From Yuukianura sp. NJ FZ-2021 (lineage: Eukaryota), in contig CM102286.1 in NCBI GenBank assembly GCA_046563655.1, positions 2,914,001 through 2,978,000 on the forward strand: 64,000 nucleotides of DNA. The letters are read 5' to 3'. Made by a program: the position numbers and the translations under genes. Below the pieces are notes generated by a model, which saw only the letters and a program-made list of their open reading frames with translations, was not told the DNA's origin and ran no database searches. This document shows, in pieces, positions 1 through 64,000 of this stretch (positions are counted from its first letter, which is position 1; the number at the start of each line of letters is the position of its first letter).

Positions 1-3000
1 GTTAACCACGATCCAAACTTTTAGCTTCGTCTTAAAAATATCTTCTTCCAGTCTATTGTCCAGCCTCGGAGGAATTTTCCGGAGAGAAGCGCGGTTTTAA
101 GCCAGAGAAAGTCGGCGGGAACTCTAATTTGTTTGGATGGTTTAACGAGGCGAACTGATTAATAAAGTTAGGCGAGTTTTCGATATCTTCCCACCAAAAC
201 CAACGAAAGTTAGGCTAGTCTCGATTTCATGTTCATAGTGAAAGTAGGAGTGGAGCGATCTGAGAAGTGGCGGTTGAAATCAAAACCAAGAGAACGCTTC
301 TGTATCTAATTTCAGCGTTCCAGCTAGTGCTAAATACTTCCTTGTTCTGAGCTGAATTTTGTCTCGTCAGATAGTTTTGTGGCGAAGTGATCAAAATTTA
401 GATTCAAATTAAACGAGAGGCATTGGAGGAGGGTGTGGAATTAGGCGATGATGCCATTGGAGGTTTTAGTGGGAATTTGTTCTGGATTTTAGTTTTCGCG
501 GGCTTTTTGGTTTGGTTTTACTCGAGTTGAAATGAATTTTCCATTAGGGAAAACATTGTGGGAAGAAGGAAAGCTGGCTGGGGGAAGCAAGTGACTCTAA
601 TCCCAACCTGAACCTAAATTCCCAATTTCAAAATCCTTATTAAGCAGTGTTTCTAAAGTAGAAATTGAAACTAGAATTACAAATTGAATCAAAGTTAGGG
701 ATTTGAAATTATAAAATTAGAACCCTTTGCTTTACTAATTGCCAAAACGGAAAAAAAGCTTCTCCAAAGATGAAATTTTTAAAACAGAAGCACTTTTGCT
801 AAAATTTTTCTATTTTCTAGAATTTTAGAACAAACGAACAACAATTAGTTTAACAGAAGTAATTAAGTTTTGACAGAAAACAGATAGAGAAAATTTGGAG
901 AAAGTAGAGCATGACTCAAAATTTTTTCAACACTTTTTGAAAAATGATAATAACGTTTTTAGATACTTTTTTTTGAAAAAGTAGCGGTAAAAGTTTGGAA
1001 TGAAAAGAATGAGCCACTTTCTTCTGCATCCGAAGCGTTATTTTTTCTCCTTTCGCCTTTCACCACTTTTCTACTTTTCTTTGAGCAAAAGTCTTGTTTA
1101 CTTTGTCTCAAATCCATGTCTGACTGGATTCTGAAGCGTGACACGATGAAAGTGACTAGGAAATGTATTTACAGTGACTAGGAAAAGCTTAGAAAGTGGA
1201 ACTATTTTTTCTGCTAGCTGAATATCTTTCGGTATAAAAAGCCAGCAAAGGAAGCAACAGCGGAAGTACGGGACTTTGTAAAGAATTTCCTTATTTCTTC
1301 CTCTTTCCGCCCCAGCTCTTCTCCAGTCACGCTTTCTGTATAAGTCTTCCTTCCAAGAAAAAACTGAAAAACCCGCCAAGTTTAAATCTGAATGTTGTTG
1401 ATATTATCACTGCTTTCACCACCACTGAAGTCAAAAGAGGCCAATCCAAAATTCCTTTCAAGCACCATCATCTCCTTCTACTATGCTTTTTCATGGAATC
1501 CAAAATAGGAAAGTTAGTATTTTCAATTTGAGGTTCTCGAAAGCCAAAACCCTTCATTTCCATCTCAAAATCCGAGAAAATGAAATGTTTGAATTCTTGA
1601 ATTTTCCCGCCAAAACCAAATTCCCTATGGTAGAACAAGCTTCAAATTTTGAGTCTTTGAAAAGGAAGCAACACAGCAAGTAGAATATTATTAGATTGAA
1701 CGCAAAAGGGCAAAGGAATTTGACAGACAGGTAAAACGAAAAGAGATTTTTTGTTTGTTGTATTTTGTCAATTCTGAAAATCATTTCCGCATCAAAATTC
1801 AACTTAAGACTTTCGATTTGCCGAGCCTTACGGATGTTTGAGTTCGAAATTTAACATTCCAAACAAGACTAGCTTGGAGCCAAAATTCAAAATTTTGAGT
1901 TCAACGCTGCCTTTGGGAATTGAATTTGAGAAACATTTCATTCACCTTTTGCCTTTTCCTACTTTCTTACTACTTCCTTTATTAGTCTTTCTCAAATTCA
2001 ATTTCCTCTTTTCACAGTTTAACTAAATTTAAATTTTGATTAAACTCAAACGCTAGTCGTTCAACGAAATTTTTAGTACCGGTTTTCTAGAATTTCAAAA
2101 AATTGTAAATTTTTTAACGCGGAAAATGCACTGCGCTGCGGGATTGTAAAAACTCCAAATTTTCAAACAAAAATCCCGAGTTTTTCAAATTTTGTAACAA
2201 TTCATAAAATTGTGAAAGTTTTTTGGTGCTTCGCGCATCCTGTATCTGAGTATGACGCAAATATTTTTTGTCCAAAAGTGAAAATGTGCAGGGGGGAGCC
2301 TTTTCATTCTATTTGAAGTCGTTGTTCCTAATATTCAATCATAAAATTTCTCCATTGAATTTTATGTTCCTACCATGTAGTATGTAAATTTCAATCATAT
2401 TCTTTCCTTTCTCTTTACTTTCTCCATGTCTCATGTCTTTCACAAAAAAAAAGTCGTGTGCGTGTAACCCAGCCTAAACCTACGGATAAGTTCTTAGCAA
2501 AAAAAAAGTTATTGTGGAACCTTGGAAGAAAGTAGTTTGTTGAAGACTAAGGAAAAAGAAGGAGGCCACATTTGCATTGACTAGATCACCCTTTGGCTTC
2601 ACCTTCCTTCAGTAATGCCCAACTGTAGGAGCATTGTCATCTAACACCTTGCCCTGTGGTAAAGACAAAATGGAAAAGAGAATGAGTTGAACCATAGCGG
2701 CATTTCCATAAGTAACATAAAACATTTCTCCTGCTTTCCCCAAAATTTTCCCACTTTCCTTAGCTTTTCCCCAAAATTTCCTCAGTTTTTCTCAGTTTCC
2801 CCCCAAAATTACTGTGTTTCCTGCTGCAGACTTTCTCCAACATAAAAATACGGCGCGCTGTTGATTCCGCTTCATCCTTTGGTTTTGTGCTTTCTCCGAG
2901 TAAATAACACGCTTCACTCCACCTTGTTTTTTCACTAACTTTCTCTTTTGAAATTTCCAATTTGTTTCTTCAACCTAACGTAAATTTTAAACTCAAAAAT

Positions 3001-4360
3001 GAAACTATCGTGGACCTGGTTACAAACTGACCAAAAGTTGGCCAGGTTTTTGGCTCTGAGCTTATTGACAGAAATGTTGGGCCCAATATGGACTATTAGA
3101 TAGGAAAAACTAGGAATGTGCGGGCGTGACACCTCTAGTGCGTTACAAGTTCTGCGAAAATGTTACCTAGCATCTTCCAGAAGATTGGGTTTTTGTGTCC
3201 TGGCGGGAAAACCGAGAGAATAAAGCAATTTGAAATACATAAGGGTCAGGGACTAGGTTAGGGTAGGCCTAAAACCTAACCATTGGAATGGGATTGGAAC
3301 TCTAAAGTCAATTCCTAACCCTGCCGAGGGAGTCACACAATGGAACGGGAGAAAGTGGAAGTGGAGCGTTTGGAAGGCGAAGAGTCATCAGTATTCTGTA
3401 GTACACTTTCCATTTGAAACTTATTTAAAATCAAGGGGCTTCGTTTCGCGGGCTTTTCTTCTTCCTTTCGCGTTTGTGTGAAGAAGAAAGTGCGTCTCTA
3501 AAGCTGACAAATTATTTGTTTCGTCTCATTGACTTCAAAAAGTCAAAGAAGAAAGTCCCCTCCATTTCTTTCCGCCTTTGAAAATGGTTCTCCAATTAGA
3601 CTCCGCTGCTTCTCGGTAAAATTAGGGTTTGAAAATGGGCGGGAGAGCACACGCGAAATGAAAATTTTAAATTGACTTTTTGGCCCGCCAAAAACAGTCG
3701 ACAGTATTTCACACACTGTGCTGTGTGTCAACCCTCGTCTTGTTTCATTAACGAAATTCAATAAGTGGAAAATCACTTAAAACAGTCACACTTAAAAATT
3801 TGGAAAGTGTAGTTAGCGGGAAAATTGAATTTTTGAAAATACGCGTGGTGGTTTCTTGAACAAAGGGGTTCCATGTTTCTTTTTTAAATTAAAAATGTCT
3901 TTTGGGTAGAATACAAAATGGTCTCACGTTTTCACTAATTTCAAACGTTTAGAATGTTCCTCTTTGAGGATAATGGAACTTCAATTTCATTTGAAATTTT
4001 TATTTTTTGAGAAAGAAAGACTCGAAAGAGTGGGAGACTCTCCTTATGGCTTTTCCCTTGGAAATTAAATAAGAAATATGAACATCTTTTTTGAACATGG
4101 TTTCTACTTAAAAAGAAAAGGAAAGTTTGCATTTCCAAAAAGTAAGTTCAAAAAGAACCGCGGCGGCAGCAGGGGAGTGCTGAAGCAGCTTTCTCCACTT
4201 TCTCTTGATGAGAATTTTATATTCCCATAAATTAGGCCCATCTTAAAGAAAAATTGAGCAGAAAGAGAAGCTAATGATTCCCCTTTTTCTTTTTTGAATT
4301 TTCAGGTTTCTAGAACAAACTTTTGTTCAAACAGGAGCGGGATTGTTTAAATTTCGCAAA

Positions 4361-7300
4361 ATGTGGAACACGGGAAGACTCCGTTGCGGTCAAGTCCTCA
4401 ACTTTTGCTCAAATTCCAACATTCTTTGGACTGTTGTGTTCATTTTCCTGATGACACTTGACTCTGCTCTGCCCAAATTTGCTTCAACGGAGGAACTCAA
4501 GCGGAGACGAAGTGACTTTGGAGAAGGGACTGAAGGGCCCATTCCCTCTGACACTTTCATTCAATGCTACTTCAACCCACTTTGTTTCTGCAAGTATGAT
4601 CAAAAAACACAAGTACTGGACTCTATTTCAAAGTTGTGGCAGTTAGTAGGGTTCAATGGATCAGAGTTCACGAGAGTGGTGGGTCAAGCACTGGACTTGA
4701 TGACCTCTGACCCCAACACACTCTATTTTCTCACAAGATCAGAACTGACAGCGTTTGCTCACTTGGTGGCAAATTCAAGCTCCACGGCGGCAACTTCTTC
4801 GCGCCAAATGCTGTTTGAACCTGGTCCGGTTTTTGACATCGAGTGCAGTGATGTCCCAATGGCACTTGTTCCCACAGGTAAATTTTTGTAATTTCCAAAA
4901 TTTTAACATTTCCAAATTCATTTTTGAATTTAATTTTTTTGCCCTCGAAAACATACAATTAGGTTTAACCATGAAAAGTAAAAATGAAGGAAAATGGCGA
5001 AATTTCTCTGACAAAAGTTTTGTGAGTGAAAATTTTCCAAAAATTTAGTTTTCGTCTTTTTGGTTTTTGTGCTCGTTCACTATGTCTGCAGCGGCTTTTT
5101 CTGCGATGACAATAACAGCCGTGTTTGTATTTGCATTGGTGACTTTGGGCATAATTGAAGCGTCCACAACTCGAAGTCCTTTAAAACCATGGACACTAAC
5201 ACAAAATAAAAAGTTTGACCTTTGACCTATATTAAGTTTGAAAACTTTACAAAACAGGGAAAACATACCGTAGTTTTGAGTCAACGACAGAATTTGAATC
5301 TTCCGCTCCAAAACCCATTCTGCAAGTTCCCGATGCGTGGTACCACAAGATCCCTTTCTTTTTAATGTAACATTTCAAGTACCCATCACTTGGAAATTTG
5401 TTGTCTTTTGCACATTCTGGATCCTTTACATGTTCTGTTCCGAGCTCCTTGAACGCCTTGGTTTTAAAAAATTTCAGTGCCGTTTTCATTCCTGTCGAAA
5501 TTTGAATCAAAAAAATTGTCTACGTTTTGTATAAATTTTACGTAACTACTTCGTTTTTTGTGCTATTTTAATTTCACCATATTTCAGCACGCCATAATCC
5601 TCTTTGTTTTCTAAAAACTTGTAGTCAATTACAGCCAATTCAGCATTATCAATTGAATGTTGATTGAGAGCTGTAGTGTTCAGCGTTACGGTACCAAGCG
5701 AAACATTGCTTGTAGTACGACCGACCAGAACTGCTATTATGAACTGGTCTGGCGGTAACTCGTAGATACCTTTTGTATCAAAAGTTGTACCAATGAAAAA
5801 GTACTGTACATCAGGCCAATCCGATTCTCCGCGACTTTTGGCTTGCGGTGAAACAAGAAATCCTTGCGTTCCTACCCCATTTTCAGAAAGAACAATTTCA
5901 GGTCTGTGATTCAGGTAGTCTTCGAAGATTTCTTCTGTCAAGTTATTATTCACACTTGACATCTTGCTTGGATCGTTGATTTTGAACGGACCAAATGAAA
6001 TGCCTTGATGATTTTGTAAATTTTTCCCAACGGGAAGCTCTTTGCGCAGTTCAATTTTGGCTTTGTCCAGAACATCTTTTGGTCCAATACCAGATTTTTG
6101 GAGAACAAGAGGCGAAGAGTAAGTACCAGCAGAAATTATGACTTCTTTCTGGGCGTAAGCTTGGAGTTTGACGCCATGACGGACGTACTCTACGCCAATG
6201 GCTTGGTTTCCGTTGAACAAAATCCTATGTACAAGAGCGTATCGGATAACAGTCAACTTTTTTCTTTTAAGATGGGGTTGAACGTATGCGGTGTAAGTGG
6301 ATACACGCCGACCACATTCGTGCATTATATCTGATGGAGTGAATCCTGAAAAAGTTTTGAATTAAAACGATTTCTAAAAAAGTTCGAGTACCGCGGTACT
6401 ACGGTACCGCAGGATACCTTCGCGTTGTGGTCCATTTGGATCAAACACGTCGTAACCAAGTTCAGCCGCAGCTTTCTCCCAAACTGGATACATTGGTCGA
6501 GACGATGTGACAATTGTCATTGGTCCATCCGTTCCATGTTGATCTTTTAAAAAAAGATTGCTTTTGAGATTCTTAAAGTTTAAAAAAGATAAAAAGAGTT
6601 TTAAAGTTCATGTTTAAAACAAGATGCAAGAACCTGATTTTGGCCACATCCCGTGGTATGACTCGGCTTTTCGAAAATATTTCAGCAAAGAGGCATACGT
6701 CCAACTGCTGTCCTTTGAAACTTCTGCCCATAGGTCATAATCTTTTCTAAAAAATGCAAAGAACGCATTTCAATTTGATATTTTTAAGAATTTGCTAAGC
6801 GTTGCTTACGGATGACCCCTGTTGTAAATGATTGCATTGTGAGATCCACTCCCACCAAGCATTTTACCCATTACATCATCCAGTTTCTGTAATATTACTA
6901 TATTGAATATCATGGCAAAATATATGAATCAACATTAGAACAAAATTTCCAAATTACACGATTGTTGACATTCTTCTGTGGTACGGTAGTGTAGAAGTAG
7001 TTAATGTCTGGTGAGCTTCCGATGTATTCATAAAAGGCGGGTACTTGACCTAAAAGCGGTGGTTCACCACCAGCTTCAAGAAGAAGTACTTTGAAATGCT
7101 CCGATAAACGTCCAGCCATGACACATCCTCCCGTGCCACCCCCAACTAAAGCACAGGTCAAAATTTTTATCATTTTAGGAGAATTTCTAAAATTTGGAAA
7201 AATTTAAACAACAAAATTACATCAAATATTTACCAATTATAAAATCATATGTGGGCTTCGACGGGTGTTTTTCCTCGGCATGAAACTGTTTTTCGTCAAT

Positions 7301-10300
7301 TCGTCGCAGCTCATCAGTTGCCTGGCGTATGACATACGGAAGAGCCGTAAGAATTATTGCAGCAAACGAAGCGACGCCCATCCTTAACTTCTGTGCTTAC
7401 TTAAGCATTTAGTGTCAATAAAAAGTCAAACTTGGTTCAAATGGCCTCGAAGCGGCAAATTTATATCGAAGTTTTTTTTTCTGAATACAGCACCAGTTTT
7501 GTAAAGACAATACCTTTTTAGTTGAGAATTGAATAATAAAAGGGAAACCTTGAAATTAACTTTTCTGAATGCAATTTAGATGGTTCCATTTTACGTCATT
7601 TTCTAAGGACACCGCCATAACGTCGCTACGTTTTGAACTTGACATGTTGAGCGGTTTATTTACATTTGCAGAATAATTGCATTAGGTTAGTTTTTTATAT
7701 TCACGCAGTATATCCATACAGGCTTTTTCTAAGATAACAACTACATCGGCGTTTAATTAAATTGGCATTTGTAATTTGCGGCATGATTGAAGCTTCAATT
7801 CGAAGCTTCAATTCGAGTTGTGGATGCTAGCATCCACAACTCGAATTCCCGTAAATCCATGGACACTAAATAGAAAACAAAAAACTCTTGGTTGACATCC
7901 AGTGATATAAAGATTTGTAAATATTGAGCAATTAGGATATTTATACCGTGTACACCGGAGTTTAGAATCAACAACAAATTTGAATCCTGCTCATGCTATA
8001 GTTTCAGTTTCAGTTCGGGAGACAATAATATGCCAAGTTGAAGTCTAGCATTGTCTAATTCGTTAAATTAGAGCTCAAATCTGCCTACCAAACTACCATT
8101 GCATATTGCATATCGCCTAATTTCTGAAAACGGTTAGTTGGGTTGAGAAGGGGCATTGTATTTTGTATGTAAATCAACATTGAACCAAACTATTTAGCGC
8201 CTGCTTCTTTATTGCATCACTTCCAATTAGTAGTTTGATTGTGGTTATTTTTTGAATTTAAATTTGATACTCATGCAATATATCTGCTGCTGCCTTCTCT
8301 GCGATGCCAATTACTGGTGCATTTGTATTTGCGTTTGTTACGCGCGGCATAATCGAAGCATCCACAACACGAAGTCCCGTAAATCCATGAACCCTAAATT
8401 CAATCCAAAAGTTTGACTTTTGACCTCTACTGAAAAAGTTGGCAAATTTTAAATAATGAAGGCTACCGTAGTTTAGAGTCAACAACAGAATTTGAATCTT
8501 GCGGTCCGTAGCTCATTCTGCAAGTTCCCGCAGCGTGAAACCACACACTTGCTTTCTTCTGAATATAGCAGCGCCAGTAGTCATCGCTCGGGAATTTGTG
8601 GCTGTTGGCACATTCTGTATCCTTCACAAATCTTGTTCCAATAGCTTTGAATGCATCACTTTTGAAAATTTTTAGCGCCGTTTTTATTCCTGCCAAAAAC
8701 CAAAAATAGAATCATTTCGTATGAGTTTTGTGTAAAAAACAAAGAATTCCATTCGAGTAATATTTTTTGTGAATTCCAAGTCTTACCAAATTTGAGCACT
8801 TCGTAATCTTCTGGGCTTTCTAGGAACTTATAGTCAATTGTAGCCAATTCCGCGTTGTCAATAGATTGTTTACGAAAAGCTGAAGTGTTCAGCGATACGG
8901 TACCAAGCGATACTTCATTAAATTCTGGACGACCAATGAGAACTGCCGAATAAAGGTAATTTGGTGGTGTAGCTGCGATTCCGCCACTACCAAAATTTGT
9001 GCCTATAATAAAAAATTGTACGTCGGGCCAACTTGATTCTCCACGACTTTTAGCTTGCGGTGAGACAAGGAACGCTTGTGTTCCTAAACCAGTTTCAGAT
9101 AGAACCATTTCATGTTGCAGGTTTAAGTAGGCTTCAAAGTTGGCCTCGGTTAAGTTATTGAAAACATTGGATAGTTTGCTTCTGTCGTTGACTTTGAACG
9201 GACCAAGTGAAAGTCCTTGGTGATTTTGTAAATTTTTTCCAACGGGAAGGTCTTTGCGCAGTTCAATTTTGGCCTCTTCCAGCACATTCTTAGGTCCAAT
9301 ACCAGATTTTTGGAGAACCAGGGGAGAGGCATACGTTCCAGCAGAAATTATGACTTCCTTTTTAGCGTAAGCTTGCAGTTTGACACCATGTCGGACGTAT
9401 TCTACACCAATGGCTTGAGTTCCGTTGAATAAAATTTTGTGTACAAAGGCGTATCGCACAACGGTCAATTTTTTTCTATTAAGGTACGGTTGAATGTAAC
9501 TGTTGTAAGTGGTCACGCGTCGACCGTCTTGCCGCATGAAGTCTGATGGAGTGAATCCTGAAATAAAAATTTTGAATACAATTTTTTTTTAAATTTCGAC
9601 ACAATATGGTTACCTTCACTTTGTGGTCCGTTTGGATCGGAAGTTTCGTAACCCAGTTCTGACGCGGCTTTTTTCCAAGTCGGATAAATTGGGCGCGAAG
9701 CTGTGACAAGTACCATTGGTCCATGTGTTCCGTGTTGATCTTTTCACAAAACATATTTTTTCGGTTAGATTTTTGTTTAAAATTAACTAAAAAGAAAACG
9801 AGTTTTTGTTAAAACCGAAGTAAAAATTTACCCGATTTAGGCCAAATCCCTTGGTATGATTCCGCTTTTCGAAAATATTTGAGTAAAGACTCGTATGTCC
9901 AACTTGAATCTTTTGAAATTTCTGCCCAACTGTCATAGTCTTTTCTAAAAAAGGTTAAAAAATTTAACTCAGAAGGTGATTTTGAAATTTGGAAATGTTG
10001 CAAACTTACGGATGACCTCTGTTATAAACCAGAGCATTGTGAGACCCGCTTCCTCCAAGCATTTTGCCCATGGTATCTTCAAGTTTCTACAACAGTATCA
10101 CAATAATGTGTCAAAACTAACGCATTCACATGAACGTAATACTACCAAAACTCGAAGTAGGGTTATGAATTTTCAATTTTACACGATTGTTGACGTTTTT
10201 TTGCGGAATAGACGTGTAAAAGTAGTTGATGTCTGGTGAGCTACCGACGTATTCGTAGAAGGCTGGAACAGAAGCTAAAAGCGGCGGTTCACCACCAGCT

Positions 10301-13300
10301 TCGAGAAGAAGTACACTGAAATGTTCTGACAGTCGCCCGGCAACTACGCATCCAGCCGTTCCAGCGCCAACTAAAATTTTGAAATTGCACAGAATGTAAT
10401 TTAGAAAAACGTTAAAAACATGTTAACAATATATACAAAATATTTTAGTTACACACCGACAATGAAATCATAGGAATTTTTGGAGCTGTGCTTCCTTCCG
10501 GCAAAAAATTGTTTTTCGTCAATTCTTCTTAGCTCATCTGTTTCTAGGCGCAAAAGGTATGGAAGAGCTGTAAGAATCGCATTAGCAAAAAATGCGACAC
10601 CCATCCTTAAGGGTCTGGACTTAGCAACTCTTTAGCAAATTTACAGGAGTTAACTCACAAATTTAATGCGTGTTAATCTATAGACACAAATTTGTTGTTG
10701 TAGTCTAGTGTCTTTGAAGCTACTTGGAATTAAAAATCGATTGTAATTTGAAGTACTGTTTTACTGCTCCATTTGCCGAGTCGTAAACTTTCTTAAATTG
10801 TTTGAGACCAAACATTAAGCTAAGCTTACTGAAGCACATCATAACAATGTTCCAATTTTTAATAACAATGAAACCTATACTTTCTCCCTTTAAAATTTAT
10901 TTAAATTTCAAAAATGAGTTCCAAAGTTTGGAATATGGAAACCCAGACTCTAAGTTTTTGAAAAATATTTGGCGCCGTTTTCCTCATTAACACAACTATA
11001 CTAACTATAGATATTTTCGTAATATTTAACTTAAATTTTCATGTTCGCGTAGAATGTCGTTTGCCGCCTTCTCGGCGATGACCACCACTGCTGCATTTAT
11101 GTTTACATTTGCAATTCTCGGCATGATTGAAGCATCTATAACTCGAAGTCCACTAAATCCGTGCACACTAAAGACAAGCCAAAAACTTTTAGTTTGACCT
11201 TATGTAACAAAGGTTTACAAAATTTTGAGTAAAGATTGTGTTTATACCGGAGTTTTGAGTCAACGACAGAATTTGAATCTTGCGGTCCGTAGCTCATTCG
11301 GCAAGTTCCCGCTGGGTGAAACCACACAGTCGCTTGGTTCTGTATGTAACAGCGCCAGTAATCCTCGCTTGAAAATTTGTAGTTTTGGGCACATTCTGGG
11401 TCCTTTACATATCTTGCTCCTATAGCTTTGAATGCCTCTGTTTTGAAAATTTTTCTCGCCGTTTTTATTCCTAATAAATTAAAAGGCAGTGAGCAAAGTT
11501 TTTTGTTTGTCCGATAATTCCAAAATTTTACCAAATTTTAGCACTGAGTAGTCTTCTCGGCTTTCTAAAAACTTGTAGTCAATTAGAGCTAATTCTGCAT
11601 TATCAATGGACTGTTGCTGAAAAGCAGAAATGTTTAGCGATACTGTACCAAGCGATACTTCGTTGAATTCTGGACGACCAACGCGTACTGCTGCATAGAG
11701 GTAATTCGATGGTGTAGCTGAGTTAACGTCACCAACAAAAGCTGCTCCTACTACTGGAAAAATAAGTATGTCAGGCCAACTCGATTCTCCACGACTTTTG
11801 GCTTGCGGTGAAACAAGAAATGATTGTAGTCCTGAAGTAGCTTCAGAAAGAACGCCTTCATGTTGTAGATTTAAGTACGCTTCGAAGTTAGCTTCCGTTA
11901 AATTATTGTTAACAGTGGATAGTACGCTAGGGTTCTTGACCTTGAACGGACCAAGTAAAACTCCTTGGTGATTTTGTAAATTTTTTCCAACGGGAAGGTC
12001 TTTGCGCAGTTTAATTTTTGCTTTGTCCAGAACATCTTTTGGTCCAATACCAGATTTTTGGAGGATCAAAGGAGATGCATAAGTACCGGCAGAAATTATG
12101 ACTTCTTTTTTGGCGTTAGCTTGCAGTTTGACGCCATGTCGGAGGTATTTTACTCCAACGGCATGATTTCCATTGAACAAAATCTTATGAACGAAAGCGT
12201 ATCGGATAACAGTCAACTTTTTTCTGTTAAGATTGGGTTGAATATATGCTGTGTAAGTGGATATACGCCGTCCATCCTGGCGCATGACATCTGCCGGAGC
12301 GAATCCTAAAATTATAATTATGAAATTAAAATAATTTCTATGAGGTTTGTGGTTCGCGGTACCTTCGGTTTGCGGTCCATTTGGATCAGACAGTTCGTAA
12401 CCGAGCTCGTATGCAGCTTTCTTCCAAACGGGATACGCAGTTCCTGAAGACGTAACCAATGTGATTGGCCCATTTGTTCCATGTTGGTCTTTAAAAAAAA
12501 TCTTTTTTTTTGTAAAGAAACAAAAAGTATGCTAAAACGTAGAATCTCCCGTTCGCCAAGCGAACTAAAATCACAAACTTACTTGACTTCGGCCAAATTC
12601 CTTGGTAAGATTCAGCCTTTCGAAAATATTTCAGTAAAGAGTCATATCTCCAACTTGGATCTTTTGAAATTTTAGCCCAGTTATCAAAACCTTTTCTAAA
12701 AAAAATTGGAAACTTATGCGATGCCTTATTTCAAAATTACAAAGACAACAATAGAAATGCCTTACGGATGACCCCTGTTATATTCAATTGCATTGTGCGA
12801 CCCACTTCCTCCTAGCATTTTACCCATAGTATCCGTAAGTCTCTGCAAGAAGTGACAAAATTTGAATAACTGTCAACTGTGTTATTTGAAGTAAATAATT
12901 TGAAGCTATTACACTTACACGATTGTTGATGTTTTTTTGTGGAAGAGAAGTGTAAAAGTAGTTGATGTCTGGTGAGTTTCCGACGTATTCGTAGAAGGCT
13001 GGGACAGAAGCTGTAGGCGGTGGTTCGCCACCCGCCTCAAGAAGAAGCACATTGAAATGTTCCGACAAACGTCCAGCCACGATACATCCAGCAGTGCCGG
13101 CACCAACTAAGAATTATTTTGAAACTGCTCCAAGTGTGTAACTCAAAAACGTTAAAAAATTTTTTTGACAAAATATGAAAATTGTTGGTAAAACGTACCG
13201 ACTATAAAATCATACGTATTTTTAGAGTTGTGTCTTCTCTCGTTAACAAATTGTTGTTCGTCGATTCGTCGTAGCTCGTCTGTTTCCAGACGCAGAATAT

Positions 13301-16300
13301 ATGGAAGGGCTGTAAGAATAACTGTAGCAAATGAAGTGACTGCCATGGCTAAAGTCTAACGTGGATTGGCTTCAGTTGGAGTTGAGGTAAAGTTAAGTAA
13401 GAAATTCAGTGCAAATTAATGCTGTGACACCAATGTGTCAAATTGTAGTCTAGTATTGTCTAATTCGTTTTTGAGCTCAAATCTAACTAGAAATCAATAA
13501 TTGTTAAAGAAACCCGTTTTTTTTTTCGGCGAAGGGGGGGGGATTGTATTTCAGATGCAATGATTATGATTATAACTTTGATTATGGTTTATTTTTGAAT
13601 TTAAAATTGATACTCGTGAAGTATTTCTGCTGCTGCTTTTTCTGCGATGGCCACAACGGCTGTATTTGTATTTGTGTTTACAATTTGCGGCATGATTGAA
13701 GCATCTACAACTCGAAGCCCCGTAAATCCATGGACACTAAACAGAAAGCCAGCAAGTTGACATTTTACATCTACTGAAAAAGTTTGGACATTTTTAAGAA
13801 TGAAGGCTACCGAAGTTTTGGGTCAACAACTGAATTTGGATCTAGCGGTCCGAAGCTCATTCTACAGGTTCCCGCTGGATGATACCATAGACCTGCATTC
13901 TTCTTAATGTAACAGCGCCAGTATTCATCGCTTGGGAATGTGTGTGTTTTAGCACATTCTGGATCCTTTACATATTCTGTGCCAATCCTCTTGAATGCAT
14001 CAGTTTCAACAATTTTTAGCACCGTCCTCATGCCTACCCAAACCAATGTAAAGAAAATTATTCGCTTAGAGTAATATTTTTTTTTATGAATTCCAAGTTT
14101 TACCAAATTTTAACACTTCGTAGTCTTTCCGGTTTTCTAGGAATTTGTAGTCAATTCTCGCCAATTCCGCGTTGTCAATAGACTGTTGATGAAAAGCGGA
14201 AGTATTCAGCATTACGGTACCAAGCGAAGAATCGCTAAATTGTGGACGGTCAACGAGTATTGCCAAATAGAAGTAGTTTGGTGAATTAGCTGCGAAACCA
14301 CTTCTACTCCCAAATTTTTTCCCTACAAGACCAAAATTTGTTCCGGTCAAGCCAATCTGTGTGTCTGGCCATTCCAACTCTCCTTCCTCCTTAGCTTTGT
14401 CTGAAACAATGAACGCTTGTATTCCTAGCCCAGTTTCAGATAAAACAAATTCGTGTTGTCGGTTTAGGTAGGCTTCGAAATCAGCCTCGGTTAAGTTGTT
14501 GTAAATATTGGATAATTTGCTTCGGTCCTTGACCTTGAACGGACCAATGGGAACCCCTTGATGATTTTGTAAATTTTTTCCAACGGGAAGGTCTTTGCGC
14601 AGTTCAATTTTGGCTTCTTCCAGAACATCCTTAGGTCCAATACCAGATTTTTGAAGGACCAGCGGAGATGCATATGCTCCAGCAGAAATTATGACTTCTT
14701 TTTTGGCGTAAGCTTGGAGTTTAACACCATGTCGGACGTACTCTACGCCAATGGCTTGAGCTCCATTGAACAAAATCTTGTGGACAAAAGCGTATCGGAC
14801 AACAGTCAACTTTTTTCTTTTAAGGTGCGGTTGAATATATGCGGTGTATGTGGATACACGCCGACCATCTTCGCGCAATACGTCTGCTGCATTAAATCCT
14901 GAATAATAAATTTAAATTGGAAAGAATTTTTATAAGTTCCACTTGTACGGCAATGCGGCATTAGAGTATGACAAACACGGTACCCTCTCTTTCTGGTCCA
15001 TTTGGATCGAACGTGCCGTAACCCAGTTCAGTGGCGGCTTTTTTCCAGGTCGGATAAATTGGGCGTGAAGTTGTAACGACTGTCAAAGGTCCATGGGTTC
15101 CATGTTGGTCTGATTGCAAAAATTTCATTTTTGAGCGTCAACCCAACATTTATTCGAATAAGGTTTGCCGATTTACCAGATTTTGGCCATATCCCATGGT
15201 ATGACTCAGATTTTCGAAAATATTTGAGTAGAGAGGCATAGGACCAACTCGAATCCCTCGAAATTTCTGCCCAAGCATCATAACTTCTACTGCAAAGTTT
15301 TTAAAATGCCTGCTACAAAGGTTATTTTGAAATTTTGTATTGTATGACACTAACTTACGGATGACCCCTGTTGTTAATCATAGCATTGTGAGACCCACTT
15401 CCACCAAGCATTTTGCCCATGGTATCTTCAATTATCTGAAACACAAAGGCACAAACTCTAGAATAACTCTAATATACACATTAACATTAACTTTGAAAGT
15501 TACGCGATTGTTGACGTTCTTTTGTGGAATAGACTTGTAAAAGTAGTTGATGTCGGGCGAATGTCCGACGTATTCGTAGAAGGCTGGCACAGAAACCAAA
15601 GGCGGTGGTTCACCACCAGCTTCCAGGAGAAGTACATTGAAATGTTTCGACAAGCGTCCAGCAACGATGCACCCAGCAGTTCCAGCCCCAACTAAACCAT
15701 TTCAATTATACTAACATGTTTAAATTTGAAAAGTTTGAAAAAAAATCAAAATATTTCTACAAATGCGCACCAACTATGAAGTCATACGTAGGTTGAGACT
15801 TTTGCTTTCCTTCGGTAAGAAATTGTTTTTCGTCAATTCGTCGCAGCTCCTCTGTTTCTAGACGTAGAAAGTAGGGAAGGGCTGTGAGAACCATGGCGGC
15901 AAATGACGCGACTCCCATCCTTGAAGTTTAAGTTTAGTTTAACTAGAAATGTTAAAAGTAAAATGAATGCTCCTTTCTGCTTATTGCATAGGCAAGGCAC
16001 CAGAATTCCAAATTGTATTTAGGTTATGGCATAATTTGTCAAATTTTGAGTTCTTATTCTATGCCACATGACATCAGCTTCTCCTTCTAATTTTTGATAA
16101 CTGAATGTCGAAACAATTTCTCACATTTCTTGAAAAAATTTACTCTCATAAATTAATGGAATATATTATAATTCCAATAATCTTTTAAGTAGTTTTCAAT
16201 TCGGTTGCAGAAAAACGTTTTCTACTGCTCTACTATATGTAATGGATCAAATTAAGAAACACATAGTAGGCAGTGGAAAGTTGTGTGTAATGCATTTATA

Positions 16301-19300
16301 AGAGGAACGCATTTCCCAGTGTTCATCGTGAGATCTTGTTAACAAAACTTAAAGAAAATTTCAAATGAATGATTTCTGGTTGAGAGACTACTTTAAAGAC
16401 AGACTTCAGTATGCTGAACTTCTAAACAATCTGATCCTAAACCAAACATTACTGGAGTAATCCAACAAAATGTACTTGATCCGCTTTTCTTTACGTATTT
16501 TATCAATGATTTGGAGAAAGTACTTGACCTGGTACGGGTCATGACATGGTCATTGGTGAAGACTGGAATGAAATCGGACCAGTAGTTTCTGAGATAAAAA
16601 TTTCGAACTGACAGACAGACAGACAGACAAACTACTTTTGTCATAACAGCTTCGCTATTATAATAACTGGAGCAAATGACCTGACTGCCACGACTAAAGT
16701 ATAAGGTTGATTTGGTTCAAATTGAAGTGAAGTAAAACAAGAAAATCGGTGCGAATTAATGCTGTGACACTAATTTGTCCAATTGTAGTCAAGTATTTTC
16801 TATTTTGTGTTCGAGTACAAATCTAACTCAAAATCCATCATTTTACTTGCAAGCAAACTTATCGTTTTTTTTGGGGGGCGGGGGAAGTTATATTTGAGGG
16901 TTAATTTTTACGGCTATGTTTGAATTTCAATTTGATACTCGTACAGGATATCTGCTGCTGCTTTTTCTGCGATAACCACAACTGCTGTATTTGTATTTGT
17001 GTTTATAATCTGCGGCATGATTGAAGCATCTACAACTCGAAGCCCCGTAAATCCATGGACACTAAACAGAAAGCCAGCAATTTGACATGTTACATCTACT
17101 GAAAAAGTTTGGACATTTTTAAGAATGAAGGCTACCGAAGTTTTGGGTCAACAACTGAATTTGGATCTAGCGGTCCGAAGCTCATTCTACAGGTTCCCGC
17201 TGGATGATACCGTAGACCTGCATTCTTCTTAATGTAACAGCGCCAGTATTCATCGCTTGGGAATGTGTGGGTGTTGGCACATTCTGGATCCTTTACATAT
17301 TCTGTTCCAATCCTCTTGAATGCATCAGTTTCAACAATTTTTAGCACTGTTTTCATGCCTGCCCAAACAAATGTAAAGTATTCGCCTCGGGTAATATTTT
17401 TATGTGAATTCCGAGTTTTACCGAATTTTAATAGTTCGTAGTCTTTCCGGTTTTCTAGGAACTTGTAGTCAATCCGCGCCAATTCCGCGTTGTCAATAGA
17501 CTGTTGATGAAAAGCGGAAGTGTTCAGCATTACGGTACCAAGCGAAGAGTCGCTAAATTGTGGACGGCAAACCTGTGTTGTCAAATAGAAGTAGTTTGGC
17601 GAATTAACTGCGATACCATCACTACCCACAAAATTTGTTTCTATAAAACGAATTTCTATGTCTGGCCAATCCGACTCTCCTCGCTCTTTAGCTTTGTCTG
17701 AAACTATGAACGCTTGTACTCCTAACCCAGTTTCAGATAAAACCAATTCGTGTCGTCGGTTTAGGTAGGCTTCCAAGTCAGCCTCAGTTAAGTTGCTGTA
17801 AAGATTGGATAATTTGCTTCGGTCATTGACCTTGAACGGACCAATGGCAACCCCTTGTTGATTTTGTAAATTTTTTCCAACGGGAAGGTCTTTGCGCAGT
17901 TCAATTTTGGCTTCTTCCAGAACATCCTTAGGTCCAATACCAGATTTTTGGAGGACAAGTGGAGAAGAATATGTTCCGGCAGAAATTATGACTTCTTTTT
18001 TGGCGTAAGCTTGGAGTTTGACGCCATGCCGGACGTACTCTACGCCAATAGCTTGAGCTCCATTGAACAAAATCTTGTGAACAAAAGCGTATCGGACAAC
18101 AGTTAATGTTTTTCGATTAATGTGCGGTTGAATATATGCGGTGTATGTGGATACACGCCGACCATCTTCGCGCAATACGTCTGCTGCATTAAATCCTGAA
18201 TAATAAATTTAAATTGGAAAGAATTTTTATAAGTTCCACTTGTACGGCAATGCGGCATTAGAGTATGACAAACACGGTACCCTCTCTTTCCGGTCCATTT
18301 GGATCGAACGTGCCGTAACCCAGTTCAGTGGCGGCTTTTTTCCAGGTCGGATAAATTGGGCGTGAAGTTGTAACGACTGTCAAAGGTCCATGGGTTCCGT
18401 GTTGGTCTGTTTGCAAAAATATCATTTTTAGCTGATAAAACCGATTTTTTTTTCAAAATCAAATGTTTTTGTCGCCAAAGCGTAAATCTAACATTTCTTT
18501 GAATTAGATGTGCAGGTTTACCAGATTTTGGCCATATCCCATGGTATGACTCAGCTTTTCGAAAATATTTGAGTAGAGAGTCATAGGACCAACTCGAATC
18601 CCTCGAAATTTCTGCCCAAGTATCATAACTTCTACTACAAAGTTTTTAAAATGGTACCTACAAAGGTTATTTTGAAATTTTCGATTGTATAGCATCAACT
18701 TACGGATGACCCCTGTTGTTAATCAAAGCGTTGTGAGACCCACTTCCACCAAGCATTTTGCCCATGGTATCTTCCATTCTCTGCAAAACATGGGCACAAA
18801 TTCTAGAATAGCTCTAACATACACATACACCTTTGAAATTTACGCGATTATTGACGTTTTTTTGTGGAATGGACGTGTAAAAGTAGTTGATGTCTGGCGA
18901 GTGTCCGACATATTCGTAGAAGGCTGGCACAGAAGCTAAAATAGGTGGTTCACCACCAGCTTCCAGAAGAAGTACCTTGAAATGTTTCGACAAGCGTCCG
19001 GCAACGATGCACCCAGCAGTTCCAGCCCCAACTAAACCATTTCAATTATATTAACATTTTTAAATTTGAAAACTTTGAAAAAAATCAAAATATTTCTACA
19101 AACGCGCACCAACTATGAAGTCATACGTAGGTTCAGACTTTTGCTTTCCTTCGGTGAGGAATTGTTTTTCGTCGATTCGTCGCAGCTCCTCTGTTTCTAA
19201 GCGTAGAAAGTAGGGAAGGGCTGTAAGAACCATGGCGGCAAATGACGCGACTCCCATCCTTGAAGTTCAGCTTTACATTAACTGGAAATCTTAAAGGCAA

Positions 19301-22300
19301 TGTGTCTTTTTCTGCTTATTGCATAGGCACCAAATTTCCAAATTCTATTTAGGTTATGGCATAATTTGTTAAATTTGAAGTGCTTATTCTCTGCCACATG
19401 TCATCAGTTTCTTTTCAATTTTTTATAACTGGATGTCGAAACAAAATGAAAAAAAACTCCTTTACTAAATTCAGAGCAGAGCCAAGAAGATATTGTATCT
19501 TCTGCATTAACTCGGGTTTGGAATAATTAGAAACCCGAATGTAGAAAAGAAAGTAATACGCCAAAATTATTTACAAATTCTTTTTCCCTTTGTTGTTGCA
19601 ATTGAACTGTAAATCCTCAAACCTATTTTCAGACGCTTAACCTGGGGCCCAGTCGATGGGTGATTTCAAATGGAGAAAATAGTTTGGAAAATCAAAGCTA
19701 TTATAATGGCTTCCAAATAGTTGCAATATGGAAACCCAAACTGTAAATTTCTTGAATGAATTATTCAGCGCCTGTTTTTGAAAGCCAATAACTCAATAGA
19801 ATTGCATTTGGATCATAGGATTGGAATAATGGGAAACCTTGAAAATGACTTTTCCAAATGCATAAAGACGCAGTTTAGAGGTTTCCATTTAATGCATTTT
19901 CTAAAGACACCACCAACGAGCAGCAGCGGGTGATTTGAAAACCCAAGTTCCTTTAGCATACGATTTCCTTATGTCTGAAACCTGCTGAAAAGAATTTCTC
20001 AACTGGAAACTGTTTCTGTTCAAAATAGGATCAAATGCAGAGGTGGAGGTTCGATTCCTTCTTCAGCTGAGGTGAATTTCGTGAATAGAGGAAAGCGCTA
20101 AAACGAAGTTTTGAATTTCCCGCGTTGTCCTCCCTGCGTTTATGCCTTGCTCCGACTGTTGGCGGGAAGTTATTAGACTCAAGGGATTTCGAAAAGGTCC
20201 TTAACACTCCCATTTATTGCCATCGAAGAGTCCATCTAAATTGGATAAGGTATTCAGGCCATTTTGGCGGGAAAGGGAGACGATTCTTTTGGTTCAGTAC
20301 AAAAGCGAAGTTGTCGCTGAAGTGAAAGCGACATGCAATTCATCACTATCTGCAACGACGACGCTTAGGAAATAACCAACAGATTTTAAGTAGATGCAGA
20401 ACGCAGAATCCAATTCAGAACAGAGAAAAAACAAAATTAACGACTTCCTCTTTCCCTTTGACTAGAAAAAGAGGGGAAAAACGTAAATTTTGGAGAAAGT
20501 ACCAACCCATTACTTTTTTCTCCACCTGATTCATGCATTTCAGGAAAACACAAAAAAAAATTCAAAAACAAAATTTCGCGGGCAGAAGCTCAAATCCCCA
20601 TTGGCCACTTTTTTTTTAACGATTACATTCAAATTGCCTTTGGAGAAAGTTAGAGCGCAAGTATTCAAAACTAGCATTTCACACTACAAGAAGAAAAAAA
20701 AACCTTAACCTAATCTGACTCATTACGTTTAAGTTTTAAATTTTTCTCAAGGTAGCCAACTAAGCTTTCTTTTTGAAAATTGTTGTTTGAACAGAGTTCA
20801 GTGCGCATGGCGTCGTGTCCCAAGTGAGCGTGACTGGCTCTCAACTGACAATGTTGGATGGGTCTGCCTTTGCCGGGTTAGATGTCCAGGGAATTCGTCT
20901 CTCTCGCAACCAACTTTACTACATCTCGGAGTACGCCTTCAGGTAGGTTCATTACAACCTGACCTAACTTTCTCCTTAGTTCTATGTTTATATTACTCCT
21001 TCTAGTAGTAACAACAACGACAGAAGAAATGGCGGGAAATAAACTTGAATTTGACTTTTATTTTTATTTGGACTACTCCCGGCTCCCGCTCTTTTCATTC
21101 ACAAGTCTTCCCTCTTCTCTTAATCACCTCCCGACTTCCTAAAAATAAAAAAATCAACTTTCCCCAAGAGACTTCCTTCTCCAAAAACATAAACGGAGAA
21201 GATCACTTTCTCTTTTCTGGTTCAGACTTGAGTCTGTTGGTAGCAAGTAAGAAAATGACTGTAGAAGAACTGGCTTGAACGTCTGCTATTTTTTTCTTAG
21301 GATTTGATGATGTTGCATGAGGTTTGGTTAGTTAGGCTCATGCTTTCATCATCCAAATAGCTCTCAAAATCCCACAAGCAACTGTTCATAAACATTAACC
21401 GTAACACCCGTAAGACTGATTTTCCGCAAAAAAAAATATAAAAGGAAGATGCAAACTTTCTCTTTTCTAATTTTCTGGTTCATTTTATCTTTACTCAGCA
21501 TGTTAGTTTTGAAATTAACAATTGAGATACTAACGACTTGTACTTTAAGTGACTTGTATTCTAAATATACATTGATATTAAATTTTTGCCTAGCATTTTT
21601 CAGCGAACGCAACGAGAGTTTTGCTTTCTTCTGCCATGTTTTGAGTTTTTCTGGTTCCAGAACTGTTACCCTGAATTCGAAGCGTGCTTTCTAAATTGTG
21701 TAACAACGAGGTTAGGTTAGGCTTGGAAAATTGTAGAAAACGGGAGAGATACTGTGTCAAGTATAGCTGGAGATGCTGCCAGCACAGCACGGGTGAAAGT
21801 GGTCCACTGCTAACTGTCTCTTTGGATCTCGAGAGAGTGCTTTCTCCTTTGCTTCCTTTTCCACTGCAATTCCAGGAATATGTTCTTGGGATAAAATTAT
21901 CTACTCATAAAAGACATAATTTTTGTCCCAAAGCCTACCGTATGTCCAATGTGCACACTTTCCCCAAACAGCAGAAAAGTCAAGGCACACTTCATATAAA
22001 CTTAACCTAGCCTAAATTTAACCATTCCCAAAAAAAGTTCCGTTCAGCAATTCTAAAATAGCTCAGCACTTTTCTTAATTTAAAATCTCACATTCAAAAT
22101 AAAAGTCAACGTAGGCCGGAAACAGCAAGTGTACAAAAAAAAAAAACTATTTTTGTTTCTTTCAACTCAAAATTTCTTTGTTTTCTGTTTGTGTTTTTTT
22201 TTAGTTTTTGCTTTCGGAAATTTTTACAACAAACGTGTTTTTGAAAGTGAAGTGAATTGGATTTCAAAAACAAGAAACTTCAAAAGAGCAGCGAGCGGAC

Positions 22301-25300
22301 ATGTTGATGTTTTCGGGAAGTGATATTTGAGGAGTTCCGTATCGAGTGACAGCTCCAAATCCTGTTTGGATCTATTCAGAGTCTGTTGAAAGAGAAAAGT
22401 GATCCTTGTGCGTGTGGTTGTTTTCACTATGTTGTGTGTATGACATAACATAGTAAGAACATAGCCTAACTAGTAATGGATCTAATCCTGCTCTGTTTTT
22501 CCTTTGCAGCTCGATGAGCAGTTCACTGGGAATGCTGGATCTGTCAAGTAATTCCCTGGATGAAGTCCCCCTCACTCCCTTCAGAACACTCAAGTTACTG
22601 GAGTGGCTCAATCTTAGCAAGTGAGTTCATACTTTCTACTTTCATGTGCAGTTCAACCTAAACCAGCAGAGAAATTCAAAGGTTCCGCTGAAATTAACTT
22701 TTCTGAAGGAAGCTTCAACTAAATCCTCTTGTGGCCAAAGATGCTCCTAGCATATCGCAATTTCAATTTTTTTTCCTTAGTCGAAGTAAAAAGCGTTTTC
22801 AAAATGAAAAACTTACAAAAAATCACTTACCTGCGCAGTTATTGCCGAACGCTGAAAAATGAACCTGGTTGAAACCTAAAGTGAAAGTAATGTAGCTCTT
22901 GAGGTGAGGAATTTTGAAATTGGCGATTAGATCAAGCTGGCGAACCAAAATTTAAAATTTTATGAATGCTTAGAATTGAAAAACTTTGAGCAGGAAACTG
23001 CTTGAGTTTGAGATGATTTAGGGATTTTGTGTCAATAATGGGCAAAGTCCTTGAAAGTTCATAAGGGGCAAGAGACTTTCACTAGAAAAAGTTGCGTGGC
23101 GTCCATTAATAATTCTTTTTGCTTTCCGTTCTACTCAAAGCAGGATTCGTTCCTCCGCTTTTACTTTTTTAAGTGAACTTTATTCATGAACTCCTCTTCT
23201 TGGCTTGAGGGGTCATGACCCCTTGATGTTTGGTTTCCCTTAAGTAAAACTATATTGTAACCTATGTTCTCCCTAACAATGGCATCTGTGACCCTTATGG
23301 TCTTTCGAAGTACTTCGAGACACAAGGGGTTCCTAATCAATCACTTTCTATCTTCCTTCTGGAGTCCTTAGCCCCCCGCCCAATTAATCATCATTTTTAT
23401 CTCCTTTCTCCTCCACTGAAACGCGCTGGAGGACTTTCTCCCTATTTTTAGAGTGGTGCTGGCGCTAACCTAACCTACGTTTTTGGCCTTCCCTTTGCGT
23501 TAAGAATGATCTGCCTGTTCAAGCATTCTGCTCAGCCACTGCAACGACCACAAACCGTTATTCTGTTTGAGGTTGAGAAGGCGCTGAGGGAGCGTCGTGG
23601 CGGTGGAGCGTAGTTCTCTGGGCTTCCTTCGACGTAGAACGGATGTGGCGGGAAGATGATGAATGAAAGATTATTCATTACCCCATCATCATTTTAGCCT
23701 TGTTTCCAAAATCTACAACCATTGGATTACTGCTGGTTCTCTAGCTTAGGCTAAAACCTAGCCTTGTGTGAAAGGAAAACTGAGACAAGGGAGAACATAA
23801 GTAATTAATCACGCAGACATGGATTTCAATAGTCCTCACGATCTTTGAACACGTTTCAAATCAATTTCGCGGTTCAGTTTAAAACAAATTTTGGAAATTT
23901 GAACTGTCACATTCCAAAACAATTTAAAACAAAACAAAAACAGGAATTCCAAACCACAAAAATTAGAGCAATTAGTTTTCTTAAAAGCAAAATTTTCAAA
24001 AACACGGAGTAAAAACGGTGTTGAAAATTTAGCATGTCGAGGTGAAAGTTTTAAATATTTTAGAAGAGCCAACCGAAGTGTGTCAGTGTTGTACAATGCG
24101 TGCGTGTGCCTAGCTTTTCAAATTTTGTTTTTCAAAATCGATTTGAATTTGAACGATTGTTTACGTTTGGTGCCTTCAAAAAGAGAATGTTGTTTTAAAA
24201 TAAAAGACAGTTTATACACTACAAGAAAAACGGTTTTGAAATATTCAAAACCAGCGTGTGTCCATTTCAAACTCTCCAGCCTCATTAGGAATCAAAATTT
24301 TCTATTTTTCTTTATTGTTTGCTGTCAGTGGGTTTTTGTTTTTCTACTTTGGGAATTGTGAGATTCTATGATTATGCCTGAAAATATTTTCGCCATAATT
24401 GGGCATTGCGAAACTGCGCTCAACGCAGAGACTACAATAGTGCTTGTCAATTGGAAAGCCATTTGGACACATGATGCCCGCTTTTCGGCTATATTGTTTC
24501 TTGTTCAAAAAAAGCGTCGGAAAAAAACAACAACATACGATTCTGTATGCGTCCAACACTCAACACTGTCAAACGACACATAGGAGAAGTCAATTGTCTC
24601 GCATTTCTATAATTTGGGAAAACGTAACTATAAATGAATGCTGAGCAGCGACGCATTTCAGAAAAACTGTAGATTTCTCTTGTTCAAGTTCTTTTGAATA
24701 GGAAGAGACTAGAAGAATTGGTTTTGGTCTTCTGGAAACGCATTTCTGCGACTTGCTGAAGAGGACTATTCACACCACTTTGTCCGTCTGTCTATCCGCA
24801 TTTGTAGAATTGGTTTATGACATTTCATGTTTGAGCATAGAATTTACTCATGCTCATTTCCATCTTTTAAACAATCTGTTGGTATTCAGTTGTAATTTTG
24901 TCAAAACTTTTACGTTTCATTTTTTTTTCAAATTATACAAATTTTTACACAGTAATCTAGTTTTCAAATCTAAATATAGTAGATGAAAGAATGGAACAGA
25001 ATTTGGTAGATAATTTGCAACAAAACCTAATAATTTATAATATGTATATACACTAATTCATAGATGTACTAATACATAAACGATATTTCTATACAGTAAT
25101 TGTAGATTGTGTAGAGTAATTGAATCTGCAAATTCGACTGTGTTCAATCCTTGAGTACAGACGTACTTTATTTTCGAAAGCATTGAATATTCCACGTCCT
25201 TGCGCCTATTTGTTGAGGGAATCGTACACAATAGGGGCATATGGTAGGGACAGAGCGTTAGTTAGTTGGTCCTCAATGGCCATAACACAGACTTTCTCCA

Positions 25301-28300
25301 GTCGCCCATAGAGTGAAATGTGGTGGACAGAATGGGAATGTTGGACTCTGATTAGCTAAAGATAAATCCAATGGCTTTTGTAGCCCTTTAGAAGAGGTTT
25401 CTAGCTTTTTCCTTGTTATGGTAACAAAAGGAGAACAATGCCCAACTACGTTTTGTGCTACTAAGGAATTGCCACTAACTCACGTTTTACAATGAAAACA
25501 ACAAAAGTAAAATTCTTCACAGTTTTCTTTTTCCTGTAGCAATTACTGCCTCAAATTGCCATTCTGAACAAATTTTAGAAACGGTTTGCTAATTTGACAA
25601 CTTTACAATAATGAATGCGACTAGCGGAGAAAGCTAAAAGCCTACTCTTAGTCTACTCTAACCTACAGCTAAAACTATTTTCAAGCGTTGCAACCCAGCC
25701 TTTCCTCAATAGCGGAGTATGTAAAATAAAACTCATAGTTAATGCAAAAAAAAAACCCTTTTCCTTCATTTATTTTTCCTTTTTCTTGAAAATTTTAAAG
25801 AGAAAGGGCGGTAATTTTGAAATTTTAGTTTTGCTTTTACCCGTCTGTTGTCATTTCTCTCGCTCTTACTTTTTCCTTCTTAAACGTAACGCAGGTTGTG
25901 TTATGAACTTCTTACACTTTTCCCGCATTCTGTTTGTATGTTTTCCAACTTGAGAGAGTGAAAGTAAGATTTCTCGGGCAGAGGAAGGGAGGGAGGTCCT
26001 TGTTCCTTGAGCTTATGAAATCCTGCTGAATAATGCATGAGCCCTTCAAGCCGTCTCAGCATCCCTTCATCCCTTTAACTTCGTGTGCCAAGTCCATTCT
26101 GCCGTCCTTCAGAACAGCACACAGTTCCTGTGTGGCGGCGGAAATTTCTTGTCAGTCAAAGGGTTCTACCGGAGCCTTATTTTCAGTTCTTCTCTCCAGA
26201 GACTTGGACGGAAGGAAGTGAAAGTCCTGTGTTCCCTATTATTCATTGCTCGAGGGAATGAAGGAAGGAGATGAGAAGGCAATAATAACCTACCATAAAT
26301 AATTCCTACCTCTTCCAACTTAACTTTTCCCGCCTAATAGGCTCCAATTCAAATAGACTTCATTTCCCAGTAGAGCGCGTCCATCTACCATGCAAAGCCT
26401 ATTGCCCAACTCACTTTCAATTTTAATCCCTCCACTTTCGAGAAGTTCAGATTCCAATTTGTGGTCATGGGAACCACAGACTATGGTAGGTTAGTTATAG
26501 ACTATGTGTGATAGAAAATAGGCATTTGTTCATTGGAGCTTGAGCAGATAGAATGGTCTAATGGTCAATTTGGGTAATGCGCCTGTCCAGAACTTAAGGA
26601 TGGAAAGCTTATTGTTTAACAAGGGAAAGTACTATAATTTAAGACAGGAAGATGCCCGGCTCTGATGGCGGGCAAGCGGAAGAGTGCTGTACTATAATTT
26701 GACGCGCCGAACTTTGAACTAGTGGAAATGATGATGTCATGGAAACTACAAATCCGCACTTGTCTCGGTAACGCTTCCCTTCTGCTCCAATAAATCACCA
26801 AAACCTCAAAATGGAAAAGTGATAACAGAGAGCTGAAAAAAGCGCTGGAGCGGAACGTAACTGGGGCGATGACCGTTTGAAACCGTGAATTTTTGCTGGT
26901 CAAGAGTGCTTGCGAGAAGTGGGCCACTACTGTCTTTGGCCATTGACAACAAGACAAAAATGACAAATGCGAAACACGATCTGCATTTACTTGCATATTT
27001 TTCTTAACAGAAATTTTGTGAAAGTTTCGGAATTCTTATTAAAATCTATTTTACAAAAAACGTGGGAATGAAATACAAAAAATGTTGAATTTTTTTTAGA
27101 TTTTCAGATTTGAAAATTTTTTGAATTTTTTTCAGTAATCTGTTAGTATCTCTCAACGGTGACTGGTTTGGAGTAGCCGAGTCTCTACGGAAGCTGCTCG
27201 TGTCTTCCAATTCGATTGACCTTTTGCCACATGACCTCCTGCGTTCCTTCAGACGCTTATCATGGCTCGACCTTAGTCACAATTTTATAAAAAATTTAAG
27301 TACGGGTTCTTTACCGCCAAATCTTCAGGTGAGCCTTTTTAATGTATTGTATGAGTTATTTATTTCAATTTAAACTGTTTTCGTAATGAAATTTTTGAAT
27401 TATGTGGTCCAATTCTTGAATTGGGTCAAAGGTTCCGCTCTTTATTCCCCAGTTTTCTCCCTTTGTTCAATTTTTCTCTTTCTCTTTTCACAAAAAATGT
27501 CAACTTAATTTGCAAAACTTTTTTTCATTTTTTTTGGGCACAGACTGAGTCTCTGTGCCGCAAGCAAAATTTTTACTTTGGGAGAAAGTTAATTTGAATT
27601 CCATGGGAGAAAGGAGAGAGAAGAAGACGCGGGAGGATTTAAGTGAAATGACAAGTTGAAGACTTTCTCTTCCATGAATACTCAATTTTATAATTAAGCT
27701 TTCCCTTCCGTCCTCTAATTAATTCACAATCAACAGGAGGAAGTGAGAGCTTTTCCAAAATTAACTAATCTCTGCATTTACTTTTCAAAAAAATCTCAGA
27801 ACTTGAAATTTTTTAATGCTAATTTAGCAGAATCTGAGAATTTGTTGAGGATTTGAATTTGAGTTTATTTATTACTTTTTAAAAAATTTAAGAAAGTCTC
27901 ATCTGCTATAATTTAAATTTAATTGGGCTTCTAATTAAATCTATCGCTTTCACTTTACTACTCAACTTAACCAAAATTTAAATTGGAAAACTTTTTTATC
28001 ATTGCCGGAAATGAAAAAGAAAAGAAAATCCTCCAACTTTGCAAAGTCGGTATTTGATTCTCAGAGATTCTGAAATTTAATTTCCTTTCTCCTCTAAAAG
28101 ATTTTGTTCTTTTTCGTACTAGTTTAGATTTCGTTTTGATTTTGCGGGATAGTTTTACAATTTTGAGAATTTACCATTCCTCTTTTTGAAATTGCTCCAA
28201 TAGACGCTGAATTTGGTCCGAAATCGCTTGACGCATATTCCCTCTGCCGTCTTTCATCTCGAGTCCTTGACGTGGTTGTTCCTCAGCGGATGTGCCATTG

Positions 28301-31300
28301 AAACTGTTCCTGACGACTGGCCAGCTCCAATTCCAATGCAAATGAACCAATTGGATCTCTCTGAAAACTTTATTCAGGTATGCTCACATGACTGGAGGTA
28401 TTGGGTGGGGCTGTCAGTGTTCCGTTCGGTGAAACGGAACAGTCTCTGTTTCGGTTCTGTTCCGTTTTTGTTCCAGAAAAAATTTGGAACAGAATATATA
28501 TGTCCCGTTCCTGTTCCGCGAATGATGTTCCGTTTCTGTTCCTCGAAGGAAACGGAACGGAACGAAATAATGCAGCCGCATGGCTATCACTGTTCCGTTT
28601 CGAGTAACGGAACAGTCTGTTTCTGTTCTGTTCCGTTTCTGCTCCTCGTGGGAAACGGAACGGAACTGAACAATGCAGCCCAAGTATTTGGTGATTTGCA
28701 ATTTGAAAAACTATGATTTTGATTTTACAGGCGTGGCCCAAAGCTGCCTTTGGAGGTCAACTGATCGTGTTGGACTTGGGTCTTTCCAGAAACTATTTGA
28801 CCACATTACCCGCCACAGCCTTTGAGTCCATGAGCGTCTTCCGTCTGTCCCTAGGGTTCAATCGCCTTGTGACCCTTGACCCCTTGGCCTTCTCGTCCCT
28901 TGAATCCACTCTCAAGTACCTCAACCTTGAGAACAACCAATTCGACAGGGTTCCCTGGGAGGCTCTCCACAATCTCTCTGCCCTCCTTCACCTCTACATT
29001 GGCTCAAATCTTATTCAGGACCAAGGGCTAGTCCCTTCAACACTCAGCGACGGTAAATCCATAACAACAAATTTCAAACTACGTAAACTAAACCACAATT
29101 ACCGAATTTAGGTCAAATTTACAATCTCCTTTTTCCAAATCGTACGAAAGTCACGTTTTTGTTTGTGTAAGAACGTACCATTTTCACTTTTGGTATGACT
29201 TGTTTTTTAAGAAAATTTACGCTTAGATAAAAGTGATGACTGTGACATTTGAGTATCCGCAAAATTCTGGTGGAAATTGATACTCCTTTCCCGTCGTTAA
29301 TGATATCCGCCTGTCGCTGAACCAAAATAATTGTTGATTCTTTAAAAAGCAGCCTTTCTTTGTCAACGTTCTTTTGACCTCTTTGACCCACAGCGCCAAA
29401 GTTCAGATTGCGCAACGCAAAGATACGGCTCAACCAATCGGTTTTGCCTCAATCCCACTTTCTCCTAGTATCCTGCTTTCTAAATTTAAACTTCATCCAG
29501 AAGTATCCCAATTCTTTGGAATACCGAAAATTCAGGATTTCGCTCATCAAGTGAAAGCAATTTTGTATCTCCTCAACCAAATCCTATATAAAAAAAAACT
29601 TTTCCCCGAGTTTCGGAGACAAAGTTTAGATTAGGTTGAGGATGTCCTCAAAGCAGATGCAGGTTATTCTGAGGATGTCCTCAGAGCAGATGCTCACCTC
29701 TACCTTAATGTGATGGGGCTCTTCCTGAAAGGAAGTAGCAGAAGACTGAAGTGGGCCGTAAATCTTGTGAGGGAAGAAGTTCTAGAGAGCTCTACCGACG
29801 TCGTTCAGAAGTGAATGAAAGTGAAGGTGCAGGAAAGCGAAAGTGAAAGTGTGGCGGAAGGTAGCAATTAATTGTCTTCTAGGAAAACAAAGGCAGAGGG
29901 ACCTCCTCATTCCAGTGATGACTTAATGTCTAACCTCCTCTGTGTTCAAACGCCTCTAACTCAACTCCTACCAAGTCCCCTTCCATTTATTTCAAATTCT
30001 AAATTCCAAATTATTCTACATTTTCCAGTTGTTCTCAAATCTGGAGGAAGAAACTTTGGCTCCTCCATTCCCGCAGTGTCTTTGTTCTGAACAACTCTAG
30101 ATTAATTATTCTCTTAATTTCTAGGCTCAGAATGTAAATTGACGCATCTCGGCCTCAATGGAAATCAACTGAGTCGTCTTCCCCGACGGCTCCTCAACCA
30201 ATGTCCTCATTTGATCCACATAAATCTTGGCTATAATCAAATTACACACTTGGATGACTTGGCGCACTTCCGCGGAAGGAAACTCCACTCTCTCACTACT
30301 CTAATTCTACGGAACAATCCCATCAGAACTATTTCCTATTCTGGACATTCTGGAGGGGCTGCTGGACATGTCACTGGTCCAAATGTTGGTCATGTGACAG
30401 GAAGTCCTGGACAGAATGTGGCTCCCCCTGGGGCTAAGGAGGGAAAGCATCAGGAGGACTGGGGCAACCATCAGTTGAGTCCATTGTTGGATCCGACCAA
30501 ATCAAACAACCCGCCTGTGCCCAATGCTAATGAAATTAGAGAAGACAGTGCCGTGGTCCAGTCTTCAAGTATCTCAGCACTGCCACCATTGCCAAATGTG
30601 TTCCGAGTTGAAGTGGTTCCAAATTTGCGGGAACTGAGTTTGTCTTTTTGTCAATTGGCGGGAGAATTAGAGCCATGGCCACCACTCCCTCTGACGACAC
30701 TAGAAATTAGTATGGGACTCAAATCAGCCACTTCGCTTGGTCCAAGTACTTTTCAGGCATTGAAAAACTTGGAGTGGCTCGCCCTCGACCACAACTCACT
30801 CACATCAATCAGGTAAAACTAACAAAGTTAGGCCACAATTAATTACTTTTCAACAATGAATTACAATTAAGTTTGAAGTTACCACAAATTTTTGAGGCGA
30901 AAATGTTTATCCCTGATTTTCCTTTAGAGAGATTTTTTGAAATCGGATTTTTTTCTTGACTTTCTTCTTCAGATGCCCTTTTTTTCAAAAGCGTTCAACA
31001 TAATGATGCATTTTTTTCATTTCTATTGAAAAAACAGTTTTTCCTTTACATTTAACCATGCGCGTGCTTAAACTAAAGAAAAACCATGAAGTGCGAAAAA
31101 CAGCAAAGTGAGTGAGAGAGCGGCAAGAACCAAAAAACTTTTTTTTAAGTTTTTGAACAATCATTTCCTGTCTTCCAAGTTCCAACTTTCTCCTCTCCCG
31201 TTCTTTATGATCTTTTAAAAAAGTGTGAATTCCTATTTAGAACGGCATAAAACCACTCCATAAAACTCTGCTAAAACTCAATTCAACTTCAGCCAGACGT

Positions 31301-34300
31301 CGTTACTGTAGTAGAAGGAGCTCAGAAGAAATAACTTCCCGCTCTTTTTTGCTTTCTCCGTTCTCAATTTTTCTTAAGTTTAAAAAGTTTTTAAGAAAAG
31401 ACAAAGAAGCCAGCGGAAGTTAAACGGTTAAAACTAAAAAGTCTTAAAAATGGGCAGAAATGGACTTTCTTTTTTCTTAGAATAAGGAAGTCAAAAGGAG
31501 AGAAAGCGCGCTCTATGAAAAAGCGGAGCGGGAACGAAACCTGGAAGCGGGACTGGATTTTCGTTTTTTAAAGTAAAGGACAAAGTTTTAGTGTATTCCA
31601 AATTCTTTTTAATGTTTTATTCAACACTTCATCATAAAAGACACAAACTGAGACACAGAAAATGGGACGTCCGGAGTAAGTTTTTTTTTTGTGAGTAGAA
31701 AAATGATACGAAATAAAAATAACTTTTTCTGTCTTGGTCCTTGATAGAAAAGTTTTTCTTTCTCTCGAGTTTTTCACAAGTCCCCTTGAACTAGAAAAAG
31801 TACAGCGTGGTTCAAAATTTTACTTTTTCTTTTCTGGAAAGTTTATTTAACTAACATAACCCTAAAACGGCATAAGCAGATCGCTTGAATTTTTGAATCA
31901 TGCTGTACAAATCTAAAAGAAAAAGTGAAAGTTCTGGTTCCTTAACTTTGTCTTTTACCTGCGTCCTTAGGAGCGTGACAGTCCAAAGAATACAATGTAA
32001 ATGAATAGGAAAAAGACCAGGCTTTGAACCAAATTTTTTTCCGACTTTTACTTTCTTCTTTCCCGCGAAAACTAAAAAAAAGTAAAAACGAATTTGAAAC
32101 TGGCACTTTTTCACACATGTGCTCCCCTCTCCATGCTGTTTCTAGCAGTAGCTTATGGAGTCTAATCCAAGTTAAGTATGGAGATAAAAGGAAAGTAAAA
32201 TATGAGGGATAATAATAGTTATTATGCCGCTTCCCTAGAGTCAAATCACCATCTCCCGCCCTTAAGCTTTTACCCGCCCCACCAAAGGTGCGCGCCACCG
32301 AGACTAACAAAATACAAAAGTGAAAGTGGAAAACACGCATCACTTTAAGCACTCCTGCTCTTAACTTCTCTTATAATCTAATTTACTTTTCAGTTATTCT
32401 TGTAATTTTCATAAATTTTTTCCCGCATTTTTTTTAGTGACTACACGTTCTACTCCAACCGGAAGCTCAGTTACGTCAATCTCGAATGGAACCGCCTCAC
32501 TACCCTGCCCCCATTTCTATTCCACCCACAACTCCATCCCACCATGACCACTCTACGTCTTTCACATAACAAAATCAAGAGTTTTTCATCTGAGACGTTT
32601 GTGTCCTTCCCGGGAATCAGTCTGGACCTGAGCTATAACCAAATTAGAACAATTGACTCTTGGGCTTTCAGAGTTGGCCAAGGGCTCCCCCCTTCGCGAA
32701 GGGCCTCATCTGGCCATGTTCCCAGGACTGATGATGATGATTTGGGTGGTGGTGGGGTTGTCATGGGAACAAATGGCACTCTCCAGGTCTCTCCACTCCT
32801 CAATACCTTCTCGAGTGCTGGCATGAGTGGTAGTTCTGGAGGAATTCTGGATGAAAGTCCTGGACTGGCGCTGCATTTGGCTCATAACGGAATTCGGAAA
32901 GTTGGAATCAATGCCTTCGGCCTCGCAAAATTTTCACTCATTGATTTGAGTTTCAACAAACTGATGACGTTCAATTTTGATGCGATCAGCTCCAATGCTG
33001 TCGTGGGGACCCTTAACCTAAGTGCCAATGGACTCGAAAGTATTGAAGGGCCCAGAAGTAATGAAATCCGGACGCTGAAGGTCCTTGACCTTGGAAATAA
33101 CAAAATACAGAGCAAAGGCTTGCGTTTGGCTTCTTTATGTGTCACGGAGGTCATTGACCTCAGCCACAACCTGCTCGAGACTATTGACAAACATCACTTT
33201 CCCACAAATTGCTCATTTAAGGTTAGTCAAATTGTCAATTCTAAATTTTGCGAAATCAAAATTATGATACACTATAATTCAATTTTTGTCATTTTTCAAA
33301 CTGTGGGCGACAGATTGACAAAACAGAAAAAAGAAATATCAGAGTTCGGAATTTTTGGCGGTTTCTTTTTTCTGTTTTTTCTTTTGTGTCGCGTGATGTA
33401 TAGAATAAATTGAAATTCAGTCGTGCTTCTTTGAGCTTTGACTGGAACTTGGACTCTAGAAACCATAACCTTTGACCTCAATTGTACAAATCACAGTACA
33501 AAAGGCTTCGTGCTCCATGCTGTGCGTTTCTTTCTGAGTGACACTTTGTTGTTCAGGAAGACAACAAAATTAGTTTCAGTTCCAAGCTCCAGTGTCCCAC
33601 TCTGTTCTGTCAACAACAGAGGGCTGGAAAGAGACAAATGACTTTCCCCATGCTCTCGCTTTCTTCTGTAATGGATTTATCATTTATTTATTGTACTCAT
33701 CCAATCATTGACTTCATTTTCACCAAAAAACAACTACCTAGCACTTCAAAAATTCCCGCCACTTTTGAAACCTCTATTTTTCAAAACCCTTCTCACCTGC
33801 TTTCACTTTTCCAAGCTCAAATTGATATTAAATTATGTATTACCAGAATTGTTTCGCTTTGTCCAAAGAGAATTGTTTTTCTTTGCACGAAGTGCATTCC
33901 TCAAATTTGAAAAGTAGAGTGATACGCTTTTGAATTATTGCAAATGCTTGGAAAATTTTGAATCCCATTATATTTTGTGTTTTGGCGGGAAAATTTCACC
34001 TTTTGGAGTTTTCCGACATTCCATTGATTTGGAAAGTAAAAGTTGCAGAGACTGGGGAAAATGAAAGCGGAGTGGAAAGGCTTTTGTGCTTTTGTTGTTT
34101 TCTATTGTGTTTTCGTGTTTGTACTGAAAACTATGAAAAGGTGAAAAAGCTGCTGCTGGTTCTGATGCTGCGGAGGTTATTTAATCCCTTGGCTTTATTA
34201 ATTATTAATTTCAAAACCTTTTGTCTCACAGGAACTTAACCTCGAACGGAACTCAATTTCTAATTTGGATCCAACCAGCTTCACTTTGCTCAGAGATTTA

Positions 34301-37300
34301 ACGGTAAGTTGCTCCAAAACAATTTTTTTGGGAGAAAGTTAGAAACTTTTGTGTTTTGAGAAAGAAACTTTTTTTAATTGAAACTTTTATTAAACACAAA
34401 AGGCAATAGATAGTGTAAGAATTTTGTTTGTGAATGTTTTTGTTCAAATTTTGTTTAAAAAACTGTGTTGGAATTCTAGAATGTTGGAAAAGGAAAATTG
34501 GTATTGAATTATTGGGGTATCAGGTGGAAAGTGTTGTAGAGCACGGCCCATTTTCATTAGGTTAAAATCCGATTGGCATTAAAATTGCAGGAGATGGAGC
34601 CTCTTTGGAAATGGAGGGTGGAAGAAAAGTAATTAAAAATCGGGTGTTGGAAGTGCTTAAAAGTGTTGCTGCTACGCATAAATTTATAATAATTAAAAAA
34701 CCACATTGGAACGCTCGCAGTTTAAGTGGGAAAGGAAGTTTCACAAAAGTTTTTCTTGTTCAAAAATTTGAAATGCTTTTGTGTCTAACCACAGACACTT
34801 TGGATTGTACCCTGAAGCGCAATAAATAAAAATTTCGAATGTCAAATTTAGTCCAAATCGCCTGTAAATTCGAAAGAAAAGGAGATAGAATTGGAACAAA
34901 AATTCCTGCATAGAATTTTGTAACAAGCAACATTTTAGAATGCGACAAAAAAAATTGTGGGTTAAAAAGTGTGTTAGCCTAATTTCTTAAAAATATTTTT
35001 TTTCAGTATACTCTCCAAATTAGATTTTATTTTGATGCTTTCTTTTTTAAGAAAACAGAAAAGAAAAATTACTGCAAAAACTCTCGTTTCAAAAAAATCT
35101 CAAGTTGAAATGCTTGCGAAGCTTAATTTTCTCCCTCCTTCTTCTAATTTTTTTTTGGTGCACTTTCACCTCCTCCTATTCAACTTTTTTTTGAAGTAGA
35201 CAAGGTAGGGAGGCGTGTTTGTTGTAAATTAGTTTTTCTGAAATAGCGAAGCACTGGATATAATGGAGTGGAAGTTTCCTATTAATTTTAATCCAAGACG
35301 CAACGCATAAATTATGAAAGAAAATGGAGAAAGCGTCTTTTAATGAACAAATCCTTGTGAATTTTCCTGCTCCATAGTAGTTGGAAGTCGTGGTTTTGGG
35401 ACAAGTTTGCTTTCATGAAGTTACAAGTGGTGGGAAAATGAAACTTTTCAAATTTTCTAAATTTTTGCCAATGATGGGATCATTAGACACCAAAAAGGGA
35501 AAACATTGTGGTTGTTCTAAACTTTTTAACAACCAGACGGAGACCATTAATTTATTTCTCTAGTTTTAAAACAAAACAAACTTTCAAATGACAAAATTAT
35601 TTTGATTGTCAAACTTTCTCCTGTCGTGTTTTCCCAACATTTTTTTTAAATTTGAAAACAAACTATAGGCTTGTGCTGAAAATAGCAACCCATGGGTACA
35701 GAATGTGTGTTTTTTGAGTTAAGTGGAGAAAGGTAGAGGCATTATAGGGTGTGACTGTATAGGGAAGATGAGAATTCGACTGAAATGATTGCGTTTTCTG
35801 TTTGTTTTTGTGGGCAGGTGCTTCGACTAGGAAGAAATCAATTGAATCGTCTTCCAACCATCACTTTCATTCGGAATCCGAAATTGAAGTTCCTGGACTT
35901 ATCTTATAACAAACTGAGAACGATTCCTAGAGATGGACTGGTTGGGAGTGCCATTGAAATATTGAATCTTAGCTCAAACCAATTTGTAACCATCCCGGTT
36001 GGGGCGTTGTCACAGGTGAGGTCAAAGGTCAAGCCATTTTCAACACTAACATTAGCAATAACTTTAAAAAATGAAAAAACTAAAATTTTCTCCAAGTTTG
36101 CCATCTATGAGTTTTACAAGAAACCTAATTTTAAAAAGTGCTGGAAACAAATTTCCAGAATTGACTCCAATTGCAGCCATTGCTGTTTCAAAATTTTGAA
36201 ATTTTTAGATTTCGCGGCGTCTAAAACGATTAGACTTGAGTTGCAACTGGATTGAGCACCTTGACAGCACCATGTTCGAATTTATTCCTGCCCTGGTTTC
36301 GTTGAATCTCTCCACAAATCGTCTCAGTTCCCTCCCAGACTCAGCTTTTGCCAATCTCGCATCTCTTCGTGAACTCGACCTCTCTTACAACTTTCTCCGA
36401 GCAAACTTTAAGGTAAGACTTTCAGAAAAACCCTAACCTTAAACTTAAAAACTTGCAACAAACCTATTATTTTACATTTGGGAGAATGGAAGAAAAATTA
36501 CTTTCCATCTCCAGTCCAATTACAATTTTAGCACCACATCTTCCGAGTCGTACTTGGAAGTCATTTACGTTTCGTATACAAGCGTCTACTTTTTTCCCGC
36601 CAAAACAGTCTCCCTCGTGGAGACTAAAACCCTAACAACTTTCCTCGGAAGAGAGAAGCCAAAGGAGGAGAGAAAGATTAGTTTCGAGAAAGTAGAACAA
36701 TAAAGGATACAAAACAAATCATAGGCTTCTTTTCCCGCCAAAAAGAACTTTATCTCGATTTACACTCGGAGGTAAGTTTACTATAGGCGAAACTCATGCT
36801 AAAGTGAAGCAATCCTACCGTGGATACTATGCAGTTTGAGCTTTGCTTGGAAATAAAGAAACAGAACCAACTTTCTAGGGAAAACTTCTGGTGAAAAACT
36901 AATGTTTGGGAGAGTGATTCCGCGCTGTGCTTCATGTATTATGTTTTCTCTGGTTTGTAAATTGATGTTTCCAAATGAAGAAAACCAACTTTCTCTTTCC
37001 TTAGTTAATAATGTACGATTAGGAATTTGGAGTTTCAAAATTACCTCTCACTCTCTCCAAAGTTTTGGATTTTGTGGATCCTTTAAGAAAACCTAGACCT
37101 TAAGCTAGTACAAAAGGCTATAACAGTAGTAGTGTCTAGTTAGCCTAACACCAAAGTAGTTTCTAGTTCTTGGCTGCTCTAATCAGAATTGATGACGAGG
37201 GGAAAGTTCATTAGACCTTGGAGAAAAGTACTTTCTCCGTCAGTGACTGACTGACTGACACGACGGACAAGAGAGGTGGTGGGCTGGACGTGTGTCAGGC

Positions 37301-40159
37301 AGAGAAAGTGGCAGGACTTGACACCTTTAGTGACATGGGCATGTTAGGACGCTTGCAAAAAAGACGGGAGCGGCTTATGCCTTCGTTCATCTTCTGAATC
37401 TTTGATGAGTCTACCAAAAGGTGACAGGAGAAGGAGAAATTGAAAAATCAAAATTCTTATCTTAAAGAATTTCCACAAAGTGGAAAGCGTCTAGTTGAAT
37501 TTTTCAGGAGTTTTCTTGTGGTAAAGAAAAAAGTGGAATTTTTGAATTTATTGCATTTTTTATCCTTCGTGAATATTTGTGATGTTGAATTTGAATAGTA
37601 TCGGATTTTGTGGGCTCCATTCAAATTTTTGCAAACTTTTTTTTTTATTAAAGTTAGAAATTTCAGAAATTTTTTATTTTTTACTTTTAACTAATATGTA
37701 GACTTTGTAGTGAGACATAAGTGATGAGATTAAGTTTTCTATTCCCATAGCTGTTCCCTTCTAAAAGTGAAAGTTTTCCTAGCCGTATCTCAATTTGTTT
37801 CTAACCGAAAGTTGTATACACACCGCTGTACTTTTCGCTTCCAAGAAAAAATATGGCGGGAAAGGATAGATTTCCTTCTTGGAAGATGAGTTTTTTATCT
37901 TTCGCAGTCTCTTTTGGTCCTCTGATCTTCTTTTTTGTTCCCAATTCTTCTTTAGACGCTGACTTTTCTTTGTCTTTTTCATTCGTTTTGCAGGAGCTGT
38001 TTCACTTTTTGCCAAAGTTGAAAGTTCTAGGGCTGGCTGGTTGTGGAATCAAAGTGATGCCGTTTCTGCCGCTTCCACACTTGGTTTCATTAGATCTTTC
38101 GGCTAATGGACTCCAGGAAATCAAGATGCAGAGTCTCAGTTCACTCGCACGTCTCAGGAGACTCGACTTGTCAGCAAACGAACTTGTAGGACCACGCCTA
38201 CCCAGTTGGACACCACTTCACAGTCTACTTGAACTCAAACTCAGCCAAAATCCACTCAAAAGGTGAAATTCCGAAAATAACTAAGCTCAATTCAAAATTT
38301 TTAATATTTTTGTATGTTTTTAGTTTTACGCGAGATACGCTTTATGGCCTTGGACGTCTGGAAAAACTGGAAATAGTTGACATGGGGCGAATTGATCGAT
38401 TCGATTCTGATGTATTTTCACACCTTCACAATCTCCGTAGTCTATCTGTGGAAACTTACCCTAACATTGAAAAATATCGATTTCGACTAGGTAAGAAATG
38501 GAGAAAGTCACGTAAGGTAATTTTGGTTTTCAAAAACAAAAAGCCGCCAAAGGGCCCAATTTGGAATAAGAAATGGAACGCCGGTCTCAAAAAGTAAAAA
38601 GGAAAGAGTAAAAAATAGAATTTTAGTTTAAAATCATGGAAAATACGCGTTTTTTAGAAGACGGATTGCTTGTGGAATGTGAATGATGTTGTTTTCTGTT
38701 TGAACAGGAGCTGTGCTCTCAAGTATTCCACACCTAGAGGAACTGTTCGTCAAGATCAAAGAGACTACGTTGTCAGACCAGTTGCTGGGCGGAATTTTAC
38801 CGAAATTGCGTAAGTTGGTGATTCGAGGCGGAGAGCTGCGGAAGATTGAGGCGGGGGCCCTTGAGGGACTTCAAAACTGTTTCCACATGGATTTGGTCAT
38901 CACTCAAACAAGCCTTGAGGAGATTCCTTCCAGAATTTTTGATTTGATTCAAAGTCAAGCTTGGGCGAGACTGGACTTGAGTTACAACAAAATGTCGTCT
39001 CTTGACTCTGCAGCGCTCTACCCCAACAAAACAGTTTGGTTTAGCAAAGGGACCAAAATACTCGAAGGTAAAAGAAAATTCAAAAATCTGTTTGCAAAAA
39101 CCAGGCGCTGAATTTTCGTCTGGAAAGCAGCGTAACGTTTTTAGCTTGGCAAAACTAAGTTTTGTAAACAAAACCAACCAAAAAGAAAATTATAATCAAA
39201 AGGCTGCAATCCCTTTTACAAATGAAATTTGACTTCAAATCAAAGGCTCCATGCACTCACAATGGAAGGATGTATAAAAACAGACTTTCTCTTTCATTAG
39301 CGTAATGGATCTTTTCACTTTCACTTTCATTCCATTAACCAAATCCAAATTTTTGAACCTTTGAACATAAATATAAAGCTTCAAATTAAAAAAACAAAAA
39401 TTTTTTAACGAAATTTCGCATCTCTAACAAAATCTTATGCAACACAGGATAAGCCTTTTGTTTGCTTGCAGCAAATCATAGCTTTATGCAATTTTTGCAC
39501 ATTGAGCTAATTCAGTCGTATTTTGCACTGTGATTTCGAGGTCAGTGGCCTCTGTTTGTCTTGTTTACATTGATTGAATTTTTGAGGTCAATGACCTCTG
39601 CTCGCACTTTCACATTATGGTTGGACTTTTGAGGTCATTGACCTCTGCTCGCACTTTTTGAGGTCATTGGCCTCTGTGAGGTCATTGACCCCCTACTCCC
39701 ACTTCTTTTGAGGTCATTGACCTCAACTCGCACTTTTACTGAGGTCATTGACCTCAACTCGCACTTTTACATTATGATTGAACTTTTGAGGTCATTGACC
39801 CCTGTTTTCTTTGTGTGGTAACAGGTGGACTAATCCTAGAGGGAAATGAATTTATATGTGACTGTGATCTTGTATGGATTGGAGAGTGGCTTAGGCGGTG
39901 GCTCCGAGAAAGTTTTGAGTCACAATCAGCAGAAAGCGTCGTCCGAGTCCACGCAATGTACGAAACCGTGCGACGTCCAACCTGTACCGACTCCAAAGGC
40001 CGACATGTTCCACTCATTGAACTTTACTCAGATGTCATGTGTCATGCAAGTGCTCTGAGTGGTGGTGGATCCACGACTAAGGCTATCCTCACACGCATAG
40101 GATCCACCAGAACCGCCACAATTCTTCTTCTAACTTTCACTGCTCTGGCCGTCGGCTGA
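4361..40159 (+). CDS. Chaoptin-like extracellular leucine-rich-repeat protein, about 1513 aa, probably GPI-anchored
   Basis: Coding exons with GT-AG ends and matching phases: 4361-4877, 20795-20942, 22510-22620, 27136-27328, 28204-28377, 28731-29052, 30125-30812, 32438-33221, 34232-34303, 35818-36015, 36209-36412, 37994-38262, 38324-38490, 38708-39067, 39825-40159 (4542 nt, a multiple of 3). N-terminal hydrophobic segment, Cys cap (CYFNPLCFC...IECSDVP), many LxxLxLxxNxL repeats, LRRCT ([12 protein letters not shown]...C...C) and a hydrophobic C-terminal tail. The start codon choice is tentative. Confidence 0.88.
5045..7381 (-). CDS. GMC oxidoreductase (glucose dehydrogenase-like), copy 1, 8 exons, nested in LRR gene intron
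   Basis: [16 protein letters not shown] start; [16 protein letters not shown]-binding motif; [69 protein letters not shown]. Confidence 0.93.
7762..7994 (-). pseudogene. 3' remnant of a sixth GMC gene (end of exon 7, last intron, broken exon 8)
   Basis: Minus strand keeps VVDSKLR|gt and ag|[12 protein letters not shown] followed by [11 protein letters not shown], but it is interrupted by an inverted duplication and indels, and no upstream exons are present. Confidence 0.8.
8258..10604 (-). CDS. GMC oxidoreductase copy 2, 8 exons
   Basis: Same exon structure and motifs as copy 1 ([53 protein letters not shown]). Confidence 0.93.
11026..13346 (-). CDS. GMC oxidoreductase copy 3, 8 exons
   Basis: [16 protein letters not shown] start; [31 protein letters not shown]; last exon [46 protein letters not shown]. 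Confidence 0.92.
13601..15918 (-). CDS. GMC oxidoreductase copy 4, 8 exons
   Basis: All GMC motifs present ([52 protein letters not shown]); near-identical to copy 5. Confidence 0.92.
16117..16525 (+). mobile_element. Decayed non-LTR retrotransposon (CR1/L2/Jockey-like) reverse-transcriptase fragment
   Basis: Frameshifted peptides in the expected RT order: [27 protein letters not shown] (QFG at 16197), [14 protein letters not shown] (16309), [32 protein letters not shown] (16454). Compare LINE motifs QxGFRxxxST, AFDxVxHxxLLxKL and GVPQGSVLGPLLFxxYINDL. Confidence 0.8.
16530..16660. mobile_element. Helitron-like non-autonomous fragment with (GACA)n microsatellite
   Basis: gaaatcggaccagtagtttctgaga followed by a gacagacagac run resembles arthropod Lep1/HINE-type non-autonomous elements; termini not resolved. 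Confidence 0.4.
16914..19257 (-). CDS. GMC oxidoreductase copy 5, 8 exons
   Basis: All exons present; NLQNQ replaces NLQNH and [10 protein letters not shown] replaces [11 protein letters not shown]-terminus [11 protein letters not shown]. Confidence 0.9.
28406..28683. mobile_element. hAT-type MITE (~278 bp) in an LRR gene intron
   Basis: Imperfect terminal inverted repeats (tggggctgtcagtgttccgttc versus the reverse complement of the right end, ttgggctgcattgttcagttc). The 8-bp flanks gtattggg (28398-28405) and gtatttgg (28684-28691) look like a target-site duplication. Internal GTTCC/GGAAC repeats. Confidence 0.7.
39538..39802. repeat. Minisatellite of 8 palindromic GAGGTCAnTGACCTC units (IR-1 nuclear-receptor/EcRE consensus)
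   Basis: Units start at 39538, 39584, 39631, 39660, 39678, 39710, 39741 and 39788; spacers are variants of (tg/aa)ctcgcactttt(acattatgattgaactttt). Confidence 0.9.
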
Positions 40160-43100
40160 GGCGCTCTCAAAATCCTCCAAAACTTGAAAGTTCAAGAGTT
40201 TTCTCCGAAAAATCTCAAATTGAATTTCAGCAGCCTTACTACATCTCTCTCTTCTTATTACTTATGTAAGACCCCTTGTCTTTGACACACCAGAAGATAA
40301 AAACCTAACATAACATAAAGTTAGGTTTCGAGAGAAGGATTTGGCTCGGCCGAAAAGATGATGGAGGAAGATGATGATATTTTGAGCGGATGAAAAGATG
40401 ATAAAGGGCGGCGGGAAGGTTTTTCCATTGATTTCTGATTTGAGGCTTCAATCTCCCTGGAGGCATCTCCGCAGAATCTTCCAGTCACGGATCCCGCGTA
40501 GTGGAGGGGAATGGACACGATCGCTATGACATGGGGAACTTGGGGTGAGCCCGTCAGAACAACAAACTACCCGGGTAACATCTACAGAACTCGGCCGACA
40601 TGAAGAAGATCACATCAAAACTTCATTACATATCAATTTATGGCTTCCATTATCGTCTCCAATTTTTCATGACTGGGAAAGAAAAAACAAGTGAAAGACA
40701 CTCCGAAGTGTCAACGAAATCATCATCTTCACACATACACATTTCTGATCCGAAAACGAAAGAAAAAAACGATTTTTTTTCTTTTCACATTTTATATCAT
40801 TCCATAAAAATCTAACATCATCATATCAAGCAACGGCAAATCATCTTCATCCAAAAACGAAAAAAATATCATTCCGGTAAAAATCATTTGTGAAAAAAAA
40901 TCAATCCCGAAAAAATCATGTCTGGAAAGAATCTTTTCCAGAGAAAATCTTTTTATGAAAAAATTCATTTAAAAAAACCTGGGAAAATTGGAACTGAAAA
41001 ACTCGATTAAAAAGTAAGCTAACCGGAGACAATTCTTCTTTGTCCTGTCTACAAACTACAACAGACGCAAAACTTAGAAATTTCGTCGAACCAAAAAAAT
41101 TGAAAGAAGATCGATGGACTCAATTCATTTTGAAGTTGGCGGTTGAGAGTGTGTGGGCTGAAAAAAAGATTTACGGGAAGTGAGCCCATGTTCTCATTCT
41201 ACTTCTGCTTGAGATCAAATCTAATGATAACACTTCCAGGTTCTACTTTGTGGAAGAACAAATTGACCCAGGATTGACCTTTGCCCAGCTCTGAAGAATG
41301 AATTTCAGCACCATGTGCCAAAATTCTCAGGCCTGTCAATACTTGAGGCTGCTCTCTTTCCGGTCCACAGAACAATGTTGATCCTCTTCTCTGCTCGTGA
41401 AAGTGGAATTTCGGATGTCATTTCTCATTTGACCTCTTCAGGATGTCAAGCATAATAGAAGAAAAAACTTTCCGCGGGAAAAGTTTGAACTTTCTTGTGT
41501 CTCATCACGTCACCCTTCTAATTCTTTTGGAATTGAATTGGACGATGAAGAAAATGAACAAGTGCCTTATGCTTAGGAAGTGAATGGTAGGATAGTTAAG
41601 ACATTAAAAAAATGTAAGGCTAAGCATTAGCTTGATTGGATTTTTATTAGATTAGGACCCCCTTGAAGTCCCATGGGATCTGTGCAAGAAGTAGGAGGTC
41701 ACAGCAGGATAATCAGAGCACCCTCGGAGTGTATGGTGTCATGTCAGGGCACATTTTGAGACATGATGTGAGATACGGGCATCACTGACACAGAAACTAG
41801 GCTAACTAAAAAATTCCCAGCTCCACCCATTCTTACTCTTATCTTAAATTCAAAACATTCGTCTTTTTTAAAAAAAGAAAGTTCAGGTTGAATTTCCATT
41901 TTGAAATAGATTCAAGGTTTTTAGATTTTCCTTTTTTTATATTATACATGAATTTCCATGTGACTAACATAACTAAAAAGCGGAGTGATCGATGCTAATA
42001 AAATCAAAATGTCCAACAGGGTGGAAACTTTATGGAAATTGGTTTGGGCTGGAGCCGGAGGCCGAAGTTGAAAATTTTTTAGACCAAACGCTGCTATGGT
42101 CGCTTTGTGCAAAAAGTTTTTAGACTCAAAGCTACATGGATTTGCAAATTTTTGAACAACGGTTTACGAAAACTTTGAACTTGTTTGTTTTTGGCTAGCT
42201 TATTCAAAATTTCAGTTCAAAAGTTGTTTGAAACAAAACTAAAATTATAGAATCTCTCCAAGCTCCGCGAAGATAAAAAAAATAACATTGTTTAGAAAGC
42301 ATTAGGTTTCCTGCTTTTTCAAATCCTACGTTTTTTTAAAAAAACAACTTTAAAATTAAACAACTTTAAAAAAAAAAAAAAACTTTAAAATTAAAACAAT
42401 ACGACACGATTGTTCTGTCATATCACTGATTTTTTGAGGTTTCCGAAAATTGGAATTGGTGAAAGTAGGGTAAAAAATTTTTTTTTTCGAAGAAGTTGAC
42501 TTGGTTCCAAAACTTTTTCCACATTTTCTTCTTCTTACGTTTTTCATTCTTTTGACTTTTTCAGTTTCATTTGAAATAGGACGGAAGTCTTGGAGGCATG
42601 ATCTCTTCCGCTCTACTACCTTCTTCATTCCTCTTTTCTTCCGTTCTGAACCCACACATTCCCTCCCACATATTTCCTTGAAATTGCTTTCTCCTCGACC
42701 ACTTTCACTCGTCTCAAAAGTTCACAAAAGTTTAATTTCTTGTTAAATCTTAACCAACAATACTAAATTTTACACAAAAAAAATTTGATTTCAATCATTT
42801 CTTTAGCCTTGTAAATTTCTAGCTTCATAAACTTTTCAAAGCTTTAACACATTTGTGTAACTTTTCACAATACTGCAGTTCCTAAACGCAATTTTTTGTT
42901 ACGTTCTTTCGAAAACGACAACTTCTTTTCTATTTTGTGGTACAATTAAGGTGCACCTTTTTAGTCAAGTGAAGCAGCTACAAAAAGTACAAAAGACTTC
43001 CTTTTTCTTTTGCTATTTCTTTGGGAATTGGAGAAAGCAAGGAGGAGGGAAGCGTAATGAGGAGCATTTCTGCGGAGGCTTTAAATCCTCCCGCGCTTTT

Positions 43101-44919
43101 CCCTCCTGTCCCGTGTCTTCTTCAAGTTAGAATTGGAACATCGAACCCACTGGTTCTGCGTAATTTATGATCCTCACCAAGACTTCCCTTTCATCAGACA
43201 ATGGAGAAACAATTCAACGATGAATTTATTGCAGGCCTTTCACTCTCCGCTTTCACTCTAATTTGCTTCCTTTCTTTTCTTTTCCAAAAACCAACAATCG
43301 TTCTGGGTCACTCGGCAGCATCAATGACCTTTCGCGGTGACCTGCTCTGCCTGCCATATTTTTCATGTATATTTTCAATATTCCTGCTAAAAATTACGTA
43401 CAAGATTTGCTATTTCAATACTCTGAGCTTCAAAACTCAAAGTACTTAAAACATTAGTCAAACCCAACTTTTTTAAACAAGTTTCGAAGTTTTACTTTTT
43501 CTTCAACTTTAATTTAAATCAAGGCTTGCGAGTTCTTGGCTTCTGATTTTGTCTAACTTTTTTTTGTGAAAAGTTAGAAAGAATGAGGTTGCTATCTGAT
43601 TTGATTTAAAAAAAGTTTTGGAATAAAGGTAAAATTTGAAATGTAATTTGAGTTGGAATAGTCAGTTCAAAAGTGAAAGTCTTAATTAACACCTTTGTTT
43701 GCACATGTCAGTGAGGAGGTAAGGAAGTCCATTCAGTAGGAGGATCTACAAAGAACTAAAAAATTTAAAGAATTCGGGTAGTTTTTGGAGTGTGAGAAGA
43801 ATGGGGAGAGGGGGGACTTTGTCTTTTTGGTTTCTTTAATGAGATGAGGGGGGAAGAAAAAGGGATTTGATAGTGAGACCACTTTAAAACTTTTGACATT
43901 TTTCATTCCATTTTCTCCCTCCCTGGTTTCCTTCATTTTCAACACTTTTGACTCATCCTCTACTAAAACCGAAATTCGGAGAAAAGAGAAGAGGACTTTC
44001 TCCACTTTTGCCTCATTTTGAACCAAGCGTCCCTCCTCACCTCAACTTCCACAAAAAGTTTAATGGGAAACTTAAATTACAAATTCCTTCATCAGGACAA
44101 CTTAACTCTCTCTCCATAATTCCACTTCAGTTCAGAATCCAGAAGTCATCCAAATGCTTAAACATTTTCACAAAAAAAAAAAAAGACTTCTTTTCGCGCG
44201 AAATCTTTGAGAATACTCTCTGCAATTTTCTTGTTAACTAAGTAACAAAATTTCTAAACACTCAAACGTTAATTTCTCTTTTGTTTTTCTATTGCGGCTA
44301 CTCTTTACCACATCTGTATTCATATTGCAAAACCCGAAAAACAAACATACCGAGCAACATGGAAAACCAAGTTGATTTGTTCGCACACATTTTAAAAAAT
44401 TCTCCTATGTACATGTATAAATTTGAATCCCAATATTCAACACGGTTCACCTTAAACAAAAAGGTTTGCTGGAAACTAGATTACACATAGGTGTTCGAGC
44501 TGTTGGGGACCTCTGCAATTGTAAGTTGGTAAGGTTTGAACGCATTGTATTGGGCGGTATTGTCTTCGAGACGTGGTTAAATCCTATGTGCAGACAACCA
44601 AAAGATGGCAAAAGCGAAGCTTTTTTCACTCCAGCACAACCTTGTTACATCCATTTTTATTATCACAGCATTCCTACTCCAATTTCTTGGTACAAATTGG
44701 AGTAAACAATGTTTGACCCCAAAAAGCAATGGACAATTCGAATTCAATGGAAAACTATTGACAATTCCAAACACAATGAGGGTTAATTACCCCAATTAAG
44801 AATAATTAACTAACCGCATGCCATTGCTTAGCGTTTTACAAGAAGAGGTTCCGAAATAGTGTGTCGTTTGTAACAACTTGAACTTAAGCAGCAAGTTTTC
44901 AGTTTACGCCAGTGCAGAA

Positions 44920-45423
44920 ATGAGCAATTTTGTTGCAATTTGCTTCTGCCTTTGGTTACATATTCTGTGTACTCAAGTTATTGTCGACGGTTAGAAAACT
45001 TTGCAACATATTATTAGAAACAAGTTATTCTAATTTATTAATTTTTATAGTTTACATTTAAATTTGAATATGTTAGGTCGAAAATGTTTGGAGTGTCTGG
45101 AGAACATTGAAGGCATTCCAGTTGAGCATACATGTGACTACGTGAGGGAGCATGGACCAAATCCAGAGACGGACCGATTTTGCGAAGGTTTGAAAGATGC
45201 CGCCCTCTGTGCCAAAATAAATGGAACAATCAAAGGGAAACCAATCACAAACTACTTCTGTGGACCTGACATACTTGGCGTTGTTTTTGAAACTAAGGAT
45301 GGATGTGTTGCACCAAAGTCAGTCAAAGGAAGTTTTAGTTTTGAGTTAAAAAACCAAAAAGTAAAAGTTAAAAACGCATTGGTCTGTCTCTGCAATTCAG
45401 ACTACTGCAATAAACTGCTCTAA
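44920..45423 (+). CDS. Secreted Ly6/three-finger (quiver/sleepless-like) cysteine-rich protein
   Basis: Signal-peptide exon 44920-44989 (MSNFVAICFCLWLHILCTQVIVD, phase 1) and exon 45077-45423 with 10 Cys: KCLEC...VCLCNSDYCN. Confidence 0.8.
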
Positions 45424-45700
45424 AGAAATTTATCAGAAAGATTGGCATAAAAATCCCAAATTTAGTTGGTTGTTGAAGTCTGTGTTTATTTGTTACTTTT
45501 ATTACAATTCAACACGTATTTTCACTTTTTTCAAATCTTTTTCTAAACTAAGGCATTTTATATGTACACAATGGATTTATATGATAAATTTAAATTGAAT
45601 GAAAGGAAGCAAATATCTAAATAATGGTTTACAAAATTTTTAGTTATTTCTTGTAAGATGTCCAGACTTTGCACATAAGTCACACTGTTGGTTTGCATTT

Positions 45701-48057
45701 TCAGTTCAAAAACTGTCCACCTTGAGCCACTAAGAATTTAGCCTTTAGTTGTCATTTTGAATTTCAGATTTAAAACATAAGTTGCTCCTTGAGTTGATTG
45801 TTAACTTACCACGTTCGCAACTATAAGAATTCATCAAAAATGAGTTAAAATTTATATAATTTGGAACAAAAAACGATTATCATTGAAAATTCTGACATTT
45901 ACTTACTCCATTTTGGTCCTCCAAGTACTACTGGGCAAGCACCTTGCCGCATTCTGTGATCCACGTCTTCATCTGGGGTCAAGTTGTACCAAAATAGCCC
46001 ACTTCCAGCTACCGGCTTCACAGCAACCCCCAAAGATGGAAATACTGTCTGACCCCCCACTTGTACATCTGTAAGCTGAAACACAAAATCAAACATTTTT
46101 TTCATTGAATTTAATTTTTTTTTCAAAAATTCTGTATTTTGATTTTGATTTAGGAATAATTTTTTATATTATACGAACGTATGCCATGAACGTCGCCTCA
46201 CGGTTGTCAGGCTGAGGAACCATTTGCTCTGTAAAGCTGTTTTGAACCTATTTTAAATGTAAATCAAAAAATATAAAAAAAAGTTTTAAATTAAAAAAAA
46301 AAGAAGTGTTTTTACAGAGTCGTGATGAACAGAATAATGGCCACCGTAGGTGTAAGAAACCAGTTGTAACATAGTTGCCGCTTTTTCATCAACTTGAAGC
46401 CCCGTAAACCGACTAATTTTTTGACTTAAGAGTCGACAGGCGGGACAATTAATGTCGAACGGCAACAATGCACTGAAACCGGTCATTAGCGAAGTTTCTT
46501 TAATTTTTCCAGTATCCAAGTCAACAACTTTTCCGTTTTCGAGTCGTGGTTCGGCTAAGCCGATCATCTCCTTAGCATCTTTTTTGTTAATGATATGGTA
46601 AACTTGGAGCAAGAGCGGTTCCTTTGAATGCAATTCTATCTTAAATGGATTAATTCTCCATTCTGGTTGGAAATTGAACTCGTACCAGCAATGAAGTTTT
46701 GCTTTTTCAGCCTCGCTCTGAAAAATTTGTCAAAAATTTCAGACGAAAATTTTATCCACCTTCAATTTTTATGTTTCCTAACCTGTAAATTTTTGCCGGT
46801 ACAAATTGAAAACTTCCTTAATAGCTCCGGTGTGGCTGCATCGTCCTTGGCAAAAAAAGTACGCTGTCTTTGCAAATTCTTTAACACATGATCAGGATTA
46901 GGGACTTCACTGCCACTTGGAATAACTTTTGTCGTGAAGAATTTAAACGGAAAGCTCTTCCGTTTCACGTCAGCGTCAAATTGTTGATCATGCTACATGG
47001 CCAAAAAAAGTTTGAAAAAGAGTTGCTATCTAATTTTTTTTTAATAAAATATGTATCAAACTTTTAAAACAACGCGTAGAAGCAATGAGTTTGTGGAATC
47101 TGAGTCAGTGAAGTCATCATTCGGTAAAGTTTTAGAAAAATTCGCAAATTCTACAGCCAGAGCATGGTAGCCTTTCTTGCTTGCAAGTTCGGAGATTTGG
47201 TGACAATGACGACGCGCCAATTGGCCTTTAGTCGAAACATTTTGAAATATTCCGGTAGCCACCTACAAACAGAAAAATATGAAAAAACAGCAACATTTTT
47301 GGAAAATTTATTTCTAGTTTTGTGTTTTACCTGAGAAACGTCGAGGTCATAGGTATGTACAACACGCAACAAACGTTCAGCTGCTTTTTCCAAAACGCTG
47401 AGCGAAGGTCTTTCGTTTTCTGTTACCACAATTCGTATTTGTTGAAGCAAATTTTGCAAACCGGGGTTTCTTGTTTCTGCTTGCAACATTGGTTCAATTG
47501 TCATCAAATCCCGAGTTAATCGATACAACATGCAAAAAACGGAAAGCGGCGTCTCTGCATAATTTAAAAGGTGTGTTCCGGCTGAATTTGTTTGGTATTC
47601 ATGCAGTATTCTGGAAATTGGGTAATAAAACTTATTATAACAACATGTATATTGTAGGCAAACAAGTTATAAACCCATCTTTGCCAAAAAAAAAAAAGTT
47701 TCATAAATACGTTTTCCAACAATTCTTTTTTAATTGTTACGCAAATAAAAGGCACTAAGACTTGAAAAAGCTGTTAAAACTACGAGTATGAACTAACGAT
47801 GAGATATTCGCATACCTGGAAATCCGCGCCTTTATTATTTCCGAATTGCTTCTGAAAAAATTCAATTCCTTGGTTTTTTTAAATACTTCAAACAGGTTTT
47901 TATCCATTTTTGCCAGCTTCTCGTTGTACGCAGTTGAAAGTGGTGGTGGTTGAGGTAATGATGTGGATTCATTATTCTGAGCACTCGTTTCCGAAATTTT
48001 GTTTGCAAAATGAATTAAGAAAAAAATAAGTACAAATGAAGGCAAATTTTTGCTCAT
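45701..48057 (-). CDS. Prolyl 4-hydroxylase alpha-subunit-like protein; 3' end uncertain, possibly catalytically impaired
   Basis: Signal peptide, P4Ha_N-like region (ETPLSVFCMLYRLTRD; AAERLLRVVHTYDL), catalytic-domain motifs LQLVSYTYGGHYSVHHD, NREATFMAYLTDVQVGGQTVFP, GSGLFWYNL, GACPVVLGGPKW. Confidence 0.85.
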
Positions 48058-48435
48058 GATACTACGTATAGTACCTCAAAGTGAACAGTGCGGCAATCAC
48101 GATTACTACTAGTACACTAACAATTGAATTAACAATGTAAAGTTTGTGTGACACGTAAGAGAAAGTAGTGGAGCAAATATTAGTTATAATAATATCTAAT
48201 AAAGTTTTCTTTTGACGAAACCAACATTTGTTAAATTTTTTTGAATGAGAAATAAAACTTTGAACTAACTTATCAGCAGCGAATTGTCTTGTGCTTCATA
48301 CTTTTCAGTGCACTTTTCCACCAATGCCAACATGCTTCAATCCCTACATATACAGACTATACAAAATATTGTGCTGAAATGCATGTATTTGCAGGCACTA
48401 ATTAATTGAAGCTAATTTGAATGTTGAATGTATCT

Positions 48436-49915
48436 TTATCTAAAAGTAAGGAGGAGATTGATGACGGTTTCTAATACAATTGTTCCAAAAATGGTTAAAA
48501 TGTATTCGTTGGAATCAAACACAAAATGTTCTCCCACATGCATACTTATGGGTTTCGTAGACGTCCAAAACTGGTAGTTGTATTTCCCGCGCTGAAGAAA
48601 TTTTCCAACCTTACTAGCAGCAATTGAGGTAAGGTGGCAGCGAACAGACAAAATGATAAATTCTTCCAAAAAGTAGCTAGTAAATGAGGATGTAGTAATA
48701 AAAAATAAAAGAAATAGAAGCAGCGCTGTAGTTGCAAATTTGAGAGAGGAGTAGACATAGAGCACGAGAACACAAATGGCCGCGTAAAGATCAAACGCCA
48801 CAATTCCACTAAAAGTGCTGTTGACAAAAGCATTCATGACTTGGTGACATCTGTACACTTGCTGCAGTTCTTCAAGGTTTTGTCCAGTCTGATCCATTGA
48901 ATCTCTAACATTGCAAAAACCAAATTTATTAGTAACTAAAGACATTTGTTAGATAGATCGATGCAATACACAGTGGTGTTCTCGGCAAAGTAGACAGCCA
49001 GTAGAATTTTGAAACTCGACAAACTTTGTTGTTGGTATCTATTTTTGCGAGAACTAAACCGTAATTATTTCATGACTTACATCATTTTTTGAAGCCATAA
49101 CCGCGTGGAACTTGTGTACATGAGGAGACAGTTCGTGAAGGTTATAATAACAAAAATAGTGTGTATTCCAGCTACAGATGCTTGAATTGCAGCGAGCAAC
49201 ATCAAAGATCTTACTAAAATTGGGTTTGGATTTTTATCTTGGAAATTTAGCAAAGCAGACTCAATAGCAAAGTAGGAAAAATGGCTTATTGGATTGTCTG
49301 TGAGGATAAATGCAAGTATAACAATAGGGCAAATACATCGTATAGCGCCTTTGGCAACTACGTTTGTGAACTTTATCACCCTCTCATAGTCATCATGAAT
49401 TGGTACATTGATGTCGACGACGTGAACACTGCCTGGAAATTATCACAAAATGAAAATTAGAATATCTGATTTGAATTTTGTTCTAAACTGGATGACACCT
49501 TCGTATGTGTTTTTTGGAGAGAAATTTGTAATTCTAGTACGTGGTTGTTTAGCTTACATAAATGTTTCCTAAAGTTTAAGAATGCTGAAAGAACACAAAA
49601 GATTTCCCTCATGTACATTAGGTACCAAACTTGAAAAGCGAGAAGGAGACTGCCCATGAACAATGCTCCAACACTAACTAGAAACAGGACACTCCCGTGC
49701 TTCTTTGCAATAACGCACGCCCATGCGTACACTAAAATCACAATGAAGTTGAATACTGCGCATACGACAGTGATTACTTTTTGTATAGTAAGTGATTTGG
49801 CCATTTTGACTTCATAGTAGCCTTTTACACTCAACATTTGGAAAGGGTAGACATGCCACTTCCAACCAAACTCAAATGTTTGTTGAATATATTTCCAACT
49901 AGTTTTTGACAACAT
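48436..49915 (-). CDS. Divergent multi-pass membrane protein, gustatory-receptor-like, 3 exons
   Basis: Multiple hydrophobic segments; C-terminal PISMHVGEHFVF...ILTIFGTIVLETVINLLLTF resembles the TM6-TM7 region of divergent arthropod GR-superfamily proteins. Confidence 0.6.
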
Positions 49916-50852
49916 TTTGTTTTGGATACTTCTCAGTTGAAAACACAAAAGACAACATCGGAAAAGAAATTCCACCAATTTTAGTCCAATGGAAGGTAAA
50001 TTTTTAAAATCTTGCTGTCTAATTTCTCAAAATCAACCATATTAAATTTGAACTTCCTCGAAAAGAGTAACCCATAGCGACAGGCCAAGTTCAACGTGTA
50101 ATCAAAACTCAAAACATTTCTAATTATTAACTTTAACTACGCCTAAAACGTGTTTTTTATTGCTAATGCTGCTGCAAAGTTGACCGTCCGTTGTTCTAAG
50201 TTACACATTTTAGGCGGACCCAGTAAAACTATTCGGAAATTAATCTGTATAGGTTTCCAATTAGGTAATAAATTTTTAGAAAAAGACAAACTACTCTCTT
50301 GAATTGAATTTTAAATCGTCAGAGTTTTCAAACAAATTGGAAACTTATGTTTTCCGCCTCCGTAACCTTGGCCTAAAAATCAATAAATTTCAAAAGAGAA
50401 GGAGCCAACCTTAAGAAATGGATGCAGTATTTGATGTTTCGTCAAGCTCAATACTGAATGCTGAAGTGTGTTCGGCGTAATTTTCTGCCTTTGCTATATC
50501 AAAACTGTATGATTAAATTTTGAAGTTTGTTAAAAAGATGTTTATCCAAACCTTAAATAAAATGAGATTCCAGAAATTGTAGTTTTTGTTTTGATAAACT
50601 TGCATAATATTTAAAGAATTGAAAGTCTAACTTTTTCACGAGCTGTTCGTTTTGTTCCCAACCAAAAGTCGGATACAGATGTATCTTATTTTGGATGGTT
50701 TGGAATCCTAAGTGTTCGGGGTTTTGCCGTTGTTCATAATAGTACTTCAGAGAGACAAAGATTAGATACAGTAGGTAGGGAGTATTTGATCATGAAAAAT
50801 GACATTCGTATTGTCAGATTTATAGGTAGTTCGGATTTGTTTGTTAACCAAA

Positions 50853-52353
50853 ATGGTGTTAAAATACTGCGTGACCTTAGCCTTGTTGCTATGTGGGTGT
50901 TGCCATGGCGCTCAAAATGGTGTCCCGAGTTACCTTGGTTACCCGGGGCATAAAGCAGCTTCGGACTACGTACCTCAGAGGAATGAGACTGGAATGAATT
51001 GGGAAAATTATCAAACCTTGGAAACAGTAGGCAACTTTTTTAACTAGTTTCACAAAATTTACTTTTTTCAAAATGTTGGCTTACACATTTTGGTATAACT
51101 TTGTAGATTTATAGCTGGATTGATGATCTTGTTCTAAGTCACCCAAACCTTATTTCCCTAACTACCATCGGTACGAGTACGGAAGGTCGTGACCTGAGAG
51201 TTCTCAAGTTGTCAACCGGAGGATCCAATAAAACCGGATTTTGGATGGATTCAAGTAAGGTTAATCGGCGTCAAATCTTACTAGTCCAGTAAAAACAAAA
51301 TATAGTTTTTTATGGTAGGAATATATTTTACGATACTGAAAATTTCCATTGATTAGAATATTTACTTAATGATTGTTGCCAATTAGCAATTCATGCCAGA
51401 GAATGGATTAGTACTGCCACCATCACATACATTCTCAACGAACTTGTCAACAACCAAGCTGCCTACAATGACCTGTATGACGTCCTGGACTTTTACATTT
51501 TGCCGGTCATCAATCCCGATGGCTACGTATACTCTCATACGACAGATCGACATTGGCGCAAAACTCGGTCCAATCATAACTCCACTTGTTATGGAGTAGA
51601 TGCCAACAGAAATTTTGGATTTCATTGGGGTGGAGAGGGTAGTAGCGGTGACCCATGTGATAACACTTACCGTGGGCCTGAACCGTATTCAGAACCTGAA
51701 TCACGCGCCGTCAAGGACTACATCACAAGTAAACAAGAAACTGTCAACTTGGATACGTTCTTGACCCTACATTGTTCTGGACAAGTATGTACTTTGACTA
51801 AAACATATACAAATACAGTATATTGAAATATACTCAATATATTTCAATATTTACATGCTAATTTACTGTATATTGTACAGTTATGGTTGACTCCTTGGGG
51901 ATATACCGATGACCTACCCGATGACTACGAAGAACTAGTATGTATTCAAACTAATACAACCAAATTGCTCAACAGAGAAAACAAGAACTTATTTTTTTTT
52001 TAAGAAAACTTTGGGAGAAGCGGCGGTAGCTGAACTTTTCACTCACTTTGGAACTGTCTATGAAGTTGGAAGCTCAGCAGGGCTTTTATGTACCATCAAA
52101 ATTTTCAATTTTTTTGACACTAAGCCCATCTAGATTGAATTTCAAAATATTTAAATGAAATTTTTTAGACAATTCTGCCGGAAGTAGCCGGGATTGGGCA
52201 AAGGGTGAAGGAGGATTCAAGTACGCTTACACCATTGAACTGAGGGATACAGGCGAATACGGATATCTACTTCCACCAGAACAAATTATTCCAACTGCCA
52301 TTGAAACTTGGGCTGCCATTCAAGTGGTTGCCAGGACATATTTGGACAACTGA
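50853..52353 (+). CDS. M14A zinc metallocarboxypeptidase copy 1 (no prodomain, Arg255)
   Basis: IHAREWI, NPDGY, WRKTRS, GVDANRNF, TLH, LLYNSAGSSRDWA, YTIELRDTG; signal peptide joined to the mature domain by only a ~20 aa linker. Confidence 0.9.
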
Positions 52354-52637
52354 GAAAATTCAATTCTACAACCTGCGTAATTGAAATTTAGTTGTTGGAA
52401 AACGTTTTGTGAAATTCAGATGCATGTGCAAGTTCGGAAAACAAATTATGTAACATTGAGAATTGATTCTGATTAAAGTACCGGACACAATGACATCATC
52501 AAGTTTGATATGATGAAAATAATGCTCCGATTTCATTTTCAATAGCAACGATAAGATGTTCTCGCAGATTGCAATTTTCTGTAGAGTGTAATTTCTGCAA
52601 ATCTGCAGAGTCAATTGTCATTTTGCTGTAGAGCAAG

Positions 52638-54383
52638 ATGGATTTAAAAATTTGTGTAGCTTTTACGGTATTGCTGTCTGGAATTTGCCACGGAGCTGCA
52701 ACTAAGAGTTTCCATGGCTACCAAGTCTTAAGGGCAAAGCCAACATCGGAAGCCCAGTACCAGGCTCTTGTAAACTTGTACGATGAAGGTCAGCTTGATT
52801 TTTGGGCCGGACCTTCCAAAACTACGCCAACAGATATCATGGTAGATCCATCTGAACGTGCAAACCTTTTAGCATTTTTTGCTAAACATTCAATTCAACA
52901 CAATGTTTTCATCGAAAATGTTGGCAGGTATAAACAAATATATTTTAATCATCAAAAAAAAATACTGAAAATTTTGAAAAAATTTGTCATAGGATTATTT
53001 CTGAACAACAATTGGCACCCCGGAATGAAACTGGAATGAACTGGGAAAACTATCAAACTCTTGAAACAGTTAAGCTTAAGCACGCAAAAAAAAATTTGAA
53101 AAATGGAATTTTTTTAAAAACAATATTACGTCATATTTTTGCATGTGACAGATTTACAATTGGATTGACGACATGGTTTTGGCTTTTCCAAATTTAATCA
53201 CCGTATCTACTATCGGTACAAGCACGGAAGGTCGTGACCTGAAGGTACTCAAGTTATCAACTGGTGGATCCGATAAAACTGCATTTTGGATTGACGCAAG
53301 TACGAATGCTCCAGTTTTCTAAAAATTGAAATTTTTGAAAAAATTACGATTTTTAATTATTTATGAATCATAATCAGCCATTCATGCCAGGGAGTGGATT
53401 AGCACTGCCACCATCACTTACATCATAAATGAACTAGTCAACAACCAAGCTGCCTACACCGATTTGTACGAAGTTGTTGACTTTTATATTTTGCCGGTCA
53501 TCAATCCTGATGGCTACGTCTACTCCCATGAAACAGATCGAATGTGGCGCAAAACTCGATCCAACTACGGCACTACTTGTTATGGAGTAGATGCCAACAG
53601 AAACTTTGGTTTTCAATGGGGTGGACCTGGAAGTAGTGGCATTCCATGTGCAGAAACGTACCGAGGACCTGAAGCTTACTCAGAACCAGAAGCACTCGCT
53701 GTCAAGAACTACATTGAAGGTCAACGTGAACAAAATAATGTTCAATGGGATGCGTTTATCACAATCCACAGTTACTCACAGGCATGTACAAATTTAACAT
53801 AGTGTAGAAATTACTGGTTTAAAACATTTTCTTGACTTTTTCAAAATCTGCAATTTTGCGTTACAGCTTTGGATGACACCTTACGGATACACTCAAGAAC
53901 TGCCAGAAGACTACGACGAACTTGTAAGTTAAATCTAAAATTGCCATGGTTTTCAAATTTGCGATGTTAAATTTTGTTTTAGTTTTTAAAATATTGTCCC
54001 GACTCTTCTTTATGAAAATCTTATTTTTTATAGAAAGCTTTGGGAGATGCAGCAGTTGAAGCACTGACTAGTCATTATGGAACGCACTACCAAGTAGGAA
54101 ACGCGGCAGGAATTTTGTGTAATAAGTTCTTACATAATTGTCTTTACATTGGAATTTCATTTTCAAACATTTACAGTACAATTTTAACTTTTTTCCAGAC
54201 GAGTCTTCTGGAAGTAGCCGAGACTGGGCCAAGGGTCAAGGTGGATTTAAGAATGTTTATACAATTGAACTCAGAGATACTGGAGAATACGGATTTCTAC
54301 TTCCGCCAGAACAAATCATTCCAACCGCCATTGAAACTTGGGCGGGAATTCAAGTCATTGCCCGGTCTTACACAGAAAATTAA
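52638..54383 (+). CDS. M14A zinc metallocarboxypeptidase copy 2 (full prodomain, Arg255)
   Basis: Signal peptide, propeptide (SFHGYQVLRAKP...LDFW...DIMVDP...IENV), IHAREWI, DANRNF, TIHSYSQ, SSGSSRDWA, YTIELRDTG. Confidence 0.93.
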
Positions 54384-54615
54384 AACAGCGGTAAATTCAA
54401 GCCTATTTAAATAGAAATTTACAAACAAATTGCAAAAATCGGTTTATGGTGTTCAAAAACAAAATAAATTCGCGTCCTCATTTAGGTGTTTGTATTACGT
54501 TTTATTGAGCTTACAGAAAAATTAGCATATATTAAAAATAAGTTTGTTTTTGTATATTTCGTAAAGTAATTCACAATGTCCAGCATGTCAGTCTAAATGT
54601 TACGCGAATCTGAGC

Positions 54616-56948
<2,333 letters not shown>

Positions 56949-58678
56949 TGTGTTGAAGGTTTGAGCGAAAAGTGATTTGGTGTAAAGATGTGTTAATGTC
57001 CAATGTAATTGTAAAAGGTCTTTGGCGTCGTCGGGATAGTAAAAGCTGTCTCAGTGGTGCAGTTTGGCAGATAAATACCAAAAATTTCTGCAACTTACCC
57101 AAAAAAGATTTCAAAAGGTCAACATGGATGGTTAGATTGACGTTTTTGTTTCAATTTTACCGTCGTCGCAGATTTAAGTTGAACTTCTAAAGATTAAGTT
57201 GACGTTAACTAGGCTCATAAACTTTAAATGAAAGAAGACTGACAGTTTATTAGAGTTTAAGTTGAACTAACTAGAGTCTGCAGCTTCGCTTCTGTTATGC
57301 AACCACTGTATAAATTCAAACTTAAAATGAAAAGTGTTGTGGTGTTTATAGTAGTAAAACTAAAGTGGTTGACTCCTCCCTTCATTAAGTAAAACCGCAA
57401 CTCAGCCTCGAGTTGAAATTGAGCAAAACGAGGAAGGAATGATACCAGGTACAGGACACGGGTAGTTACAAATTTTTGTCAATGTATTACTAAGTTACGA
57501 AGTTTTTCACTGGAGAGATAAAGTGCGGTTTGGGTCAATCCAACGTGCCATGGGTTGTGAGGTTATGGGGCAACTACAATTAAGATTAACTGAAATCTAA
57601 GTCCTCTCTGGGTGTTTAGGAAACATTTAGATACTTCGTCTGACCTTGTACATATACAAAAGTCAATTTGGCAATTGCCGAAATTTCTCCGTGGTTACGG
57701 CATACACACGTCACACGAGTCTTGTTTTCCTTACCTTTGCGGTGACACGTTCAAAGAGCGACGGATTAAGATATTTTGCCAAAATTTTTCAATTAACGGA
57801 AATTTAAATCTAGCCCTAGGCGGTTTTTGGCGCGTGTTTCCGATTATCTGCGGAAATTTCGTACTTGATGTCTACACGACCTGAAGTATTTAAATACTTC
57901 AAGTATTCAGCATATACGTTGCCATTTCCAGAATTTCTTACCGTTAGCTTTTAAAATCCTTCAAAAATTGCCGAAAACTACAAAATAAAAATCTGAAACT
58001 TAAAAAATTTTTTGTTTCGTACGTTGATAACTTTTGTAAACTTGTTAATCTCCACAATTAACTTACTCTAAGCTGATTGATTCTAGCACTGGAGCATGGA
58101 AAATGTAAGTGGATGTTCGAAAGTAGCATGAGAACAATGGGGAATTAAGGAAGCCATTAAACGAGGGGAAATTCCTGTGTTATCGGCACTAACGGCACAA
58201 TTAGGAATATTAATTACAATTAATCTAGCGCAATTTGCTTAAGCATTTACTATTCCTCTTGTTGAAGGTGTCTCCGTGTACATATGATGAGACTTTTGAT
58301 CTTGGAATTTAGAATTCGTACATAACTAAGGTTACGTTTTGAGGTTGTATAAATTTGAATAGGAAAACGAAATACAAATCATTTGTACCCAATTTTTCGA
58401 ATTGTATTTGCACACTAATGAACCAATTCCAATTTGCGACATTTTGTCAATAGCGTGTTGCATTTTGCAAATTAAGATATATACGCCTGAGCAGAAATCA
58501 TGACTGACCTTGTGACCTTCCATATAACCTAACCTTTCAGTGACTAAAAGTGAGGCCATATTCAACTATGATAAACTATTTTACGACTTTTTCCGAAACC
58601 ATCTTTCTTCTACATCACGCAATTGGCGCTTGGTTTCAATTGACCTTGAATTGGGACGAATAGAGGTCAAGGGTTGCT

Positions 58679-60085
58679 TTATTGTTTGACTTCCTTTTTG
58701 CACACAATGACATTTTTGATCTTGTTTTTACAGGAAACGTCATTCCATTTCCCCAGAACTGTATCCGAGTCACAGGTATTTGGGTAAGGGAAGTAGTGTG
58801 AAAACATTTCAATGCAATTTTCATCATAGTTGTTGCTCGGTTCACACCGAATTTCAGAAGATCCGTTTCTTTTGAGCCAATTTGTAAATCCCGCCATTCC
58901 AGAGTTATCGTCCCACAGAAACAGAGGCTCTGGAATGACTGGAGGAATGTAGGTGTAGCGACCATTTTTGTTTTCGTATCGGCCATTACTGTAGCGAGAT
59001 TGCCGCTCTTCGACGCGTTTGATTTTGGTGGCTCCTAACCAGATTTTGGCGGGAATTCTTAGTTTGTTGAATAGCCAGTCAACGATTTGGTCTGACTCAT
59101 GTGCAGACTTGATGGTCAGAAGTGTACCGTTGTCGAAGTTATCAGCACAGTACTGAACCCCTTCATCGTGCGTTAGGAAAAGGAGATTCCGAAGTTTGCG
59201 CGGCGAATTTTTGTTCTTCAACATCACCTTGTACTTTGCTATAGCCAAACCGTTCTTGCCTATGTAAGTGTATTCCAAATTGTCAAAATCTGACATCTGA
59301 ATTTCATAAAAATTACAAAATGTTAAGAGCATTACGCAGTTAACATTCACAACCTACGTTAAGAATTGGGTTTAGGTTAGAGGTGTGCTCCACCATTTTC
59401 TTACCAGTGATCTTAGCCATGTGCTAAAGTTGTCAACCGAAATTTCATTTTCAAGTTTGTCCAAAGCACTCCGCTGACTCTCAACCTAACAAATGCCCAC
59501 ACAAAAATTACCAACTATAAAAAATGTCAGAGTTATTTTATATGGAAATATGAATATTTCAACAAAATAAATTTTAACGAAATTTGCAAGGCTGATAAAT
59601 TTTAGGTATCTCACAAATTCTTGAAGGCCGTCACGGATTTCGTGCTCAACTGGTATCCATCTTGGATTGGCAGTCGTAATTGAAGTTGACGGTGTTGTTG
59701 GAGCCTGTGTAGTTGTCGTCAATGGCGTTGGTGTTGTCCCGTCATGGAATGGTTGTGGAGGTGGAGTGGTGCTTGTACCTACCGTAGTTGTCGTAATGTC
59801 GTAGTGACGAACTGGTATAAATACTTTGCTGGCAGCATGCTCACTCTGTACCAAAAAGTGGAAGAAAAAGTGTTACTTAAATTGACAAAAACTTTGGTTT
59901 TTAATGCAGCTCAATAGTTTAACACAAGTTACCTTCGCTACAATATTCATAGTAGTACGCTTCGAAGCATTATTGCGATTACTGCCAGCTTCGACAACGT
60001 TGACAGCGTCGCCAACATACGGTACCGCTTTAGCTCCTACTACCAAAAGTAGACCAACGACAATACAAGAGTTGAAGAAGTTCAT
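58679..60085 (-). CDS. Secreted protein with Thr/Pro-rich stalk and C-terminal C-type lectin domain
   Basis: Signal peptide MNFFNSCIVVGLLLVVGAKA, Thr-rich exon, CTLD motifs YC...LLTIKS..ES, IWLGA, FTNW, ENCI, GKWNDVSC...VCKK. Confidence 0.85.
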
Positions 60086-60951
60086 TTTTAGATTTTTCTT
60101 TAAACTAAACGTAAATTCATCTCCAGCTTTCATATTTATTGCGGATTAACTCAATATGTAGCTGATAAATTTTCATGATTCAATAAAGTTTCCGTGTTGC
60201 ATGCAAGTAATTTATGAACGAAATTTTTAAAAAAGTGAAGCATTAAATAAAGGAATTCTGAATAAATTGTGATTTCTTTTATAAAACTATTATTGCTTGA
60301 TCCTAAATTGCTTTTCAATAAGTTTAAAAATCTAAACTACGGAATACAATGGTAACCTAATTTGAAGTTTTCTTCAAATGTTTGCGTTTTTGATAAATTT
60401 CGCATCCTGTGATGGCTTTATACATGCAAGCACTTATTCCATTCAAATTAAAATATACAATCAGATAAATACAAATGGTTATAATACGAACATACATACT
60501 GTTTAATGAAGTCCAAGCTTAAGCATAGCTGCAACAATTTGAATTTATTGAACAGAATAGCCTATGAATGTGACATTAAGAAATGAAAAAAAAACATGCA
60601 AAAATTACCTTACATATTCTTCAAAAATTCATTTGTGTTGAACAACATAAATTTCCGTTCAACGTTGTACCACAATGCCTTCTGTACCACATATATGTAT
60701 CCCAGTAAGATACCTCGAAGAAAACGAGCAACTTATTTTAGCAATCATGTTTGCATTATCTTTGAGGGCATGATGCTAAGTTGTGTCAGTTAGTTGAGGC
60801 GATGATGACTCGTCGCGACGATTTGGCATTTATTGTTTTTAAAGACGCACCGACAAATTATAACTTATTTCTATTTAAAAATTAAAAAGTAACTATTTAT
60901 AATGCTGCACATTTTTTATTTGTAAAATTCAACTTTCGAAATGAGAAATTT

Positions 60952-61578
60952 TTATCTGCCTACGCCCCTCGTAGAGTGGATGGATGGTATTGTTGTTGGT
61001 ATGGACCTGAATGTTAGTGATGGCGTACTACGCATTTGTGTATCAGTTGTCCATGGTCTCGTAGGTCCCCAGCCATTGCCATTCCGCCTACTTGTAGTTA
61101 CCAAGTTACCGCCGCTCGTGGATTTAGTAGTTGTCCAGTATCCTGTTGTTCTATACCTAGAAGTTGACCAATCAGAAGCTCCACGAAGTCCTGATGTCGT
61201 CGAAGCAAGACTACTTCTAGACGTTGAGGACGCAAGACTCTGTCTAGAAGTTGACGAATCACGGCTGCTCCAAGACCTAGCAGTTGTACCGTCTCGCGAC
61301 ATTGTAATTGTAGGAGTAAATGATGTTGAATGCTGTGCTGTTGTAGTAGCTGTAACATCATTAGACGGGTGGAGACTAGCAATTGTGTTATCCTTCTGTA
61401 AATAAATTTTAAATGCACTTAATTGCTACAGTTTTGTAATGCAATTATTTCATAATTGAAACGAGATTTTTATAACATATGCTTGCATTACCGCTAGTAA
61501 ATTTATTCCAGCATCTCCGCTCGCCACTTTACACTTAAATAGCAAAACTACTACCGCCACGTTCAGAATTGAGTTCAT
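60952..61578 (-). CDS. Secreted Ser/Thr-rich mucin-like protein; 3' end uncertain
   Basis: Signal exon MNSILNVAVVVLLFKCKVASG...LLA|gt spliced in phase 0 to ag|KDNTIASLHP..., which is in frame with the S/T-rich ORF 60952-61302. Confidence 0.55.
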
Positions 61579-61976
61579 TTTAAAAACGTTTTTTAAACCA
61601 TATACCTTCTCTCTAAATGCAAGGCCTTTAAATATTTCGAACACCTCCCAATTAAGTTTTATTTTCATAACGTCGCATGCAATGCTCACAAATTTCGCTA
61701 AATAGGACTCATCATAGTTAAGCGTCACTTGCTTAGCTTTCAAAAAAATTGGACAAAAAGAACATCGTCAATAGAAATGTACAACAGATAAGCTATATTC
61801 AATTCCGATTTCTAAATTTAATGAACTTCTAAATGATAGACACAAAAATAACGTTCCCCATTACTTAATTTGTCATTACAATTTGTCAAATTTGCACAAT
61901 GTACAGGTACATTTTGTACTAATCAATGGTAAGTTCAACACAACTGGTGCTTCCCTTCATAACTATAACTTAACCT

Positions 61977-63528
61977 TCACAAAATCTGTAATAACACAAT
62001 AATATTTGTGGTAAAAACGGAAAAGAAAGTGAGTAGTGTAGATGACTCAATTCCATAAAAATTGCTACTCCAAAATTGAACCGGCGAAAAAAACTGCAAG
62101 AAGTTTTTCATTTGCTTTCTATCAAAATTATTTTCATACCCAGAACCACCTTCAGTAGCCAAATCATTCAACAATATTTTAACCCACGCTTTTTTCAAAC
62201 TAAACGCTCCCGAATTTGCACCAGCCATAGCCATCAACATCAACGCAAATCTTCCTACTACTGAAGACGCTGCAAGTACAAATATTATCGCAGCTTGAGT
62301 TGAAATTTCCGCACGAAATTTTAGAAAACAGTACGTCAAAGCACACAAATTAACAAGAGCCAACGCGTTAACATAAAAAACAAAATGTGCGAAAATTTGG
62401 TTAAATGATTTCATCAAATGAACTAGTTGCTCGTACAGATAAATGACAGTTTTGTACTGATTTCTGAGTGTAAGAGACTTTCTATCCAGTTCAATTTTTG
62501 AATCAATTTGATTTTGGATCAAAGTGTTACTAATTCCTGTGTTCCCAATATTCAGTTCACGACAGCACATTGTTTCTAAACATTTGCGCAGACTCAATGG
62601 GAAGCAAATGAGGACAATGTCAAAGATGCCAAAGGACAACCACATAATTTCCAGAAAAGCAATGGTTTCAAGGGAAGTTATGATATAAATAGCAATCAAT
62701 GAAGGTGTGTAGTTTTCATCTTCCAAACCAAAGATCCAGTAAAGGTGAATAAATGTCACTGTGAACTTGAATTTAATTGCGATGAGCGCAAATGGCATCA
62801 GAAATGTCGTCAAAATTAAAATCAGGACACGTCGAAACAAATTTTTCCCAAATTTTGAAAATTCGCACTCCTCAAGTCCAGGAAAAATTCCTACGGAATT
62901 CAACATTTTAGAAAATGAAAACGCAAAAAATGTCATTTCCAATTTGAATTACAAAAAGACAATTTAAGTGATGAGAAATGCCAAATTTTTGAAGAGTGTT
63001 CTTGAATTTTTGAATTTTTTTAAAGAAATTAATGACAAAATAAAATTTAGTAAAAAATTTTGGCTTACGAGCTTTCCATTTCATGACATTTGTCTCAATG
63101 TTGTGCCAATTGTTGAGAAACTTGACATACTTATTACTGTTAACCCGAAGCGCCAACATCATGAAACACGGAGCACTGCAAATTGTCGAATTGCAAATAA
63201 ATCCAAAGAAGCTGATTGGTGACCTTGCCTCAGTAAATAATTTGGGGAGATGGCCAAAAATAGTACAAACTCGAACGACAAAGTAACAATTGACAAGAAA
63301 ACAAAACAATCTGTACGCATTATCCGTACTTTTTTCAAATCGAACAAAAAATTTCTCTGGTTTTGTTTTAGTTTCCGGATCAGCTAACGTCCAAGCCTGC
63401 TGCTGCTCTTCTACCGAACTTGAATCAAAAATTAATTGCAAAGGAAAAATTCCACTGTACTTTAGTAATTTGAAAACGGGAATAAAATGCTCTAGAGTGG
63501 ACTTGTCCATTTTTTGTGTCTTTGGCAT
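61977..63528 (-). CDS. Gustatory-receptor-like 7TM chemoreceptor, about 457 aa
   Basis: Exons 63528-63069 and 62890-61977 join in frame; N-terminal LKYSGIFP and C-terminal STLLTFFSVFTTNIIVLLQI resemble the GR TM7 motif (TYxxxLxQF). Confidence 0.75.
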
Positions 63529-64000
63529 CTAATACCTGGCTAGTGACAACGCAGCTACGTCTGAATTTGAACTTTATATGACTTCAACATGTATCCACAA
63601 TAGTTTTGCGAATCCGGCAAAATAGCGGGAAATGTCGATATGTAGTTTAATGTAACAAATGGGATTGGATAAATGACAATTCCTGTCAATTTCTTGTAAG
63701 AAACTTTTGATATGTGAACAAAAGTGTCATGCTGCCTGCCTATTTGTTAGAAGAAAGTGATATAAACGATTCTTCGCTAAATTTTTAAAACATACTGTAC
63801 AAAGCGCCTGGACAAACTTTGTTCCGCCTAGGTCAATAATATTTTTTTAAAAGAAATGTAGTTGAATGTCAATTTCAAAAATAAAATTGTTCTATTAGTT
63901 TGTGTGTTGACAGGTTTTGATTTTTATACCTACTTGGAGGAACAAAAATGGAAGGTTATGTTAGGTTAGGATCGATTTCAACTGGCGCGAAGTTTTGATT

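Follow-up and report, generated by a model that had tools for sequence, protein, structure and literature searches.

Five GMC genes nested antisense in the first coding intron of a chaoptin-like gene in a springtail-like genome

Our analysis of a stretch of 64,000 nucleotides, hereafter the window, confirmed at the level of sequence that a single chaoptin-like LRR gene holds in its first coding intron five GMC genes on the opposite strand, and judging by phylogeny and location this nesting is an event separate from the one that placed GMC genes inside flotillin-2. The nested GMC arrangement is already known from insects; here both the GMC lineage and the host gene are different ones. The features are collected in Table 1.

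Table 1. Features of the host gene and of the GMC genes in its first coding intron (window coordinates)
Feature	Position	Strand	Description
Host exon 1	4361..4877	+	signal-peptide-like stretch and cysteine N-cap, ends in phase 1; 52% to Allacma P0001
Host intron	4878..20794	+	15,917 bases, GT...AG
Host exons 2-15	20795..40159	+	LRR array, cysteine C-cap, hydrophobic tail; from homology to Allacma P0001 and gene model
Host exons 2-6	20795-20942, 22510-22620, 27136-27328, 28204-28377, 28731-29052	+	
Host exons 7-11	30125-30812, 32438-33221, 34232-34303, 35818-36015, 36209-36412	+	
Host exons 12-15	37994-38262, 38324-38490, 38708-39067, 39825-40159	+	
GMC gene A	16914..19257	-	8 exons, 598 aa, intact; Pfam GMC_oxred_N and GMC_oxred_C
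GMC gene B	13601..15918	-	8 exons, 601 aa, intact; 91% identity to A
GMC gene C	11026..13346	-	8 exons, 596 aa, intact
GMC gene D	8258..10604	-	8 exons, 593 aa, intact
GMC gene E	5045..7381	-	8 exons, 597 aa, intact; Pfam GMC_oxred_N on large exon
GMC relic	about 7686..7975	-	exon 7 end, intron, frameshifted exon 8
Short dispersed repeat with CTGT microsatellite	16525..16666	.	spacer between the two youngest copies, A and B

The host gene and its first coding intron

The first-pass annotation had claimed that the exon 4361-4877 ends in phase 1 and resumes in phase at 20795, all between being one intron, and both the splice-site bases and the reading frame were found as described. In fact the donor reads ACAG/gtaaat at 4877/4878 and the acceptor gaacag/AG at 20794/20795, so that the joint reads ...ALVPT-E-FSAHG in phase 1. 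The single intron is supported by homology which spans the joint: residues 131-239 of Allacma fusca P0001 align with 4547-4876 at 52% identity and residues 239-288 with 20791-20940 at 78% identity, with no gap across the joint and with phase and residue numbers in exact agreement. Moreover, 14 further segments of P0001 follow in order and reach 40078 (E<=1e-4, >40% identity), and the resulting model of 15 exons (4361-40159) stays open over 1,513 residues with GT-AG at 14 of 14 introns. The chaoptin-like layout is present, namely a leader, a cysteine N-cap, a long LRR array, a C-cap and a hydrophobic tail, with visual inspection as the basis for the leader and for the GPI-type tail; the N-cap adjoins the first LRR in 12 of 13 aligned relatives, the 13th being without that end. 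None of 125 LRR proteins matches within 4878-20794 at E<=0.01, and Rfam gave no match at gathering score in 1-41000.

The closest insect and crustacean matches to the host stand at 28-39% (for example P0008, P0003 and P0010) and score above the group with the chp record (25-27%). The host may accordingly be a paralogous chaoptin-like gene rather than a one-to-one orthologue of Drosophila chp. Among the 120 matches listed of 275, none is a host orthologue from Folsomia or Orchesella. A possible Drosophila counterpart, CG4168, was dropped because we found no literature pairing that gene with chaoptin.

The nested genes and their predicted enzymes

The five GMC genes and the relic had been described as lying head to tail on the opposite strand, the first copy ending about 170 bp from the host donor site, and the 8-exon models bear this out: all five are antisense in one orientation, and the stop codon of gene E lies at a distance of 167 bases from the donor, and there is an ATTAAA 57 bases from it. 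All translate without stop or frameshift into 593-601 residues, the GxGxxG FAD motif is found in each, GMC_oxred_N is above cut-off in all five large exons and GMC_oxred_C matches at all five loci. Their mutual identity is 69-91%; one duplicated unit (13309-16116 and 16654-19444) is conserved at 87%, and the dispersed repeat in Table 1 has at least 42 listed matches counting its own, with 40 of the 159 candidates scored. Pseudogene status is ruled out by the intact frames together with dN/dS of 0.15-0.25 in all ten paralogue pairs, and since dS between the paralogues is up to 1.09, the array is not very recent. The dN of the substrate-binding part exceeds that of the rest in every one of the ten pairs, and in one loop 18 of 40 columns distinguish gene A from gene B; dN/dS of the substrate-binding part is still 0.19-0.39, and its faster change may reflect relaxed constraint and not new specificity.

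All five proteins carry GGSGSHN, with a histidine at the flavinylation position, and by alignment all have the catalytic pair His/Asn. In alignment the motif falls on His103 of pyranose dehydrogenase and on the choline oxidase histidine two places before Ser101. The motif histidine of the Orchesella dallaii protein P0136 maps ungapped to the 4h7u chain (602 residues) at residue 128, equivalent to His103 in the protein of 577 residues (P0136 against 4h7u, E 7e-39; against 2jbv, 7e-32; neither among the best PDB matches). With a paralogue exon as query the motif is seen directly in 4h7u and 2jbv at weak E of 0.6-0.9, and a 25-residue exon from the window gave no match in PDB. The nested family resembles Agaricus pyranose dehydrogenase (4h7u, His103) and Arthrobacter choline oxidase (2jbv) in having the histidine within K-x-x-GG-x-S-x-H-N, and choline oxidase shares the same His/Asn pair; it differs in being animal and distant overall, and the covalent bond here is a prediction from the motif. 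There are about even odds that FAD is covalently bound to this histidine in the nested enzymes. Because the closest free-standing paralogue, C4:3110216, has no histidine in the motif, the residue is dispensable within the clade. Flavinylation alone does not set oxygen reactivity, according to PMC3541233. The products are predicted to be FAD-dependent alcohol or sugar oxidases or dehydrogenases with a hydrophobic N-terminus, secreted or anchored, and their likeliest substrates would be dietary, fungal or xenobiotic alcohols. Our literature search found no report on covalently flavinylated GMC oxidases in insects or springtails, and the histidine motif marks a candidate family of this kind in animals.

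The springtail proteins P0136, P0155 and P0151 (the last two from Folsomia candida) fall into the same clade and share GGSGSHN, although their identity to the nested genes is just 36-37% over the large exon region. Their automatic names are 'glucose dehydrogenase [FAD, quinone]' and 'oxygen-dependent choline dehydrogenase'. In Orchesella cincta, glucose dehydrogenases are reported to belong both to the largest lineage-specific families and to those linked with metal tolerance (PMC4987106).

A nest separate from flotillin-2

The first-pass annotation regarded the nest as independent of the insect flotillin-2 cluster and proposed a phylogeny against it; the trees agree. The five nested genes form one clade (support 100/99) whose sister is C4:3110216 (100/99), 177 kb further along the same contig, followed by C5:9334663, with seven of seven intron positions common to both. 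The enclosing branch of 21 rows (100/100) has named members solely from Orchesella, Folsomia and Allacma. The same genome has its own flotillin-2 on another contig (C2) with two antisense GMC genes, one in intron 1, the classical intron known from insects, and the other in intron 3, so that antisense GMC genes occupy three separate introns of this genome; these two fall outside the nested clade across a branch supported at 100/100, and an exclusive clade of all seven was rejected (p-AU 6e-89). Retroposition as the origin is ruled out since all seven introns are common to the nested genes and the free-standing paralogues.

The larger tree has 164 rows. Of 150 representatives, the 38 outside 430-700 residues were dropped from it, although five shorter close matches stayed in; also left out were two GMC fragments, the three duplicate-block copies and a C5 copy whose scores equal those of another. 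The smaller tree takes 46 hand-picked rows of the 164. Both are without the reference sequences of Iida et al., and Greek-letter subfamilies are accordingly not given to the flotillin-2 GMCs. At a threshold of E<=1e-30, which was too strict, 3,747 candidates yielded no GMC homologue.

The GMC nest in flotillin-2 is very probably older than the split between springtails and insects. Its occurrence in a springtail-like genome would date the arrangement to before insects, and we found no report in the literature giving it such an age. The insect cluster described by Iida et al. (2007; PMC1891103) occupies the intron of flotillin-2 that follows the exon for the first 16 residues. Both nests consist of tandem, single-orientation, antisense GMC genes, grown by tandem duplication, in an intron that comes directly behind the first coding exon of a host to which they are unrelated. 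However, the host is flotillin-2 in insects and a chaoptin-like LRR gene here, and the nest described here has five genes of one recent clade (69-91%) whereas Drosophila has 10-12 of ancient subfamilies (27-69%; PMC1891103); deep conservation is reported for the insect cluster only, and the nested five are a lineage apart from the flotillin-2 GMCs of their own genome.

We consider the following history, taken as a whole, probable. The host intron would have been present first, and a DNA-level copy of one intron-bearing GMC gene would have entered it from a free-standing relative, the closest such relative being C4:3110216. The antisense insertion would have been tolerated because, as we propose, GMC splice and poly(A) signals are unread on the host strand. 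Five genes and a relic would then have arisen through tandem duplication, probably in unequal crossing-over, with A and B as the last, and the copies would have been kept through divergence in the substrate-binding part, not through a link to the host; the predicted enzymes belong to this explanation as well.

The question put by Iida et al. was whether accident or co-regulation accounts for the place of the GMC cluster in flotillin-2, and they speculate on the latter (PMC1891103). With a probably old flotillin-2 nest of two genes and a younger, unrelated LRR nest of five, one genome offers a natural comparison for this question. It is unlikely that the nesting was selected, with shared enhancers or alternating transcriptional interference, a mechanism already put forward for flotillin-2, and GMC genes preferentially kept antisense in introns. 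The three occupied introns, the closeness of gene E to the host donor and the speculation just cited speak for it, as does the selection against co-expression of nested pairs reported by Assis 2016. Against it, just 7 of about 51 GMC genes in the genome are shown to be nested, and a split host gene was found in none of the flanks of C4:3110216, C5:9334663 and three other GMC clusters, where long coding-like frames were considered and untranslated introns would escape. Moreover, close to 10% of Drosophila genes take part in nested structures, 71% of the nested ones lie antisense, and the correlation of nested and host expression is no better than for random pairs (PMC3814207); nested TipE genes likewise correlate poorly with their host (PMC3240667), and a Cnaphalocrocis GMC cluster is reported outside flotillin-2 (PMC12734113). 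The nesting frequency and antisense bias in Drosophila make recurrence less surprising, with no functional link needed. As to the earlier claim that the architecture has recurred, a second independent nest is found, but the surprise is less than implied; nested architecture itself is common, and we regard the surprise as moderate. Co-regulation of host and GMC genes is unsupported. We also doubt a broader reading, in which selection keeps the GMC genes of hexapods antisense within early introns of membrane-associated hosts and the LRR nest is a nursery for springtail-specific covalently flavinylated oxidases; the selected recurrence is its unlikely part. The TipE/Teh cluster in CG18675 and other Drosophila nests (PMC3240667, PMC3814207, PMC5174743) resemble the LRR nest as duplicates in one long intron, mostly antisense, and are usually not co-expressed with the host; they are of other gene families, and the TipE nest is conserved across insects (PMC3240667).

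It is also improbable that the nest is old within springtails, or that the intron formed around a pre-existing GMC gene, with the free-standing paralogues having escaped, as Iida et al. propose for those of the flotillin-2 nest (PMC1891103). The dS values noted above would fit such an age. A related metagenome locus, L081, has the same exon 1 and the same donor, and GMC sequence is absent from the part of the intron that it covers; being a single locus with just the first 768 intron bases, it would also fit a GMC gene deeper inside. However, the three successive outgroups in this genome, C4:3110216, C5:9334663 and a trio at C4:1619-1628 kb, show no host gene, and one entry is simpler than three escapes. 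Five named Allacma and Orchesella cincta GMC relatives have nothing in common with the host record beyond one case, and three Allacma GMC representatives lie on contigs that differ in length from that of P0001 (CAG7730685.1, 92,822 bases) and have no adjacent accession number, a weak comparison as only 50% representatives were seen. One entry into an existing intron is the reading we prefer.

The second copy upstream

The region has a 94% copy 126 kb upstream on the same contig, probably an uncollapsed haplotype, with an assembly gap and a duplicated block that ends inside gene B of the upstream copy. It is very improbable that exon 4361-4877 belongs to another transcript or was misassembled, which would leave the GMC genes intergenic: the splice is supported by DNA and homology, and the gap and block are nearby, but exon 1 encodes the N-cap, which in relatives directly adjoins the first LRR, there is exact agreement of phase and residue numbers across the joint, the window is without any N, the second copy repeats exon 1 and then E, the relic, D, C and B, and one downstream exon is single-copy. 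The three upstream GMC copies were rejected as extra genes. Between the two copies, host exon 1 has four synonymous and no non-synonymous differences, and dN/dS is 0.06-0.28 in all three GMC pairs.

The host gene and its five nested genes

According to the first-pass annotation, the exon at 4361-4877 resumes in phase at 20795, so that the gap between them is one intron, and this is borne out at the sequence level. The canonical donor (4877/4878) and the canonical acceptor (20794/20795) join in phase 1, and an Allacma fusca LRR protein (P0001, named Chaoptin in UniRef) aligns by its residues 131-239 on 4547-4876 at 52% and by its residues 239-288 on 20791-20940 at 78%; since these segments abut at residue 239, the joint lacks no residues. 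The host model (4361-40159) has 15 exons, with GT-AG borders at 14 of 14 introns, and encodes 1,513 residues without stop. Moreover, coding exon 1 holds both halves of the cysteine N-cap, which is directly continuous with the first LRR in 12 of the 13 aligned arthropod relatives, the other being without that end, and none of 125 LRR proteins matched within the intron. An acceptor-like sequence ends near 4304, 5' of coding exon 1, and thus a non-coding exon may lie upstream. The window is C4:2914001-2978000 of an assembly of 98.7 Mb and 22 contigs, in which the nearest named proteins are from Allacma, Orchesella and Folsomia, and the animal is accordingly judged to be springtail-like. Because the host's best insect matches fall outside the group containing the record named chp, the label "chaoptin-like" appears the proper one. 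The host also bears insertions that are long relative to insect relatives (see table), and one of about 70 residues within the N-cap is kept in Allacma and in L081, a metagenome locus with a related host exon.

The five antisense GMC genes and a relic, likewise claimed at first pass, were recovered: genes A-E are intact, with 8 exons each and 598, 601, 596, 593 and 597 residues respectively, and D and E are separated by the relic, a remnant of exons 7-8. E ends with its stop codon 167 bases away from the host donor, where about 170 bp had been estimated. Mutual identity is 69-91%, the FAD motif and the His/Asn catalytic pair align in all five, and a mean hydropathy of 1.7-2.1 over 15 residues marks the N-termini as hydrophobic. 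All ten pairs have dN/dS values of 0.15-0.25. The youngest pair, A/B (dS 0.17), came from a 2.8-kb unit duplicated along with its flanks, and its spacer holds a short repeat that may resemble DINE-1-type elements. In every pair dN is higher in the substrate-binding part, with boundaries that we assume from general knowledge of the fold, than elsewhere, and A differs from B in 18 of 40 columns of one loop; the raised dN would fit substrate divergence, though relaxed constraint would give a similar picture. At the presumed site of the customary GMC "DH" motif, genes B-E have NHQG but gene A has NQQG. The stretches upstream of A and E are 74% alike and are possibly a shared promoter remnant.

Features and their coordinates; bare positions are those of the window
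Feature	Location	Strand	Remarks
Gene A	16914-19257	minus	NQQG at 17863-17855
Gene B	13601-15918	minus	
Gene C	11026-13346	minus	
Gene D	8258-10604	minus	
Gene E	5045-7381	minus	
Short dispersed repeat and CTGT microsatellite	16525-16666		A/B spacer (youngest duplication); at least 41 other genome matches
Similar upstream stretches	19828-19915; 7539-7617		upstream of A; upstream of E
Host insertions	4640-4820; 30330-30600; 32680-32870	plus	
Identical stretch	13601-14181		581 bases adjoining the gap
Block, upstream copy	C4:2,689,136-2,801,831		
Block, downstream copy	C4:2,801,978-2,928,181		includes window 1-14181
Flotillin-2 GMC nest	L018-L019, G000:C2:561644-573473	minus	GMCs in intron 1 (antisense) and intron 3
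Sister paralogue	C4:3110216		neighbours: Jun-like gene, HAD hydrolase
Second paralogue	C5:9334663		neighbours: unassigned frames, LHFPL-like exon
GMC trio	C4:1.62 Mb		neighbours: CD36-like, Hsp20 genes
Haloacid-dehalogenase-like gene	L006:7716-8408	minus	single open frame adjoining closest GMC paralogue
SnoaL-like frame	L013:5629-6228		
GGCSSHN genes	L049:1778-1837; L048:1927-2004		
Lys-bearing GMC genes	L055-L058; C5:4141-4152 kb, C7:6590 kb, C4:3491-3497 kb		

A second copy of the region

A block of 113-126 kb is present twice on the contig at about 94% identity (collinear blocks 87-96%, mostly 93-95%), both copies adjoining one 100-N gap. The upstream copy contains host exon 1, E, the relic, D, C and the 3' end of B, and so repeats the nested gene order independently. 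As its exon 1 is without downstream exons yet differs by only 4 synonymous changes, the upstream block is very probably an uncollapsed second haplotype rather than a real duplication, in which case gene counts in the region would be inflated. Between the copies, dN/dS (C 0.28, D 0.14, E 0.06) reveals purifying selection. Adjoining the gap, the copies agree at 100% over 581 bases, against a divergence of about 4-5% in the remainder of the cluster, for which a haplotype switch or conversion are possible readings. Elsewhere, two GMC loci (L038 and L039, C5:10.51 and 10.64 Mb) on opposite strands have identical search scores and are perhaps another assembly duplicate.

Two nests and their origins

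The same genome has flotillin-2 on contig C2 (PDB matches at E 1e-20 to flotillin-2 versus 4e-9 to flotillin-1), modelled in nine exons and open for 388 residues. Its exon 1 has 16 residues and is followed by an intron of 7,393 bases with one antisense GMC gene; a second GMC gene lies inside intron 3 (2,784 bases), and the two are sisters (100/99). The intron after a 16-residue exon is where the GMC cluster lies in insects, according to an excerpt of Iida et al. (PMC1891103), and this shared position suggests that the flotillin-2 nest is older than insects.

Besides A-E and two close paralogues, the genome gave 47 further GMC models, 44 of them with at least 500 residues, and full GMC genes number about 51. 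Trees of 164 rows and, by IQ-TREE, 46 rows were built without the reference sequences of Iida et al. Here A-E form one clade (100/99) with C4:3110216 as sister (100/99), followed by C5:9334663 and the trio at C4:1.62 Mb, and every named member of the enclosing branch (100/100) is a springtail protein. The flotillin-2 GMCs are on the other side of the tree, with one planthopper and one ostracod protein among the rows there, in a placement not firmly resolved. An exclusive clade of A-E and the flotillin-2 GMCs, chosen as constraint after the first tree was inspected, was rejected (p-AU 6e-89). Together with the separate nest on C2, these results uphold the earlier claim that the LRR-intron nest is independent of the flotillin-2 cluster, judged on sequence; the phylogeny proposed for it sets A-E apart from this genome's own flotillin-2 GMCs, within the scope of those trees.

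Since all seven intron positions are common to A-E and the two closest paralogues, the nested GMC appears to have been copied at the DNA level. A scan of long coding-like frames found no split host gene around any of five other GMC loci (the two paralogues, the trio and two other clusters). The haloacid-dehalogenase-like and SnoaL-like frames in L006 and L013 look to be of microbial type. For the host exon, one of 160 candidate metagenome stretches was confirmed, namely L081, which is 51% identical there; because its donor is at the same codon and phase, the host intron predates the present lineage. No GMC was found in the 768 bases covered at the start of this one intron, and the GMC at the very start is accordingly not shared by L081; a nest may lie deeper inside it.

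In Drosophila nearly 10% of genes are in nested structures and antisense ones make up 71% of the nested, with DNA duplication as the commonest origin and nested/host expression correlated no more than random pairs, as an extract of PMC3814207 has it, and co-expression of nested pairs is apparently selected against (PMC5174743). For flotillin-2, accidental transposition is the parsimonious hypothesis in the Iida et al. excerpt (PMC1891103). By analogy, the LRR-intron nesting would most likely be a tolerated accident. A functional tie between host and nested GMCs is unsupported. Our literature search, with most subscription papers outside its scope, found no GMC cluster in an LRR gene, no flotillin-2 GMC nest in springtails, and no covalently flavinylated insect or springtail GMC. 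Nested GMC architecture is already known, and the LRR-host nest is a new version of it; the older flotillin-2 nest and the candidate covalent-flavin clade are equal to it in interest.

A histidine motif and predicted enzymes

All five nested genes share the motif GGSGSHN; in most GMCs the residue preceding Asn is instead small or hydrophobic. The histidine occurs in 12 of 51 genome models and in 6 of 92 database representatives with a residue there, the latter chosen by likeness to gene A and hence not a fair sample. Pyranose dehydrogenase has GGCSTHN along the aligned stretch and choline oxidase has GGCSSHN, and the histidine maps to His103, the covalent FAD attachment residue of the former, without whose bond the reductive half-reaction is a thousandfold slower (PMC4148704, in part). 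As motif and position match, covalent FAD is predicted in A-E with about an even chance. The sister paralogue has lost the histidine, which seems to have been gained or kept more than once. The choline oxidase motif GGCSSHN recurs unchanged in two further GMC genes that are not members of the clade, and an oribatid mite protein (P0204) has it in near form. A role of A-E in handling dietary or toxic alcohols might be guessed from the expansion of glucose dehydrogenases in Orchesella (PMC4987106) and from that reported for GMCs in a single Folsomia strain (PMC10087712). In a further clade, of five GMC genes and an Orchesella protein (P0158), Lys stands instead of the catalytic His, and these may have either an altered chemistry or a non-catalytic role.
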